NCBI GenBank assembly: GCA_002495325.1
Contig: DAEQ01000002.1
Span: forward strand, 112,877 to 176,876
Source of the DNA: Methanomassiliicoccaceae archaeon UBA593
GTDB taxonomy: Archaea > Thermoplasmatota > Thermoplasmata > Methanomassiliicoccales > Methanomethylophilaceae
Length of the DNA: 64,000 nt
Reading direction: 5' to 3'
The notes under the pieces are model-generated. The model worked only from the letters and a program-made list of their open reading frames with translations, had not been told where the DNA came from and made no database searches. The position numbers and the translations under genes are program-made. Below, piece by piece: positions 1-64,000 of this stretch. Numbering within the stretch: the first letter of the stretch is position 1; each line of letters opens with the position of its first letter.

Positions 1-821
1 GCGCCAGCGCCGCCTACGCCATGGCCCTGGCTAAACTGCAGGGCGCGGACCTGGAGCAGGCCGCCCGGGACATCAAGGCCGTCCGGCCGACCGCCAACGA
101 CCTCTTCTACGCCACCGACCTGATGCTGAGGCAGCTGCAGGCCGGCGCCGACCCGGTCGGGGCGGCGGACGCCTACGCCCAGGACGTCGTCGACCGCTGC
201 ACGGCCATCGGCCGCTGCGGCGGGGCGCTCATCAAGGACGGCATGAAGCTCATGACGCACTGCAACGCCGGCGCGCTGGCCACCGTCGACGTGGGCACGG
301 CGCTGGCGCCTATGCGCCAGGCGCACAACGACGGGAAGAAGTTCTTCGTCTACGCCTCCGAGACCCGGCCGCGGCTCCAGGGCATGCAGCTCACCGCCTG
401 GGAGCTCGGCCAGGAGGGCATCGACCACGCCATCATCCCCGACGGGGCCTCGGCTTACTACATGTCCAAAGGCGTCGACATGATCATCGTCGGCGCCGAC
501 CGCATTGCGGCCAACGGCGACTTCGCCAACAAGATCGGCACCTTCGACAAGGCGATCTGCGCCAAGCACTTCGGCATCCCGTTCTACGTGGCCGCCCCGG
601 TCTCCACGTTCGATTTCAGCACAAGGACCGGCGCCGACATCGTCATCGAACAGCGTTCGGAGAAAGAGGTCACGGAGATCGCCGGGATCCGCATCGCCCC
701 GGTCGGCTCTCCGGCGCTGAACCCTGCCTTCGACGTCACGCCCGCCGAACTGGTCACGGGCGGTTTCATCACCGAGAAGGGCATTTTCAAACCGTCCGGG
801 ATCGCGAGGATGAAGGCATGA
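1..821 (+). CDS. mtnA: S-methyl-5-thioribose-1-phosphate isomerase (eIF-2B family), 5'-truncated by window edge
   Basis: THCNAGALAT, ETRP..QG..LTAWEL, GADRIAANGD.ANKIGT and NPAFDVTP motifs; frame is open upstream of ATG 21 (ASAAYAMALA). Confidence 0.9.
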   Translation, partial: ASAAYAMALAKLQGADLEQAARDIKAVRPTANDLFYATDLMLRQLQAGADPVGAADAYAQDVVDRCTAIGRCGGALIKDGMKLMTHCNAGALATVDVGTALAPMRQAHNDGKKFFVYASETRPRLQGMQLTAWELGQEGIDHAIIPDGASAYYMSKGVDMIIVGADRIAANGDFANKIGTFDKAICAKHFGIPFYVAAPVSTFDFSTRTGADIVIEQRSEKEVTEIAGIRIAPVGSPALNPAFDVTPAELVTGGFITEKGIFKPSGIARMKA

Positions 822-1438
822 ACGACCTGAACGAGGCCTACGCCCGGGAACAGCTGACCGCCTGCTGCCGCCGTCTCTACGAACGGCACCTGACGGTCTC
901 CGCGGGTGGCAACATGAGCGTCCGGCTGAACCCGGACGAGTTCCTGATCACGCCGAGCGGCATGAACAAAGGCCTCGTGCGGCCCGGCGACCTCATCAAG
1001 ATGAACCTCGGGGGCGAGGTCCTGGGCGCCGGCAAGCCTTCGATCGAGCACCGCTTCCACCTCGGCCTGTACAAGGCCAACCCGGATACCGGCGCGGTCG
1101 TCCACTGCCACCCGCTGTACTGCCTGGCGCTGACGGTCAGGGGAGAGCACATCCGCTCCTGCCTGACCCCCGAGGGCGTCCTGCTGCTCGGCGAGGTCCC
1201 GACCGTCCGGTACGAGACCCCCGGTTCCCTGGAGCTGGTGGACGCCGTATTGGAACAGTCGGCGGCGCCGGCCATGCTCATGGCCCAGCACGGGGCGCTC
1301 ACCCAGGGCCGCACCCTGGACGAGGCCTACAACCGCATGGAGGAGCTGGAGTTCCAGGCCCACTTGCAGCTGCTGGCAGGCAAGGCACCCGAGCTGCCTC
1401 CGGCGGAGATCGCCAAACTGCGGAAGATGGTAAAATGA
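818..1438 (+). CDS. class II aldolase/adducin family protein (FucA/Ald2/MtnB-like)
   Basis: GGNMS, TPSG, PSIE (catalytic Glu), HCHP and QHG Zn ligands; ATGA-coupled to mtnA. Confidence 0.85.
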   Translation: MNDLNEAYAREQLTACCRRLYERHLTVSAGGNMSVRLNPDEFLITPSGMNKGLVRPGDLIKMNLGGEVLGAGKPSIEHRFHLGLYKANPDTGAVVHCHPLYCLALTVRGEHIRSCLTPEGVLLLGEVPTVRYETPGSLELVDAVLEQSAAPAMLMAQHGALTQGRTLDEAYNRMEELEFQAHLQLLAGKAPELPPAEIAKLRKMVK

Positions 1439-2553
1439 TCCTGGTCACCAAATGGTTCGGGGTTTTCCTGGTCGACGACAAGTCGAACCGGGTGCAGGAC
1501 AAGCGGCTGATGCCGCACGATGCCGAGGCCGCCGCCGCCAAACTGGCGGAGGTCCAGCGCGGCGGCATCCTGCCGGAGGAACGGGAACTGGCCGCTGAAC
1601 GCCAAAAACTCACTGTGGGAGACCGCCGGCAGGCAGAGCTCGGCCGGCCGGAACTGTACGACTCGTCGTTCATCAGGGCCACCGACTACGGTTTCGACGA
1701 CGCCTTCATGCACGACGTCATGGTGCGCCTGGGCCGGCTGCGGACCGCCGAACCTATCGCCCGGGACCAGCACCTGGCCCAGGCCATCCGCGATCTGGAC
1801 GGCCTCATCGCCGTCTCCAACCTGCTGAGCGAGCGGCTGCACGAGTGGTACGGCCTCCACTTCCCGGAACTGGCGGACCTGGCCAAGGACGACCGCTACG
1901 CCCTCCTGATCGCCAGGTACGGCGACCGTCAGGGCATCATCGATGAGATCGCCCCCGGCCTGCAGTCCATGGGCACGGACTTCGCGCCCGAGGACATGCG
2001 GGAGGTCCAGAACCTGGCCGACACTCTCGGCCGGATCTACGAGGACCGCAGGTCCGTAGAGGAGTACATCGACGGCCTGGTGCAGGAGTCCTGCCCCAAC
2101 CTGTGCGCGATCATCAGCGGCCCTCTGACCGCCCGGCTGATCTCGCTGGCCGGAGGCCTTCGCCGCCTCGCCTCGCTGCCGTCCTCGACCGTTCAGCTGC
2201 TGGGCGCCGAGAAGGCCATGTTCCGCCATCTGCGGACCGGCGCCGCCCCGCCCAAGCACGGAGTCATCTATCAGTACCCCGACCTGCGCAAGGCCCCGTA
2301 CTGGCAGCGCGGCAACATCGCCCGCGCCCTCGCCGGCAAGGTGCTCATTGCCGCCAAGGTCGACGAGTACCGCGGCGAGTTCTGCGGCGACCGGCTGAAC
2401 GAAGAGCTCAAAGCGCGCATCAAGGACATCAAGCGCCGGTATCCCGACCCGCCCAAGAAGAAGGCCGCCAAGCCCCGCCCGGGCAGGGCAAAGTACCGCG
2501 CCGCGCACCGGGACGGCTCCGCACAGCACGGAAACCGTCATTCGCGCGCGTAA
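1435..2553 (+). CDS. nop5: C/D box sRNP protein Nop5/Nop56
   Basis: ERLHEWYGLHFPEL, PSSTVQLLGAEKAMFRHL, PPKHGVIYQYP and RG.IARALAGK motifs; basic tail. Confidence 0.92.
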   Translation: MILVTKWFGVFLVDDKSNRVQDKRLMPHDAEAAAAKLAEVQRGGILPEERELAAERQKLTVGDRRQAELGRPELYDSSFIRATDYGFDDAFMHDVMVRLGRLRTAEPIARDQHLAQAIRDLDGLIAVSNLLSERLHEWYGLHFPELADLAKDDRYALLIARYGDRQGIIDEIAPGLQSMGTDFAPEDMREVQNLADTLGRIYEDRRSVEEYIDGLVQESCPNLCAIISGPLTARLISLAGGLRRLASLPSSTVQLLGAEKAMFRHLRTGAAPPKHGVIYQYPDLRKAPYWQRGNIARALAGKVLIAAKVDEYRGEFCGDRLNEELKARIKDIKRRYPDPPKKKAAKPRPGRAKYRAAHRDGSAQHGNRHSRA

Positions 2554-2700
2554 CAAGATATATATTGATTGGGCCGTTTGGGAGACTCAGATAAGATGGA
2601 CTGCGTTATCTGTTTCACTGGTTCTGAAGCTGTCTTCATGCGGGAGCGGAACAAGAGAATACTGGCAGTCCGCCTGTAAAATTGGTAAGAGGTAACTGAG

Positions 2701-3090
2701 ATGGCAGAGTGGGAGATGAAGGAACTGAGAGAACTGAAGATCGGCAGGTACGTCAACATCGATGACTCACCCTGTAAGATCATTTCGATCACGACCTCGA
2801 AGCCGGGCAAACACGGGTCCGCCAAGGCCAGCATCGAAGCGACCGATATCTTCACCGGCGCCAAGAAATCCCTGAACGCTCCGGTGAGCGCCAAGGTCCA
2901 GGTCCCGATCATTGACAAGCGGAAGGGCCAGATCATCTCCATCGATGAGGCCGGCAACGAGATCCAGATCATGGACCTGGAGACCTTCGAGACCTTCACG
3001 ATGCCCATCAATGCCGATCATGAGAGCGTGCTCACGGACGGCGCCGAGATTCTGTACATCGTCGCGATGGACAGAATGAAACTGATGTGA
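2701..3090 (+). CDS. eif5a: translation factor aIF-5A
   Basis: SKPGKHGSAK hypusination loop. Confidence 0.95.
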   Translation: MAEWEMKELRELKIGRYVNIDDSPCKIISITTSKPGKHGSAKASIEATDIFTGAKKSLNAPVSAKVQVPIIDKRKGQIISIDEAGNEIQIMDLETFETFTMPINADHESVLTDGAEILYIVAMDRMKLM

Positions 3091-3103
3091 AGGCGGATAT
3101 CAG

Positions 3104-3967
3104 ATGCCGTACGGAGTGACCTATGCCGACGCAGACGCCGATTATAACGACGCCGACGCGGTGATCTTCGGCATTCCGTACGACCATACCGCCAGTTTCA
3201 AGGCGGGCGCCCGGGAAGCCCCCACCGCCGTCCGGCGGGCTTCCTATAATTTTGAGGAGTTTCATTTCGAGCACGGACTCGACCAGCATCTGCCGGTCCT
3301 GAACGACTACGGGAACTGCGACGATTTCATTCTGCCCGAAGACATGATCGGAGAGGTCAAGTTCGCAGTGGGCCCCTGCATCCGCGACGGCAAGTTCCCC
3401 ATCGCCATCGGCGGCGAGCATTCCGTCAACATTCCGATCATCCAGTCGTTCCCGGCCAAGAAGATCGCGCTGATGACCATCGACGCCCATCTGGACTCCC
3501 GTGACGAGTACATGGGCACACCGAACAGCCACGCCTGCGTCACCCGCCGGGCCGTGGAGCACCTCGGCATCAAGAACGTCTGCGCCGTAGGCGTCCGGTC
3601 CATCGGCCGGGAAGAACTGGAGCGGGACGACGTGGTGCCTTACGTCACGTCGTTCGACATCTTCGACCGCGGCATCGAATGGGGCGTGAGAAAGGCTCTG
3701 GACGGCCTCAAGTGCGACCGTGTCTACCTGTCCGTGGACATAGACGGGGTCGACCCCGCCTACGCTCCGGGGACGGGCACGCCGGAGCCTTTCGGCCTCA
3801 CGCCGCTGGACGTCAAGAAGGCCATCAATCTGGTCGGCGACCGGCTTGCCGGCTTCGATGTGGTCGAGGTCTGCCCGCCGGCGGACCCGGCCGGGATCAC
3901 CTCGGTCCTGGCGGCGCGGCTGATCAACGAGGCCCGCGCGGTTTACGGCCGCCAGCTCCGCCAGTGA
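3104..3967 (+). CDS. speB: agmatinase (ureohydrolase family)
   Basis: GGEHS, DAHLD and SVDIDGVDPAYAPGTGTPEPFG motifs; adjacent to aIF5A. Confidence 0.9.
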   Translation: MPYGVTYADADADYNDADAVIFGIPYDHTASFKAGAREAPTAVRRASYNFEEFHFEHGLDQHLPVLNDYGNCDDFILPEDMIGEVKFAVGPCIRDGKFPIAIGGEHSVNIPIIQSFPAKKIALMTIDAHLDSRDEYMGTPNSHACVTRRAVEHLGIKNVCAVGVRSIGREELERDDVVPYVTSFDIFDRGIEWGVRKALDGLKCDRVYLSVDIDGVDPAYAPGTGTPEPFGLTPLDVKKAINLVGDRLAGFDVVEVCPPADPAGITSVLAARLINEARAVYGRQLRQ

Positions 3968-3987
3968 GTGAATGGCTTTTACCGGGC

Positions 3988-5358
3988 TCAGTCGTCCACA
4001 GTGCCGTTGGCCGCGGACAGGTAGCCCTTGATCATCCGTTCGTAGACGTTGGCATAGTTCTCCGCCGTCTGCCGGTTCTTGGACTCGGCGAAGACCCGGA
4101 AGACCGGCTCCGTGCCCGAAGACCGGATCAGCACCCAGCCGTCGTCGAACAGGAGCTTGAGGCCGTCCGTAGTGTCCTTCTTCAGGTTGGCGGTCCTGTC
4201 GGCCAGATATTTGACGACCTGCTCCCTGTACTCTTCGGGGCATTCGATCCGCCGCTTCTCCGTATAGTAGTTGGGCAGCGCGTCGACCTGCTCGGCGAGC
4301 GGACCGTTGCGGACCAGCAGCTCGAGCATCTTGGCCAGGGCCATGGCGGCGTCCCGGCAGCACTGATGCTGCGGAAATATGACCCCGCCGTTCTCCTCGC
4401 CGCCGAAGACGGCGTTGTTGGCAAGCATCACCCGGGCCACGATCGGCGCTCCGACAGCGGTGAAGATCATGTTCCCGCCGACTGACCGCACGACCTCGTC
4501 GACCAGCGACGAGGTGGCCACCGGCGTCACCACGATCCCGCCGAGAGCGTTCAGCACGGCCGCGCGGGCCAGCAGCGCCAGGCTCTTGTCGCCGGAGACG
4601 AAGCGGCCCCGGCCGTCCACGAACAGGCAGCGGTCGGCGTCGGCGTCAAAGGCAACGCCGAGAGCGGCCGCAGTGTCCCTGACCGTGTCCTTAAGCTGCT
4701 GGATATTTTCCTCGGACAGCAGACTCGGGTGGCCCGGGAACTCTCCCTGGGGATTGCTGTTGAGTGTGATCGCCCGCACGCCGAGCCTGCTCAGCAGCCG
4801 CGGGGCGGTCCGGCAGGCGGCGCCGTTGGCACAGTCCAGCACCACGGTGAGACCGCCGGCGCGGATGGCGGCCACGTCGACCTTGTCCGCCACCGCATCG
4901 ACATAGGCCTCGCCGGTATCGCCGAGCTTGAACACGGTGCCGGCCTTCTCCCAGTCCACGGACGGGATCGGATTGGAATAGGCCTCCTCGATCTTCTCTT
5001 CCTGGCTGCGGGAGGCCTCGGTGCCGTCCGCGGCGATAAGCTTGATCCCGTTGAACTCCGGAGGATTGTGGGAGGCGGTGATCATGACGCCGCCGGCGAC
5101 ACCCCCGTGCTCTTTGATGAAGAACTGGAGGGCAGGCGTCGGCAGGACGCCCAGTTCGATGACGGTGCAGCCGACGGCCATCAGGCCGGACTCCAGCGCC
5201 GTGCGGAGCATGTCGGCCGAGGTCCGGGTATCGGTGGCGACGGCGATGCGGCCGGGAAAGACCGTGCCGATGGCCTTACCCATCTGCAGCACCAGGGCGG
5301 CGGTCATATCCTGGTTGACCACGCCCCGGACCCCGTTGGTGCCGAACATCCGCGCCAT
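3988..5358 (-). CDS. glmM: phosphoglucosamine mutase/phosphomannomutase
   Basis: MFGTNGVRG start, TASHNP phosphoserine loop, FDADADR, GGEENG and IRSSGTEP; start set at ATG 5358 rather than the longer ORF. Confidence 0.88.
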   Translation of the reverse strand: MARMFGTNGVRGVVNQDMTAALVLQMGKAIGTVFPGRIAVATDTRTSADMLRTALESGLMAVGCTVIELGVLPTPALQFFIKEHGGVAGGVMITASHNPPEFNGIKLIAADGTEASRSQEEKIEEAYSNPIPSVDWEKAGTVFKLGDTGEAYVDAVADKVDVAAIRAGGLTVVLDCANGAACRTAPRLLSRLGVRAITLNSNPQGEFPGHPSLLSEENIQQLKDTVRDTAAALGVAFDADADRCLFVDGRGRFVSGDKSLALLARAAVLNALGGIVVTPVATSSLVDEVVRSVGGNMIFTAVGAPIVARVMLANNAVFGGEENGGVIFPQHQCCRDAAMALAKMLELLVRNGPLAEQVDALPNYYTEKRRIECPEEYREQVVKYLADRTANLKKDTTDGLKLLFDDGWVLIRSSGTEPVFRVFAESKNRQTAENYANVYERMIKGYLSAANGTVDD

Positions 5359-5363
5359 GGGGC

Positions 5364-6038
5364 TCAGCTCCCTCTGGAGACCAGCAGGATGTTGATGGTG
5401 TCGCCGCAGGACTTGCCGCTGTCCGCTGCGGACTCGATCGCGCTGATCAGGTCCCGGACCAGCATGACCGCCTTGGGGTCCATTTCTGACAGGTGCACGT
5501 GCTTGATGGCCGAGAAATACAGTCTGTCGATGACCCGCTCCTGGTCGTTCACGGAGTCGATGTTGCACACCGTGACCCGGCTGTCGCTCCACATGGACTC
5601 GATGACCGCCAGCAGGTACCGGACCTCGCTCGTCAGCTCTTCGGCCATGTCCGCCAGTTCCCGCCAGATCTCCGGCGGGACCTGCGAACGGGTCTCGATG
5701 ATCAGCTGCAGGTGCAGGGCCGCCTCCTTCGCCCAGTTGGCGACCTGATCGGTCTCCCGGACGAAGTGGATGAGATCCTCCCGCTCCTGAAAGCTCAGCT
5801 CTCCGGTCGAGATGTCGGCGCACAGCCGGTCTTCGATCCGGTCGGCCTCGACCTCGCTGAGAATCAGCCGTTCCGTGCACTTCACCGCCGCGTCCTCGTC
5901 GCCCTTCGCCATGGCAGTAAGCGCCAGACCGAGCTCCGAGGCCGTGTCGAGGACCGCCATGGCATGGTTTCTCGTGCCCGAGCCGACATTGTCCTCCTTT
6001 CTCTTTCCGAACCATTCCATAATTCCCTTTTCACTCAA
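5364..6038 (-). CDS. DUF47 / PhoU-like phosphate transport regulator
   Basis: E.EADRIE, REDL..FV...DQVA and E..ID repeats in an all-helical protein. Confidence 0.8.
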   Translation of the reverse strand: MSEKGIMEWFGKRKEDNVGSGTRNHAMAVLDTASELGLALTAMAKGDEDAAVKCTERLILSEVEADRIEDRLCADISTGELSFQEREDLIHFVRETDQVANWAKEAALHLQLIIETRSQVPPEIWRELADMAEELTSEVRYLLAVIESMWSDSRVTVCNIDSVNDQERVIDRLYFSAIKHVHLSEMDPKAVMLVRDLISAIESAADSGKSCGDTINILLVSRGS

Positions 6039-7119
6039 GGCTAATCGCCCCCTCCAATCCTTCCGCGGGCCGTGCGAAAACCTTGGTCATGCGCTTGTTG
6101 AAGACGAGCATGACCTGATCGCCCGGCCGCGGTGCGGCGTGATTGCCGGAAACATTGTATTCCAGGTAATCCCCGGTCTCCGCCACGGTGCGGACCCTCC
6201 AGAAGGTCCCCATGAAGACCACGCTGACGACCTTGGCCTTCAGACCGTCGTCGGCGGTGTAAACGTTCTCAGGACGCACCGAGATGACCACGGCGTCGCC
6301 GGTCGCAAAGGCCGATTTCTCGGCCCGCACGGTATGCCCCCCTCTGAGCCGGACCTTCGTCCGGCCGTTCTTCGTCCAGCCCGACACATAGCCCTCGAGC
6401 AGGTTCGTCTCGCCGATGAAATAGGCGGCAAAGATGCTCTGCGGGTTGCGGTATATGTCCAGCGGCGCCCCGGTATCGTGCACCCGGCCCGCACGCATGA
6501 GCACAATGCGGTCGGAGACCGACATGGCCTCCTCCTGATCGTGGGTAACGTGCAGGACGGTGATGCCCAGCTCCTTGACGATGCGGCGGATCTCATACCG
6601 AAGCTCCATCCGCACCCGGGCGTCCAGCGCTGAGAGCGGCTCATCCAGCATCAGGATCTTGGAGCCGGAGGCCAATGCCCGGGCGATGGCCACCTTTTGC
6701 TGCTCCCCGCCGGAGAGTTCGCCGGGGAACATTCCGGCCCGGTCGAGCATCGCGACCAGTTTCAGATACTTCTCGGCAGTCGCCCGCTGCTCCTCCGGCG
6801 GCCAGGCCCGAACCCTCGGTCCGTACTCCACGTTCGCCAGGTTCGTCAGGTTCGGGAACAGCGCGATGTTCTGGAAGACGTAGCCCATGTCCCGGTCCTC
6901 CAGCGGCACATCGGTAACGTCCTCGCCGTCGATCAGCACCCGGCCTTCGGTGGGATGCCAGATGCCAGATATGACCTTGATGAGCGTGGTCTTGCCGCAG
7001 CCGGACGGCCCCAGGATCGTCACATACTCGCCCTCCTCCACATCGAGACTGATGTCGTGTACAGCGTAGAAATCGCCGAATTTCATCGAGATGTGGTCCA
7101 GCGTAATCTTCGGCGCCAT
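6031..7119 (-). CDS. ABC transporter ATP-binding subunit (PotA/CysA/WtpC-like, TOBE domain)
   Basis: GPSGCGKT, LSGGEQQK, LLMLDEPLSALD-type Walker B, VTHDQEEA. Confidence 0.9.
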   Translation of the reverse strand: MAPKITLDHISMKFGDFYAVHDISLDVEEGEYVTILGPSGCGKTTLIKVISGIWHPTEGRVLIDGEDVTDVPLEDRDMGYVFQNIALFPNLTNLANVEYGPRVRAWPPEEQRATAEKYLKLVAMLDRAGMFPGELSGGEQQKVAIARALASGSKILMLDEPLSALDARVRMELRYEIRRIVKELGITVLHVTHDQEEAMSVSDRIVLMRAGRVHDTGAPLDIYRNPQSIFAAYFIGETNLLEGYVSGWTKNGRTKVRLRGGHTVRAEKSAFATGDAVVISVRPENVYTADDGLKAKVVSVVFMGTFWRVRTVAETGDYLEYNVSGNHAAPRPGDQVMLVFNKRMTKVFARPAEGLEGAISLE

Positions 7120-8261
7120 CAGTCCAGCCTCATCTCCTGTACGAGCCCGCCCGCCGGCAACCGAAAGACCGAGGCCTTCTCGGGCTGCCATGTGATCATT
7201 ACCTCGCTGCCGGGACGGTAGTACTCGTACCGCCGGGACGACCGCTGAGAGGAGACCAGGCCGAGCCCCGGCACCGTGGTCTCAATGGTGATCGTCGAGC
7301 CCTCGTACAGAACCCGTTCCACCTTCCCGTGGAAGTAGCCTTCCGGCAGAGTGTCCGGCAGATGGGCGTCCTGCACATCGGGCGCCGCGCCGATCAGTTC
7401 CGGCACGGTGAAACCGACCTTGACGGCGATGACCGCATCATCGCCGGGTTCCAGATCGCACGGCCGGGCCCGTACCCGAATGCCGTTAGCCAGTTCAATG
7501 ACCGAAGCGGTCCCATCCGTGCTCACGAGTTTGCCGGCGAAGATGTTGGAGCGGCCGAGGAAGTTTGCCACGAACGGCGTGGCCGGGTCCTGGAAGATCT
7601 CCTGCGGCGTGCCCACCTGGATGATCTTTCCGCTCCTGATGATCGCGATGCGGTCCGCCAGCTCCATGGCCTCCTCCTGGTCATGGGTGACGTGCACGGA
7701 TGTCAGGCCCATCTCCTTGACCATGGACTTGAGCTCCTTACGGAGCTCGATGCGCAGCCGGGCGTCCAGCGCCCGCAGCGGCTCGTCCAGGAGCAGGACC
7801 TTCGAATCGGAGGCCAATGCCCGGGCCAGGGCCGTCCGCTGCTGCTGCCCGCCCGACAGTTCATGCGGGTAGCTCCTGACCTTCTTGCCCATGTGGACCA
7901 TGTCGATCATGGACCGGGCGAGCTGTTTGGTGTCCTCCTCCTTCCAGTGTCTGATGGTGGGCGCGAAGACCACGTTATGGTAGACATCCATGTTCGGAAA
8001 CAGGGCATAGCCCTGAGAAAGCATGGTGGCCCGCCGGGCGCCGGTGGGCTTGGTGGTGACATCCTCACCGTCAAACAGTACCCGCCCCGCGTCGGGTTTC
8101 GTCAGTCCGCAGATCATCCGCAGCGCGGTGGTCTTGCCGGCGCCGGTAGGTCCGAGCAGGCAGAGGTACTCGCCGTCATGGACGGTCAGACTGAGCCCGT
8201 CAGAGGCGCGGATGCCGCCGCTGTACTTCTTTACCAGACCGTCGAGAACGATTTCAGGCAT
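7119..8261 (-). CDS. ABC transporter ATP-binding subunit (second paralog, TOBE domain)
   Basis: GPTGAGKT, LSGGQQQR, LLLDEPL, VTHDQEEA. Confidence 0.9.
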   Translation of the reverse strand: MPEIVLDGLVKKYSGGIRASDGLSLTVHDGEYLCLLGPTGAGKTTALRMICGLTKPDAGRVLFDGEDVTTKPTGARRATMLSQGYALFPNMDVYHNVVFAPTIRHWKEEDTKQLARSMIDMVHMGKKVRSYPHELSGGQQQRTALARALASDSKVLLLDEPLRALDARLRIELRKELKSMVKEMGLTSVHVTHDQEEAMELADRIAIIRSGKIIQVGTPQEIFQDPATPFVANFLGRSNIFAGKLVSTDGTASVIELANGIRVRARPCDLEPGDDAVIAVKVGFTVPELIGAAPDVQDAHLPDTLPEGYFHGKVERVLYEGSTITIETTVPGLGLVSSQRSSRRYEYYRPGSEVMITWQPEKASVFRLPAGGLVQEMRLD

Positions 8262-9882
8262 CGCGGTCGGACCCCCTGTGCATGACAGCGCGGACGGCGA
8301 ACATCAGCACGAAACAGATGGCGATGAGGACGATCGAGCACATGGCAGCCGCCGGATAGCTGGCGGCACCTTCCTTGACCAGGTTCACGATGTAGACCGG
8401 AACGGTGTTGACCGAACTGCTGATCGCGACAGTGGCCCCGGTCTCGCCCAGGCTCCGGGTGAACGCCAGGATCGCGCCGGCAATGACCGAGGACTTGATG
8501 ACCGGAAACAGGACCTTGCTGAAGGTCTCCAGCGGTTTGGCGCCCAGGGTCAGCGCCGTCTCCTCATAGGCGGGGTCGACCTCTTCCACCGCGCCGGTGA
8601 TGTTCCGTACCACCAGCGGGTAGGTGAACGAGATGTGGCCGAGAATGACCAGCACCACGGCTACGGCTCCGGTGCTGGCGGTCCCGCCCCAGAACAGCGC
8701 CAGCGAGAGGCCGAGCGCGGTGGTCGGGATGATCAGCGGAATATTGACCAGGTTGTCCAGGATGCCGGCGAACCGCTCTCCGCGGTGCCTGGCGATATAC
8801 ATTGCCAGCGGGATGCCGAAGACGATGTCGAAGAGCACGGCGACCCCCGCCACCAGGAAGGACGTGCCGATAGAGCCGAGCAGCGTGCCGTAATCCATCG
8901 CGGTCGGCTCACTCAGGTACACAAAGAGATAGAACGACGGTACCAGCACGAACAGAACCATGAAGAACAGCGCCAGGGCGTCCTTTGCCTTGGGCGCAAA
9001 CCCGCGGCTGAGCTTGCGGCCCAGTTCCGGCCAGACCCGGTTGCCGGAGACGTGCAGGTGGGTGATGACCGCCTTCACCAGCACCAGCAGGGCCAGCGCA
9101 AGCAGGATCATGATGACGCTGATGAGGATCATCGGGCCGCTGAGCGCCCCGCCGCTGTTATCCATGATGTACGTCGGACCGGTGAAGAACGAGGACTCGC
9201 AGCCCATCAGGGTGAGCGCGATGTAGGTGCCGCCCGTCTCGGAGAGCGAACGGGCGAAACAGAGCGTGGTGCCGGTAACAAGCCCTGCGCGGAAAAGAGG
9301 CAGGGTGATGGTCCGGACCGCGGTGAACCGCGACGCGCCCAGCGTCATGGCCGCGGTCTCGTAGTTCGGTTCGATCTGCTCCAGAATGCCCGAGAGCGAC
9401 CGGACCATGTACGGATAGGTGAAGATGATGTGCAGCAGGACCAGCATCAGGTACGGCGAAAAACAGATGCCCAGGCCTGGGATGGTCACACCCTCCGGCG
9501 CGCCCCAGAACATGACGACGGACAGGCCGAGCACGGCGGTCGGAAACGCCAACGGCATATCCAGGAGCGTGTCCAGAAACCGCTTGCCGCGGAAGTTCTT
9601 GCGGACCAGAATCCACGCGATCGGCAGGCCGGCCACAACATCCAAAATGGTCACGATGAAGGCGATGCTGAACGAGTTCCACACCGCGCGGCCGATAACC
9701 GCCATCTCCGCGCTGTCGCCCAGCACGCCGCTTATCAGGCCCCAGTCGGTGAACACCTTGGTAACGACGAACACCGAGGGCACTATGATGATGCAGATGA
9801 AGATAGCGCAGACCAGTCCGAACCATGCCTTCCGGACCTTGGCACTGTCAGAGATCGCGTTGATCCGCACGAACAGGGACAT
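8254..9882 (-). CDS. ABC transporter permease with two fused BPD_transp_1 domains (CysT/CysW/ModB/WtpB-like)
   Basis: About 12 hydrophobic segments; two EAA-like loops (YETAAMTLGAS, YEETALTLGAK) each followed by FARSLSE/FTRSLGE. Confidence 0.85.
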   Translation of the reverse strand: MSLFVRINAISDSAKVRKAWFGLVCAIFICIIIVPSVFVVTKVFTDWGLISGVLGDSAEMAVIGRAVWNSFSIAFIVTILDVVAGLPIAWILVRKNFRGKRFLDTLLDMPLAFPTAVLGLSVVMFWGAPEGVTIPGLGICFSPYLMLVLLHIIFTYPYMVRSLSGILEQIEPNYETAAMTLGASRFTAVRTITLPLFRAGLVTGTTLCFARSLSETGGTYIALTLMGCESSFFTGPTYIMDNSGGALSGPMILISVIMILLALALLVLVKAVITHLHVSGNRVWPELGRKLSRGFAPKAKDALALFFMVLFVLVPSFYLFVYLSEPTAMDYGTLLGSIGTSFLVAGVAVLFDIVFGIPLAMYIARHRGERFAGILDNLVNIPLIIPTTALGLSLALFWGGTASTGAVAVVLVILGHISFTYPLVVRNITGAVEEVDPAYEETALTLGAKPLETFSKVLFPVIKSSVIAGAILAFTRSLGETGATVAISSSVNTVPVYIVNLVKEGAASYPAAAMCSIVLIAICFVLMFAVRAVMHRGSDRDA

Positions 9883-9911
9883 CGATGCTCGGGTACGCCC
9901 GGCGGGGCGCC

Positions 9912-10148
9912 TCAGAGAACGGCGATGCTGACCACGTTGCTGCCGCGGAGAACCACGGTGCCTAGCCGCCGGTCTTCCCGGTCGGGAACGTGCTCGGCAG
10001 TGTCTTCCAGAGACATGTTCATGTACTCATCGCAGCCGGTGAGCTTCCCTTCAAGGGTCCTTCCGTCCTTGAGCAGCAACGAAATCCGTTTGCCGACGAA
10101 TTTTTCCAGTAAAGCCTGAGGCATGATCATGCTTATCGTCCCGTTCAT
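9912..10148 (-). CDS. Sm-like (Lsm/SmAP) RNA-binding protein
   Basis: GKL.G.DEYMN Sm1 motif and LG.VVLRG.N Sm2 motif. Confidence 0.9.
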   Translation of the reverse strand: MNGTISMIMPQALLEKFVGKRISLLLKDGRTLEGKLTGCDEYMNMSLEDTAEHVPDREDRRLGTVVLRGSNVVSIAVL

Positions 10149-10209
10149 GCTCGGCCGTGATTAAAAGCTTTGGTACATTCTTTGCGCGCGTCAGAGGGAA
10201 AACCCCGGA

Positions 10210-10767
10210 TCAGGCCGGCGGTTCCTGGCCGTCGTCGGCGGCGGGCGCGGGCGGCGGGACCTGCGCGGCCCGTTCCCGAGCCTGCTTCTCGATCCATTTC
10301 TTGATGTCCGCCTTGCGGGTGCTGCCGAGACCGAAGGCCTCGCTGAACCGGGCGGTGGTCGTCAGTTCAAAGGTCTGCCCGGCTGGCCTGGCGCTGACTA
10401 GCCCCCGTTCCTTCAGCAGCCGAACGTCGTCATAGGTCCGGGGGCCGCGGACGGTCACGAGCTTGGACTGCAGGACCGGCTGGTTGTAGGCGATAGTGCT
10501 GAGCGTGCGCATGGCGCCGCCCGGCAGGTCGGGGCGGGCGAACAGGTCGGTAAAGCGGGCACAGTCGGGCCGCAGTATCATGCGGTACTCGCCGGCCGCG
10601 GAGGAGATGATGACCGCAGAGTCCCGCAGGTCGTACTCCCGCCGCAGCTCGCGCAGGGCATAGGTGACCGCGCTCTCGTCCAGGCCGGTGCGGGCGGCGA
10701 TGTCGGCCGGGCGCAGCGGGCCGGTGGCCGCGAACAGCGCTGCCTCCACCGCGGTCTTGTCCTCCAT
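10210..10767 (-). CDS. scpB: segregation and condensation protein B
   Basis: VEAALFA, TLSTIAYNQPV, VRG and TT.RF...FGL motifs; follows scpA. Confidence 0.9.
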   Translation of the reverse strand: MEDKTAVEAALFAATGPLRPADIAARTGLDESAVTYALRELRREYDLRDSAVIISSAAGEYRMILRPDCARFTDLFARPDLPGGAMRTLSTIAYNQPVLQSKLVTVRGPRTYDDVRLLKERGLVSARPAGQTFELTTTARFSEAFGLGSTRKADIKKWIEKQARERAAQVPPPAPAADDGQEPPA

Positions 10768-10769
10768 GG

Positions 10770-11606
10770 TCAGGCCGCCGCCGGCGTCGGGACGTCTGAC
10801 CGCACGGTGATGATGATGTCGCCGTACGGCAGAGTCTCCTGACTGACGTCCAGCCGGCCGTCGCGGACCAGGTGCAGGACGGCGACGAACACCGTGATAT
10901 CGTCCTTGAGCGAGTCGTCATAGAATACGGTCAGCCGCTGGGGGCCGGCGCCGCCGGCCCGGATCCGCTGCCACACCCGTTCGACGGCCTGTTCGTCGTC
11001 CTCGTCGTGGGCCTTGTTGTCGAAGACCCGCGGTTCCTTGGCCTTCAGCTTGGCTCCGGCCGCTGCCCTGGCGCGGGCGGTCTCGGCCTCCTGCCGGGCG
11101 TCCTCGAAGGCGTCCAGCAGGTCCATGACGGTTACCGGCCGGGCCTCATCCCGGGCGTAGGCCCGGGTGAACGCCACGTCTGGCACGACCATCGGGTCCT
11201 CGTCAGCGAAGTCGAAGTCCTCGTCTATGACCTCCGGGGCCGGCGGGTCTGCCGCCCGGCAGGTGGCCGCCGACTGCAGGTTGAGGATCTCCCAGGCCAT
11301 CAGAAGCAGGCGGCCGGCAACGATCATGTCGAACCGGCCGTCGGCCACTTTGGCCGAGTAGAGCCTGACGAACTCCTCCAGGTCGATCGCCCAGGGGTCC
11401 AGGCCCTTCTCCAGTACCAGGCTGAAGACCGCCCGGATCGATTCGTCGACAGGGTCGGCGAGCCGTTCGCCCGCCGCCGCGTGCCGGAGGATGTCCAGGT
11501 AGCCGTTGACGCGGCCGAGCGTCTGCGCATCCTCGGCCAGCGCCTTCTGGAACAGCAGGTGCTGCTCCAGCGATTCCGTGTTCATTGCTTCCGTATCCAT
11601 TCCCAT
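10770..11606 (-). CDS. scpA: segregation and condensation protein A (kleisin)
   Basis: LDPWAIDL motif; C-terminal F.AVLHL....L...Q....GDI winged helix; directly after smc. Confidence 0.85.
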   Translation of the reverse strand: MGMDTEAMNTESLEQHLLFQKALAEDAQTLGRVNGYLDILRHAAAGERLADPVDESIRAVFSLVLEKGLDPWAIDLEEFVRLYSAKVADGRFDMIVAGRLLLMAWEILNLQSAATCRAADPPAPEVIDEDFDFADEDPMVVPDVAFTRAYARDEARPVTVMDLLDAFEDARQEAETARARAAAGAKLKAKEPRVFDNKAHDEDDEQAVERVWQRIRAGGAGPQRLTVFYDDSLKDDITVFVAVLHLVRDGRLDVSQETLPYGDIIITVRSDVPTPAAA

Positions 11607-11619
11607 CCCTCTTTAAGTT

Positions 11620-14600
11620 TCAGGATGACACCGACGGGACCTGCTGGCGCCGCCGGGCCTCCTCTTCGTATTTCGAGACCTCCGCCAGATCCGGCTGGAT
11701 GATCACCTTGCTCACCCCGCTGGGCGGCCGGGTCACGCCGATCAGGTGGTCCGCCAGCGTCAGAGTGACCTTCCGTAGCGACACCTGAATGAACTGGGCC
11801 GTGGCCGAGCTCTCCTTGATCCGCTTTGCCACCAGTTCCGCGTTCACCGCGTCCAGGAACATGTCTACCTCGTCGAGCACATAGAACGGCGAGGGCTGGT
11901 ATTCCTGGATGGCAAAGATGAACGACAGCGCCGTGAGCGATTTCTCCCCGCCGGAGAGCGCCTCCAGGCGGAGCATCTTCCCGTTCCGGGGCTTGGCATT
12001 GATCTGCAGTCCGCCCTGGAAAGGGTCGTCCGGGTCGTCAAGGGCCATGTAGCTCTCGCCGCCGCCGGACAGTTTACTGTAAATGGCCTTGAAATTGGCC
12101 GCGACCGCGTTGTAGGACTGCATGAACAGCCCCTTCTTGCGGGCGGTGAGCTCTTTGGCCAGCTGGTCGAGCTCCCTGATCCGCACCTGGAGCTGATCAC
12201 ACTGCTGGACCAGTTTGTCCAGTTCGGCCTTCCGGCTATCATAGTCCTCGATGGCGCGCAGATTGACGTTGCCGAACGCCGTGACCCGGCCGTCGGCGGT
12301 GCGGATGGTCCGCCGCAGTTCATCCTCGGACGGGATCGGCTCTGGCACCGGCACGGTGATGGCCCTGCGGTCCTCCGCCAGCTGCGCCAAGCGTGCCTGG
12401 GAGATCTCGGCCTGGGCCTCCTGCGACTGCCGGACGCCCTCCTGCGTCTCCAGGTCCTTCTGGGCCTGGCTGACGGCGGCGTCGAGCTGATAGCCCCGGT
12501 CGCTGAGGACGTCCCGGGCAGACCGGAGACCTTCGATGCCCTGCTCCATCTGACTGACGATGTTTTTGAACGCTTCCAGCCGAACGGTGCACTCCTTGAT
12601 CTCTCCGTCGTACTTGGCAATGCCCGCTGCGGCGGCCGCCAGTTTCTTGGCAACCTCGGCCAGCTGCCCGTCCAGTGCCTTTTTCTGGGCATCGGCGCCG
12701 GCCATATCGGCCTGGACGGCACCTATCTGTCCCTGCAGGTCGTTCAGTATCCGAGCGGCGTCTGCCGAAGCGGTGCGGGCCTGCTGGATCCGCTCCTGCA
12801 GATCGGCCGGAGCGATCTCCTGCAGCCGGGCGCGCTTGGTGTCCCGCTCGTCCCGCAGCGCCTGCAGCGCTGCGGCAGTGGCGGTCTGGTCCGCCTGCGC
12901 CTTGACCAGCGCCTGCTCGGCTCCGGCGGCCTCGGCGGCGGCTGTGCGGGACTCCTCCTGTTTCTTTGTAAGTTCCTGCTTGACCAGCACCAGTTTTGCT
13001 TCGGCACCGGCAATGTCGCCCTTCGCACCGGCACCTTTGGTGAGCGCCTCGCGCATCCGGTCGTCCGCAGCGCGGATGTCGTCGCGGAGCTGCCGTAGCT
13101 CGGTCTGCAGCGCGGACAGCGCATCGTTGGCCTTGCGCAGCTCCTCGCCGGCCCGGTCCAGTTCCGTCTGGGAAGAGGCACCGAACTTCGGCAGGCTGCG
13201 CTGGTTGACAGTGCCGCCGACCATGGCGCCGGAGGCCTCGACGAGCTCGCCGGCCCGGGTGACCAGACGGACGCCGCCCATCAGTTCCCGGGCCTGCTGC
13301 AACGTCTCTACGACCAGGGTATCTCCGAACACGTACCAAAAGACGTTCTGATAGCGGGGGTCGTAGGTCATGAGGTCGGTGGCATACCCGACGGTGCGCT
13401 TGACGACCATGATCGCCTTGGCCCGGGGCTTCCCGGGCATCATCTTGCTGAGCGGCAGGAAAGTGACCCGGCCCAGCCCGTTTTTCTTAAGATATGCGAT
13501 GCAGTCCGCGGCCGTCTGGTCATTGTCGACGACGACCGCCTGCATCTTACCGCCCGCCGCGACCGAGAGCGCGGTCTCGAAACCGGGCTCGGCGGTGGCC
13601 AGTTCCGCGACGGTGCCGCTGATGCCCCGCATCTCGCCCCGGTCGCGCAGGGCCATGATCGCCGCAACGGCCTGGCTGCCGCGGTTGTAATTCTCGGAGA
13701 CCCGCTTCTCGGCAGAGAGCCGGCTGAACTCGGCCTCGCGGCTGTTCACCGCATCCTTGAGCTGTGCTTCCTGCTTCTCCAGGCCGCCCTCCTTCTGCTT
13801 GAGCGCTACGACCTGTTTGCCGAGCTCGTCAGTGGCGTTCTGCGGACCGGCGGCCCGTTTGATGGACTGCAGGTTCCAATCGGCATCCTTTACCGCGAAC
13901 TGCGCGTTGCCAAGTGCCTCCTCGGCTGTGCTTTGGGCGCGGTGCTTCTCGCCTGCGGCGGCCGCGGCGGCGGCCTCGGCGGCCCTGGCGCTCTGGTCGG
14001 CGTTCGCGGCCTGGTCGATGAGCCGGTCGAGTTCGCTCAGCCGGGTCTGCAGTTTCGTGAGCTCGCCGCCGTGGGCGGCGGTCTCGTCGTTGATCTTCTT
14101 CTCGGCGGCCGCGGCGGCTTCCGCTTCCCTCTGTGCGGCCTCCTGTTTGATGCGCAGGCCCGCGAGGTTCTCCTCGGCCGCCCGGTACTCCTTCCGATTG
14201 TCGGCGATGGATTCCGTGAATTGATCGCGGAAGCCTTCCTGGGCCTCCCGGTCCTCAGCGGCCCGGTCGCGCCGGTCCTTGGCCGTGGCAAGCGCGACCC
14301 TGGCATCCTCAACGTCGCTTTTGGTCTTCTTGTACTCCGGTCCGACGCTCGCTTCGATCTCCGCCTCTTTGGCCTCGAGCGCCTGCTTGTTGGCCTCCCG
14401 GTCCTTAAGGGCGGCCTCCTTGTCCGCCTTCAGCTTTGCCAGTTTCTGGTCGATCTTGACGATGAACTCGCCGATCGCCCCGAGCTTGGCCTGCTCGTTA
14501 AGCTGCTGCCGCACTACCAGCTGATTCTTGGCGGTGTCCAGGGCGGCTTTGGCCTCCAGATACTGCTGCGCCTGCACCCGGTCGCGCTCCAGCGCTTTAA

Positions 14601-15216
14601 CCTGCTTTTCCTGTTCGGTGCGGATGATGCCGATACGGTCGAGGTTGGCGGCTGTCTCGGTGCGCTCGTTCTGGGCCCGGCCCAGGTCGGCGTCGAAACT
14701 GGCAATACCGGAAATCCCGTCCAGGATCCGCCGGCGCTCCAGCGCGCCCATGTTGACGATGTGGACTACGTCGCCCTGCTGTACCAGATTGTAACCGTCG
14801 GCGCTGATCCGCGCCTTGGTCAGCAGAGTGTCGAACTCGGAAAGCGACGATTTCTGGTCGTTGATGAAGAAATACGAACTGTAATCGGTCCCGTTCTCCG
14901 CCAGTTTGATGTAGCGAGTCAGGCGGACGGTGTCCGCGTCCCACGGCATGAGCCGGTCGGTGTTGTCGAAGACGAGCGAGACCTTGGTGTACTTGGCCTT
15001 TCCCTTGCCTGCGCCGTCGAAAACCAGGTCGGAAAGCCGTCCGGCCCGCACGGCCTTAGCGCTCCGCGGACCCAGGACAAAAAGGATGGCATCCGCTATG
15101 TTGGATTTGCCAGAGCCGTTCGGACCGGTCACGGCCATGTACCCCTCCATGAAAGGTACGACCGTCTTGCCGCCGAACGACTTGAAATTCTCAAGCTCGA
15201 CCTGCTTTAGGTACAT
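11620..15216 (-). CDS. smc: chromosome segregation protein SMC
   Basis: ENFKSF, GPNGSGKSN Walker A, hinge (G..GRVTFLPL), LSGGEKS, LDEVD and long coiled coils; start at MYLKQ. Confidence 0.96.
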   Translation of the reverse strand: MYLKQVELENFKSFGGKTVVPFMEGYMAVTGPNGSGKSNIADAILFVLGPRSAKAVRAGRLSDLVFDGAGKGKAKYTKVSLVFDNTDRLMPWDADTVRLTRYIKLAENGTDYSSYFFINDQKSSLSEFDTLLTKARISADGYNLVQQGDVVHIVNMGALERRRILDGISGIASFDADLGRAQNERTETAANLDRIGIIRTEQEKQVKALERDRVQAQQYLEAKAALDTAKNQLVVRQQLNEQAKLGAIGEFIVKIDQKLAKLKADKEAALKDREANKQALEAKEAEIEASVGPEYKKTKSDVEDARVALATAKDRRDRAAEDREAQEGFRDQFTESIADNRKEYRAAEENLAGLRIKQEAAQREAEAAAAAEKKINDETAAHGGELTKLQTRLSELDRLIDQAANADQSARAAEAAAAAAAGEKHRAQSTAEEALGNAQFAVKDADWNLQSIKRAAGPQNATDELGKQVVALKQKEGGLEKQEAQLKDAVNSREAEFSRLSAEKRVSENYNRGSQAVAAIMALRDRGEMRGISGTVAELATAEPGFETALSVAAGGKMQAVVVDNDQTAADCIAYLKKNGLGRVTFLPLSKMMPGKPRAKAIMVVKRTVGYATDLMTYDPRYQNVFWYVFGDTLVVETLQQARELMGGVRLVTRAGELVEASGAMVGGTVNQRSLPKFGASSQTELDRAGEELRKANDALSALQTELRQLRDDIRAADDRMREALTKGAGAKGDIAGAEAKLVLVKQELTKKQEESRTAAAEAAGAEQALVKAQADQTATAAALQALRDERDTKRARLQEIAPADLQERIQQARTASADAARILNDLQGQIGAVQADMAGADAQKKALDGQLAEVAKKLAAAAAGIAKYDGEIKECTVRLEAFKNIVSQMEQGIEGLRSARDVLSDRGYQLDAAVSQAQKDLETQEGVRQSQEAQAEISQARLAQLAEDRRAITVPVPEPIPSEDELRRTIRTADGRVTAFGNVNLRAIEDYDSRKAELDKLVQQCDQLQVRIRELDQLAKELTARKKGLFMQSYNAVAANFKAIYSKLSGGGESYMALDDPDDPFQGGLQINAKPRNGKMLRLEALSGGEKSLTALSFIFAIQEYQPSPFYVLDEVDMFLDAVNAELVAKRIKESSATAQFIQVSLRKVTLTLADHLIGVTRPPSGVSKVIIQPDLAEVSKYEEEARRRQQVPSVSS

Positions 15217-15368
15217 CCCGTTTACCCCCTGACGGGGCTCTGCGGACCTCTGATCCGCCGTGCATCCCATTCTGTCCGCGCGCGGGCGCAGATAAATGAC
15301 AGTACGAAATCCACACTATTTAAAACAATGCCGTTATAACACCGAAAGACAGGGAATTCTGGCTCTGT

Positions 15369-16151
15369 TCAGCGGAATTCGGCCAGCCACGGGATAAGGT
15401 CGCGCACCGAGTCTACGACCCACGTCGGATGCATGCCCGACTGTTCCAGCATGGTACGGTCGGTCTCCTCCGAAAGCACCAGAATCGACCTGGCCCCCGC
15501 GTCGACGGCCATGTGCATATCGGCGGACAGCCGGTCGCCGACCATGATGACATCCGCAACTGGCACACCCATATCGGCGGCGGCCATGTCCAGCATCAGC
15601 CGGTGGGGCTTGCCGACGGCCGTGGCCTTCTTTCCGGTCAGGAACTCAAACAGCCGGATGAACGGCCCGATGCCCACGTCGTAGCCGTCTTCGGTGGGAC
15701 AGACGTCATCGGGGTGGATGGCGATCAGTTCCGCCCCTGCCTGAAGGTAATGGTAGCCGGCATTGAGTTTTTCGTAATCGACGGTGGTGTCGAAGGCCAG
15801 CAGTACGATGTCGGGCCGGTGTCCGCCGGTGGAGATCGGTACTCCGGCGGCGGCGATCTCCGCACAGACCGCGGGGGTGGCAATCGGCCACACCGTCTTG
15901 CCGGGCCGCCGGTCTTTAAGGAAGCGGATAGCGGCGACCGCCGAGGACAGGATGTCCTTCTCGCCCACGCCGAAGCCCATCCGGTTCAGACGTACGGCAT
16001 AGAACGCTGGCACATGGGCTGAATTGTTGGTGACGAACCGAAACGGAAGTCTCCTAGCACGCAGTGCGGCCATGAATTCCCGGACACCCGGGATCGGCCG
16101 GTCGCCTCTGCAGAGCATCCCGTCAATGCTGAGTGCAAAGGCGGCGGTCAA
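15369..16151 (-). CDS. HAD-IIA family hydrolase (NagD-like) with atypical motif I
   Basis: FVTNNS, GKP and MVGDRL..D motifs; probable TTG start overlapping the UDG stop; motif I reads LSIDG. Confidence 0.75.
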   Translation of the reverse strand: MTAAFALSIDGMLCRGDRPIPGVREFMAALRARRLPFRFVTNNSAHVPAFYAVRLNRMGFGVGEKDILSSAVAAIRFLKDRRPGKTVWPIATPAVCAEIAAAGVPISTGGHRPDIVLLAFDTTVDYEKLNAGYHYLQAGAELIAIHPDDVCPTEDGYDVGIGPFIRLFEFLTGKKATAVGKPHRLMLDMAAADMGVPVADVIMVGDRLSADMHMAVDAGARSILVLSEETDRTMLEQSGMHPTWVVDSVRDLIPWLAEFR

Positions 16152-16687
16152 CTGAGGAACTCCTCCTTGACCATAATCAGCGTGAGCTTGAGCTGCTCCC
16201 GCGCGTCGGGCTTGTAGACACAGGCCATCGGATGATAGGTCGGGATGAACAGAATGTCCCGGTCCTTGATCCGGATGTGCTGCCGGGTATTGACGATCTG
16301 GGACATTGGTCCTTCGTACCCCAGCAGGTCCTTCACGGCCGACTTGCCGAGACCCACGATGACCTTCCGGTCGTACAGTTCGCTGTCGAGGAACGGCCGG
16401 CAGGCGGCCATCTCCTCGGGCATTGGGATCCGGTTCACCGGCGGCCGGCACTTCACCGTGTTGGTGATCAGGATCTGCGACCGCGGGAGCCCGATCTCTT
16501 CCAGGATCTTGTTGAGGATCTGCCCAGCGCGTCCGACGAACGGTGTACCCTGCAGGTCTTCGTTCTCGCCCGGCGCCTCGCCGACCAGGGCTACCGGCGA
16601 GTTTTTGTCACCCGTGGGCAGCACCAGATGGGTCCGCTTCCGGTAAAGGTCGCAGAGACGGCAGTCCGCTTCCGGTTCGGTCATCAT
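16148..16687 (-). CDS. uracil-DNA glycosylase family 4 (Fe-S)
   Basis: CRLC, GEAPG.NED..G.PFVGRAG, VKCRPP.NR.P and YHP. Confidence 0.92.
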   Translation of the reverse strand: MMTEPEADCRLCDLYRKRTHLVLPTGDKNSPVALVGEAPGENEDLQGTPFVGRAGQILNKILEEIGLPRSQILITNTVKCRPPVNRIPMPEEMAACRPFLDSELYDRKVIVGLGKSAVKDLLGYEGPMSQIVNTRQHIRIKDRDILFIPTYHPMACVYKPDAREQLKLTLIMVKEEFLS

Positions 16688-17232
16688 TGTCCGACGTCCT
16701 TCAGCAGGTCAGAACCCTTGACCAGAGCTGTCAGTTCCACATCCATGGCCGCCAGGTTCTCCCGGCCGCCGCTCTCCCGGTCGATGACAGACATGACCCG
16801 GCCGACCTTGGCGCCCTCGCTGCGGAGCTCGGTCACGGCCTTCATGCTCGAGCCGGCCGTCGTGATGACGTCTTCGACCACCAGCACACTGTCGCCCGGC
16901 CGCAGGTCGCCCTCTACCAGTTTGCCGGTGCCGTGGTCCTTGCGCTCCTTCCGGACCATCAGTAACGGCAGGTCTGTCTCCAGGGACAGCGCGGTAGCCA
17001 GCGGGATCGAGCCCAGAACAACGCCCGCCACGTGCTGCGGATGAAGACCCAGTTCCCTGATCTTCGCGGCCATCGCCTGCGCGATCAGACGCAGGACGGC
17101 CGGATTGGTGCTGGCCTTCTTGATATCGATATAATAGCTGCTCTTCGCGCCGGAAGCCAGCGTGAACTCTCCGAACTGCAGCGCGCCGCAGTTCTCCAAT
17201 GCTTTTTTGAGATCTTCCGTACGAATCACCAC
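16684..17232 (-). CDS. pyrE: orotate phosphoribosyltransferase
   Basis: FTLASG..S.YYID, RKERKDHG and VVEDVITTAGS PRPP-binding motif. Confidence 0.94.
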   Translation of the reverse strand: MVIRTEDLKKALENCGALQFGEFTLASGAKSSYYIDIKKASTNPAVLRLIAQAMAAKIRELGLHPQHVAGVVLGSIPLATALSLETDLPLLMVRKERKDHGTGKLVEGDLRPGDSVLVVEDVITTAGSSMKAVTELRSEGAKVGRVMSVIDRESGGRENLAAMDVELTALVKGSDLLKDVGQ

Positions 17233-17804
17233 GGTTCTTTCTTTAAATGCAGTTTATAGGCGACAATGTTGACGCCCCGGTGGATAGCAAACATGATCAC
17301 GAGCAAGAACAGAAGGGCGCAGATATGCCACCCCGCGACGTATGTGCTGTATACCCAATGCGGGTTGAAGATGGCCGTGACCAGGAACGCGCCGAATACA
17401 AAATCGTACTGGTCGAGGATCGGCGCCTTGGCACCCCGTTCCAGTCCCAGCCGCCGCTTGATGAAGGCACCCATCAGGTCCCCCAGTACTGCACCGAACG
17501 ACAGACAGGTGATGACCCGCAGGTTACCCCACCAACCGCCGTAGCCCCAGTAGTTCGTCGGGTCCCAGATCGAGGCGATACAGATCAGAATAAGTCCGAG
17601 TACAATGCCCGAGAGCGCTCCGCCGAAGAACCCGCGCCAGGATTTGCCGTCGCCGAAGATGCGCTTGCCGCGCCAGGTCTTTCCGAAGTCCATCTTGGCT
17701 GTGGAACCCCGGCCGAACAGCACCGCTGCCGAATTGGGCAGCATGGCCGGCAGGAAGAGCCAGAGTCCGACGAACATGTACTCGATGACGGTTACGGCGT
17801 CCAT
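17226..17804 (-). CDS. carS: CDP-archaeol synthase
   Basis: LPAM.PN, GDGKSWRG, GDL.GAFIKRRLG and LDQYDF; membrane protein. Confidence 0.9.
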   Translation of the reverse strand: MDAVTVIEYMFVGLWLFLPAMLPNSAAVLFGRGSTAKMDFGKTWRGKRIFGDGKSWRGFFGGALSGIVLGLILICIASIWDPTNYWGYGGWWGNLRVITCLSFGAVLGDLMGAFIKRRLGLERGAKAPILDQYDFVFGAFLVTAIFNPHWVYSTYVAGWHICALLFLLVIMFAIHRGVNIVAYKLHLKKEPW

Positions 17805-18338
17805 TGGAGTCGCATAGGCGGTTTGTCGTTTATAGTTTCGCGCCCATACTTACAATGCAAAAGACCGGGGCCGCGGGATCAAAGATACGGTTCCCGAATG
17901 CGTCTGCCACAGGTTCAATGCGATTCCGTTCGAAGAATGGGACCAATACTTCAGTTAACGATTTACCGAAATTTCTGCCTGCATCTGCTGGAAAGTTCCA
18001 ACTTTACAACATCTCAGCTCTCAGATTCTGACGCTTTGTAATTTTAAACCTGCTATTTCTGCTGAGAAGATTTCTGCGCAGACGAATCAGGCCTTCGCAG
18101 TGCGTGAGTACATATGCTTGTTAAAAAACCGACATCGGATTGACTCGGCCAATAATAGGAGGGATAGACCAGACAGTGAAACACTGTGGCAAGTGACATT
18201 ACCGCGCCATCATTTTGGCAGATGCCGCCATCGATGTCACCAGAAAAACGCCTGCATGCTTATGTCGGCCGCCCAGGGGCAATGGCTTCAGTCTTCCCGG
18301 ACCCAAGATAGATAACCGCCGGCATCCTTCTCTGATGT

Positions 18339-18797
18339 ATGCTTGTACTAGACAGCTCTGCCCTTTTTTCGCTAGACCAGCTTCCGGAGGAGGACTCCGT
18401 GTGCCCGCCCGGCGTCGTGAAGGAACTGACGAAATACAAGGACCCCCGGCTGGCGCTCTGGGGCGACCTGCTGCACGTGTCCGAATGCACCAAAGTCTCA
18501 GTCGCCAAGGTCGAGGAGGCCGCCCGGAAGACCGGCGACATCGGCCGGCTGTCCCCGGTGGATATCACCGTCCTGGCACTGGCGCTTGACGTCCATGGCA
18601 CCGTGCTTACCGACGATTACTCCATCCAGAATACCGCCCGCGTACTGGGCATCCCGTACCGCGCCGTGGGACAGGCCGGGATCACCCGCAAGGAGAAATG
18701 GAACTGGCAGTGCACCGGCTGCGGTAAGTGGTTCAAAGAGAAGTACGACGAGTGCCCGATCTGCGGCTCGCCGCTGCGGAGCCACCGGAAGCGGCGA
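18339..18797 (+). CDS. nob1: Nob1-type PIN + zinc-ribbon rRNA maturation endonuclease (expected stop is CGA; literal ORF runs to 20144)
   Basis: VLDSSA, LS.VD..VLALA, LTDDYSIQN.A, C.GC...CPICG zinc ribbon. Confidence 0.85.
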
Positions 18798-19892
18798 TCA
18801 CGGGAACAGATGCTGACCGCGGATGAGCTTGGCCATCCGCCGGGTGCCGAGGATATCCATGCACCAGCGGGTGCGGGTGTCGCTGCCGAACGCGAAGGTG
18901 TCGGCGAGCTTCTTGTTGTCCGCCGCGATGTGCAGCGGCTTGTAGAGCACATCCCGCCAGGCCTGCTCGTAGTCCGTCAGCGGACGACCGTTCTTCACAT
19001 GGTCCGCCGCGATCTGTCCGGCGATACGGCCGGCGATCATCGCCAGCGGTACACCGCCGCCGTTCACCGAAAGGACCTGCCCGGCGGCATCGCCGACGAC
19101 CAGCCCGTTGCCGACCACCGTCTGTTTGATGGGGCCCTCGCTGGGGACGTATTTGCCTTCGAGCTTGGTGGTGATCTTGAAATCGTGAAGTTCGGCGAAC
19201 TTGGCAAAGTACTCGCTGAGCGTGCCGTTGGAGAACGCAGGCGAAAAGCCGACGCCCACATTCGCCCGGTGGTCCTTCGGGATGATCCAGCTGTAGGCTC
19301 CCGGCGCGATACCGCCGAAGAACATCTGGACACTGGGTTCGAACTCGCCCTCGACCTGCGCGGTAACCGCAGGATACGGATTGCGGTTGGCCGCCAGCCC
19401 CAGGCTCTGCGCCACCTTGGAACCCGGCCCGTCGGCACCGATGAGCACCTTGTACTCGACCGTCCCGGCCGTTGTGTCGGCCTTTCCGTCGGTGATCCGC
19501 CGGAACATGGTAGACGTCCGCAGCTCGGCCCCCGCCTCCTGCGCCCGCTGCGCCAGATGCTGGTCGAAGCGGTCGCGGTCGGTGGTATAGGCAGTGAACG
19601 GCAGCAGCCGTGTCTTGCCTTTGGGGTCGGTGAGCGTGATGCCGGCGATCTCCCGCCGGTGAAGATTCGCCGGCGTGCCGAACAGGGTCTCGCCGTCTGT
19701 CAGCTTGGGGAACATACCCCGGATTTCCGCCAGCGACGGGATAAGCTCACCGCAGCGGACGGGCACACCCACCTGCGGACGGCGCTCCAGGAACAGAACG
19801 GAAACGCCTTTTTCTGCGGCGTAGCGGGCGGCTACGCTGCCGGCCGGACCGGAGCCCACCACCAGCACGTCGGTCTTGATCGTCGCGGCCAT
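18798..19892 (-). CDS. geranylgeranyl reductase family flavoprotein (DGGGPL reductase)
   Basis: VVGSGPAGS, PVRCGE, GADG, YSWIIPK and GDAAGQV...GGG. Confidence 0.88.
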   Translation of the reverse strand: MAATIKTDVLVVGSGPAGSVAARYAAEKGVSVLFLERRPQVGVPVRCGELIPSLAEIRGMFPKLTDGETLFGTPANLHRREIAGITLTDPKGKTRLLPFTAYTTDRDRFDQHLAQRAQEAGAELRTSTMFRRITDGKADTTAGTVEYKVLIGADGPGSKVAQSLGLAANRNPYPAVTAQVEGEFEPSVQMFFGGIAPGAYSWIIPKDHRANVGVGFSPAFSNGTLSEYFAKFAELHDFKITTKLEGKYVPSEGPIKQTVVGNGLVVGDAAGQVLSVNGGGVPLAMIAGRIAGQIAADHVKNGRPLTDYEQAWRDVLYKPLHIAADNKKLADTFAFGSDTRTRWCMDILGTRRMAKLIRGQHLFP

Positions 19893-19897
19893 GCATA

Positions 19898-20878
19898 TCA
19901 CCGGTCGCGGGCCGCGATGAAACGGGCCAGCTCGATCAGGGAATCCTTGTATTCGGAGGCCGGCAGCGGCTCCAGCAGGGGCACGGCGTCCTCCACCAGC
20001 ACTTTGGCCTTGTCCAGACACCGGGCGGCGGCATCGGTTTTGGCGATGAGCGCAATGGCCTCGGCAGCATCCGCGGACGTGGCATGCGGGTCCTCGAAAA
20101 CCTCCCGCACCCGAGGTCCGACCTGCGGGTCCTCGATGGCATAGATGGTCGGCAGGGTCGGCTTGCCCTCGAGGATGTCGTTGCCGGGCTTCTTCCCGGT
20201 GTTGTCCTCGTAACCGATGACGTCCAGGACATCGTCCACGATCTGGAAGGCCTGGCCGGTCCGAAAGGCAAACTCGCCCACCCGGTCGACTATTTCCATT
20301 TCGTCGGATGCCGCCAGGTACGCACCGCACTTTGCGGCGCACTCGATGAGCCGGGCGGTCTTGCCACTGATGATGTTCATGTACTGCGGTTCGCCCACGG
20401 CGACGTTCCGTTCGTAGCGTTTCTGGGAGAACTCCCCGGTACCCATGGCAGAAGCGGCCTCGACAATGTAGTCGACGATGGCCGGTGCCGCGGAACCGAT
20501 TAGCCGGAAGCCGAGCGCGAACATGTAGTCGCCGGCGACAATGGATTTGCCCAGCGAATACTCTTTGTACAGGGCCTTGGCGCCCCGCCGCACCTCGCCC
20601 TGGTCATTGATGTCGTCGTGAATCAGGGTGGCATTGTGAATCAGTTCGATGGCCGCGCCGACGTCGATCGCCCGTTTGGCGTCACGGCCGCCGCACGAAT
20701 AATAGGAAAGGATAGTGATCGCGGGCCGAATCCGTTTACCGTGATTTGACAGGACGTATTGGCACATCTCCCGCAGCTGGGGGTTGTCGGAACGCGTGAC
20801 ATCATTCATCACGGCTTCCACCCGCTCCAGTTCGGATGAGATACACTCATGCCAGGCCTGTACCATGGATTGCGTCAT
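19898..20878 (-). CDS. trans-polyprenyl diphosphate synthase (possibly C25 or longer)
   Basis: GKRIRP, DDIND (FARM), RRG, KTA and FQIVDDVLD (SARM). Confidence 0.9.
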   Translation of the reverse strand: MTQSMVQAWHECISSELERVEAVMNDVTRSDNPQLREMCQYVLSNHGKRIRPAITILSYYSCGGRDAKRAIDVGAAIELIHNATLIHDDINDQGEVRRGAKALYKEYSLGKSIVAGDYMFALGFRLIGSAAPAIVDYIVEAASAMGTGEFSQKRYERNVAVGEPQYMNIISGKTARLIECAAKCGAYLAASDEMEIVDRVGEFAFRTGQAFQIVDDVLDVIGYEDNTGKKPGNDILEGKPTLPTIYAIEDPQVGPRVREVFEDPHATSADAAEAIALIAKTDAAARCLDKAKVLVEDAVPLLEPLPASEYKDSLIELARFIAARDR

Positions 20879-20929
20879 GGTCAGAGCGTACTTAAACGTT
20901 ATCGCTTGCTCCGCCAGGCCCCCGCCGGC

Positions 20930-22240
20930 TCAGCGGAAGTCGGCCATTGTCGGCTGTCCGCAGCGGAAAATCCGTAGACCGTTGATCAGCCCGTCGAGCA
21001 GGTGGCGCGCCCCGCCGAGACCGACGAGACTGGCATCGGTGAACGGGGCCCGGTCGGGGTACGGCGGGGCGATGGCCAAACAGGCAGCCTCAGGATTGGC
21101 CGTGTGATAGGCTGCGGCAGCGAAACCGTCAGTCAGCACCGCCCGGCAGTCGGGCGGATCCCGACGGCCTAGCGCGCCGCCGCATCCGCAACCGTCCAGG
21201 AACGCGGCTACTGCCGGCCGGTGCGGAGCCTCTGCCCGCTCGGTCAGGACAACCCCTGCCGGCAGCAGGCAAAACCAGTCGCGGAGCCACTCCGCCAGCG
21301 GCAGCACCGTCGACGGCATGCCGGCAAGGAACATCCCGTAACCGTGCAGACTGCCGGCGGCCTTGTCACTGCTGGCCAGGATACGGGCCACCGCCTGCTC
21401 TTCCGCCGTCACGGCCGTCAAGGCCGGTGCCGGGTCGAGACCGAGCACCGCAGCGGTCTCCGTCAGGAATGACCGGATCGCAGGATATCCGATCGGGGCA
21501 CCGTGCGCCGGGACCAGTGTCGGTATGCCTAGTTCCCGGCTGTACCAGGCGGCAGTATCGGCAGCATATTCCGGATGTATGAGGATGTTCAGATCGGCTG
21601 CGCCGGAAGCAGCGATCTCCTCCTTGCCGCTGCCGCAGCCCGGACAGGCGATGACGTCCGCACCCAGCAGTCCGATCAGCCCGGTCAGATTCTGACGGCC
21701 GAAAGACCAGCCACTGTCGCCGTAACTGTAGCCGAGCAGATTCACGGCCGGTCTGCCGCGGTGTCCCTGGACCGGCCGCCAATGCTGCACGATGGCCGTA
21801 ACGGTCCGGTCGAAACCCTCGCCGCAGGTAAGCGATGCCAGGTCCGGATCGGCGAGGACCGTCCGCTCTGCAAATCCGGAGCGTTCCACAGCAGTCCGCC
21901 GGTCGGTCACCTGCACCGAGGCACCCAGCGTGTCGACCAGTACCGCATCGGTCTGCCCTGCTGCGGACAGCACCGAACGCAGACCTTCGGCAATCTTGTT
22001 CCCCGCGCCGAAGATGATGTCGTCAGCGTTCAGATAAGTGCAGGGCAGCCGCGTCTGCCGGCTGAAGTATTTCGATCTGCAGCAGCCGGGGTCTTCGCCT
22101 TCGTAAGTGCCGGTCAGTTCCCGGACGAGAATCTGGGCCCGGGAACGGCAGCCGCCCGGCCCGTTGATAAGTGCCGTCATGCCGGGAAAGCCTTCGGCCG
22201 CCAGCACCGCGCCGAGGAATCCGTCTGGTTCCGTGTTCAT
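20930..22240 (-). CDS. nitrogenase component 1-like protein (NifK/BchB-like subunit, group IV)
   Basis: PDG..GA, INGPGGC and PCTYL..DDIIFG motifs; central NLLG....D....L..L....G..V and A..NILI segments. Confidence 0.8.
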   Translation of the reverse strand: MNTEPDGFLGAVLAAEGFPGMTALINGPGGCRSRAQILVRELTGTYEGEDPGCCRSKYFSRQTRLPCTYLNADDIIFGAGNKIAEGLRSVLSAAGQTDAVLVDTLGASVQVTDRRTAVERSGFAERTVLADPDLASLTCGEGFDRTVTAIVQHWRPVQGHRGRPAVNLLGYSYGDSGWSFGRQNLTGLIGLLGADVIACPGCGSGKEEIAASGAADLNILIHPEYAADTAAWYSRELGIPTLVPAHGAPIGYPAIRSFLTETAAVLGLDPAPALTAVTAEEQAVARILASSDKAAGSLHGYGMFLAGMPSTVLPLAEWLRDWFCLLPAGVVLTERAEAPHRPAVAAFLDGCGCGGALGRRDPPDCRAVLTDGFAAAAYHTANPEAACLAIAPPYPDRAPFTDASLVGLGGARHLLDGLINGLRIFRCGQPTMADFR

Positions 22241-24348
22241 ATTTCCACCTTCCTCCAGCCTTCCTGCGGCGGGATCTTCAGGGCCGCGGCCATCCGCCGG
22301 ACCCAGCTCAGCGCCCCGGTCACGCCCAGATAGGGCGTCGACAGTCCGGTCCAGCGGAAACCCTGCCGGCCGACCCGCAGGTCGGACGAGAGCAGAAGGT
22401 CGGCTCCGTACCGCCGGGCCACATCCGGCAGCCCGCAGAGCTCTACCTCGCGGAAGCGCGGGATCTCCGGATGTCCGGTCCGGTCGGGCCGCAGGTCGGT
22501 GATACGGTCCCGCCAGGCGGCTATGCCGACGATGTCGGTGTCCAGGTCCTGAAGGATGGGGACGACCCAGCTCAGGTCGCTGTCAGACCGGGTATAGAAC
22601 AGCACTTTTTTGCCGGCGAGCTGCGGCCGGAACTCCGCCAATCCGGCCTGATAACGGTCCCTGACCTGCTGCTTAACTGCCATACCCCGTTCCGGCTGAT
22701 CGGTCAGAACGGCCAGCGCGTCGATCCATTCGTATTCACCCGCCAGGCCGAACCGGGCGTTGATTACCTTGCACGGCCTTTTACCGGCCAGGAATACGTC
22801 GGCGATCCGCAGGTCGAGCGGATGGTCGGAAATCGCCAGGTTGTACTGGGCCGTCCCCGCCTGCCGGATCTGATCTGTCGTCACCTTTTCGATGAAAATG
22901 GCGTTCAGTTTCAGACCGAAGGCCGCCAGCAGTCCGTATATGAAACGGCGGTTCTCCGGCCGGGTCAGATAGTTCGGCTCGAACATGAAGAGGTTGACGG
23001 TGTGCGGGACCGTCGGCAGGCCCCAGTCGATCAGCCCGGCCAGGGCCTGCAGCGCCCCGCCGTAACCGCCGAACTTACTGCTCAGGAACTCGGGGTCGGC
23101 CGCTACCGGTGTGACCGTCACGCCCGACAGATGGATCTGCGCACAGACGGCCGGCAGGTCGGTGCCAATGGTCTCCGGCGTGCAGGTGGGGACCACGAAG
23201 ATCTCCCGGAACCCGTCGCCCGCCGCTCTCGCCACGGCCGCCTTGATAATCGCGGTATCGCCGCCGAAGGTGGTCCGTCCGTCCATTTCCGTACTGTAAA
23301 GATTGGTCGGGGCCGGCGACCGACCGCCGGCGGACAGAACCGCCTGCCGCCGCCAGGCGTACTCCATCAGGAAGGCACAGTTGCGGGCTCCGTGCAGGAC
23401 GATGGCCGCGTCACTGACCGCCAGCAGCAATTCCACCGCCCCGTGGGAGGTACAGGCCGGCATGACGAAATCGCCTTTGTAACATACGCGCCGTTCCCGG
23501 TCGTAGGCATCGAAACGGCAGGCCGTTCGTACCGCCGGCATACCCGGGTCGGTCACCGGACGGCCGGCGGCAATCTCGGTCATGGCCTTATCGCCCAGCG
23601 GCCTGGGCATCACTGGCCGGAGCTGTCCCGTCATCGCTGCCTGCACCTGGTCCGCCAGATGCGTCAGTTCCCGGGTGGCCGCCGAATCCGGAAAGGCCTC
23701 CGCTTCCGGCCGGCCGAACCCTTCGGCCTGTGAGAACAGCGGACTGCGGGTTATACGGCCGAGGATCGGTATCTGCACCGCCCGGGCAAACTCCCGCACC
23801 CGGCCCTCGTCTTCAGGGTTCCGGCTGTTCAGCACCAGGCCCAGCATGCAGGACGTTCCGTTAAGGTTGCGCAGGCCACGCAGGATGTTATTAGCCGCAT
23901 ATACCGACATGAACTCTTCCGACGTGACAATCATTATGCCGTCCACATTCTCCCGCCGCATAGGCACCGAGAACCCGCCGCAGACCACGTCCCCTAGCAC
24001 ATCGCAGATGCGCAGATCGGTGTCCGCCGGCGTGTGCTGTTCGACATATGTGAACATGGCAAGCATCCCCTTGCCCGCACAGCCGATGCCGGGCTCTGCA
24101 CCGCCGCACTCGACACAGCGGACACCGTTGATACCGTCCTGTACGACCCCGTCCTCCCGGTGCTCGGTCAGCGCATCCAGGAAAGTGCTCTGGGACACCC
24201 CGCCGGTCAGCAGCCGGGTGGAATCGTGCTTCGGGTCGCAGCCTACGTGGAGAACCTTCAGTCCGCGGCGGGACAGCAGATATGAGAGATTGGCGGCCAG
24301 CAGCGATTTGCCGACCCCGCCTTTCCCGTAGACGGCGATCTTGTACAT
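22237..24348 (-). CDS. fusion of NifH-like Fe protein and NifD-like component 1 domain (group IV nitrogenase-like reductase)
   Basis: GKGGVGKS, GCDPKHDST, EPGIGCAG, DVLGDVVCGGF and YAANNI, followed by ACTSHGA, HGARNC and PTCTPETIGTD. Confidence 0.88.
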   Translation of the reverse strand: MYKIAVYGKGGVGKSLLAANLSYLLSRRGLKVLHVGCDPKHDSTRLLTGGVSQSTFLDALTEHREDGVVQDGINGVRCVECGGAEPGIGCAGKGMLAMFTYVEQHTPADTDLRICDVLGDVVCGGFSVPMRRENVDGIMIVTSEEFMSVYAANNILRGLRNLNGTSCMLGLVLNSRNPEDEGRVREFARAVQIPILGRITRSPLFSQAEGFGRPEAEAFPDSAATRELTHLADQVQAAMTGQLRPVMPRPLGDKAMTEIAAGRPVTDPGMPAVRTACRFDAYDRERRVCYKGDFVMPACTSHGAVELLLAVSDAAIVLHGARNCAFLMEYAWRRQAVLSAGGRSPAPTNLYSTEMDGRTTFGGDTAIIKAAVARAAGDGFREIFVVPTCTPETIGTDLPAVCAQIHLSGVTVTPVAADPEFLSSKFGGYGGALQALAGLIDWGLPTVPHTVNLFMFEPNYLTRPENRRFIYGLLAAFGLKLNAIFIEKVTTDQIRQAGTAQYNLAISDHPLDLRIADVFLAGKRPCKVINARFGLAGEYEWIDALAVLTDQPERGMAVKQQVRDRYQAGLAEFRPQLAGKKVLFYTRSDSDLSWVVPILQDLDTDIVGIAAWRDRITDLRPDRTGHPEIPRFREVELCGLPDVARRYGADLLLSSDLRVGRQGFRWTGLSTPYLGVTGALSWVRRMAAALKIPPQEGWRKVEI

Positions 24349-24364
24349 ATCTAGGAGAAGGAAC

Positions 24365-24387
24365 TGATTGGATATATAAACCAATCA
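24365..24387 (-). promoter_or_regulatory. TATA box (TTTATATA on minus strand) enclosed by perfect inverted repeat TGATTGG-N9-CCAATCA
   Basis: Read directly from sequence; TATA about 25-32 nt upstream of the nifH-like ATG. Confidence 0.65.
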
Positions 24388-24431
24388 AAACAGAACGACA
24401 CGGATCCTGCCGGAAAACAGCACAAAAGGGA

Positions 24432-24449
24432 CCGGCCCCGGGGGGCCGG
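24432..24449 (-). terminator. GC hairpin downstream of fpoN (probable fpo operon terminator)
   Basis: ccggcccc-gg-ggggccgg followed on minus strand by tcccttttg. Confidence 0.55.
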
Positions 24450-24471
24450 GAAATGGTTTGGGTGTTGAACC

Positions 24472-25974
24472 TCAGATCAGACCGAAGAGCGCCGCCGCAC
24501 CCTGGGCACAGTAGTCCATGATGATGCCGGGGTACAGACCGAGCACGATGACGAAGACGACACAGACCGCGATAGCGATCGCGAAGGTCTTCGGAATCTT
24601 CAGCTTGCTGTCCGCACCCGCGGCGGGCTTCTCGATGTACATGGCCTTGATTATCCGTACGTAATAGTACAGGGAGATCGCGGAATTCAGGATGGCCACA
24701 AAGGCCAGCCAGATCCATTGGGTCATGACGCCGTCTTCGGAGTATATCGCGCTGGAGAACAGGAAGAACTTCGACGTGAAACCTGCCAGCGGCGGGACAC
24801 CGGCCAGCGAGAACAGGAACAGCAGCATGGCGAAGGCCACGAGCGGCGCCCGCTTCGCGAGACCGTTGTAATCCGTGATCTTCTCGCCCAGGCCGGCGCA
24901 GATGAGCGCACCGACGACCAGGAAGGCCCCGCCCTTCATGAACACGTGGGTGAACATGTGGAAGAGACCCGCCGACAGGGCGTATTGGCTCATGACCGCC
25001 ATGGCGATCAGGATGTAGCCCGCCTGCGCGATGGACGAGTAGGCAAGCATCCGCTTGATATTGGTCTGGGAGATGGCAACGACGTTGCCGATCGTCATGG
25101 ACAGGGCCGCGACGATAGCGAAGAGGTACTGGACCTCCACAATGCCGAGGCCGCCGACGACGTTGGCTGTTACGAGCATGACCAGGAAGATCTTGAAGAA
25201 GACCGCGAGGCCCATCTTCTTGGATCCGGTGGCGAGCATGATCGAGACCGGTGTTGAAGCACCTTCGTATACATCCGGAGCCCACATGTGGAACGGCACC
25301 ATGGCAACCTTGAACCCGTAACCGGCCATCATCGTGATGAGCGCGATGATGAAGGCCCACGAGTAGCCGCTGGCCGCCAGCGCCACACCGAGTTCGGAGA
25401 GTTCGACCGTGCCGGTCACGCCGTACAGCATCGAGATGCCGTAGATGGTCAGAGCCGTGGACAGGCCGCCGATGATGACGTACTTGACCGCCGCTTCCGC
25501 CGCCCGCGGGTCGTTCCTCTTCATGGCCACGAGGGCGTAGGAGGAGATGCTGACGGTCTCGACTCCCACAAAGATGGAGATCAGATCGTCCGCCGCGCCG
25601 ACGAACATCATGCCGGCCGCCGCGATAAGCAGCAGAGAGCTGTACGCGCCGAAGTGCAGAGTGGTGGTCTCGATACTGCTGTAGGAGACGAAGGCCACAA
25701 TGCCTACGACGATCTGGAACAGCAGGATGAGCAGACCCGAGAACGCGTCGTACGTGAACAGGTTCGCGTACGTCGCCTCGTAACCCGTGCCCAGCAGGAT
25801 CATGTTCAGGGCCAGCGAGATGAGGATAATGATCATCTGCACGGCCGTTACCGGCGCCTTCTTCTTGAATCCGAAGTAGAGCGCCGGCATGATAAGGGCG
25901 CCGATGATCATGATGATCATCGGTGCGATCGGGGTGTAGGCCCCGAAGATTCCGGTAACAATGCTTGCATCCAT
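24472..25974 (-). CDS. fpoN: Fpo/Nuo subunit N
   Basis: EAAVKY, GFKVAMVPFHMWAPDVYEGA, IKRMLAYSSIAQAGY and GVPPLAGF. Confidence 0.92.
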   Translation of the reverse strand: MDASIVTGIFGAYTPIAPMIIMIIGALIMPALYFGFKKKAPVTAVQMIIILISLALNMILLGTGYEATYANLFTYDAFSGLLILLFQIVVGIVAFVSYSSIETTTLHFGAYSSLLLIAAAGMMFVGAADDLISIFVGVETVSISSYALVAMKRNDPRAAEAAVKYVIIGGLSTALTIYGISMLYGVTGTVELSELGVALAASGYSWAFIIALITMMAGYGFKVAMVPFHMWAPDVYEGASTPVSIMLATGSKKMGLAVFFKIFLVMLVTANVVGGLGIVEVQYLFAIVAALSMTIGNVVAISQTNIKRMLAYSSIAQAGYILIAMAVMSQYALSAGLFHMFTHVFMKGGAFLVVGALICAGLGEKITDYNGLAKRAPLVAFAMLLFLFSLAGVPPLAGFTSKFFLFSSAIYSEDGVMTQWIWLAFVAILNSAISLYYYVRIIKAMYIEKPAAGADSKLKIPKTFAIAIAVCVVFVIVLGLYPGIIMDYCAQGAAALFGLI

Positions 25975-25975
25975 T

Positions 25976-27472
25976 TCAGATCACCCCGAAGAAGCCGATG
26001 GCATAAAGATCGATGTAGTGAAGCGCCAGGTCCGGCCAGAAACCGTATATGGCAACCAGGAAGGCCAGTGCGCCGAGCACGATGGCCTCGATCCTGTCCA
26101 TGTCGTGAGCTTTGCTCAGATCGATTCTGTCCGTCAGCTTGCCGAACAGCGTCCGCTGCATGGCCCACAGATAGTAACCTGCGGTCAGAAGCAGGGACAG
26201 CAGCGGCAGCACGAGAAGATAGATGACGTTGTTCGCGACCATCCACTCGTAGAACGCGTAGACGATACCGAACTCGCCCCAGAAGCCGATGAGGCCGGGG
26301 AGACCGAGCGAAGCCATGAACGCGAACATCATGAAAGTAGCGAAGTAGGGCAGCTTGCCCGCCAGTCCGCCCAGCAGCGGGATCTCTCTGGTCCCGACGC
26401 TGTGACCGGCCCAGCCGCAGACCATGAAGAGCATGGCAGAGATGAGACCGTGGGCAAACATCTGGAAGATGGCAAACTCGATACCGATGTCGGAGAGACA
26501 GCCCATCGAGACCATGACGAGACCCATATGGCTGATCGATGAGTACGCGACCATCTTCTTGAGATCGCGCTGCGCGATACAGGCGTAGGCACCGTAGATC
26601 ATCGACAGGACTCCGATGAAGATCATGACGTTCTGCCAGTTGACCGCTCCCAACGGGAGGTTCTCCAGACAGATCCGGATGATGCCGTAGGAACCCATTT
26701 TCAGCATGACGCCGGCCAGCAGGACGGATCCCGCGGTCGGGGCTTCGGTATGGGCGTCCGGCAGCCAGGTATGGAACGGGACGGCCGGCATCTTGACGGC
26801 AAAGCCGAAGAACAGCAGTCCGAAGACGAGCGTCTGGAAAACCTCGCCGAAACCGCCGACGGCGCTGTTGATGTAGTCGAAACTGAAGTTGACGCCGGCC
26901 CCGTTGATTGCCGCGGCCTCGAAGCCGAGAGCAAAGAATCCGATAAGCATGACCAGCGACGCGACGTGGGTGTAAATGAGGAACTTGATGGCCGCGTAAT
27001 GCCGGCGGGGGCCGCCGTACCACGAGATCAGGAAGTAGAACGGAATCAGAGTGACCTCCCACATGATGTAGAAGAGGAAGTAGTCCGCCGAAGTGTACAC
27101 TCCCAGCAGGCCGAACTCAATCGCGAGCAGCAGAGTGTAGAAGTAATTGGGCCGGTCGCCCTCCTTATAGGAGAAGACCAGCGCCAGAGGTACCAGCACC
27201 GAGGTCAGGAAGACCATGAGGATGCTCAGGCCGTCGACGCGGAAGATGAGATTCATCTTCACACCGGCGGTGTCGATCCAGTTCGCGCTGAAGTCGTAAG
27301 CGCTGAGATCGTCGGCGAGCAGGAGCACGACGGCGATCGCAAGGATGACCAGAGTTGTCACAAAGGCGGTGTACTTGGCATATTTCTGTCTCTTTCCGCC
27401 CATGAAGAGAGTGATAATGGCCCCGATCAGGGGTACCAGCACCAGAGCCGGCAGTAAGAACGAACCTTCCAT
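25976..27472 (-). CDS. fpoM: Fpo/Nuo subunit M
   Basis: WEVTLIP, AVKMP.VPFHTWLPDAHTEAP, LKMG.YG and YSSISHMG. Confidence 0.93.
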   Translation of the reverse strand: MEGSFLLPALVLVPLIGAIITLFMGGKRQKYAKYTAFVTTLVILAIAVVLLLADDLSAYDFSANWIDTAGVKMNLIFRVDGLSILMVFLTSVLVPLALVFSYKEGDRPNYFYTLLLAIEFGLLGVYTSADYFLFYIMWEVTLIPFYFLISWYGGPRRHYAAIKFLIYTHVASLVMLIGFFALGFEAAAINGAGVNFSFDYINSAVGGFGEVFQTLVFGLLFFGFAVKMPAVPFHTWLPDAHTEAPTAGSVLLAGVMLKMGSYGIIRICLENLPLGAVNWQNVMIFIGVLSMIYGAYACIAQRDLKKMVAYSSISHMGLVMVSMGCLSDIGIEFAIFQMFAHGLISAMLFMVCGWAGHSVGTREIPLLGGLAGKLPYFATFMMFAFMASLGLPGLIGFWGEFGIVYAFYEWMVANNVIYLLVLPLLSLLLTAGYYLWAMQRTLFGKLTDRIDLSKAHDMDRIEAIVLGALAFLVAIYGFWPDLALHYIDLYAIGFFGVI

Positions 27473-27473
27473 C

Positions 27474-29519
27474 TCAGATTCCTCCGTAGACAACAAACAG
27501 GATTAGCGCGACCGCGAAGAGCGCGACCGCGCCGCCGATGACGACACCCGCATAGGTGTGGGCATTGCCGTCCTGGGCTTTCCGGGCCAGCTCGCCGCCG
27601 CCGATGACGGCGTTCGAGAGACCGTTCACGGTACCGTCGATGACCTGGCGGTCGAAGAAGTCGACACACTTGGCCACGCCGTAACCGAGCTTCCAGGAGA
27701 CCTGATTGTAGATCTCCGGCAGCCACCAGCGGCTGGCGCAGGCCTTGTAAAGCCAGGCCTGGCCGTGCTTGTTGAACTTGCCGGGGTCCACGGTCTTCTT
27801 GCAGTACATGAGGTATGCCAGGAAGATTGCGCCCAGGACCAGGATGATGGTGAGATAGGTGTACGGATTGGTGAACAGCTCGAGGAAGTAGTGCACCGCA
27901 CCGGCGCCGGCAACGCCGCCGACCTGCCAGAGCCCGTCGGCGTTGAGACCGATGGTGAACAGGCCGTCGAAGCCGAACAGCAGGACGAAGCCGAACGCGA
28001 ATGCAAAGCACGAGAGCACACAGAGCGGTATGGTCATGCTGTGAGGCGACTCGCCGTGGCTCTTCTGCGCGTTCTCCCGGGGTTCGCCCGCGAAGGTCAT
28101 GTACCACAGCCGGAACATGTAGAACGCGGTCATGAAGGCCGTAACAACGCCCAGGAACCACAGCAGCAGGAAGATCCAGCCGCAGGCGCCGTTGCCCGCC
28201 GCATCGAGAGCGGTCTCCAGGACGAGGTCCTTGGACCAGAAGCCCGCGAAGAACGGGAAGCCGGCGATCGACAGGGAGCCGATCAGCATTGTGATCGAGG
28301 TGATCTTCATCTTCTTGCCGAGACCGCCCATGAGGCGCATGTCCTCGGTCCCGCAGGAGTGGATGACCGACCCAGAGCACAGGAAGAGCAGGCCCTTGAA
28401 GAAGGCATGGTTCGCCATGTGCAGGATACCGGCCGTGTAGCCGAGCGCGCCCGCTGCCATCAGCGCAGTGTCGCCGGACTGCATACCAAGGGCCATGAGA
28501 TAGCCGCCCGCGCCCAGCGAGAGGAACATATACCCGAGCTGGGAGAGGGTCGAGTAAGCCAGGACCTTCTTGATGTTCATGTTGTTCATGGCCATGGTGG
28601 CCGCGAAGAACGCCGTTACACCGCCGATGACACCCACGAAGAGCATCACGTCGATGTTCATAACGAACAGCGGGAAACACCGTGCCACCAGGTAAACGCC
28701 GGCCTTGACCATGGTCGCCGCATGGATAAGCGCGGAGACGGTGGTCGGACCGGCCATAGCATCTGGCAGCCAGTCCATCAGCGGAAACTGGGCAGATTTG
28801 CCGATCGCGCCGCCGAAGATCAGGAGACTGGCCAAGAACAGGGTGTCCGGGTTGGCCGCGTTGAGGTTGGCGGTGTTAAAGATGACCGTGTAGTCGAGAC
28901 TTCCCATGGCCTGGAACAGAACGAACATACCTCCCATGAGGCAGACGTCGCCGGCCCGGGTGACCAGGAAGGCTTTCTTGGCCGCCGAAGCGGCGTTGAT
29001 GGCCTTGGCATCGCCCTCGGGGTGGTTGAAACTCCAGAAGCCGATGAGCAGGTAGGAGCAGAGGCCCATCAGCTCCCAGAACACGAACATTTCGATCATG
29101 TTGCTGGAGGCTGCGAGACCGAGCATGCCGGTCAGGAACAGGGAAACCTCGGCGAAGTACCGCCGCTTGCGGCCGCCCTGGTCGCCCATGTAACCAAGCG
29201 AGTAGATGAAGATCAGCATCGAGATGAACGATGCAAAGAGCATGACGAGACACGCGAGCGAATCCACGTAGTAACCGAGATTGACATCGTGACCGCCCAG
29301 ACTGAACCAGGTGATGCTGTTGGTGACATAGCCCGGGTCAGTGTAAGCTGCCGACGTCCAGAACTCGACCGAAACGGCGATCGAGATGATGAAGGAGGCC
29401 GCCGCGCCCGCAATGGACAGATAGCCGCCGCCCTGATGCATGTGGTTTCCGAAGAAGCCGACCAGCACGAAGCACAGGATAGGGATGAGAGGAACGAGCC
29501 AAACGTATTCAACGATCAA
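27474..29519 (-). CDS. fpoL: Fpo/Nuo subunit L
   Basis: WELMGLCSYLLIGF, KSAQFPL..WLPDAMAGPTTVSALIHAATMV and HAFFKGLLFL; TTG start. Confidence 0.94.
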   Translation of the reverse strand: MIVEYVWLVPLIPILCFVLVGFFGNHMHQGGGYLSIAGAAASFIISIAVSVEFWTSAAYTDPGYVTNSITWFSLGGHDVNLGYYVDSLACLVMLFASFISMLIFIYSLGYMGDQGGRKRRYFAEVSLFLTGMLGLAASSNMIEMFVFWELMGLCSYLLIGFWSFNHPEGDAKAINAASAAKKAFLVTRAGDVCLMGGMFVLFQAMGSLDYTVIFNTANLNAANPDTLFLASLLIFGGAIGKSAQFPLMDWLPDAMAGPTTVSALIHAATMVKAGVYLVARCFPLFVMNIDVMLFVGVIGGVTAFFAATMAMNNMNIKKVLAYSTLSQLGYMFLSLGAGGYLMALGMQSGDTALMAAGALGYTAGILHMANHAFFKGLLFLCSGSVIHSCGTEDMRLMGGLGKKMKITSITMLIGSLSIAGFPFFAGFWSKDLVLETALDAAGNGACGWIFLLLWFLGVVTAFMTAFYMFRLWYMTFAGEPRENAQKSHGESPHSMTIPLCVLSCFAFAFGFVLLFGFDGLFTIGLNADGLWQVGGVAGAGAVHYFLELFTNPYTYLTIILVLGAIFLAYLMYCKKTVDPGKFNKHGQAWLYKACASRWWLPEIYNQVSWKLGYGVAKCVDFFDRQVIDGTVNGLSNAVIGGGELARKAQDGNAHTYAGVVIGGAVALFAVALILFVVYGGI

Positions 29520-29520
29520 C

Positions 29521-29823
29521 TTACCACCTCATGGAGGTCAGACCGTTGACGTCGGTCGTCTTCTTCATCTTGTACGAATTGAGCACTACCGCAATGCCGA
29601 CCGCTACTTCAGCGGCGGCGACGGAAATGGTCATGAGGACCATGACCTGGCCGATCGGATCGCTAGTGTAAGCGGCAAAGGCCACGAAGTTGATGTTCGC
29701 GGCATTGAGCATCAGCTCGATGCACATCAGCACGACGATCGCGTTCGGTTTGGTCAGGACGCCGTAGGCACCGATGGCAAAGAGGATGGCGCCGAAGGTC
29801 AGGAAGTATTCAATTGGTATCAT
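29521..29823 (-). CDS. fpoK: Fpo/Nuo subunit K
   Basis: IELMLNAAN and AAEVAVGIA motifs. Confidence 0.92.
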   Translation of the reverse strand: MIPIEYFLTFGAILFAIGAYGVLTKPNAIVVLMCIELMLNAANINFVAFAAYTSDPIGQVMVLMTISVAAAEVAVGIAVVLNSYKMKKTTDVNGLTSMRW

Positions 29824-30112
29824 CCTGCTCCACCTCCTCTCTCGCAATACAGACTCCGCCGATCATGGCCCCGAACATCAGGATGGCCAGCACCAGCAGG
29901 AGCGGGCCGTAGTCCTCGAACAGGGCGTAGTTCAGCGAGCTTTCGTCCAGGTTGTCTTCGTCGTCAACGTCGTCGACGAACGGGATGTTCTCCGGACTGT
30001 CATTGGTCATATAGTCGTCCCACTGCGTCTCGTAGATCGAAACGGTGAGCACCACAAGCAGCAGGACCGCCACCGTGGCTCCCATGGCTGCTCTCTTATT
30101 CATCGAACTCAT
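29810..30112 (-). CDS. Fpo subunit J2 (C-terminal half of NuoJ)
   Basis: LF.DY..LLLVLAILMFGAMIG; position between J1 and K. Confidence 0.8.
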   Translation of the reverse strand: MSSMNKRAAMGATVAVLLLVVLTVSIYETQWDDYMTNDSPENIPFVDDVDDEDNLDESSLNYALFEDYGPLLLVLAILMFGAMIGGVCIAREEVEQDDTN

Positions 30113-30419
30113 CTCCTTTCACACGCCGTTTCGTTACCATGATACAGAAGGCGAAGAGGATGGTAATCGCACCGACGTACACGAGCAACTGTATCGCACC
30201 GATGAACTCCGCCTCGAGGAAGAAGTACGTCACCGCGACGGTAACGAACACCAGCGCAAGGTAGAACGCACTGTGCATCGACTGTTTTTCAGTGACCACA
30301 TATATCGCGGCCGCCACTCCCAGCGCGGCCACGATGAGGAAGGCCAGGAGGTCGCCGTTGCTCCAGACGTAGTTCGCAAAGTTGCAGAACCCGTCCCAAA
30401 TATTCCACAGTAGACCCAT
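30096..30419 (-). CDS. Fpo subunit J1 (N-terminal half of NuoJ)
   Basis: HSAFYL and L.AEFIGAIQLLVYVGAI motifs. Confidence 0.85.
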   Translation of the reverse strand: MGLLWNIWDGFCNFANYVWSNGDLLAFLIVAALGVAAAIYVVTEKQSMHSAFYLALVFVTVAVTYFFLEAEFIGAIQLLVYVGAITILFAFCIMVTKRRVKGDEFDE

Positions 30420-30420
30420 C

Positions 30421-31170
30421 TCACAGCACCTCGTTCATATGCAGCGCACTCTTGGGACAGACATCCACGCAGGTGTAGCATGAGACACATTTCTGGTCAT
30501 CCACCGACGGCCACAGGATGGGGCGCCCCTTCGCGTTCTTGCCGTGCTCCTCCATGGTGATAGCCTGGACGGGGCAGCTCTTGAAGCATTTCTTGCAGCT
30601 GATGCACTTGGCGTTGTCGAGTACGGGCCGGTCGGTCTTCGCGGGGTTGATCCGCCGCTCGCCGTTACCGGCCTGGTAGTCGGAGAGCAGGGTCTCCTCG
30701 ATGTCGATCTTCATGCCGTCGGTCGTATGATCGTACGCCAACCGGCGCGGACCGTAGATGAGGTCCGCCCGGGTATATTCCGCGAGCTCCACTATGGGGC
30801 TCATGGTCATGGCATCGGTCGGGCAGTACTCAGCGCAGTAGCCGCAGAACGAGCAGCGGCCCATGTTGACCTGAGGACGCTTCACCGGCTTACCCTCGTC
30901 GTCCGGACACTCGACCAGCACGATGGCAGTGGTGGGGCACATCCGGGCGCACATGCCGCAGCCGATGCAGGTATTGAAGGCCAATGCCGGCCGGCCGCGG
31001 TAGTTGTCAGGCATCCACAGTTTTTCGTACGGGTACAGGATGGTAACAGGCCGGTGAACTACCGTCTTGTTGAACAGCCTGAGGATCAGATAGATCGGCT
31101 TCATGACCCACAGGGTCTTGGCCGTGTTCACCCGTCCGTCCCGGTATTTTTCCAGATAGTCCATAGTCAT
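30421..31170 (-). CDS. fpoI: Fpo/Nuo subunit I with extra C-terminal 2x[4Fe-4S] ferredoxin domain
   Basis: T..YPYEK, CIGCGMCARMCP, CSFCGYCAEYCP, CISCKKCFKSCP and CVSCYTCVDVCP. Confidence 0.9.
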   Translation of the reverse strand: MTMDYLEKYRDGRVNTAKTLWVMKPIYLILRLFNKTVVHRPVTILYPYEKLWMPDNYRGRPALAFNTCIGCGMCARMCPTTAIVLVECPDDEGKPVKRPQVNMGRCSFCGYCAEYCPTDAMTMSPIVELAEYTRADLIYGPRRLAYDHTTDGMKIDIEETLLSDYQAGNGERRINPAKTDRPVLDNAKCISCKKCFKSCPVQAITMEEHGKNAKGRPILWPSVDDQKCVSCYTCVDVCPKSALHMNEVL

Positions 31171-32348
31171 CAGAACACACCTCCCATCTTCAGGAGCAGC
31201 ACGATGACCAGGTTGATGATGGACAGAGGCATGAACACCTTCCATCCGAGATTGAGAATCTGATCGGTCCTGACCCGCGGCAGGGCGGCTCTCACGATGA
31301 TCATCGCGAAAAACACCAGCCAGGTCTTCAGCAGGAAGACGAGCTCGGGCACGTAGTTGTTGAGGTCGCCGATAAACGGCAGGTTCCAGCCGCCCAGATA
31401 CAAGATGGTAATCATGGCGCAGGAAACATAGCCTCTCATGTAATCGGCGAGCATGATAAGGCCCCATTTCATACCGGCGTACTCGGTCTGCCAGCCTTCG
31501 ACGAGCTCCGACTCGGCCTCTGCAAGGTCGAACGGCGTCCGCTCCGCCTCCGCGTTCGCACAGACGAAGAAGGTAACGAAACCGATGCACTGCGGGATGA
31601 AGTACGGCATCGTGTCGTACTGAGCCTGAACGATGCCGCCGATGTTGAACGTACCTGCCATCAGACAGGCAGTCGCAATCAGGATTAGCATCGGAATCTC
31701 GTAAGAGATCATCATCTCGGCGGCTCTCATACCGCCGATCAGGGAGTACTTGTTGTTCTGGGACCAGCCCGACACCAGAATGAAGAACGGTGCCAGGGCG
31801 AACAGGCCCATGATCAGGAGCAGACCGGTGTTGTAGTTGACCACATACCAGCGGTCGGACAGCGGAATCATACAGGCGATCAGCATCGAGGTGCCGATGA
31901 CCAGAGAGACCGTCCACATGTAGGTCATCCGGTCCACTTTACGGGGCTGGGTGTCCTCTTTCATAAAAGTCTTGAAACCGTCGGCGACGCACTGCAGGAA
32001 ACCTTTCATGCCGACCATGGTACCGCGCCGGTCCATGGTCCTACCGAGAACCTTACGCTCTTCCCATAGTGATATCAGAATACCTATGAACACCACCAGG
32101 AAGACAACGATCATGAATATGATCAGCGCGAAGAAGTTGACAGTCATGTCACAGACCAGCCACTCCGAAACCGGATTGCCCGGGAAGAGCAGGTTGATCA
32201 GCCAGGCAATCGTACCGCCGATGATCTCCCAAAGCTTCTGGGAGATGTCGTACGGCAGATTGTACGTTTCGAACGGGTAGTACGGGTTCGCCATGATGTC
32301 CGGGAAATTGACCCAGTCGAGAATACTGCTGTAAACCATCGGCATCAC
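31170..32348 (-). CDS. fpoH: Fpo/Nuo subunit H
   Basis: ERK, Q..ADG.K...KED, N.KYSLIGGMRA and RTPFDL.EAESELVEGW.TEY. Confidence 0.93.
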   Translation of the reverse strand: MMPMVYSSILDWVNFPDIMANPYYPFETYNLPYDISQKLWEIIGGTIAWLINLLFPGNPVSEWLVCDMTVNFFALIIFMIVVFLVVFIGILISLWEERKVLGRTMDRRGTMVGMKGFLQCVADGFKTFMKEDTQPRKVDRMTYMWTVSLVIGTSMLIACMIPLSDRWYVVNYNTGLLLIMGLFALAPFFILVSGWSQNNKYSLIGGMRAAEMMISYEIPMLILIATACLMAGTFNIGGIVQAQYDTMPYFIPQCIGFVTFFVCANAEAERTPFDLAEAESELVEGWQTEYAGMKWGLIMLADYMRGYVSCAMITILYLGGWNLPFIGDLNNYVPELVFLLKTWLVFFAMIIVRAALPRVRTDQILNLGWKVFMPLSIINLVIVLLLKMGGVF

Positions 32349-33538
32349 CTGTCAGTCTCTCCGAGACACATGTCGATCATAGCCATGATGGCCGGCACAT
32401 CCGCGATCCGGCAGCCCATGCAGAGCTCGCGGGACGCGGAGACGTTGACGAAAATCGGACTGCGCACTTTCAGCCGGTAGGGCTTGTCGGTACCGTCGGA
32501 AATTAGATACATCATGGACTCGCCGCGCGGGTCCTCAAGCTTGGCGAAGTGGCGGCCGGCCGGGACGTTGCTCGGGACCTTCAGGCGGTACGGGGCGTTC
32601 TTGCCGAGCGCCCGGACCTTCGCCATGGCCTGTTTGATGATCTTGCAGGACTGCAGCATCTCCTCAACGCGGACCATGTACCGGGCGTAGGAATCGCCCT
32701 GCTTCAGGACCGGAACATCGAAGTCGATCTGGTCGTAATTGGAGTAGGGATCGTCCCGGCGGAGGTCGAAGTCGACACCGGTGCCTCTCAGGGCAGGGCC
32801 GGTGATGCCGAGGTTCGCACACTGTTCCGGGGTCAGGATACCCGTGTTTTTCATACGGGATACATAGATGGAAGAATCATCGATCAGACCGATGATGTCC
32901 CACACTGCCTTTTCGAAATGTTCGGTGCATCTGATGATGTCACGGTCGAAAAGCTCGGGGGTGTCGTTGCGCACACCGCCGATCCGCGGATAGTTGGTGG
33001 TCATCCGGGCGCCGCAAAGACGGACATTCATGTCCATCCAGTATTCCCGCTCCCTCATGGCCCACAGGAAGACGGTGAAGTTGCCCAGGTCGGTACCGAC
33101 GGCGGCCAGCCACATCAGGTGTGATTGGAGCCGGTTGATCTCGTCGGCGATGATCATGATGTACTTCGCTTTGTCCGGCGGGTCGATGCCGAGCGCTTTC
33201 TCCACGGTCATGCAGTACAGGTGAGTGTACGTCATGGACGCTGCATAGCAGAGACGGTCGGCCATCGGGATGATTTTGGGGTAAGGCCTGTTCTCGGCCT
33301 CTTTTTCCCAGCCCCGGTGCAGGTAACCGACAATCGGCTCCGCATCCGTCACGATCTCACCGTCGACCTTAATCTTCAGGGTCCATAGGCCGTGCGAGAA
33401 CGGGTGCTGGGGGCCCATGATGACCCACATCTTGTCGGTTTCCATCTTCGCTGTTTCAGCAGCGACGTCAACCACAGGTTTCATGGCCGGCATTTGGCCG
33501 GCGGTCTTGGTTTGTTCGGTATTGTCGTCAGCCATCAT
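32345..33538 (-). CDS. fpoD: Fpo/Nuo subunit D
   Basis: GPQHP.SHG, GYLHRG.EK, DRLCY and PRGE; no NiFe CxxC ligands. Confidence 0.93.
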   Translation of the reverse strand: MMADDNTEQTKTAGQMPAMKPVVDVAAETAKMETDKMWVIMGPQHPFSHGLWTLKIKVDGEIVTDAEPIVGYLHRGWEKEAENRPYPKIIPMADRLCYAASMTYTHLYCMTVEKALGIDPPDKAKYIMIIADEINRLQSHLMWLAAVGTDLGNFTVFLWAMREREYWMDMNVRLCGARMTTNYPRIGGVRNDTPELFDRDIIRCTEHFEKAVWDIIGLIDDSSIYVSRMKNTGILTPEQCANLGITGPALRGTGVDFDLRRDDPYSNYDQIDFDVPVLKQGDSYARYMVRVEEMLQSCKIIKQAMAKVRALGKNAPYRLKVPSNVPAGRHFAKLEDPRGESMMYLISDGTDKPYRLKVRSPIFVNVSASRELCMGCRIADVPAIMAMIDMCLGETDR

Positions 33539-34014
33539 TCCCACCCTCTCAGTTTGTAGGACTTCCGGAACGGGAAGAACTCATACGTTTCCGGCGTGAG
33601 CAGCCGTTCCAACCGCGGGTGGCCGTCAAAGACTATACCAAAAAGCTCCCAAGTTTCCCGCTCGTTCCAGTTGGCCCCGCCCCAGATGGAGGAGACCGAT
33701 TTGACATGCGGGTCGTCGTTGGGCACGTCGACCGTAAGTTCAACGCACTCTCCTTTATATGTAGTATAACTGTCAATATGGTAGACTACCTGCATGTAGT
33801 CCTTCATGTCGACGCCGATAACGTTGGCACAGTGTTCGAAACTGAGCTCGTCGTTCAGGAACTTGCAGACATCGAAGATCGCATCGCGTTCGACGTGGGC
33901 ATAGACCCGCCGGATCTCCTGCCCCGTGAACTTAATCTTGTCACCGAACTTCTCGGTCAGCTTGTTCTCGATATCTCCTTCCCAGGAGCTGTCGTATTCG
34001 CGAATGGGGCTCAT
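33535..34014 (-). CDS. fpoC: Fpo/Nuo subunit C
   Basis: ANWNERETWELFGIVF.GHP.L motif. Confidence 0.92.
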   Translation of the reverse strand: MSPIREYDSSWEGDIENKLTEKFGDKIKFTGQEIRRVYAHVERDAIFDVCKFLNDELSFEHCANVIGVDMKDYMQVVYHIDSYTTYKGECVELTVDVPNDDPHVKSVSSIWGGANWNERETWELFGIVFDGHPRLERLLTPETYEFFPFRKSYKLRGWE

Positions 34015-34015
34015 C

Positions 34016-34579
34016 TCAGTCCTCCAGGAAGCAGCCTCTTCTGAAGTAGTCATCAATCTTCTTCTGAAGCAGCATGAAACCGTCGATCATGGCGTCCGGA
34101 CGAACCGGGCAGCCGGGCATATAGACATCGACCGGCACGATCTGGTCCAGACCCTGCACGGTATTATAGGAATCGTACCAGGGGCCGCCGGAGATGGCAC
34201 ACTCGCCCATGGCCACGACCCATTTGGGATTGGGGATCTCTTCGTACAGTCTTCTGATACCGGGCCGCATCTTCTTCGAGATCCAGCCGTTAACCAGCAG
34301 GATATCGGTCTGACGCGGAGAGGACCGGTAGATCATTCCGTAACGTTCGGCATCAAAACGGGGAGCCGAAGCCGCGGCCATTTCCAGCGCGCAGCAGGCC
34401 AGTCCCCAGTGGAGCGGGTGCATCGAGTTTTTCATAGCCCAGGACCACACCGGGCCGGTCAGTTTGTCGACCGTCCGCCGGGTGCCGGAAGACATGAGGT
34501 CATTAATCATGGCTGTGGACCAACTCATGAACTCGTCGACGCTCATGGCTACGGCGTGCGGGTAGAGGCTCATATCCAT
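34016..34579 (-). CDS. fpoB: Fpo/Nuo subunit B
   Basis: GLACCALEM, SPRQ.D, MG.CAISGG and PGCP.RP. Confidence 0.94.
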   Translation of the reverse strand: MDMSLYPHAVAMSVDEFMSWSTAMINDLMSSGTRRTVDKLTGPVWSWAMKNSMHPLHWGLACCALEMAAASAPRFDAERYGMIYRSSPRQTDILLVNGWISKKMRPGIRRLYEEIPNPKWVVAMGECAISGGPWYDSYNTVQGLDQIVPVDVYMPGCPVRPDAMIDGFMLLQKKIDDYFRRGCFLED

Positions 34580-34932
34580 ATGGTTTCCTCCTTCTTCAGC
34601 GAGTAAGCGACGCCCAAAATAAGAATCCCAAGGAACAGAAACATCCACACGGTTGCCATCGGCGATAAACCGCCGTAAGCCACGGACCAAATGAGCAGGA
34701 ACGTGACGACCAGATCGAAGACCACGAAAATAAGCGCATAAGCGTAGTACTGCAGCCGGAACTGGACGCGCGCGTCACCGATCGGAACGGATCCGCACTC
34801 GTATGTCTCCTCCATCCACTTGGTAGGTTTGTAAGGTCTGATGAACCTTGATACCAACCATGCCGCCGGTGCGAATCCCAGGGAAATAATCCCCACGAAC
34901 ACCAACGGCAAGTACGATGCGATTAGTGACAT
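34570..34932 (-). CDS. fpoA: Fpo/Nuo subunit A
   Basis: YECG and YY.YALIFVVFDL; three TM helices. Confidence 0.92.
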   Translation of the reverse strand: MSLIASYLPLVFVGIISLGFAPAAWLVSRFIRPYKPTKWMEETYECGSVPIGDARVQFRLQYYAYALIFVVFDLVVTFLLIWSVAYGGLSPMATVWMFLFLGILILGVAYSLKKEETIWI

Positions 34933-35117
34933 TGCGGTTCGGGATGGTCTAAAACTATATAAGAGCCACGCGCGACCAGATTTAGTATTATAGAAGGAAA
35001 TCGAACCCAAAACAGGATAAACATGTACAATCCAACTGCCTCTCTGCATTTTGTCACTTCGGCCCAACGTCTGGGCAAGCCCTTATTAAGGGGTCCCACG
35101 TCCGGGGATTGATTGCA

Positions 35118-35924
35118 ATGACCGTCAAAATCGGTTTTATCGGCGCGGGCCGGATGGCCAGCGCAATGATCAAAGGGCTTATCGCCAAAGAGGTATACGC
35201 AGCGGACGAAATCGCCGCCTGCGCGCCTTCCGCCGCCACCCGCGACCGCATCGCAGCCGACACCGGCGTGCAGGTCTTCGCTTCGGCCGCCGAAACGGCC
35301 GAAGCTGCCGATATCCTCGTCCTTGCGGTGAAACCTAAGAACATCATCCCGCTTTTCAATGAGGAGAAACTTCGGCTCGAACACCGGCACCTGCTCATAA
35401 GCATCGTCGCCGGTCTGCGTATCGAGACCCTCGCCACCTATGTCCCAGACTGCCGGATTGTGCGCGTAATGCCCAACCACTGCTGCATGGTTCTCGAGGG
35501 TGCAGCTGGCTATGTCATGGGCCCCGGCTGCACCCCGGCCGATAGAGAGGTCACCGACCGCATCCTGTCCGCCATCGGTCTCGCCGTCGAAGTCCGCGAA
35601 TGTGACCTGGACGCCGTCACCGGGGTCTCCGGCAGTTCGCCGGCCTTCCTGTATATGGCCGTACAGGCCATTGCGGATGCCGGCGTGCTCCACGGCCTGT
35701 CACGGGACGCTGCGCTGACCCTTGCCGCCCAGTCTATGGTCGGTGCGGGCGCGATGGTACTGAACTCCGGAATGACACCAGAACAGCTCATCGACGGGGT
35801 CTGCTCCCCCGGCGGCACCACCATAGAGGGCGTGAAGACCCTGCAGGAAAAGGACTTTAAATCCACCCTAATCGACGCGGTCAACGCCACGGTTAAAAAA
35901 TCCCAGGAAATGGGACGTCAGTGA
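35118..35924 (+). CDS. proC: pyrroline-5-carboxylate reductase
   Basis: IGFIGAGRMA, LAVKP, VRVMPN, GSSPA and SPGGTTIEG. Confidence 0.95.
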   Translation: MTVKIGFIGAGRMASAMIKGLIAKEVYAADEIAACAPSAATRDRIAADTGVQVFASAAETAEAADILVLAVKPKNIIPLFNEEKLRLEHRHLLISIVAGLRIETLATYVPDCRIVRVMPNHCCMVLEGAAGYVMGPGCTPADREVTDRILSAIGLAVEVRECDLDAVTGVSGSSPAFLYMAVQAIADAGVLHGLSRDAALTLAAQSMVGAGAMVLNSGMTPEQLIDGVCSPGGTTIEGVKTLQEKDFKSTLIDAVNATVKKSQEMGRQ

Positions 35925-35948
35925 AACCGTCTCTGCGGTCCGGCCTTT

Positions 35949-37682
35949 TTACGGCCGGCCGCGGATCATTTTCTTCAGCAGCCCGACTGCCATGCGGGGA
36001 GCGTAACGGTACACCGAGCCGGTGTTCCAGTCAAGATCGTTCTTGTCAGTGATAGTCGAGTCCATCATCTGCACTCCTTCCTCTTTTACGGCCCACAACT
36101 GCCGTTCCCGCTCCGATGTGTCCGGCACCTCCAAGATCTTGTCGATCCGGTGCATCAGCTCCCGGGCGGTCTCGGTCCGCCTGTTGCGGGCCTTTGCTTC
36201 CTCCGCAGTGATGCGTCCGGCATCATGCTCGGCATTCGTCAGCACGACCGCTGCATCGTAAGAGGTCTCGGCAATGTCGTCACGCGTCATCCACTTAGTC
36301 TCGTACGAGAGCACGTGTTTCCATGAGGGATTGTCCAGCAGCTTCCTGTGCTCCTCCAGGGTCCTCGCCCGCAGCTTGTAACCCCATCTGTCCGGATCCT
36401 CGAAGGCCCGGCTGCCGGGGTCGACAAATGGTGCGAAAGGCGAGTCGTAGATGAACAGATGATCTGCTGGTTTCACCAGCCCCCACAGCCGTTTGGCTGC
36501 TTCCGCGCTCCCCAGCGCTGATTCCCGGGTCTGCTGGGGCAGACCGGTCATAAAGAACAGGTCGAAGCGGCTGCAGCCGTTGGCGAACGCCGCAGGCAGT
36601 GTCCGTTCGATGTTCTCGTTGGTGTAGCCCTTGCCGAGCGCCAGCCGCACCGCCTCGTCGTAGGAATCGGGCGAGAACTCGATCGACCAGCCGCCTTCGA
36701 AGGCCCGGTCAAGCTTCCGGAAGTACTCCGGCCCGGCACCGCTGAACAGCTCTATGACCGCGTGGTTCTCCACTCCGCGTTCGCGCACCGCCTTGAGGAA
36801 GCGGTCGGCATAATCCGGGCCGCCCTGCCGCAGGTCGCCGACGACGAAGACCGGCGCACCCAGATATTCCTGGATTCCGGCCATGTCGTCCGCCAGCTGC
36901 TCCGGCTGCCGGAACGCGGGCCGGCGACGGCAGACGACCTTGGTATTGGCGAAATGGGAACCGCCGCACTCAGCGCAGTTCATTGAGCAGCCCCGGACGG
37001 TGAACACCGAGGTCAGCGGGACCTTGTCCCATCCTTTCCAGGGCAGGGAACCCGCCACGTCCGCGTGCCGCAGAACATTCCTGATCATGGTCCCGTAGTC
37101 GAACAGGATGCCGTCCAGGTTCTCGGGCGAATAGGTGAGACCGTTGTCATGGACCTTCCCAGCAGCATCCTTCCAGACCAGGTTCGGTACCTGCGCCAGA
37201 TCACCGCCTTCGGCCAGGACCTCCATCATTTTGACCGTGGGGACCTCGGTAACGTCGCCCCGCATGACCAGGTCAACCTCCGGCCGGCGAATCAGCTCGT
37301 CATAGAAGTATGAAGAGGTCAGCCCGCCGAGCTCGGTCTTGGCGTCGGGATGGTATTTTTTGACCAGTTTCGCGACCTCCAGCGCCCCATGGGCGTGGGG
37401 CATCCAGTGAAGATCGATGGCGTAGATGTCGGCGTCCAGTTGCCGGATCTTCTTCTCCGCATCGAACCGGACGTCGGCGAGCATTTCCCCCGCGAGGTTG
37501 ACTATCCGCGTACGGAAACCAGCGGCCTCCAGGTGCGACGAAATCGTCATGAACCCAATGGGGTACATCTCGAAGACCGGCGAGGAGGGAATGACGTCGC
37601 TGACCGGACCGTAGAAGATCGGTTTCTTTCGGAAATCGTATACGCTCGGTGCATGCAGAAAGACGATGTCGGTTCGGCTCAT
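35949..37682 (-). CDS. B12-binding domain / radical SAM protein (TIGR04190/Ta0216-like)
   Basis: LHAPSVYDFR and FEMYPIGF; IDLHW..HAHG B12-binding region; RGCSMNCAEC CxxxCxxC. Confidence 0.85.
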   Translation of the reverse strand: MSRTDIVFLHAPSVYDFRKKPIFYGPVSDVIPSSPVFEMYPIGFMTISSHLEAAGFRTRIVNLAGEMLADVRFDAEKKIRQLDADIYAIDLHWMPHAHGALEVAKLVKKYHPDAKTELGGLTSSYFYDELIRRPEVDLVMRGDVTEVPTVKMMEVLAEGGDLAQVPNLVWKDAAGKVHDNGLTYSPENLDGILFDYGTMIRNVLRHADVAGSLPWKGWDKVPLTSVFTVRGCSMNCAECGGSHFANTKVVCRRRPAFRQPEQLADDMAGIQEYLGAPVFVVGDLRQGGPDYADRFLKAVRERGVENHAVIELFSGAGPEYFRKLDRAFEGGWSIEFSPDSYDEAVRLALGKGYTNENIERTLPAAFANGCSRFDLFFMTGLPQQTRESALGSAEAAKRLWGLVKPADHLFIYDSPFAPFVDPGSRAFEDPDRWGYKLRARTLEEHRKLLDNPSWKHVLSYETKWMTRDDIAETSYDAAVVLTNAEHDAGRITAEEAKARNRRTETARELMHRIDKILEVPDTSERERQLWAVKEEGVQMMDSTITDKNDLDWNTGSVYRYAPRMAVGLLKKMIRGRP

Positions 37683-37685
37683 GGT

Positions 37686-38483
37686 TCAATTCCCGTAGCG
37701 CCGGACGCGCTGCTGATAGGTGCGGACGGCCCGCAGGAAGTCGATGCGCCGGAAACCCGGCCAGTAAATATCGGTAAAGTACAGCTCCGAATAGGCCAAC
37801 TGCCACAGCAGAAAATTGGAAACCCGGATCTCGCCGGAGGTCCGCAGGACCAGGTCAGGGTCGGGCAGGTCAGAAGTGTAGAGGTGCTGGGCAAAGGTCT
37901 CCTCGGTAATGTCTTCCACCTTCATCTGACCGTCACGGACCTTGGCGGCAATCTCCCGGACCGCACCGGTAATCTCCTGCCGGCTCCCGTAGGCCAGACA
38001 GATCGAGAAGACGTAGTTGCAATACTGGCCCGTGCGTTCTTTGGCATAGTCGATCGCCTTCTGAACGTTCACAGGCAGGGTACTGAGGTCTCCGAGGACC
38101 TGCACCCGCACGCGGTTGGCATGGATCCGCGGGTTGTCGGCGATCTTAATCAGCGATGCCTCCGCCATGTCCATTATGAAATCGATCTCTGAATCCTGCC
38201 GTTTAAAGTTCTCGGACGAAAAGGCGAAAACCGTGATGTAGTGGATATTAAGGTCCAGACTCCAGTCCAAAAGCTCTTCGACCTTCTGCTCGCCGAGCTT
38301 GTGGCCGGCATCCACGTCGTTACCCAGGTACTCCTTGGCATAGCGGCGGTTACCGTCCATGATGATGGCGACGTGCTCCGGGATCGGCCCGGCGCGGACC
38401 TCCTTATCCAACCGCCGCTCGTACGTCGAGTAGATCGGCTTGGCGATGAACTCGGGAACGGAAGAAGGATTATTGGAGGTCAT
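37686..38483 (-). CDS. uppS: cis-prenyltransferase (undecaprenyl diphosphate synthase)
   Basis: HVAIIMDGNRRYA, FAFSSENF.R, RTSGE.R.SNFLLWQ..YSEL. Confidence 0.95.
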   Translation of the reverse strand: MTSNNPSSVPEFIAKPIYSTYERRLDKEVRAGPIPEHVAIIMDGNRRYAKEYLGNDVDAGHKLGEQKVEELLDWSLDLNIHYITVFAFSSENFKRQDSEIDFIMDMAEASLIKIADNPRIHANRVRVQVLGDLSTLPVNVQKAIDYAKERTGQYCNYVFSICLAYGSRQEITGAVREIAAKVRDGQMKVEDITEETFAQHLYTSDLPDPDLVLRTSGEIRVSNFLLWQLAYSELYFTDIYWPGFRRIDFLRAVRTYQQRVRRYGN

Positions 38484-38490
38484 GGTCGTT

Positions 38491-39441
38491 TCACGCGAAA
38501 TCTTCGGGCACGCCGGCGGCTTCGGCACCTAGGTCGCAGCAGCCGACGGCCGCGATCGCCCCGATCATACCGTTGATGCCCGTCAGGCTGATGATCTGCA
38601 CGCCGGCGGCCTCGGCAACCTTACGGGCTTCTTCCTGAGTATACAGGACGCTCTTGGCAGACCAGCCGAAGTCGCGGAGAGCCTTCGGGACTTCCAGGCC
38701 CTGGAAGACGGTCATGACGGCGTCGGTGGAGCAGGAGGCCTTTTTGAGCGCGTCCCGGCAATACTCGATCAGCTTAGGCACGTCCGCCTCGGTCACCGCG
38801 AAGCTGATGGCCGTGGCACAGCAGTTGGTGGTCTTGGTCGGGGACTTGGGGTTGAGCTGAATGATCTTGTGATCGATGAACCGACCGACCGGGCAGTCGC
38901 GGGCCACTTTCAGCGCGGCGGCCCAGGTGGCGCCTTTCTCTTTCGTGTCGGTGTCATCGACGCCGATGACGATGCGGACCATCTTGGGCGTGATGATGTC
39001 GACGGTCGAGGTGTGGCCGCCGCCGATCTTGAAATCGTCGGGGTACTCGGTCCGGATCACGCCACGGGCCTGGGGCAGACAGGCGCCGACGCCGACGCTG
39101 GCGCCCGCGATGCCCATCCAGGTGGTGCGGACGGTATCGCCCTCGACGACCAGTTTTTTAAGGCCCTGACCGCCCAGATTGGCCGAAACCGGCCCGAAGT
39201 TGAGCTCTTTCTCGCCCATGTGCACATCCATCATCAGAGTGGTGCCTTCGATCTTTACCTGATCGATGACCCCGCTGGCCCGGCGGCGGTTGACCAGGTC
39301 CCACTCGGCAGGGCCACGGGCCAGGCATGTCTCGACGATCTTGGCCTTGCCGGCCTTCTCGTCCACCATGGTCAGGAATTCCTGGCAGAACATGGATCCG
39401 TATTTTGCGCGCACTTCTTCGGGTTTCAGTACATAGACCAT
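38491..39441 (-). CDS. methanogenesis marker protein 11 (TiaS-like C-terminal domain)
   Basis: GPAEWD..NR, GIAGASVG, GVDDTD...GATW and K.IQL.P....KT.NC. Confidence 0.75.
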   Translation of the reverse strand: MVYVLKPEEVRAKYGSMFCQEFLTMVDEKAGKAKIVETCLARGPAEWDLVNRRRASGVIDQVKIEGTTLMMDVHMGEKELNFGPVSANLGGQGLKKLVVEGDTVRTTWMGIAGASVGVGACLPQARGVIRTEYPDDFKIGGGHTSTVDIITPKMVRIVIGVDDTDTKEKGATWAAALKVARDCPVGRFIDHKIIQLNPKSPTKTTNCCATAISFAVTEADVPKLIEYCRDALKKASCSTDAVMTVFQGLEVPKALRDFGWSAKSVLYTQEEARKVAEAAGVQIISLTGINGMIGAIAAVGCCDLGAEAAGVPEDFA

Positions 39442-39457
39442 TTTTTTGTCTCCTTTG

Positions 39458-40117
39458 TCATTCCGTATCCGGACAGGCCGGGTCTGTCGGAACCGCAGCC
39501 GCCTCGATACACTCCGGCGGCACTCTGTCGCACAGATACACTGTGCGGGCCGCCCTTTCAATTGTAAAGCCGGCCGCTACGCAGGCGGCGGTGTCTATCT
39601 GCAGGATGACCGGATCGTCCAGCCGGGCTTTACCGGCACGTTCCGCATCCAGATAGGTCGCCGACAGGTGGACCATCGCCCGGTCCGAAGGGAGGATGCC
39701 CATTTCCAGGATGATGCCCTGCTCCTCCGGTGACGCCGGATAGTACAGCCGCAACGGAATGTGATCTGTCGGCAGCTGCAGGTCGAGCTTAATCGTGTGG
39801 CCGTAGGTTGCCCGGACCTTCCGGCCCAATACCTGGTACCGGCCCTTCGGGTCGGTCGCCACCAGTGCTTCGATGTGAAACGGCCGCAGCCATTTCATGC
39901 GGGAATTGAACTCGCGGACGGTATCCACGATCTCCTGGACCTCGACGAATCCCTGTGCGTCCATGGCCAGGTCGAACTTGCCGTGGCGGAGGATGGCCGC
40001 CATGGTGCGGCCCAGTTTCTCCACTTCGTAGTCACTCATGACGAAGCGGCCTTTCTCGCCGCAGACGGGACAGCATTCGTCCCGAAAGTAGCCGTGTTCC
40101 CCGCACTCGTTGATCAT
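39458..40117 (-). CDS. kptA: RNA 2'-phosphotransferase (Tpt1/KptA)
   Basis: N-terminal C..HG..R...CP.C; ILRHG, DPKGRY, RATYGHT and R..VHLS. Confidence 0.92.
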
Positions 40118-41004
40118 TGTCCGGACGCCCGCTTTTCGGCGGCATGGACGGTATTGGCCATCAGCATGCAGATGGTCATCGGGCCGACACCGCCGGGAAC
40201 CGGCGTAATGGCGGCAGCTTTTTCCTTTACGACCTCGAAATCCACGTCGCCCACCAGCCGGCTGCCTTTGGGCGCGGTGGCATCTGGGACGCGGTTGGTG
40301 CCGACATCGATGACGACGGCACCTTCCTTGACCATGTCGGCGGTGATGAACTTCGGTTTGCCGATGGCAACTACCAGGATGTCTGCCTGACGGGTTATCG
40401 CCGGCAGGTCCCGGGTCTTGGAGTTGGTAATGGTAACGGTGGCGTCGGCGCCGCGGCCCTTCTGGAGCATCATGGCCGCCATGGGCTTGCCGACGATGTT
40501 GCTGCGGCCGACGACGACCACGTGCCGGCCGGCGGTCTCGACACCGGAGCGGACCAGCATCTGCTGGATGCCGGCGGGAGTGGCCGGCAGGAAATCCGGC
40601 TCGCCGATAAGCATCTTGCCGACATTGTAGGGATGGAAGCAGTCGACATCTTTGGCGGGGTCGATCGCGTTGATGACCGCTTCTTCGTCCAGACCCTTAG
40701 GCAACGGAAGCTGCACGAGGAACCCGTGGATGGCGGGATCACGGTTAAGTTCGGCCACTTTGGCCAGCAGTTCCGCCTGAGTGGTCTCCTTGGGCAGAAC
40801 GACGGTAACGGAGTGCATGCCCAGCTCCTCGCACTTCTTCCCTTTCATCCGCACGTAGACCTGCGAGGCAGGGTCGTCGCCGACCAGCACTACGGCGAGG
40901 CCGGGCGTAATCCCTTTGGCCTTTAATGTAGCGATGCGCTCCCGCAGTTCGGCATAGATGTTCCCCGACACTTCTTTCCCAAGAATAAGTTTGGCGGTCA
41001 TCAT
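40114..41004 (-). CDS. folD: bifunctional methylene-THF dehydrogenase/cyclohydrolase
   Basis: [25 protein letters not shown] and [11 protein letters not shown]. Confidence 0.95.
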
Positions 41005-41071
41005 CCTACCTGCTGATTGCCCGTCTTCAGTGTAACGCGCATATATTAAAATAACGCGAAATCAGGGCAGG

Positions 41072-41869
41072 TCAGCTGGCCAAACGCGCCGCTGTACGCA
41101 GATCCCGCGGCGAGCAGCCCGCGTCCAGGACCAGTTCGAGCGTCTGCCGGGTATTGTCCAGATTCTGCTTCAGCGCGTCAGCCGCGAGCACTCCGGCGGC
41201 CCGGCCCTCAACCAAATGCCAGGTATGATCGGCCAGGACGAAGGCCCCTTTCTCGGGAACCTGCACCGCCAGGTCCGCGTAATCCTGCGGGACCCGTTTG
41301 CCCTCGTGCATCGGCCAGAGATAGCCGGCGATCTTCTTGCCGGCCGCATCGGTACCTTCGGTCACCGGAATCTCGGCGATGTAGCCGGGCAGCAGCGAAG
41401 GGATACACTCGGCGGCGGCAGCGTAGGACGAGGAGTCGCAGCGGATACCCAGCGGCGGCAGAATCCTGTCCAGGTCCCGCGGGGGCTTCATGAACGGTGC
41501 CCGGAAGCAGTCCGGGCGGCGGCCGGCCACATCCACCACTGCTTCGCAGGCGCGCTTCAGGATCGCGGCGATCTCCGCCGGCGGCCGGCCGCTGAGCCGT
41601 TCGTGGTCATAACCGTGTATACCCAGCTCGAAATGCGTCAGACTGCCGGCGGTGTCCCGCAGTTCCTCCAGCGTACGGCCTTCGCAGAAGAACGTCGCCG
41701 GGATCCGCAGGTCGTCCAGCAGGTCCGCCAGCAGGATCAGCCCCTTGGCCGTGGAGGCAAACCGCGGCGCGTTCCCCGCACCCCGGTCCAACGAACCAGC
41801 CGCATTCTGACCCGGGACCTCGCAGTTGACGTCCCGGTCCAGGTCCACGGTGAAACAGAACGTCCGCAT
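41072..41869 (-). CDS. polysaccharide deacetylase (CE4/NodB) family protein
   Basis: TVDLD, ATFF, ELGIHGYDH and FRAP motifs. Confidence 0.8.
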   Translation of the reverse strand: MRTFCFTVDLDRDVNCEVPGQNAAGSLDRGAGNAPRFASTAKGLILLADLLDDLRIPATFFCEGRTLEELRDTAGSLTHFELGIHGYDHERLSGRPPAEIAAILKRACEAVVDVAGRRPDCFRAPFMKPPRDLDRILPPLGIRCDSSSYAAAAECIPSLLPGYIAEIPVTEGTDAAGKKIAGYLWPMHEGKRVPQDYADLAVQVPEKGAFVLADHTWHLVEGRAAGVLAADALKQNLDNTRQTLELVLDAGCSPRDLRTAARLAS

Positions 41870-43388
41870 CGGCTCGCCGCGGCCCGATGGTCGAGATCCG
41901 CTTGATCAGCATGCCCTCGATCTCTACCGGATTGTACTTCACCGCCAGTTCGCGGGCGCGGTTCAGTTTCGTCGCGTTGTCCGCAAAAAGCTGGATCAGG
42001 ATCTCGCCTTTCTCGACCCGCTGGCCCTTCTTCTTGAGGATCAGCATGCCGGCGCCCTTGTCGCTGGGCGCTCCGCAGGCCTTGGCAATGGCCACAATCG
42101 CCTTGTTGGAGATGGAGTGTACGTAGCCGGCCTTCATCGACGTGATGTCGGCGGTAAACTTACCAGGATTCAGGTCGTCGGCCTTCAGATCGGCCCGGCC
42201 GCCCTGAGCTACGACAATCTCTAAAAATTTCTTGTGCGCCGCGCCGGAACGGAGCAGGTCCCGCGCCTTGTCGGCGCCGTTAGCAAAGCCGCCCATCTCG
42301 AGGATGATGCCTGCGCAGTCGCAGGCCTTTTCGATTACACTCGCCGGGTGCTCCTCGCCTTCCAGAATGCGGATGCATTCCCGTGCCTCCAGGTTCGGCC
42401 CGACAGCACTGCCGACCGGCTGGTCAGCGTAGGTGATGGCACACTCGATGTGCATGTGGAGCTTCTCGCCCAGGTCCATGAAGTCCCGGGCATAGGCCCG
42501 GGCGGCGTCCAGGGTCGGCACCTTGGTGCCTGCGCCGGTCGGGATGTCCACTACCAGGTTGGTGGCACCGATGGCCAGTTTCTTGCTCAGGATGGAGGCT
42601 AGCATCTGCGCCCGCGGGTTTATGCCCAGCGGGTGCTCGATCTTGATGACCATGTCGTCCACCGGGGCCAGGTTCATCGAGCCGCCCCAGGCGAACACGC
42701 CGCCGACGGACTCGGCGGTTTCCTTCAACTTCCGCGCATCGAGCTCGACATTGCAGAAGGTCTCCACGAAATCCGAGGTCCCGCAGGCGCTGCTGATGGC
42801 CCGGGATGAGGTCTTCGGGATCATTAGACCGGCGGCCGCGACGATCGAGACCACAATCGGCGTGATCTTGTTGCCCGGCACTCCGCCGAGACTGTGGAAG
42901 TCGAAGACCGGGGACTGGTCGAAGTGAATCCGGTCGCCGGTGTCCACCATCGCGTTGGCAAAGGCGGCGATCTCGTCAATGTCCATACCGTTGATATACA
43001 GCGCTGTCAGCCAGGCCGAGATCTCGATCGGCGCCAGATCGCCGTCGTAGATGTCCTTGACGACCGCGGTGATCTCCGCGGCCGACAGTTTCTGCCTGTC
43101 CATCTTGCGGCGGATGGACCGGACACTCTCAGGCGTCGGCGAATAGGTGACCTCGACCGTTTCGCCGTCCTGAGCCCCGATTCGTTTCAGTACAATGTCC
43201 GGGATAAGGATCGTACCGACCGCGACCAGCTGATCGGAGGTCGAGAGCATGACGGAGATGTCGTCTTTCGGTCCCTCGATACGGACCCGGTCGCTCTCCT
43301 TCACACCGATTTGCGCGCAGTCTGTCGGGTCCATAGCCACTATCAGCGATGAGATCAGCAGATCTACTTTCTTGACGGCCAACTTCAT
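41607..43388 (-). CDS. deoA: AMP phosphorylase (conserved part ends near 41874; literal ORF extends to 41607)
   Basis: N-terminal RV.I domain, H.LGGVPGNK, PKTSSRAI.S..GT.D and EHPL.I.P..QMLASILSKK.A.G. Confidence 0.9.
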   Translation of the reverse strand: MKLAVKKVDLLISSLIVAMDPTDCAQIGVKESDRVRIEGPKDDISVMLSTSDQLVAVGTILIPDIVLKRIGAQDGETVEVTYSPTPESVRSIRRKMDRQKLSAAEITAVVKDIYDGDLAPIEISAWLTALYINGMDIDEIAAFANAMVDTGDRIHFDQSPVFDFHSLGGVPGNKITPIVVSIVAAAGLMIPKTSSRAISSACGTSDFVETFCNVELDARKLKETAESVGGVFAWGGSMNLAPVDDMVIKIEHPLGINPRAQMLASILSKKLAIGATNLVVDIPTGAGTKVPTLDAARAYARDFMDLGEKLHMHIECAITYADQPVGSAVGPNLEARECIRILEGEEHPASVIEKACDCAGIILEMGGFANGADKARDLLRSGAAHKKFLEIVVAQGGRADLKADDLNPGKFTADITSMKAGYVHSISNKAIVAIAKACGAPSDKGAGMLILKKKGQRVEKGEILIQLFADNATKLNRARELAVKYNPVEIEGMLIKRISTIGPRRADADVLFHRGPGPGRQLRGPGSECGWFVGPGCGERAAVCLHGQGADPAGGPAGRPADPGDVLLRRPYAGGTAGHRRQSDAFRAGYTRL

Positions 43389-44623
43389 ACGGATCCCCAC
43401 TGGTCCAGCGCCTGCTGCAGTTCGCGGTGCGTCTTGGCATACTCGTTAATCGGTACGTCTGCACAGGCCGCATCGACAGCCTGACACATGGCCATGGCAC
43501 CCGCCCGGACGCCGTCCGGATGGCCGGCGACACCGCCGCCGGCCTGGATCTGGATATTGGTGCCGGCCTCTCTGACCAGTGTCGGGACGATGCCGGGGTA
43601 CATGCCGCCGGAGCAGACCGGCATGACCTTCTTGAACGGCACGTCGTCGCTCTGACAGGCCCGCTGGTTTGCAGTGCCTTCGGAAACCTGCCCGTTCATC
43701 TTTCCCACGCCGAGCGTGCCGATGTGAAGCGCATCGCCGCCGCACATACGGACCAGTTTGCAGAACACCACCATGGCGACGCCGTTCAGCGGATCCTTGG
43801 TAATCGCACCGTGCATGGTCCGGTGTACGTGAATGGGCACCTTGATCTTCGGATCCTCGGCCACGGCCTGCACCGCGCCGAAGCCGCAGGTCAGTACATC
43901 GATCATAATTTCCTTGGCGCCCCAGGCCTGGACGTCCTCCGCCAGTTCGCGGATGTCCTGACCGTTGGTACTGATGTTGACGGCGTGCATCATGTGATGC
44001 CCCTCTTCCTGTAACCGGTCGAGGACCTCCGCCACGGCCTTGGTCCGGTCCTCGATCGGGCAGAACCGCTGGTCGACGAGAGTCTCGTCATCCTTGCTGT
44101 TGGTCAGTCCGCCGGAGCCTGCCTCGTAGATGTAAGCGGCCGTGTCCTTGGGAGACAGGCCGATCTTGGGCTTAACGATGGTTCCGACCAGCGGTTTCTT
44201 CGGCCGGTCCAGAATTTTCCGGAGGCCGGCATCACCGAACTTCGGCCCTTTGTATTGTTTGAGGATGCCCTTCGGGAAGGTCACGTCCTCCAGACGGACG
44301 CCTTTCAGCACACCCAGGCCGAACAGATTGCCGGAGATGATCGACAGGACCTGCGGGATCGCGCCCACCCTGATGCTGAAGTCCTCTTCGGGATAGGCGA
44401 TCGTCACCATATTCCCGTCGATGGCGGTGACCCGGCCGGCATACCGGTCAAAGACGTCGTCCTTCAGCGTGGATATCCCGGTCCAGGTTCCAGTGGACTG
44501 CTCGGCGGCAATAGCGCCGGCGGCTTTCTCGATCGGCAGGTCTGTCGTCACACGGTATTTGCAGACCACGTAGGCGTCCCGGTCGATCTCTTCACCCAGA
44601 TGCAGATAAGAATACGATTTCAT
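43385..44623 (-). CDS. rbcL: form III RuBisCO large subunit
   Basis: AEQSTGT, GNLFG, KPKIGL, KDDE, HVHR.MH, GKM, SGG and GGG. Confidence 0.9.
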   Translation of the reverse strand: MKSYSYLHLGEEIDRDAYVVCKYRVTTDLPIEKAAGAIAAEQSTGTWTGISTLKDDVFDRYAGRVTAIDGNMVTIAYPEEDFSIRVGAIPQVLSIISGNLFGLGVLKGVRLEDVTFPKGILKQYKGPKFGDAGLRKILDRPKKPLVGTIVKPKIGLSPKDTAAYIYEAGSGGLTNSKDDETLVDQRFCPIEDRTKAVAEVLDRLQEEGHHMMHAVNISTNGQDIRELAEDVQAWGAKEIMIDVLTCGFGAVQAVAEDPKIKVPIHVHRTMHGAITKDPLNGVAMVVFCKLVRMCGGDALHIGTLGVGKMNGQVSEGTANQRACQSDDVPFKKVMPVCSGGMYPGIVPTLVREAGTNIQIQAGGGVAGHPDGVRAGAMAMCQAVDAACADVPINEYAKTHRELQQALDQWGSV

Positions 44624-44632
44624 GCTCTTGCC

Positions 44633-45565
44633 TCACTCGGAAAAATCGGAGAAATGCTCCCCCAGCTGTTTGACCATTACCCCGTAGACCGAACCCGGGG
44701 CCATGACCCCCAGTTCGGTGATGATGTTGTCGATGTACTGCGGCGGGGTTGTATCGAATACGGGATTGAAAATCTTCACGCCCGCCGGGACCTCGCCCGG
44801 CCGGACCACTTCGCCCGTATCCCGCTCCTCGATGGTCACCGTGTCGCCGAACAGCGTCAGCGGAGACAGTTTATAGGTCTCCGCGCAGACGTTGAACTCG
44901 GTACGGGCCTCGTGAGCGGCCAATGCCACCTGGGAGGTACCGATCTTATTGACCAGCGCCCCGGTCGAGGTGACTGTGTCCGCGCCGACGAATACGCGGT
45001 CCACCCGCGGCATCACCGACCGGACTGCGCTGTCGACAATCAGGGTCACATCGACTCCGGCCTCAGCCAGCTGTTTTACAGTGATGAACCCCTGGCGCCA
45101 GGGCCGGGACTCTGTTGCATAGACCCGAACATCTTTGCCCTGTTGGACCGCAGCCTTGATCACGCCGATGGCCGCACTGCTGTTGCAATGGGTCAGCAGC
45201 ACGTCTCCGTCTTTAACCCGTTTCGCCCCGAAGCGGGCGATGGCCGTCACTGCCGCTTCGGAGGCGGCGGCGAAGGCCCGTCCGTCGCGGACGACCGCAG
45301 CGGTGGCATCCGTCAAAGTGGCCGCGGCTTCTACATTGCGGATGGAAGCGTGGACCCCGTTCCACAGCGAGACCGCCGTGGGACGGGAAGCCAACAGTAT
45401 GTCGGCCGCTTTTTTCAGGTCCCGCCGGAAATCCGCTGCGGAACTGCCGGTATACTGCTCAGCAAAATCCGCCAGGGCATTCGCTCCGGCCCGGGCGATC
45501 CTGCCTGCTCCACGGACACGCATGCTCCGGATATCCTCGGCTGTGGCCGCAATGATGTCTTTCAC
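44633..45565 (-). CDS. ribose-1,5-bisphosphate isomerase
   Basis: VRGAG.IA, RPTAVSL, THCNS, ESRP..QG and NPVFD.TP; clustered with RuBisCO and AMP phosphorylase; probable GTG start. Confidence 0.88.
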   Translation of the reverse strand: MKDIIAATAEDIRSMRVRGAGRIARAGANALADFAEQYTGSSAADFRRDLKKAADILLASRPTAVSLWNGVHASIRNVEAAATLTDATAAVVRDGRAFAAASEAAVTAIARFGAKRVKDGDVLLTHCNSSAAIGVIKAAVQQGKDVRVYATESRPWRQGFITVKQLAEAGVDVTLIVDSAVRSVMPRVDRVFVGADTVTSTGALVNKIGTSQVALAAHEARTEFNVCAETYKLSPLTLFGDTVTIEERDTGEVVRPGEVPAGVKIFNPVFDTTPPQYIDNIITELGVMAPGSVYGVMVKQLGEHFSDFSE

Positions 45566-45660
45566 GGAATCGACATGGCGGACCAGTGTTAAAAACGTAC
45601 GCGAACGGCGAGCGCGCCGGCGCGTATCCACGCACCCGTAACAGTTAGCACAGACAATGC

Positions 45661-45840
45661 TCATTCATGCTTTTGCTTCCGGATGAGATACAGCACCCCG
45701 AACGACAGGATCAAGCATACCGCCAGCATTCCGATAAGTGCCAGATCTAGATTTCCCAGCAATGCTCCGATCACGGCAACGGCAATCACAACCAGAACCA
45801 GGATCAATAAAACCACGGCCGCCCTTTGCGTCTTTTCCAC
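45661..45840 (-). CDS. small two-TM membrane protein
   Basis: Two long hydrophobic stretches with basic ends; GTG start about 35 nt below a TATA-like TTATAATTA. Confidence 0.5.
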   Translation of the reverse strand: MEKTQRAAVVLLILVLVVIAVAVIGALLGNLDLALIGMLAVCLILSFGVLYLIRKQKHE

Positions 45841-45946
45841 GGGATTCCTTCCTGGCTGCCTAATCGCCCTGCAGTAATTATAACCGACGTCGTCAGCTAT
45901 CCAATTCAGTACGTATTTATCGGCTGGAGACATTAGGTCTCTTATT

Positions 45947-47458
45947 ATGGCTGCACCCAAGAAGCATCTGCACATGCGCGGTGTGAAGCAGGCCTCGAAA
46001 CGGCTGGAGGATGACATCCTCGGTCGGTCCCGCGACATAGCGGACAACCCCGGCCTGCTCCGCCCCATGTGCGCCGGGAACTGCCGCAAATGTGCATTCA
46101 ACAGCCTGTTCAAGGACATCGACAAAATATCCGGTCTCAAGGACGACGAGAAGGCCTGTCTGAAATATGCCTCCCGGCCGTTCACCGAGGACATGGCCCG
46201 CGCCTACGCTGCCACCATCTCGCTGAGCGCCGCCGGAAAGATCCCGCTTCTGGCCACCGCAAAGATTGCAGGCAAACGGGTTCCATACGTCGTCCGTGGC
46301 TCGGTTGCCGCACCGCTGCTCATCGGCTGTCAGCACTACGACGACCCCAAGCTACGCCTGCTATGGTACAACCAGTTTATCAAAAAGAACCGGCTCCACC
46401 TTTATTCATTCGGTGATAACATCGTCTGTTCCGACACGCCCAACATGCCGGAGGACTACTTGTACGAGTCTTTCTGGGAGACCCCTTACAAGTTCCCTGA
46501 TGACGGGCTCGAGTGCGGCCATCCCGGCTCGGTCTCGCTGAACATTACTGTGAAGTCCCGGAACGAGCGTATCCACATCTGCGAGGACTGTGCCAAGGAC
46601 GTCCCGACCCTGGCCTACCTGATGTCTCAGCTCTGCACCGCGGACCTGCTTGACGACATCGAAGTGACCGTCGAACACAAGTTCCACAGCGCTGAGAACT
46701 CCGGTGTCGTAAAGGTCGAGGGCGACGACCTCAAGGACTACATGGCCGGAAAACTCACCGACCGGGCTCTGATCGACCAGATCAAACGGGAGAAGCTCGG
46801 CGAACTTGCCAAAAGCGACACCATCACGCTGATCATCGGCGATCATAACTACGGCTCCGACCTCGCCGCGTTCATGAAGGACCTCGAGGGTCCCGAGCAA
46901 GAGAAGGAAGGTCTGACCAGATTCCTGCAGCAGAATCCCAGAGCGGTCATCCTGCGCAACGGGAAAGCCTCCGAGATGGTCTCAAACCTGTGGGATGATA
47001 ACTGGAAAGAGCTCATCACTGCTCTGACCTCTGCCGCGTTCGCGGCACGGTACACCGATAAGCCGCGGGCCGCCCCATCGCTGGTGCTCGAAGAGGCCTA
47101 CCGGGAGTACATCTCCGCAGACATCGTCAAGACCTTACCGGAGTTCCGGAAACCGGGCTTCATGACCAGACTGGCTGATTCGCTCGCCAAGGCTGCCAAG
47201 GTCGGCGGCATGGACATGCTCCGGGAAACAATCGCCACCAGCACCTTGCGGGATGCGAAATGTCGGGCACTTGCTACAGCCTTCGTCTTCGCACTGGACC
47301 CCCGGGCCCGGCCGCCTATCAAGCTCTCCGACGAGGACCAGGACTTCGCGGCGTTCCTGACGCCGTTTGCCCAGAAGGTCATCGCGGCCGCCGGTGACAA
47401 CTACCGGAACGACATGAACACGCTCCTGATGGCCTGCAGTTCCGGCGAGACCGTCTGA
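45947..47458 (+). CDS. hypothetical protein with Cys clusters
   Basis: 503-aa ORF with host-like codon usage; CAGNCRKC, ECGH and HICEDC. Confidence 0.8.
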   Translation: MAAPKKHLHMRGVKQASKRLEDDILGRSRDIADNPGLLRPMCAGNCRKCAFNSLFKDIDKISGLKDDEKACLKYASRPFTEDMARAYAATISLSAAGKIPLLATAKIAGKRVPYVVRGSVAAPLLIGCQHYDDPKLRLLWYNQFIKKNRLHLYSFGDNIVCSDTPNMPEDYLYESFWETPYKFPDDGLECGHPGSVSLNITVKSRNERIHICEDCAKDVPTLAYLMSQLCTADLLDDIEVTVEHKFHSAENSGVVKVEGDDLKDYMAGKLTDRALIDQIKREKLGELAKSDTITLIIGDHNYGSDLAAFMKDLEGPEQEKEGLTRFLQQNPRAVILRNGKASEMVSNLWDDNWKELITALTSAAFAARYTDKPRAAPSLVLEEAYREYISADIVKTLPEFRKPGFMTRLADSLAKAAKVGGMDMLRETIATSTLRDAKCRALATAFVFALDPRARPPIKLSDEDQDFAAFLTPFAQKVIAAAGDNYRNDMNTLLMACSSGETV

Positions 47459-47655
47459 TGGCTCGGCAGTCTCTATAGATACATGTAAAATCATTCGGAA
47501 GAATATATGGCCGGGTTGTTTTTCCAGACATTAAGAGAACGGCCAGACCCGCCGGCCAGAGCACAGTTGCAGCCCGGTTGGGGCATTTGACGCCGGCCCC
47601 GGCGGGAATGGAATCGTCTCTCTTCATCTCCCGCTGGACCGCCCTTCCTGACGGT

Positions 47656-48681
47656 TCAGCCAACTTTCACATCGGCCACATAATGCGAGACTGACGGCGC
47701 AAAAGATTTGACCTCCCGGATCGCCAGTACCTCGTACAGCCGCTTCCCGCAGGCCGCATCGAAGATCTCCCGGACCCGCATCTCCTGCTGCCCGACATAG
47801 AACGTATCATGATAGTGGATAACGCACCCAGACTTCGCCAGGCGTAATGCGGTCGGCAGGAATTCAGCAGTCTTCTGGACGTAACCCATGAGGATCCGGT
47901 CGGCGAAACCGGTACCCAGCAGCGAGCGGTTGTCTGCCAGAATCGGGATGACCGTATCGGCGACGCCGTTGAGCTTGAGATTCTTGCACAGAGATTCATA
48001 GGAACGGGGGTTCTTCTCGCAGGCGAACAGCCGCCGCGGACCGGCAAATTTTGCCAGCGGGAGCGTGAAATATCCGATACCGGCGAACATGTCCACGACC
48101 GTCTCGCCCCTGCAGTCGAGCTCGCCCATCCGCCGGCGTTCGTTGATGTTACCGGAGGCGAACATCACCGCCGTCGGGTCAAAGCAGTAGTGGATGCCGT
48201 TTTCGGTCTTAACCGACTCACCGGGAACACCGTACAGCACCTGCATGTCCGGCAGCCGGAACTCGCCGGCCACACCGGAGATGTCCGCCATGACCGCTTT
48301 TGCTCCCAGTACTGCGGCGTAGGCACGGCCGACGGCGGCACCGTGCTCGACTAGGACCGGATCGAGTTTCAGAGTCACCGCGGAGCCGGCGGTCTCCCAT
48401 TTTTCCGGCAGCCGGTCCAGTTCCGCAGGCGTGAGTTCCTGGAGCAGCTCCTTAATCCGCTCAAGCGGCGGCCGGGAAGCCTCCGAATATGCCGGACCGG
48501 TAACCACCGTCAGGCCCATGGCTGCGGCATCCGCCTGCCGTTCGGGCCGGACCGGCACCCGGCGGCCGCCTGCATAGGCTGTGATACGGGCCTCGGGATC
48601 GGCGATGCCCCGAGCGAGCAGCAACGGGATCAGTTCGGCCGTCCGCTCCGCCGGGACCAGAACTTCGGGCACCTGTTTCAT
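47656..48681 (-). CDS. tRNA wyosine-pathway SAM-dependent transferase (Taw2/TYW2, Trm5 family)
   Basis: VMF..GN..ER, VDMFAGIGYFTL, EKNP and ADRILMGY. Confidence 0.85.
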   Translation of the reverse strand: MKQVPEVLVPAERTAELIPLLLARGIADPEARITAYAGGRRVPVRPERQADAAAMGLTVVTGPAYSEASRPPLERIKELLQELTPAELDRLPEKWETAGSAVTLKLDPVLVEHGAAVGRAYAAVLGAKAVMADISGVAGEFRLPDMQVLYGVPGESVKTENGIHYCFDPTAVMFASGNINERRRMGELDCRGETVVDMFAGIGYFTLPLAKFAGPRRLFACEKNPRSYESLCKNLKLNGVADTVIPILADNRSLLGTGFADRILMGYVQKTAEFLPTALRLAKSGCVIHYHDTFYVGQQEMRVREIFDAACGKRLYEVLAIREVKSFAPSVSHYVADVKVG

Positions 48682-49829
48682 AGACGGGCGCTCACCACCA
48701 GTCTGAGCAGTTTGCTTTTAATTCCTTTCTGGGCCAGCACCGGCTTGGCGAGGTCGCTGGGCCGGTCCAGGTCGACCGTGTCAAGGATCTCCCGGATCTC
48801 GGGGGTGTCCATCATGGCACCGGCCCGGTTGAGACCGCGGTCGTCGAGCCGGCGAAAAAGCTTCCGCAGCTGCCAGCCCCGGTCGAATTCCTTTCCGAGG
48901 GCCTGTTTCCACGCCCGGTCATAGAGCGACAGGACCGTGGTGCTGAAATCGGACATCTCGTAGGCTCTGTCTATCGTGCGGCAGAGCAGCGGCGCCGCGG
49001 TAAAAATTGGGTAAAGCCCACCGCCGGAGACCGGTTTGACCTGCCCGGCGGCATCACCGATGAGCAGTGTCCGTTCGCCGTGGGTGATCCGGCGGCCGCC
49101 CATCGGGATCTTGCCGACGTAGCGCGCTACGACACGGCTGCTGTTCAGACCGGTCTGGGTCAGCAGCTTTTTCAGGTATGGCGCCGGCGGACCGTACTGC
49201 GGCGTGACGCACAATCCGACCCGGACACGGTCGCCCAGCGGCAGCTCCCAGGAGAAGAATCCGGGCGCCAGCTCACGGCCGAGACGCAGGACCATGCGGT
49301 ACGGGTCAGCAGGCTCTTTCAGCACGTCTACCTGCATACCGTACAGGTACTCCCGGGCGGCATTATCGCGGAGCGAGGCGGCGACCCGCGAGCACTGTCC
49401 GTCAGCTCCGATCAGCAGGTCGGCCGTCAGAATACCCCGGACGGTCTGGACCCGGACCTCGCGAGGGGTGATAACGCTGCTGATGTACCGTTCGTCATAC
49501 AAAAACTGGGCACCGTACTCGGCGGCCTGGTCGGCCAGCCGGCAATCCAGGGCCGGACGGTCGATAACGTAGGCTATGGGATTGCGGCGTTCCACAGAAA
49601 TCCGGCGGCCGTCGGGAAAAACCACATCGGCAGCACACACAGTGCCCAGTATGTCCGGCCGGAAACCGGCCATCCGAATGGTTTCAGCGGTCACGATACC
49701 GGCGCAGTGCGCCGGCCGGCCTGCTGTCTGGTGCTCCTCGATTACCGTAACATCACGGCCGGCCGCCGCCAGCTGCTTGGCAGCGAGACAGCCGGCCGGC
49801 CCCGCACCGACAACGGCAATCTGGGGCAT
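48678..49829 (-). CDS. geranylgeranyl reductase family flavoprotein (second paralog)
   Basis: VVGAGPAG, HCAG, GADG, PGFF.W..P and GDAAGQVKP.SGGG. Confidence 0.85.
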   Translation of the reverse strand: MPQIAVVGAGPAGCLAAKQLAAAGRDVTVIEEHQTAGRPAHCAGIVTAETIRMAGFRPDILGTVCAADVVFPDGRRISVERRNPIAYVIDRPALDCRLADQAAEYGAQFLYDERYISSVITPREVRVQTVRGILTADLLIGADGQCSRVAASLRDNAAREYLYGMQVDVLKEPADPYRMVLRLGRELAPGFFSWELPLGDRVRVGLCVTPQYGPPAPYLKKLLTQTGLNSSRVVARYVGKIPMGGRRITHGERTLLIGDAAGQVKPVSGGGLYPIFTAAPLLCRTIDRAYEMSDFSTTVLSLYDRAWKQALGKEFDRGWQLRKLFRRLDDRGLNRAGAMMDTPEIREILDTVDLDRPSDLAKPVLAQKGIKSKLLRLVVSARL

Positions 49830-49835
49830 CGGCTC

Positions 49836-50495
49836 TCACTGGGAGGGACCGTTGACCTTCTCGTAATCGGCTTTGAACTTGGCGATGCCCTCGTCCGTCT
49901 TTGGATGGGACACCATCAGTTTCAGGATGTTGTAGGGAATGGTCGCGATATCGCAACCCAGTTCCGCGGCTTCGAGCACATGTGTCGGGTTCCGAATGGA
50001 AGCAGCGATGACCTCGGTGTCGCTCAACTGGTCATAGTTCCGCAGGATCTGCAGGATCTCGGCCAGAGTGTCGGTGCCGTGGGCTCCGATGTCGTCGAGC
50101 CGGCCGATGAACGGTGAGACGTAGCGGGCACCGGCCTTGGCAGCCAGCAACGCCTGCGAAGACGAGAAAATCAACGTCATGTTGACCCTTATGCCCTTGT
50201 CGGCAAGGATCTTGGTCGCTTTTAGCGAGTCCACGCACATCGGCAGTTTGACATTGATGTTCGGGTGGATTGCGGCCAGTTTCTCGCCTTCGGTCACCAT
50301 CTGCTCCCAGTCGGTCGCCATGCACTCGGCAGAGATCGGACCGTCAACGATCTTGGCAATCTCCCGGACCCGGGTCGGGGTGTCGGTGTTCTCTTTCGCG
50401 ATCAGACTCGGATTGGTGGTGACACCGTCAAGGATGCCCCAGCTGTTGATCTCCCGGATCATGTCCAGGTTTGCCGTGTCAATGAAGATCTTCAT
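49836..50495 (-). CDS. tal: transaldolase (TalC/Fsa family)
   Basis: IFIDTA, DGVTTNPSL, VKLP, NMTLIFS and SPFIGRLDD. Confidence 0.93.
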   Translation of the reverse strand: MKIFIDTANLDMIREINSWGILDGVTTNPSLIAKENTDTPTRVREIAKIVDGPISAECMATDWEQMVTEGEKLAAIHPNINVKLPMCVDSLKATKILADKGIRVNMTLIFSSSQALLAAKAGARYVSPFIGRLDDIGAHGTDTLAEILQILRNYDQLSDTEVIAASIRNPTHVLEAAELGCDIATIPYNILKLMVSHPKTDEGIAKFKADYEKVNGPSQ

Positions 50496-51445
50496 GATTT
50501 CTCATCTCTCATTTCGATAACGTTGTGCGCCTCGCGCACGATGTCGGCGGCTGTCAGGCCATATTTCTTCATCAGCTCGTCCGCACTGCCGGACTCGCCG
50601 AAAGTGTCATAGGTGCCAACCCGCGCCAAAGGCGTCGGACGGACCTCGGAAAGGAATTCTGCGACAGCGGAGCCGAGCCCGCCGATTACACTGTGCTCTT
50701 CGGCGGTGACGACCGCGCCGGTTTTGGCGGCGGTGTCGTAGACCGCATCTAGGTCCAGCGGCTTGATTGTAGCCATGTTGATGACCTCGGCGCTGATGCC
50801 TTCTTTTTCCAAGAGATCGGCGGCCTCGAGACAGGCCTGGACCATCTGTCCGCAACCGATAAGCGAAACATCGGTGCCCTTCAGCATGACAGTCGCTTTA
50901 CCGATCTCGAACGGCTTCTCTTCAGGTGTGCATACCGGGAACTCGGAACGACCCATGCGCATGTAGACCGGGCCGATGTAGTCGGCGATGGCGAGTGTGG
51001 CCTGGAAGGCCTCATATGCATCGGCTGGTACGATGACGGTCATGTTAGGCAGCTCCCGCATAAGCGCCACGTCCTCCAGCGCCTGGTGGGTGGCCCCATC
51101 GGGACCGACGGACAAACCGCAGTGGGTGGCGACAACTTTGACGTTTAGGTTCGCGTAGGCGACGGCCATGCGGATCTGCTCCCAGCAACGGCCGGAAGCG
51201 AACACTCCGAAGGTCGAAGCAAACGGAATCTTGCCAGAGGCAGCGAGTCCGGCCGCAATGCCGATCATGTCGGCCTCCGCGATGCCGCACTCGATGAACC
51301 GTTCCGGAGCGACCTTCTTGAATGAGATTGTTTTGGTCGAACCAGCCAGGTCGGCATCGAGGACAACGACCTGCGGATTGTCCCGACCCAATTGAGCCAG
51401 GGCCTTGCCGTAATAGGTACGCTGGGCCAACTTCGGGGCGGTCAT
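50492..51445 (-). CDS. transketolase C-terminal subunit
   Basis: DADL..ST, GIAE, G.DG.THQ..ED and EEH...GGLG. Confidence 0.93.
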   Translation of the reverse strand: MTAPKLAQRTYYGKALAQLGRDNPQVVVLDADLAGSTKTISFKKVAPERFIECGIAEADMIGIAAGLAASGKIPFASTFGVFASGRCWEQIRMAVAYANLNVKVVATHCGLSVGPDGATHQALEDVALMRELPNMTVIVPADAYEAFQATLAIADYIGPVYMRMGRSEFPVCTPEEKPFEIGKATVMLKGTDVSLIGCGQMVQACLEAADLLEKEGISAEVINMATIKPLDLDAVYDTAAKTGAVVTAEEHSVIGGLGSAVAEFLSEVRPTPLARVGTYDTFGESGSADELMKKYGLTAADIVREAHNVIEMRDEKS

Positions 51446-52275
51446 CTGATCACCGCTTTGAGTTCAGCGACAGCAGCCTGGTATTCGTCAGGATTGCATG
51501 CCCGGCCGTGAAAATCGGGATTGTTCTCCATAAAGGACACGCCCTTGCCTTTGACCGTGTTCATGATGATCACCGTAGGATTCTTCCGTGACTCCTTCGC
51601 CTTGGCGCAGGCCTCGAGGATCTGCCGGATATTGTGGCCGTCAATGATGATGACGTTCCAGCCGAAGGCGTGCCATTTCTCAGGCAGAGGATCCATGGAC
51701 ATGACCTCCTCGGTGTTGCCGGAGATCTGCAGCCGGTTACGGTCAACGAAGGCAATCAGATGGTTCAGACCCCGGTGGTGGGCGAACATGGCCGCCTCCC
51801 AGTTCTGACCTTCCTGCAGTTCGCCATCACCCAGCAGGCAGTAGGTGTAGTAGTCCTTGCTATCCATCTTGCCAGCGAGCGCGATGCCGCAGGCCATGCT
51901 GAGGCCCTGGCCGAGCGAGCCGGTGGAGACCTCGATGCCCGGCAGGTGGCCGCGGGCGGGATGGCCCTGCAGCCGGGAACCGAGCTTGCGGAGCGTTAGC
52001 AACTCCTCTTTCGGGAAATAGCCGCTCTCGGCGAGCGCGGCATAAAGGACCGGAGCGGTGTGCCCTTTGGAAAGAACGAACCGGTCGCGGTCGGGCATCT
52101 CGGGCTGATCGGGCGCATGGTGCAGGACCCGGAAATAGAGCACGGCCATCAGATCGGCAGCCGAGAGCGATCCTCCCGGATGACCTGAACCAGCGGCAGT
52201 TGTCATCTCAATGACGTCGAGCCGCATCTTGTTGGCGATGTTCTGCAATTCTTCGATACCGGGAGGCTCCGACAT
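51442..52275 (-). CDS. transketolase N-terminal subunit
   Basis: GHPGGSLS, DRFVLSKGH, GSLGQGLS and GDGE..EG..WEA TPP motif. Confidence 0.94.
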   Translation of the reverse strand: MSEPPGIEELQNIANKMRLDVIEMTTAAGSGHPGGSLSAADLMAVLYFRVLHHAPDQPEMPDRDRFVLSKGHTAPVLYAALAESGYFPKEELLTLRKLGSRLQGHPARGHLPGIEVSTGSLGQGLSMACGIALAGKMDSKDYYTYCLLGDGELQEGQNWEAAMFAHHRGLNHLIAFVDRNRLQISGNTEEVMSMDPLPEKWHAFGWNVIIIDGHNIRQILEACAKAKESRKNPTVIIMNTVKGKGVSFMENNPDFHGRACNPDEYQAAVAELKAVIR

Positions 52276-52284
52276 GTATGGACC

Positions 52285-53022
52285 TCATTCGCTCTCGATA
52301 CGTGGGGCCAGGAAGTAGCAGACGTCGGCCTCGCCGTCGGCCAGCTTGAAGAGCAACTTGACGGGATAGTCGTTGTCCAGCTGAACATCCACGACCGTAC
52401 CGGCCGGGATTGCCTTGACGATGTTGGAGAAATAATCGAGCGGATAGAGACTGGAGACCTTGGTATCGGCCTTCAGGCCTTTCAGTTCGGCGACCGGCAC
52501 CCGCAGATTCGCCATGTCGGTGTCGCCCTCGCAGGAAAGCTCGAACCCTTCGGGGTCGGCCTCCAGAGCGATGTGGTCAGAGATAGACTCCGCCGCGCGG
52601 ATGCCCTTCTGCAGCTGGTCGATGCCGACTTGCACACTGGCGGACAGATTGATCTGCGGAACCTTCGGGTCATTCATGCTCGAAGTGTCCACCAGGCTCA
52701 TGCGCCGGGTGATGTTGCCGATACGGAAGATCAGGCGGCCCTGAGCTTCGTCATGCTCCATGACGATGTTGTCGGAAGGACCGGCGAGCTTCAGGACGGA
52801 TTTGACTTTGTCGAGATCGAGGCCGATCTCGGAGTCGGTAGCCTCGTAGGAAACGAAGGCTTTGGCCCCAACGTTGATCTCAATCATCGCCACGTGGGCG
52901 GGGTCAATGGCCTTAAGGCTCATCTGTTCGGGGGAGATGGTGAACTTCACTTCGTCCACGAGGGTGGACACGATGTAGACCAGTCCCTTGAGGGTCTCGG
53001 ATTTAATCTCTGCCTTGAACAT
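52285..53022 (-). CDS. pcn: PCNA sliding clamp
   Basis: AIDPAHVAM and FLAPRIE C-terminus. Confidence 0.95.
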   Translation of the reverse strand: MFKAEIKSETLKGLVYIVSTLVDEVKFTISPEQMSLKAIDPAHVAMIEINVGAKAFVSYEATDSEIGLDLDKVKSVLKLAGPSDNIVMEHDEAQGRLIFRIGNITRRMSLVDTSSMNDPKVPQINLSASVQVGIDQLQKGIRAAESISDHIALEADPEGFELSCEGDTDMANLRVPVAELKGLKADTKVSSLYPLDYFSNIVKAIPAGTVVDVQLDNDYPVKLLFKLADGEADVCYFLAPRIESE

Positions 53023-53052
53023 GCTCTCTCACCTGCTGCACCCAGCGGGAGT

Positions 53053-53352
53053 TCAGTACTCTCTCCAGGTGTGATTGCACTTGCAGCAGCGGTAAATCCT
53101 GGTCTCAGGTTCATCCGCTGCGCGGGTCTGTCTGATTACGAAGTATGCCTCGGTGTGGCCGCATTCGGGACACTGAATGCGGGTCTTCGGCAACGTCGCG
53201 ACGTTGTCGGCGATAACTGTGGTCTGCTTAGTTTTCGAATCGGTAGTGAAAACATCGGCTTTGGCACCGAATTCCTGAGTGGCGCCGCAGGAAGAGCAGA
53301 CGTACTTTCCGTCCTTGGGGAACATCATCGAGCCGCACGATGGGCAAAACAT
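53053..53352 (-). CDS. tfs: transcription factor S (TFS/RpoM)
   Basis: FCP.CG...C..C and CPECG...QTRAADEP.T..YRC..C. Confidence 0.93.
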   Translation of the reverse strand: MFCPSCGSMMFPKDGKYVCSSCGATQEFGAKADVFTTDSKTKQTTVIADNVATLPKTRIQCPECGHTEAYFVIRQTRAADEPETRIYRCCKCNHTWREY

Positions 53353-53459
53353 CTTTTCAACCTCTAATTAGCGGACACATCCGATAACGCTATTAAAGGT
53401 TTGTCTTAATAACAGGTCAGTGAAAGAAAAAGAGAGAAAGATTGCTGGCTCTGACGACC

Positions 53460-53621
53460 TTAAGGCTTTTTATCCGCAACGGAGCGCGGACGTTTGGCCG
53501 CCAGGATGTCCTGCAGCGGATTGCCGGCCGCTGAATCGGTCCGACCGACGTTGACCGTGTCTGTGGTGGAGACCACGGTCCGTTTGGGCGGGTATGGCGG
53601 CTGGAATTGCTCTTCCGACAT
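53460..53621 (-). CDS. small hypothetical protein (53 aa, absent from ORF track)
   Basis: ATG to TAA; MSEEQFQPPYPPKRTVVSTTDTVNVGRTDSAAGNPLQDILAAKRPRSVADKKP; GC3-rich codons. Confidence 0.5.
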   Translation of the reverse strand: MSEEQFQPPYPPKRTVVSTTDTVNVGRTDSAAGNPLQDILAAKRPRSVADKKP

Positions 53622-53670
53622 CAGATTCTCCGGGAAAAAAAGACCAGCGAGATTACCCCCACCGACAGTT

Positions 53671-55161
53671 TTACCGCTTCGAACAGCGTTTCGCGACCTT
53701 CTTGGCCCGGACGTTCTCTTTGACGGCAGCGGCCACGGCCTCAGCTTCGGCCTGACCGTCGGTGATCGACATGGCCGGGAAGTGCAGGACCGACCAGCCC
53801 TCGTCTTTCAGCGCGGCATCGTCGTTCGGGGCGGCGCCATCCCCATCGACAAAGACCGCCACATTGCCCTTGACAAAGGCCACCGGAATCTCGTGCGGAC
53901 CGTAGTCCTTCCGGCACCGCAGACCCTTGTTCCAGCAGGCCCGGCGGACCCGGGATTCGGGCGTATCGGGCTCCAGACCGAGCTCGGCAGCCAGCATTTC
54001 CACGTCGACCGGTTCTTCCTCGGCCGGGGCCGACTCTGCGGCCGGAGCGGCGGCCATCGGCGTGACCGCGGCGGGAACCTTCTCAAACGCGGCAACCGAA
54101 ACTGGTCCGGGTTCTGATTCGACTGCGGGTTCAGCAGCAGATGCCGATACCGATGCAGGCTGTGGCTCGGCCGCAGACTTGATCTGGGCCAGATCTTCGG
54201 ACTCGTACCGCGCTTCCTTGGCGTTGCGGGCAGCGGCGGCCGCTTGCCTGGAATTCATCATCTTGGGCAGGGTCGGGACCTTCTTCGTTTCTTTGTTCGG
54301 CTCTTCCTTCTCCACTTTCGGTTCGACAGCCTTGACCGAAGCCGCCGGGACCGAAGCGGCCGCCGGCGCGGCGGCCTTCTGCTCAGGCTTACGGATGGCC
54401 ATAATGTCCTGCTGGGGCCTGGTCACTGACTGCGATTTCTCGACAATTTTCGCAGTTTTTGTCAGCTTTTCGGTCGGTTTCTTTTCAGGAGCTTTCTCGG
54501 CCGGCTGTTCATAGAATTTAGGCCCCTGTTTCTTTTCATTGCGTTTGTGGACCGGCTTTTCGGCCTTCTGGCCCATTTTACCTTTGACGGCAGCCGACCC
54601 GACCCCAGTGACTCTGCCCGAGATCAGGCAAAACCCGCCCGCACAGCCGACCAGCAGCATTGCAGCCACCAGAAAGAGTTCGTCTTTTAGGATGCCACCC
54701 AGGAACAAGGCGGCTGCCATGACAATCAGCAGTACTGCATAAATCGCGGCAGGCCATTTGGTCGGTGAAAGCCCGGCAACGACCGTACCGACCAGAGCGG
54801 CAATTATGAAGATAACAGCAAAACTGGTGTAGACCGAGGCCCATTTAAGTCCCAGTTCATCTGTGAAACATAGCAGGAGGCCGACGACACCGGCAATAGC
54901 CAGCGCCGCGCCGAAAAGGAAGTATGTGTATTCCTCCCGCTGCGCTTTCTGTACGGCGTAAATCGCACCAAAGACCAAGGTCAGAACCGCGGCAACAGCC
55001 GCGACGATCTGCACCGTTCCGTTCGCCATGAAAGTTTCAAAGCTGTCGGTACCGTAGACGAGACCGTCGGCAATGCCAATGACAAGAGCGATCAGCGCAA
55101 CCACAAAGGCAAGCAGTCCTATAACTCCGCTGACCCTTCTCAGCTCCCATCCTTCTGCCAT
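53671..55161 (-). CDS. membrane protein with low-complexity A/P/E/K linker and C-terminal Vsr/DUF559-like domain
   Basis: About 6 N-terminal TM helices; C-terminal VAVFVDG....D..L...GW.VL pattern. Confidence 0.7.
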   Translation of the reverse strand: MAEGWELRRVSGVIGLLAFVVALIALVIGIADGLVYGTDSFETFMANGTVQIVAAVAAVLTLVFGAIYAVQKAQREEYTYFLFGAALAIAGVVGLLLCFTDELGLKWASVYTSFAVIFIIAALVGTVVAGLSPTKWPAAIYAVLLIVMAAALFLGGILKDELFLVAAMLLVGCAGGFCLISGRVTGVGSAAVKGKMGQKAEKPVHKRNEKKQGPKFYEQPAEKAPEKKPTEKLTKTAKIVEKSQSVTRPQQDIMAIRKPEQKAAAPAAASVPAASVKAVEPKVEKEEPNKETKKVPTLPKMMNSRQAAAAARNAKEARYESEDLAQIKSAAEPQPASVSASAAEPAVESEPGPVSVAAFEKVPAAVTPMAAAPAAESAPAEEEPVDVEMLAAELGLEPDTPESRVRRACWNKGLRCRKDYGPHEIPVAFVKGNVAVFVDGDGAAPNDDAALKDEGWSVLHFPAMSITDGQAEAEAVAAAVKENVRAKKVAKRCSKR

Positions 55162-55320
55162 GATAAATGTTATTGTCGTAAGGAGTATATTAGGTTCAGC
55201 CTTAGATAATCGCTCTGTGGGTCATTAATTGTCTTTATAAGCGTACCCGTAAAGGCAGATTCTGGCCTGTTGTATGACCCAGATGGCTTTTTTGTCAAAA
55301 GCCTTGCCCACGCGCGGAAA

Positions 55321-55458
55321 CTAAATATACCGAGATACAATAACACCTTTTATTAGCTGTCGCGGGACCCTCCCGACAGCAGACAGTTACAGTCAAAGAG
55401 GCCTCTCCGGTCTCTTTTCACAAAGCCCTCTTTCGAGGCGCTAAAGGAGAAAACACCG
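55321..55458 (+). promoter_or_regulatory. promoter and structured about 105-nt 5' leader of the beta-CASP RNase gene
   Basis: TAAATATA at about 55322; three hairpins (55356-55380, 55395-55417, 55425-55441); RBS AAGGAG. Confidence 0.45.
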
Positions 55459-56700
55459 ATGAAAATGAAATTCAACTTTCTCGGCGGTGCCGACATCGTC
55501 GGACGCATGGCCATGACCATCGAAGGCGACAACAAGACCATGCTCGTCGAATACGGCATCAGCCCGACCAAACCGCCGCAGTATCCGCTGCCGGTCCCGG
55601 GGAAGATCGATCACATCTTCCTGACCCACAGCCATTTGGATCACTGCGGCATGATTCCCGCGGTCTGCGGCAAGCAGAACTGCGAGCTCTTTACCACCCC
55701 GCTGTCCGCGGAGATCTCCGAGCTCATGATGTACGACAGTCTGAAGATTGCGAAGGCCGAGGGATACCCAGAGCCTTACCAGGCCGCCGACATTGAGCGG
55801 ACCATGCAGCATGTCGTGCCACTGACATTCGAGGACACCATCGAATTGGGACACCTCGATGTCACTCTGCACTCGGCCGGCCACGTCCCAGGTGCCACCA
55901 TGTTCGAGTTCAAAGGCGACAACAGCACGCTCTACACCGGAGACATCCACACCGAGGACCAGAAGCTTGTGCTTGGTGCCCGCCCACTCGACTGCAAGAA
56001 CCTATTCATAGAAGGCACCTACGGGGGCCGGAACCACCCGCCGAAGGAGGACACCATCAATGCTTTTATCGCCAAGATCGACGAGGTCATCGACCGCGGC
56101 GGCATCGTCATCGTCCCTGTCTTCGCTGTCGGCCGTACACAAGAAATCATGCTCCTGCTGAAGAACCTCGGCTACGAGATGTGGGTCGACGGCATGGGCC
56201 GGTCGGTCACCAACCTGTTTCTCGACTACCCGGAGTATATCCGGAACGCCAAGTCCCTGCGCGCCGCGAAACGGACCTTTAACGAGGTCCGGAACGCCGG
56301 CTCCCGCAAGCGGGCCATTAAGGGTCAGATCATCGTCACCACCGGCGGTATGCTTGACGGCGGCCCGGTGCTGAGCTATCTGCACACGCTGAAGGACGAT
56401 CCCAAGAACGCAATTCTGCTTGTCGGCTACCAGGCCGACGACACCAACGGCCGGATGCTCATGGACCAGGGCTGCATCAACCTGGACGGCGAGGTCGTCA
56501 AGGTCGCCTGCGAGGTCCAGAAGTTCGATTTCTCGGCCCACGCCGGCCACGACCAGATTGTACAGTTTATCCGCGACTGCGACCCCGAGAACGTAATCTT
56601 CATGCACTCGGAGACCCGGGAACTGTTCTTGCCCGACCTCCAAGACGACTACCACGTCATGCTGCCTGAGGTCAACAAGCCGTTCGAACTGGATGTCTGA
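55459..56700 (+). CDS. MBL-fold beta-CASP ribonuclease (aCPSF2-like)
   Basis: HSHLDH, AGH.PG, YTGD, EGTYG, FAVGRTQE and FSAHAG; no KH domains. Confidence 0.88.
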   Translation: MKMKFNFLGGADIVGRMAMTIEGDNKTMLVEYGISPTKPPQYPLPVPGKIDHIFLTHSHLDHCGMIPAVCGKQNCELFTTPLSAEISELMMYDSLKIAKAEGYPEPYQAADIERTMQHVVPLTFEDTIELGHLDVTLHSAGHVPGATMFEFKGDNSTLYTGDIHTEDQKLVLGARPLDCKNLFIEGTYGGRNHPPKEDTINAFIAKIDEVIDRGGIVIVPVFAVGRTQEIMLLLKNLGYEMWVDGMGRSVTNLFLDYPEYIRNAKSLRAAKRTFNEVRNAGSRKRAIKGQIIVTTGGMLDGGPVLSYLHTLKDDPKNAILLVGYQADDTNGRMLMDQGCINLDGEVVKVACEVQKFDFSAHAGHDQIVQFIRDCDPENVIFMHSETRELFLPDLQDDYHVMLPEVNKPFELDV

Positions 56701-56713
56701 CAAAACTCTTACC

Positions 56714-56741
56714 GGGACGGCCGGCCTCGACCGATCGTCCC
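56714..56741 (+). terminator. hairpin after beta-CASP RNase
   Basis: gggacg...cgtccc followed by cttcttct. Confidence 0.4.
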
Positions 56742-56787
56742 CTTCTTCTAATAAACCCTATCTACTGCTGACGCGCTTCGTCTGTTT

Positions 56788-56982
56788 ATGGCTATTGACA
56801 TCAGTCAGTACAAATGCGAGTTCTGCGGCAAGACTGCGACAAACATCCTGTTCGCTGCGTTCGTCTGCGACGACCCGGAATGCATCGAGAAGGCCCGGAT
56901 CACCCGCGGCGGACCCGGCGGCCATATGAAACGGAAGGCAGAAGGCAAGCCCATCATTCCTGAAGAGGTCAACGACGAGTGA
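56788..56982 (+). CDS. small putative zinc-finger protein
   Basis: CEFC...CDDPEC and RGGPGGH; clean 64-aa ORF. Confidence 0.7.
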   Translation: MAIDISQYKCEFCGKTATNILFAAFVCDDPECIEKARITRGGPGGHMKRKAEGKPIIPEEVNDE

Positions 56983-57025
56983 TAGCGCAGCGCCTTTTTT
57001 TCAAACTTCAAAAATAAACAAAGCC

Positions 57026-57043
57026 GGGCGGCAGAAGCCGCCC
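57026..57043. terminator. hairpin between convergent genes (purH terminator)
   Basis: gggcggc-agaa-gccgccc flanked by A/T tracts. Confidence 0.6.
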
Positions 57044-57059
57044 AGAAACAATTTGACAA

Positions 57060-58622
57060 TCAGCTGTGCCGGAAGACCCGGCAACCGGTAAAGACCATCG
57101 CCATGTTGTGCTCGTTGGCAGCATCGATGGACTCCTGGTCCCGGATACTGCCTCCGGGTTGGATGATGGCTGTGATGCCAGCCTCTGCTGCAGTATCCAC
57201 GCCGTCCCGGAACGGGAAGAAGGCATCGGATGCCATAACACAGCCCTTGGTGGGCTCGTTGGCCTTAAAGCTGGCAATCTTCGCGGAATCGACCCGGCTC
57301 ATCTGACCGGCACCGATGCCCACAGCATGCTCGCCGCGAACGTAGACAACCGCGTTGGACATCACATGTTTGGCAAGCTTCCAGGCGAACAGGAGCGAGT
57401 GGATCTCTTCCGGTGTCGGTGCGCGCTTAGTAACGACCTTCAGGTTCTTGGGGTCGATCAACACGTCCTCATCGGTCTGCACGAGCAAGCCGCCTTGGGT
57501 GCGCTTGCACTTCATCTCACGGTGCCGGTAAGCCGGGCCGATGGGGGACTGGGTGCGCAGCAGACGGATGTTTTTCTTTTTGGTCTCCAGAAACTCAAGG
57601 ACACCGGGCTCATAGTCAGGGCAGATGACGCACTCGACAAAGTACTGATGGATGATCTCGGCGGTGGCCATGTCGCAGTTCCGGTTCAGCGCAATGACAC
57701 AGCCGAAAGCGGACATGGGATCGACATCATAGGCCGTGCGGAAGGCCTTCGAAATGGTCTCGTCGCTTGCCAGTCCACAGGGGTTGGTGTGCTTCATGAC
57801 GACAGCGGTCGGGCGCTCAAAGTCCATGACAATATCCAGCGCTTTGTCGAGGTCGATGATGTTGTTGTACGAAAGTTCCTTGCCATGCAGGCACTCGGCC
57901 TTGGCGACGGTAACGCCGGGAGTAAACGGGTCCCGGTAGAAAGCGGCCTTCTGGTTCGGGTTTTCGCCGTAGCGGAGGTCGAAGACCTTCTCGGTCGGCA
58001 TCGGCCAGGAAACAGGGAACTGCTCGGTTCCTAAACGGGTCTGCATTTGACTGGCGATCATGCTGTCGTACTCGGCAGTAGTAATAAAGGCCTTGGCCAT
58101 CAGGGCGCCCATGGTCCGGGCACTGAGCTCGCCGTTGCCAGCCTTGAGCTCATCCAGAATCGGCTGGTACTGGGCCGGCTCCACAAGCACAACGACCGAC
58201 TTATAGTTCTTCGCCGCAGCGCGGATCATGCTCGGGCCGCCGATGTCGATATTCTCGACGATCTCGTCGAACGAGACGCCTTCCTTCAGCACGGTCTGCT
58301 TGAACGGGTAGAGGTTTACGACGACCATGTCGATGGGCTCGATACCCATATCTTTCAGTTCCTGCATGTGCTCGGGTTTATCGCGCCGGGCAAGAATGCC
58401 GGCGTGAATCTTGGGATGAAGCGTCTTGACACGCCCGTCCAACATCTCCGGGAAGCCGGTGACGTCAGAAACCTCGGTCACGGCCACGCCGTTCTCTTTC
58501 AGAAGTCTGTAGGTACCGCCGGTCGAAATGATGCTGACGCCCATGGAAACGAGCTGTTTCGCAAAGTCGACGACCCCGGTTTTGTCAGAAACGCTGATGA
58601 TTGCCCTCTTGACTTTTACCAG
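57060..58622 (-). CDS. purH: bifunctional AICAR transformylase / IMP cyclohydrolase
   Basis: [35 protein letters not shown] and SDAFFPF; probable CTG start. Confidence 0.95.
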
Positions 58623-58745
58623 TTGAATGCCCCCTCAGGGATTGTGCTATGCACACTAGGCTTGCGTATGGACTGCTCATAAATAAGGTTCACGCGCGTG
58701 CAAGAGAACCCGGGATTACGTCTCGGAATTTTGATAAAAGGGCGT

Positions 58746-58761
58746 GGGCCCCGAAGGGCCC
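58746..58761 (-). terminator. cUUCGg hairpin downstream of gdhA
   Basis: gggccc-TTCG-gggccc on minus strand flanked by T runs. Confidence 0.6.
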
Positions 58762-58783
58762 GAAAAAGTTTGGTCAGGAAAAA

Positions 58784-60190
<1,407 letters not shown>

Positions 60191-60404
60191 TCAGGAGGGA
60201 ATGACACTTCACAGTATATAACACATATTGTTCAACTGTTCGTTTTTGACTTCAACTTCAATCGCTTCCCATATTAATTTTCCGTCCATTTACTCCAACA
60301 CACTAAGATACTCTTTTTGAATTAGATAAATGTCTAATGCCTTCGGAGTATCGATCCGACGGCGGTTTTAAGCACTTTTATAGTTGTTAACCTATGGCCT
60401 GCCC

Positions 60405-60998
60405 ATGCGCAAGAAAGACCTCGCGATTGCCTTGGAAAAGGTACCGCCCTTCGAGGACCCCGACCCAGCCCTTGAGCAATATCCAACCCCGGCCAATCTC
60501 GCGGCGGACATTGTCTTCGAGGCCTATGCCGCCGGCGACATCGCCGGCCTGAAGGTCATGGACTTAGGTTGCGGCACCGGTATGTTCGCCATCGCTGCCT
60601 GGCTGATGGGCGCAGGTGCGGTCACCGGCTACGACGTCTCGTCTAAGGCCCTGCAGACCGCAGCCACCTGCGCCGCGGCATTCGGCGCACCGATCGAACT
60701 GAAGCAGGCCGATATCCGGGACATACACGAAGGCGCGGACACCGTGCTGATGAATCCGCCGTTCGGCAGCCAGAACCGCAACGCCGACCGGCCGTTCCTG
60801 GCCAAAGCGATGGAATGCGCCGAATGCGTCTATTCGCTCCACATGGCCGATACCCTGCCCTTCGTCAAACGCTTTGCGGCAGAACACGGACGGCAGGTCA
60901 CCGCACATAAAATTTATAAGTATGATATCCCACATACATTCTCGTTCCATACCAAAGCAAAGCAGATGGTCGAGATTGTGGCCGTGCTTATCCGTTGA
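60405..60998 (+). CDS. METTL5-family N6-adenine methyltransferase
   Basis: LEQYPTP, DLGCGTG and MNPPFG. Confidence 0.88.
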   Translation: MRKKDLAIALEKVPPFEDPDPALEQYPTPANLAADIVFEAYAAGDIAGLKVMDLGCGTGMFAIAAWLMGAGAVTGYDVSSKALQTAATCAAAFGAPIELKQADIRDIHEGADTVLMNPPFGSQNRNADRPFLAKAMECAECVYSLHMADTLPFVKRFAAEHGRQVTAHKIYKYDIPHTFSFHTKAKQMVEIVAVLIR

Positions 60999-61579
60999 GT
61001 TTTGAAGAGGCAATGAAGATGACAGAGAACAGAGAAGTATTCCCCGGCGATGAGATCGCCGTGGAAGAAGAATACCTAGCCGCTGACGGTACATTCGTCT
61101 GCAACGGAAAGATTTACGCCTCGCAGATCGGCAGACTGGTCCTGGACGACGACGAGTGTATCGCCCGGGTGATCTCACCGAACCCCCCGAACATGCTGAA
61201 GGAAGGCGACACCGTCTACGCCGTCGTCAACGACACCCGGAAGACTATGGTCACTGCCACTGCGCTTTGCCGCGAAGGCACCGACCGGGCGATTGCCAGC
61301 AGCACCGACGCCACACTTCACGTTTCTAAGATTTCTCCAAACTACACCAGCAGTACCAGCGAGGAGATGCGTAAGGGCGATCTAATCCGGGCCCGCGTCA
61401 TCGGGACCAAACCGTCTCTGCAGCTCACCACGAAGGACGCCCATCTGGGCGTCGTCCGGGCCCAATGCGGTTTGTGCAAGACTGAGCTGGTCCGGAAAGG
61501 TGAGAACCTTTTCTGTCCCAAGTGCCGGCGCTCACAGCCGCGGAAACTGGCCGACGACTACGGAGACATCCGGTTATGA
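60995..61579 (+). CDS. csl4: exosome RNA-binding subunit Csl4
   Basis: V.PGD, S1 domain (GDLIRARV), LGVVRA.C..C and C..C....RK. Confidence 0.9.
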   Translation: MSFEEAMKMTENREVFPGDEIAVEEEYLAADGTFVCNGKIYASQIGRLVLDDDECIARVISPNPPNMLKEGDTVYAVVNDTRKTMVTATALCREGTDRAIASSTDATLHVSKISPNYTSSTSEEMRKGDLIRARVIGTKPSLQLTTKDAHLGVVRAQCGLCKTELVRKGENLFCPKCRRSQPRKLADDYGDIRL

Positions 61580-61761
61580 GTTCCCCCGAGCAGCAGGAAC
61601 TGACCCTGCTGAAAAATCAAGTGGCCAGCCTGCAGGAGCAGGTCCGCGACCTGCGTGACTTCGTCCGGGCGATCTATACCATGATCGAGAATGACGACGG
61701 AGAGTATGAAGCCCCCGCCGATTTCGTCGGCGGGATGGAATACGGAAGGACCAACACTTGA
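61576..61761 (+). CDS. small coiled-coil protein (61 aa)
   Basis: Overlap-coupled to csl4 and the ThiI-like gene; heptad pattern LKNQVASLQEQVRDL. Confidence 0.65.
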   Translation: MSSPEQQELTLLKNQVASLQEQVRDLRDFVRAIYTMIENDDGEYEAPADFVGGMEYGRTNT

Positions 61762-62384
61762 AGCTCATCGCTCTGCTGTCCGGCGGCATCGATTCTCCGG
61801 TCGCCGCTTATGTCATGGCCCGGCGCGGGGCCGACATCATCCTGCTGCATCTGGACAACCGCCCGTACGCCGACGATCGCACGGCCGCGAACGTCCAGCT
61901 TATCGCCGCCCGGCTGCGGCAGGTCACCGGTCAGGAGATGCCACTGTACACCGCCCCCCACGGACCCAGTCAGACCAAGATCGCCGAAGTCTGCGACCGT
62001 CATTATCAGTGCGTTATGTGCAAACGGACGATGCAACGTACCGCCCGGGAACTGGGAAAGGAACTGGGCTGCACCGCGATGATTATGGGCGATTCGCTCG
62101 GTCAGGTCGCCTCGCAGACGCTGACCAATATCCGCGGGGAGAACCTGAGCCTCAACTGGCCGGTGGTCCGTCCGCTAATCGGATGGGACAAACTGGAGAT
62201 CGAGAACATCGCCAAACAGATCGGCACGTTTGAACTGTCGATTCGGCCAGCTACTGGTTGCACCTTGGTACCAGTCCATCCGGTCACCGAAGCGGAACCA
62301 GACAAAATTGAAAAGTATAACATGACCTGCAATCCGGACACTCTGGCTGCAGCGGCCGCCGCTGCAGCAACAAGAGTTTCCTGA
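61758..62384 (+). CDS. ThiI-like PP-loop sulfurtransferase catalytic domain (no THUMP)
   Basis: LLSGGIDSPVA, C.MCKR.M, GDSLGQVASQT, RPLIG.DK.EI and GC. Confidence 0.82.
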   Translation: MKLIALLSGGIDSPVAAYVMARRGADIILLHLDNRPYADDRTAANVQLIAARLRQVTGQEMPLYTAPHGPSQTKIAEVCDRHYQCVMCKRTMQRTARELGKELGCTAMIMGDSLGQVASQTLTNIRGENLSLNWPVVRPLIGWDKLEIENIAKQIGTFELSIRPATGCTLVPVHPVTEAEPDKIEKYNMTCNPDTLAAAAAAAATRVS

Positions 62385-62386
62385 CC

Positions 62387-62683
62387 TTACTGGGTGCTGT
62401 GCTCGTGGCGATACTTGGTTTCGCTGTACCGGTAAAAGGCGGGGCACGAATCGATCTCGTCCTCGTCATACAGCATATCCATCGTCACACTCTCGATATA
62501 AGGGGCCTGAACCTTGGAGACGTAAAGAATGTTGTCTCCAACAGGAATCTTCACGTCCGACTCTTTCGGTTCTTTAACGGAAGTAGGTACCAAAGCAGGG
62601 CCCATGCAGGCCGTACAGACGCGGTAGTCCTGCTTCTCCCGCAGGATCATTGCTTTTACGTCGTCAGCAACAGCGATTGCCAT
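62387..62683 (-). CDS. small conserved-looking hypothetical protein with CxxC
   Basis: DYRVCTAC.GP.L.P..VK.PK..D pattern; 98 aa. Confidence 0.65.
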   Translation of the reverse strand: MAIAVADDVKAMILREKQDYRVCTACMGPALVPTSVKEPKESDVKIPVGDNILYVSKVQAPYIESVTMDMLYDEDEIDSCPAFYRYSETKYRHEHSTQ

Positions 62684-62714
62684 AGCGGCGGAATTCCTGA
62701 TGCCGCTATTATAG

Positions 62715-64000
62715 TTATGGGCCGGGCGGCCGAGAAGCGGCACCGAAAAAACTGCGGACGGCCGCGACGGGATCGGAGACCGGTTTAGCCGGCAACCCCT
62801 CCAAAGTGGCCGCACGGCGATCCAGAATGACCGCCATCCCCCGGTCGGTTTCCGACCGAATCAGCCGGCCGACGGCCTGCCGCATCTTGCGGACAGCCGG
62901 AACCTTGACCGCGTGCTCCCAGCCGCTGCCGAACCGGTTCTGGCCGTAGCGAATGAGCGCGTCCTGCTTGGCCGAAGGCCGCGCGTACGGAATACCCACA
63001 AGCACCGCGAACTCCAGGTCCTGGCCGGGAAAGTCCAGCCCTTCGCTGACCCGCCCGCCGGACACAGCGAAGAGCACTCCGCCCGCAGCCATCCGGAACT
63101 CCGCGACCTGCTCCATCAGGTCCTCCTGCGGCATACCCGCCCGTTCGTAGTAGACCGGACGGCCCAGTTCGTCCGGTACACCCGCGTCGATGAAACGTTC
63201 CATTAGCGCATAGGACGGGAAGAACACAGCAGTGTTCCGCCGAACTGCCTGACAGACCGCTACAGTCTCCGCCCGCAGCCGTTCGAAGGCGGCCGGATCA
63301 CCGTTCAGTTCGGCGAACTTGGTAGAAACATCTTCAGCATAGACCACCTGAAGATGGTCAGGTGGGAACGGCGAGGGGAAGATCTCGCAATCGGCCTGGT
63401 CGAGCCCCAGTTCACGGGCGTAGTCCTCCAGCGGTGCCAGGGTTCCCGAGAGATGAACGGAAGCCCGGCACTCCCGCAGCGGCTGAGCCACTTCCCACGG
63501 ATCCAGGCAGAAGGACTCCAGCGCCGGGTTCCGGCCGCCGATAATCAGAAAGACATGGGTGTTCTCATCGCAGGCGTTCCAGGCGGTCAGGAACCGGGCC
63601 AGGGCTCCGATGTGCGACCGGGGCAGCCGACGCTTCGCCTCTGCGGCGGCTGCCACCGACTCCCCGCATTCCGCCAGCCCTTTCACGGCGGCGGTAATGC
63701 CGGTGGTGGAGAGTCCGAGCCGGTCCATCAGTTCCTCATTCAGATAATCGGGCGGAAGGAAGCCGTCGTCGCCGTGCAGGAACTTATCCTGCGCTGCTCC
63801 GATAATGTCCTGTATTACCTGGACGAAATCGGTAACCGTCAGCCCCTGGGCGATCTCGGGATTGCCCAGCCGGCCGGCCTCCGCAGCCACCAGTTCCAGC
63901 GTCCGGGCGGAATAGCGGCAGGTGTTAACTTCGCGGAGGTAGTCTGGCAGGTTGTGGGCCTCATCCACGATTACCACGGCATCCTTCAGTTGTATGTTTA
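62715..64000 (-). CDS. XPD/Rad3/DinG-family ATP-dependent DNA helicase, 5'-truncated by window edge
   Basis: IVDEAHNL, SGTL.P, FFPSY, SEGLDF and Q.VGRLIRS..D.G. Confidence 0.9.
   Translation of the reverse strand, partial: NIQLKDAVVIVDEAHNLPDYLREVNTCRYSARTLELVAAEAGRLGNPEIAQGLTVTDFVQVIQDIIGAAQDKFLHGDDGFLPPDYLNEELMDRLGLSTTGITAAVKGLAECGESVAAAAEAKRRLPRSHIGALARFLTAWNACDENTHVFLIIGGRNPALESFCLDPWEVAQPLRECRASVHLSGTLAPLEDYARELGLDQADCEIFPSPFPPDHLQVVYAEDVSTKFAELNGDPAAFERLRAETVAVCQAVRRNTAVFFPSYALMERFIDAGVPDELGRPVYYERAGMPQEDLMEQVAEFRMAAGGVLFAVSGGRVSEGLDFPGQDLEFAVLVGIPYARPSAKQDALIRYGQNRFGSGWEHAVKVPAVRKMRQAVGRLIRSETDRGMAVILDRRAATLEGLPAKPVSDPVAAVRSFFGAASRPPGP

What the first reader, a model, noticed from the sequence alone, without database searches (positions are those of the whole stretch)
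20930..24348. Uncharacterised two-gene nitrogenase-like reductase: NifH-NifD fusion plus NifK-like partner
Seen: a 703-aa fusion whose H domain keeps the P-loop and both [4Fe-4S] cysteines (GCAG, VVCGG), with Lys in place of NifH Arg100. The D-like domain keeps all three P-cluster-type cysteines (ACTSHG, HGARNC, PTC) but lacks equivalents of the FeMo-co ligands Cys275 and His442. The coupled 436-aa partner has Asp (PDG) at the first ligand site, Cys at the second (NGPGGC), none at the third, and extra CC/PCT cysteines. No nifB/E/N, cfb, bch or mar genes are adjacent. Established: group IV homologs reduce tetrapyrroles (DPOR, COR, CfbCD) or cleave C-S bonds (MarHDK). CfbD is a homodimer without a K subunit, so this is not the F430 reductase. 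Inference: a DPOR-like asymmetric Fe-S ATP-driven reductase with an unknown substrate (tetrapyrrole/corrinoid, organosulfur or isoprenoid), inserted between the fpo operon and lipid genes. It is the best candidate for a novel system in this window.
Basis: partly seen in the sequence, partly recalled or inferred. Interest (0 to 1): 0.85.

Follow-up and report, generated by a model that had tools for sequence, protein, structure and literature searches.

The report
Fused nitrogenase-like reductase, function unknown
A methane-producing archaeon carries a real, intact relative of nitrogenase whose electron-donor and catalytic parts are fused into one protein; it cannot fix nitrogen, belongs to an uncharacterised clade, and in related organisms it sits beside vitamin-B12/haem-type importers and metal chelatases, which suggests it reduces a tetrapyrrole-type cofactor.

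Summary
Window 22237-24348(-) encodes a 703-aa NifH-like/NifD-like fusion. It overlaps by 4 nt (ATGA) a 436-aa NifK-like partner at 20930-22240(-). The organism is a Methanomethylophilus-like methanogen (Methanomassiliicoccales).

The pair is not CfbCD, DPOR, COR, MAR or a nitrogenase. It meets no curated family cutoff. Only 4 of the 6 P-cluster ligand sites carry Cys, and the FeMo-co/L-cluster site is absent. In crude H, D and K trees it falls in a coherent clade of H-D (and H-H-D) fusions with a K partner, found across many anaerobes. The literature I could search mentions the fusion only in passing and assigns no function.

The "DPOR-like" reading is only partly right. The partner has Cys where DPOR has its Asp ligand, and its conserved Asp sits at a different site, so the ligand set resembles NifEN more (and, from memory, COR).

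The fpo and lipid neighbours are specific to this species and are separated by their own predicted promoters. In relatives the pair is repeatedly co-operonic with FecCD/BtuCDF-type importers and CobN/ChlI/ChlD chelatases, and in one locus lies near CbiZ. My best reading is an ATP-driven reductase with a simple [4Fe-4S] cluster acting on a tetrapyrrole or corrinoid. The substrate is inferred, not shown.

The parts
24432..24449 (-). GC-rich hairpin (CCGGCCCCCCGGGGCCGG) followed by T-tracts, just after the fpoN stop. It is a terminator-like element separating the fpo operon from the pair.
   Evidence: This is a pattern match plus established knowledge of oligo-T archaeal terminators; its function is inferred.
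24373..24380 (-). Archaeal TATA box TTTATATA, 24 nt upstream of ATG 24348. It predicts an own promoter and a leaderless or near-leaderless mRNA.
   Evidence: The spacing fits the usual position of about -26/-27 relative to the transcription start site (established knowledge); inferred, with no RNA data.
22237..24348 (-). Fusion gene, 703 aa plus stop: NifH-like Fe-protein domain, linker, then NifD/E-like domain.
23563..24348 (-). H (Fe-protein) domain, residues 1-262. P-loop G8-S15 at 24304-24327; cluster Cys90 at 24079-24081; Cys123 at 23980-23982; Lys93 (Arg100 site) at 24070-24072.
   Evidence: Pfam Fer4_NifH 2e-64. Profile scores: NifH 282 bits, MarH 273, BchL 214. Foldseek TM 0.88 to NifH. 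Alignment; coordinates.
23479..23562 (-). Inter-domain linker, roughly residues 263-290. Partly low confidence in the model (about 275-277 below pLDDT 50).
   Evidence: (pLDDT profile).
22240..23478 (-). D-like domain, residues 291-703, with three invariant cluster Cys: C299 (23452-23454), C324 (23377-23379) and C389 (23182-23184). His319 is nearly invariant. There is no Cys275 or His442 equivalent.
   Evidence: Best profile matches are NifE (117 and 96 bits), a NifD-like chain (94) and MarD (90).
20930..22240 (-). K-like partner gene, 436 aa plus stop, translationally coupled through the ATGA overlap at 22237-22240. Asp6 at 22223-22225; Cys31 at 22148-22150; Cys67 at 22040-22042; Cys427 at 20960-20962.
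   Evidence: Best profile matches are MarK (98 bits), BchB (75) and NifK (53).
20889..20896 (-). TATA-like box TTTAAGTA, 22 nt upstream of the second ATG (20866) of the polyprenyl synthase gene. It predicts a separate promoter for the downstream lipid genes. It marks a boundary and is not part of the system.
   Evidence: plus the alternative gene call of 322 aa; inferred.

Best explanation
The two genes encode a complete nitrogenase-like (NFL) reductase in two polypeptides. The first is an Fe-protein (NifH-type) ATPase domain fused to the N-terminus of a NifD/E-like subunit. The second is a NifK/N-like partner made from the same, probably leaderless, transcript.

Likely mechanism (inferred by homology):
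1. Two H domains pair across a shared [4Fe-4S] cluster held by Cys90 and Cys123.
2. MgATP binding and hydrolysis gate one-electron transfers to a single simple cluster at the D/K interface. That cluster would be held by D-domain Cys299, Cys324 and Cys389 plus partner Cys31. The family-invariant partner residues Asp6 and Cys67 are nearby candidates for a role.
3. Electrons then pass to an organic substrate bound in the D/K cavity. There is no P-cluster and no FeMo-co or L-cluster site.

The enzyme belongs to a distinct, uncharacterised clade of H-D (or H-H-D) fusions with a K partner, spread among strict anaerobes.

The most likely substrate class is a tetrapyrrole-type macrocycle: a corrinoid, a corrinoid precursor, or another (metallo)porphyrinoid. 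It would be either reduced on the ring or reduced at the metal, in a pathway that in relatives also uses BtuCDF/FecCD-type importers and a CobN/ChlI/ChlD class I (de)chelatase.

What is shown: the domain architecture, the ligand pattern, clade membership and the gene-neighbourhood statistics. What is inferred: cluster type, electron path and substrate class.
For: Architecture and intact catalytic motifs.

The family is coherent. The partner is always immediately downstream in about 22 loci. The clade is monophyletic in NJ trees of H, D and K, apart from Nif, Bch, Cfb and the unfused systems.

Simple-cluster signature: 3+1 Cys, with no Cys275 or His442 equivalents in any of 18 family members. 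No NifB or radical-SAM enrichment was seen nearby.

Tetrapyrrole/chelate context in relatives:
- L011: ABC, fusion, partner, FecCD, FecCD in one apparent operon.
- L022 (Bathyarchaeia): BtuF-like, FecCD, ABC, fusion, partner.
- L013: CobN, fusion, partner.
- L008: ChlI, ChlD, fusion, partner.
- L003: two paralogous pairs among six BtuF-like genes, FecCD/ABC and two CbiZ genes.
- L001 (M. alvi): CobN plus FecCD/ABC within about 9 kb.

An unbiased Pfam census of 121 ORFs within 4 kb of 20 loci gave ABC_tran 15, FecCD 7, Peripla_BP_2 6, and CobN and ChlI-type 2 each.

Precedents. The three biochemically characterised NFL enzymes known to use only [4Fe-4S] catalytic clusters (DPOR, COR, CfbCD) all reduce tetrapyrroles (Chem Rev 2026, PMC13474568). 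In the Roseobacter photosynthesis cluster, bchN-bchB-bchH-bchL interleaves an NFL with a CobN-family chelatase of the same pathway.

btuC is unusually abundant and diverse in Methanomassiliicoccales (PMC10804542).
Against: - The window's own copy has no transporter, chelatase or corrinoid gene within +/-10 kb or among the other ORFs I sampled.
- About half of the surveyed loci, including most bacterial subclade (c) loci, show no such context.
- The linkage is strongest in sister subclade (b), not in the window's subclade (a).
- FecCD/BtuF-type importers also carry siderophores.
- By sequence, the D and K parts are nearer to NifE, MarD and MarK than to the tetrapyrrole enzymes BchN, BchB or CfbD.
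- No expression data were found.
- No cluster or activity has been measured. The trees are distance-based and lack Mar, Isr, Nfa and Group VI references.
Confidence: 0.5

Rival explanations
1. An organosulfur C-S bond-cleaving NFL, like methylthio-alkane reductase (MarHDK) or isethionate reductase (IsrHDK). It would supply sulfur, or process the methylated sulfur compounds that Methanomassiliicoccales use.
For: The partner's best solved relative is MarK (98 bits). The D domain scores about as well on MarD (90 bits) as on NifD. The 2026 review notes that Group IV NFLs of unknown function are generally linked to sulfur metabolism. Gastrointestinal Methanomassiliicoccales are predicted to use methanethiol and DMS.
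Against: MAR uses a full P-cluster and an L-like cluster held by a Cys/His pair, plus MarB or NifB. Here only 4 of 6 P-cluster Cys are present, the Cys/His sites are absent in all 18 family members, and no radical-SAM or NifB gene is enriched nearby. No sulfur-metabolism genes recur in the neighbourhoods.
Confidence: 0.12
2. A reductase for an imported iron chelate (ferric siderophore or haem). It would provide very low-potential electrons to release iron, working with FecCD-type importers and, for haem, with a CobN/HmuS-like dechelatase.
For: FecCD, Peripla_BP_2 and ABC_tran are the most enriched specific neighbours. An isochorismatase-family gene lies next to the pair in L003. CobN-family HmuS is a proven anaerobic haem dechelatase that needs a reductant, and its many archaeal homologs are unexplained (PMC12583661).
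Against: The CbiZ genes in L003, and the unusual abundance and diversity of btuC reported for this order, point to corrinoids rather than iron chelates. These methanogens have no known haem requirement (my own knowledge). Ordinary Fe(III) or haem reduction does not need an ATP-driven donor. For haem, this reading overlaps with the main explanation.
Confidence: 0.1
3. A NifEN-like scaffold or maturase with its own fused NifH. It would assemble or insert a complex Fe-S cluster, for example the L-type clusters of the MCR activation complex.
For: The D domain's best curated and structural sequence matches are to NifE. The 3+1 Cys site resembles the NifEN [4Fe-4S] site; my assignment of NifN Cys44 to this site comes from memory. 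Methanogens need NifB-made clusters (PMC12176620).
Against: The NifE Cys250 / NifD Cys275 column is variable and the His442 region is deleted in the whole family. The family is common in non-methanogenic bacteria such as Clostridium tetanomorphum, Desulfobacterota, Spirochaetota and Myxococcota. The NifE model score is 55 bits against a cutoff of 505.
Confidence: 0.06
4. An isoprenoid or lipid reductase acting with the adjacent polyprenyl synthase and geranylgeranyl reductase. This is one of the options the first reader listed.
For: In the window the genes are co-directional and adjacent: pair, then IdsA-like gene, then a GGR-family gene, then CarS.
Against: This adjacency is seen only in contigs of this species and in none of about 20 other loci. 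Separate TATA boxes are predicted for the pair and for the synthase.
Confidence: 0.04
5. A fused variant of the F430 enzyme CfbCD, or a functional nitrogenase (Nfa-like).
For: The H domain's top NCBIfam hit is CfbC (239 bits). The host is a methanogen that needs F430.
Against: The CfbC score is below its 402-bit cutoff. The D domain does not hit the CfbD model. A K partner is present, whereas CfbD is a homodimer. A canonical cfb cluster exists separately in the order. For nitrogenase or Nfa: 4 of 6 P-cluster Cys, no cofactor ligands and no NifB.
Confidence: 0.02

Closest known systems
NifEN with NifH (nitrogenase cofactor maturase)
   Same: The D domain's best sequence matches are to NifE. The inter-subunit cluster site has three Cys from the D/E-like chain and one Cys from the K/N-like chain, at the HG..GC position. 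It is an ATP-dependent Fe-protein partner system.
   Different: No equivalent of the L-cluster ligand Cys250. Scores lie far below the NifE cutoff (55 vs 505 bits). The H domain is covalently fused. The family is widespread in non-diazotrophs, and no nifB is associated.
DPOR (BchL/BchN/BchB) and COR (BchX/BchY/BchZ), Group V
   Same: An NFL with a simple [4Fe-4S] catalytic cluster and no complex cofactor. Ligation is asymmetric, with three Cys from the N/Y-like chain. Genes for a CobN-family chelatase are adjacent in some loci, as in bchNB-bchH-bchL.
   Different: Cys31 occupies the BchB Asp36 position. The conserved Asp is at another site. H, D and K all score lower on Bch proteins than on Nif and Mar proteins and cluster apart from them. 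All Bch equivalog cutoffs are missed. The hosts are not phototrophs.
[quoted passage not shown]
   Same: A methanogen NFL with only [4Fe-4S] clusters and a tetrapyrrole substrate. The H domain's top curated hit is CfbC.
   Different: CfbD is a homodimer with two Cys per monomer and no K subunit. Here there is a three-Cys D domain plus a K partner. The D domain gives no hit to the CfbD model. A separate canonical cfb cluster exists in the order.
Methylthio-alkane reductase MarHDK, Group IV-C
   Same: The closest solved relative of the partner is MarK, and MarD and MarH are close for the D and H domains. It is a heterotetramer-type D/K architecture.
   Different: MAR carries a P-cluster and an L-like cluster and needs MarB or NifB. 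Those ligands and genes are absent here.
Group VI NFL (Elusimicrobia, Gracilibacteria, Myxococcales; function unknown, tetrapyrrole proposed)
   Same: At most 4 of the 6 P-cluster Cys. No Cys275 or His442. No NifB. About 40% identity of H to NifH. A tetrapyrrole-type genomic context. The H-H-D members of this clade come from Myxococcota/Polyangiaceae, a group in which Group VI was reported.
   Different: Group VI loci are described as rich in radical-SAM genes, which is not seen here. No fusion is described for Group VI. No named Elusimicrobia protein is among the top 120 relatives of the subclade (c) partner. I had no Group VI reference sequences, so membership is untested.

Membership tests
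Nitrogenase superfamily / NFL two-component reductase | Fe-protein with Walker A, switch I/II and two cluster Cys (the C97 and C132 sites), plus a component-1 pair of the Oxidored_nitro fold | tested here: met
   for the H domain; for the D and K parts.
Nitrogenase proper (Nif/Vnf/Anf) and Nfa (Group IV-A) | Six P-cluster Cys (three on D, three on K) | tested here: not met
   D has 3 of 3. K has Asp, Cys and Gly at the three sites, giving 4 of 6 in total.
Nitrogenase proper (Nif/Vnf/Anf), Nfa and MAR | A Cys275/His442-type ligand pair for FeMo-co or an L-like cluster, and an associated NifB/MarB radical-SAM gene | tested here: not met
   The Cys column is variable and the His segment is deleted in 18 of 18 family members. 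No NifB or radical-SAM enrichment near 20 loci, and none within +/-10 kb in the window.
CfbCD (Group IV-B) | The catalytic subunit matches the CfbD equivalog TIGR03282 (cutoff 268 bits), and the reductase matches CfbC NF033200 (cutoff 402 bits) | tested here: not met
   The D domain does not hit TIGR03282 at E<=0.01, and the H domain scores 239 bits. Positive control: the L037 CfbD scores 394 bits.
CfbCD (Group IV-B) | A homodimeric catalytic subunit with no K-type partner | tested here: not met
   A K-like partner is translationally coupled to the fusion and conserved in every locus.
DPOR (Group V) | BchL/BchN/BchB equivalog scores; NB-cluster ligated by three Cys plus Asp36 of BchB | tested here: not met
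   Scores are 145, 17-25 and 41 bits against cutoffs of 345, 324-420 and 490. Cys31 lies at the Asp36 position.
COR (Group V) | BchX/BchY/BchZ equivalog scores | tested here: not met
   BchX scores 151 bits against 331 and BchZ 20 against 529. The family clusters apart from BchY and BchZ in the NJ trees.
NifEN maturase | NifE/NifN equivalog scores and an L-cluster ligand at the Cys250 position | tested here: not met
   NifE scores 55 bits against 505. The Cys250 column is not conserved. Only the 3+1 Cys [4Fe-4S]-type site is shared.
ISR (Group IV-F) | Clusters with IsrD/IsrK and has an adjacent IsrB radical-SAM gene in a sulfonate-utilisation locus | tested here: inconclusive
   No radical-SAM or sulfonate genes were seen next to the pair. 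No Isr reference sequences were available for a phylogeny.
Group VI NFL | Phylogenetic placement with the Elusimicrobia Group VI NifH/D/K sequences | not testable with these tools
   I could not obtain reference sequences. The descriptive traits match (<=4 Cys, no cofactor ligands, no NifB). Radical-SAM richness is absent, and no named Elusimicrobia relatives were found.
H-D fusion + K clade (the family defined here) | NifH domain fused upstream of a three-Cys D domain; an overlapping downstream K partner with Asp / Cys / no Cys at the three ligand sites and an invariant LPC(T/S) Cys | tested here: met
   The window falls in subclade (a) with M. alvi.

The most novel reading that the evidence does not exclude
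The clade is a new functional class of nitrogenase-like enzyme. It would deliver ATP-driven, very low-potential electrons to an imported or late-stage metallo-tetrapyrrole (a corrinoid, a corrinoid precursor or a haem-like macrocycle), working with CobN/ChlI/ChlD-type (de)chelatases and BtuCDF-type importers. Possible roles include an anaerobic salvage or remodelling route, or a non-orthologous replacement for a B12-pathway step such as CbiJ-type ring reduction. This would also explain the so-far unexplained CobN/HmuS homologs of archaea.
Probability: 0.3. Interest if true: 0.8.

Novelty: new variant of a known kind. Interest (0 to 1): 0.6.

Why it matters
Nitrogenase-like enzymes carry out some of biology's hardest reductions, and each clade with a newly assigned function (F430 synthesis, methylthio-alkane and isethionate cleavage) has revealed new chemistry. 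The 2026 Chem Rev review names the uncharacterised NFL groups as the main open frontier and says that gene context has been of little help so far.

This clade is compact: two genes, with the Fe protein fused to the catalytic subunit. It is present in culturable species such as Methanomethylophilus alvi, Clostridium tetanomorphum, Oxobacter pfennigii, Methanosarcina and Methanolobus. Here it gains a concrete, testable context: B12/haem-type importers and CobN-type chelatases.

If the tetrapyrrole link holds, it would bear on how gut and digester methanogens obtain or process the corrinoids that their methyl-reducing methanogenesis depends on. It would also bear on the role of archaeal CobN/HmuS homologs.

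The H-D and H-H-D fusions also raise a structural question, namely Fe-protein to catalytic-core stoichiometry, which has relevance for nitrogenase engineering.

Tried and rejected
- **CfbC-CfbD fusion (my first suspicion).** Rejected. The D domain gives no hit to the CfbD model, a K partner is present, and a separate canonical cfb cluster exists in the order.
- **Lipid or fpo functional link.** Rejected. The synteny is species-specific and separate promoters are predicted.
- **NifEN-like L-cluster scaffold.** Disfavoured by the absence of a Cys250 equivalent.
- **Group VI membership.** I tried to test this through taxon names. The H-H-D forms are from Polyangiaceae, but no named Elusimicrobia appear among the relatives, so the result is inconclusive.
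- **Expression evidence.** No RNA runs hold the window sequence.
- **Fold search of the fusion model.** It returned only NifH hits and nothing informative for the D domain.
- **Literature.** Six full-text searches and reading of ten papers found only passing mentions of the fusion. The North et al. 2020 definition of Groups IV-D and IV-E was not available in the library.
- **'cbiJ and cbiK missing in half of Methanomassiliicoccales genomes'.** I keep this only as a lead. It may reflect KEGG annotation gaps, and I could not test genome-wide co-occurrence.
- **ORF calling.** My crude caller picked antisense ORFs in this high-GC DNA (for example window 18339-20144 on the + strand). I replaced these by hand before the census.

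Full report
**1. What is there**

ORF listing confirms two co-directional genes on the minus strand. One is a 703-aa ORF from ATG 24348 to the stop at 22237-22239. The other is a 436-aa ORF from ATG 22240 to the stop at 20930-20932. They overlap by 4 nt, ATGA.

Pfam assigns Fer4_NifH to residues 3-259 and Oxidored_nitro to residues 299-655 of the first protein, and Oxidored_nitro to residues 8-321 of the second. Against NCBIfam, no curated equivalog cutoff is met. The H domain scores best on CfbC (239 bits, cutoff 402) and NifH (217, cutoff 394). The D domain scores best on NifE (55, cutoff 505). The partner scores best on BchB (41, cutoff 490).

The nearest database protein, at 99% identity, is annotated 'nitrogenase component 1 [Methanomethylophilus sp.]'. 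The same sequence occurs in fermentation, landfill and sludge metagenomes.

**2. Motifs**

- NifH/D/K/E/N from the Acetobacterium paludosum and Labilibacter marinus nif clusters (L059, L077).
- CfbC and CfbD from Ca. Methanarcanum (L037).
- BchL/N/B/X/Y/Z from a Roseobacter litoralis plasmid (L093, L094).

The H domain keeps the P-loop, switch I (CDPKHDST), Cys90 at the NifH C97 site and Cys123 at the C132 site. Lys replaces Arg100, but only in the window's subclade.

The D domain has Cys299, Cys324 and Cys389 at the NifD C62, C88 and C154 sites. Apart from near-invariant His319, these are the only conserved Cys or His residues in 18 family members. The NifD Cys275 / NifE Cys250 column is variable, and the His442 segment is deleted.

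The partner has Asp6 at the NifK C70 site, Cys31 at the C95 site and Gly at the C153 site. A profile alignment to the BchB D36C crystal variant (3aet) puts Cys31 exactly at BchB residue 36. The ligand set, three Cys from D plus one Cys from K at the HG..GC motif, is the NifEN type. I also recall it as the COR type, but I did not check that here.

The 'CC' pair is not conserved. Cys67 (LPCT) is invariant across the fused family, and Cys427 is nearly invariant among close relatives.

**3. Not any characterised family**

A Methanomassiliicoccales genome (L037) carries a canonical cfbC-cfbE-cfbD-cfbA-cfbB cluster. Its CfbD scores 394 bits on TIGR03282 (cutoff 268). The window's D domain does not hit that model at all. 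Borrel et al. 2014 likewise list a separate NflD/MurF-like/NifH-like cluster in three genomes of the order, and mention a 'fused nifH/nifE' gene elsewhere.

Profile searches against solved structures give these scores:
- D domain: NifE 117 and 96 bits, a NifD-like chain 94, MarD 90, VnfD 86. BchN is not among the 60 listed.
- Partner: MarK 98, BchB 75, NifK 53.
- H domain: NifH 282, MarH 273, BchL 214.

The AlphaFold model of the fusion is confident (mean pLDDT 85) apart from a partly low-confidence linker. Its H domain superposes on NifH with TM 0.88.

**4. The family**

Full-length H-D fusions of about 700 aa are numerous in Methanomassiliicoccales and Thermoplasmata. They also occur in Clostridium tetanomorphum, Peptococcaceae, Oscillospiraceae, Bathyarchaeia and Methanosarcina. 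About 1,090-aa relatives are H-H-D triple fusions from Polyangiaceae/Myxococcota.

Relatives of the subclade (c) partner come from Desulfobacterota, Planctomycetota, Spirochaetota, Oxobacter, Eubacterium, Methanosarcina and Methanolobus. An exhaustive profile search with the partner finds about 203 representative clusters at E<=1e-30 among 1.84 billion.

In every locus examined, a partner of about 430 aa follows immediately.

Neighbour-joining trees of H, D and K each recover the fused family as one clade, apart from Nif D/E/K/N, Bch, CfbC/D and unfused systems. These trees are crude and lack Mar, Isr, Nfa and Group VI references. The clade has three subclades:
- (a) window, M. alvi, L003a, L004, L007.
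- (b) L003b, L008, L010-L013.
- (c) the bacterial, Methanosarcina, Bathyarchaeia and H-H-D members.

**5. Context**

In the window the pair lies between fpoN and a polyprenyl synthase, a GGR-family gene and CarS. This synteny recurs only in contigs of the same species.

After the fpoN stop there is a GC hairpin with T-tracts. A perfect TATA box, TTTATATA (24380-24373), lies 24 nt upstream of ATG 24348. This predicts an own promoter and a leaderless mRNA, and it favours the 703-aa start. The polyprenyl synthase gene has its own TATA-like box with the same spacing to its second ATG. These are inferences from the sequence. No RNA data were found.

The ORFs I sampled from the rest of the window are housekeeping, with no FecCD, CobN or corrinoid genes among them.

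In relatives the picture is different:
- L011: ABC, fusion, partner, FecCD, FecCD.
- L022 (Bathyarchaeia): BtuF-like, FecCD, ABC, fusion, partner.
- L013: CobN, fusion, partner.
- L008: ChlI, ChlD, fusion, partner.
- L012: divergent BtuF/FecCD/ABC.
- L010 and L001 (M. alvi): CobN plus FecCD/ABC nearby.
- L003: two paralogous pairs, one of subclade (a) and one of (b), among six BtuF-like genes, FecCD/ABC and two CbiZ genes.

A census of 121 ORFs within 4 kb of 20 loci ranks ABC_tran (15), FecCD (7) and Peripla_BP_2 (6) on top, with CobN and ChlI-type at 2 each. There is no radical-SAM or NifB enrichment. About half of the loci, including most of subclade (c), show no such context.

**6. Interpretation**

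The architecture and ligand pattern argue for an ATP-driven reductase with a single simple inter-subunit Fe-S cluster and no complex cofactor. This excludes N2 fixation and MAR-type chemistry as currently understood.

According to the 2026 review, the three biochemically characterised NFLs that use only [4Fe-4S] clusters (DPOR, COR, CfbCD) all reduce tetrapyrroles. The Roseobacter cluster bchN-bchB-bchH-bchL is a precedent for interleaving an NFL with a CobN-family chelatase of one pathway.

Three further points support a tetrapyrrole substrate. The operon links to BtuCDF/FecCD importers and CobN/ChlID are repeated, and one locus also holds CbiZ. btuC is reported to be abundant and diverse in this order. 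The HmuS paper states that archaeal CobN/HmuS homologs are unexplained.

I therefore favour a tetrapyrrole or corrinoid substrate at about 0.5. Whether the reduction is at the ring or at the metal is open. Rival readings, with my confidence in each, are organosulfur cleavage (0.12), iron-chelate reduction (0.10), a NifEN-like maturase (0.06), lipid reduction (0.04) and CfbCD or nitrogenase (0.02).

**7. Novelty**

The fusion itself has been noted twice: in Borrel 2014, and in the 2024 archaeal fusion survey as 'cluster 443'. The major NFL review does not mention fusions or Methanomassiliicoccales. I found no functional proposal and no description of the transporter/chelatase association.

Descriptively the clade resembles Group VI, with at most 4 Cys, no cofactor ligands and no NifB. 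However, it lacks the radical-SAM context reported for Group VI, and I could not test membership.

I rate it a new variant of a known kind, of moderate to high interest. The window's own copy carries little contextual information.

Noticed in passing
L009:10001-13303 (also L020:2627-5884): Relatives of about 1,090 aa are NifH-NifH-NifD-like triple fusions. Two complete Fe-protein domains sit in tandem, forming a covalent 'dimer', followed by the D domain and a Gly-rich tail, with a K partner downstream. Named cluster members are from Polyangiaceae (Myxococcota). This gives 2 H per D/K, against 1 H per D/K in the window's form, which raises a stoichiometry question.
   Followed up: partly
L003:1-22109: One Methanomassiliicoccaceae contig holds two paralogous fusion+partner pairs, 10001-13410 on the + strand (subclade a) and 15241-18674 on the - strand (subclade b). 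They are surrounded by six Peripla_BP_2 (BtuF-like) genes, FecCD/ABC, two CbiZ genes and an isochorismatase-family gene.
   Followed up: partly
L037:51-15196: In Ca. Methanarcanum hacksteinii the canonical F430 cluster cfbC-cfbE-cfbD-cfbA(double-length)-cfbB lies divergently next to FecCD-ABC-ChlI-ChlD-CobN. A class I chelatase and a B12/haem-type importer therefore sit beside the F430 genes, although CfbA is the known Ni-chelatase.
   Followed up: no
L032:7889-19123 and L055:10001-17570: The gut Negativicutes Phascolarctobacterium faecium and Dialister succinatiphilus carry unfused NifH-like, D-like and K-like genes followed directly by a CobN homolog, with FecCD/ABC alongside in L032 and a ChlI homolog further downstream in L055. 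Their K-like subunits keep Cys at all three ligand sites. They form a clade of their own, distinct from the fused family.
   Followed up: partly
L040:5122-8099: In a Methanoregula MAG, an H protein that passes the CfbC cutoff (411 bits against 402) is followed by a short D-like gene (350 aa) and a K-like gene (385 aa). Neither is CfbD (30-40 bits against a 268-bit cutoff). A CfbC-grade reductase thus sits next to a small, uncharacterised D/K pair.
   Followed up: no
window 41607-45664 (-): The archaeal AMP-salvage trio in a row: an AMP phosphorylase-like gene (Glycos_transf_3/PYNP_C), type III RuBisCO, and a ribose-1,5-bisphosphate isomerase-like gene (IF-2B family). A second IF-2B family gene lies at 21-821 (+).
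   Followed up: no
window 35949-37682 (-): A 577-aa radical SAM protein with a B12-binding domain, of unknown role, 11.6 kb from the pair. It is not NifB-like in architecture, because it has the B12 domain.
   Followed up: no
window 18339-20144 (+): A 601-aa ORF antisense to the GGR-family and polyprenyl synthase genes. It is a high-GC artefact, since the Pfam-supported genes are on the minus strand. Several other long antisense ORFs in 20-24 kb are of the same kind.
   Followed up: yes
L017:7492-10828: In a Peptococcaceae MAG the fusion+partner pair is followed, after a pseudouridine synthase gene, by an extra Oxidored_nitro gene (438 aa) and, about 1.2 kb further on, a stand-alone NifH-like gene (270 aa).
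   Followed up: no
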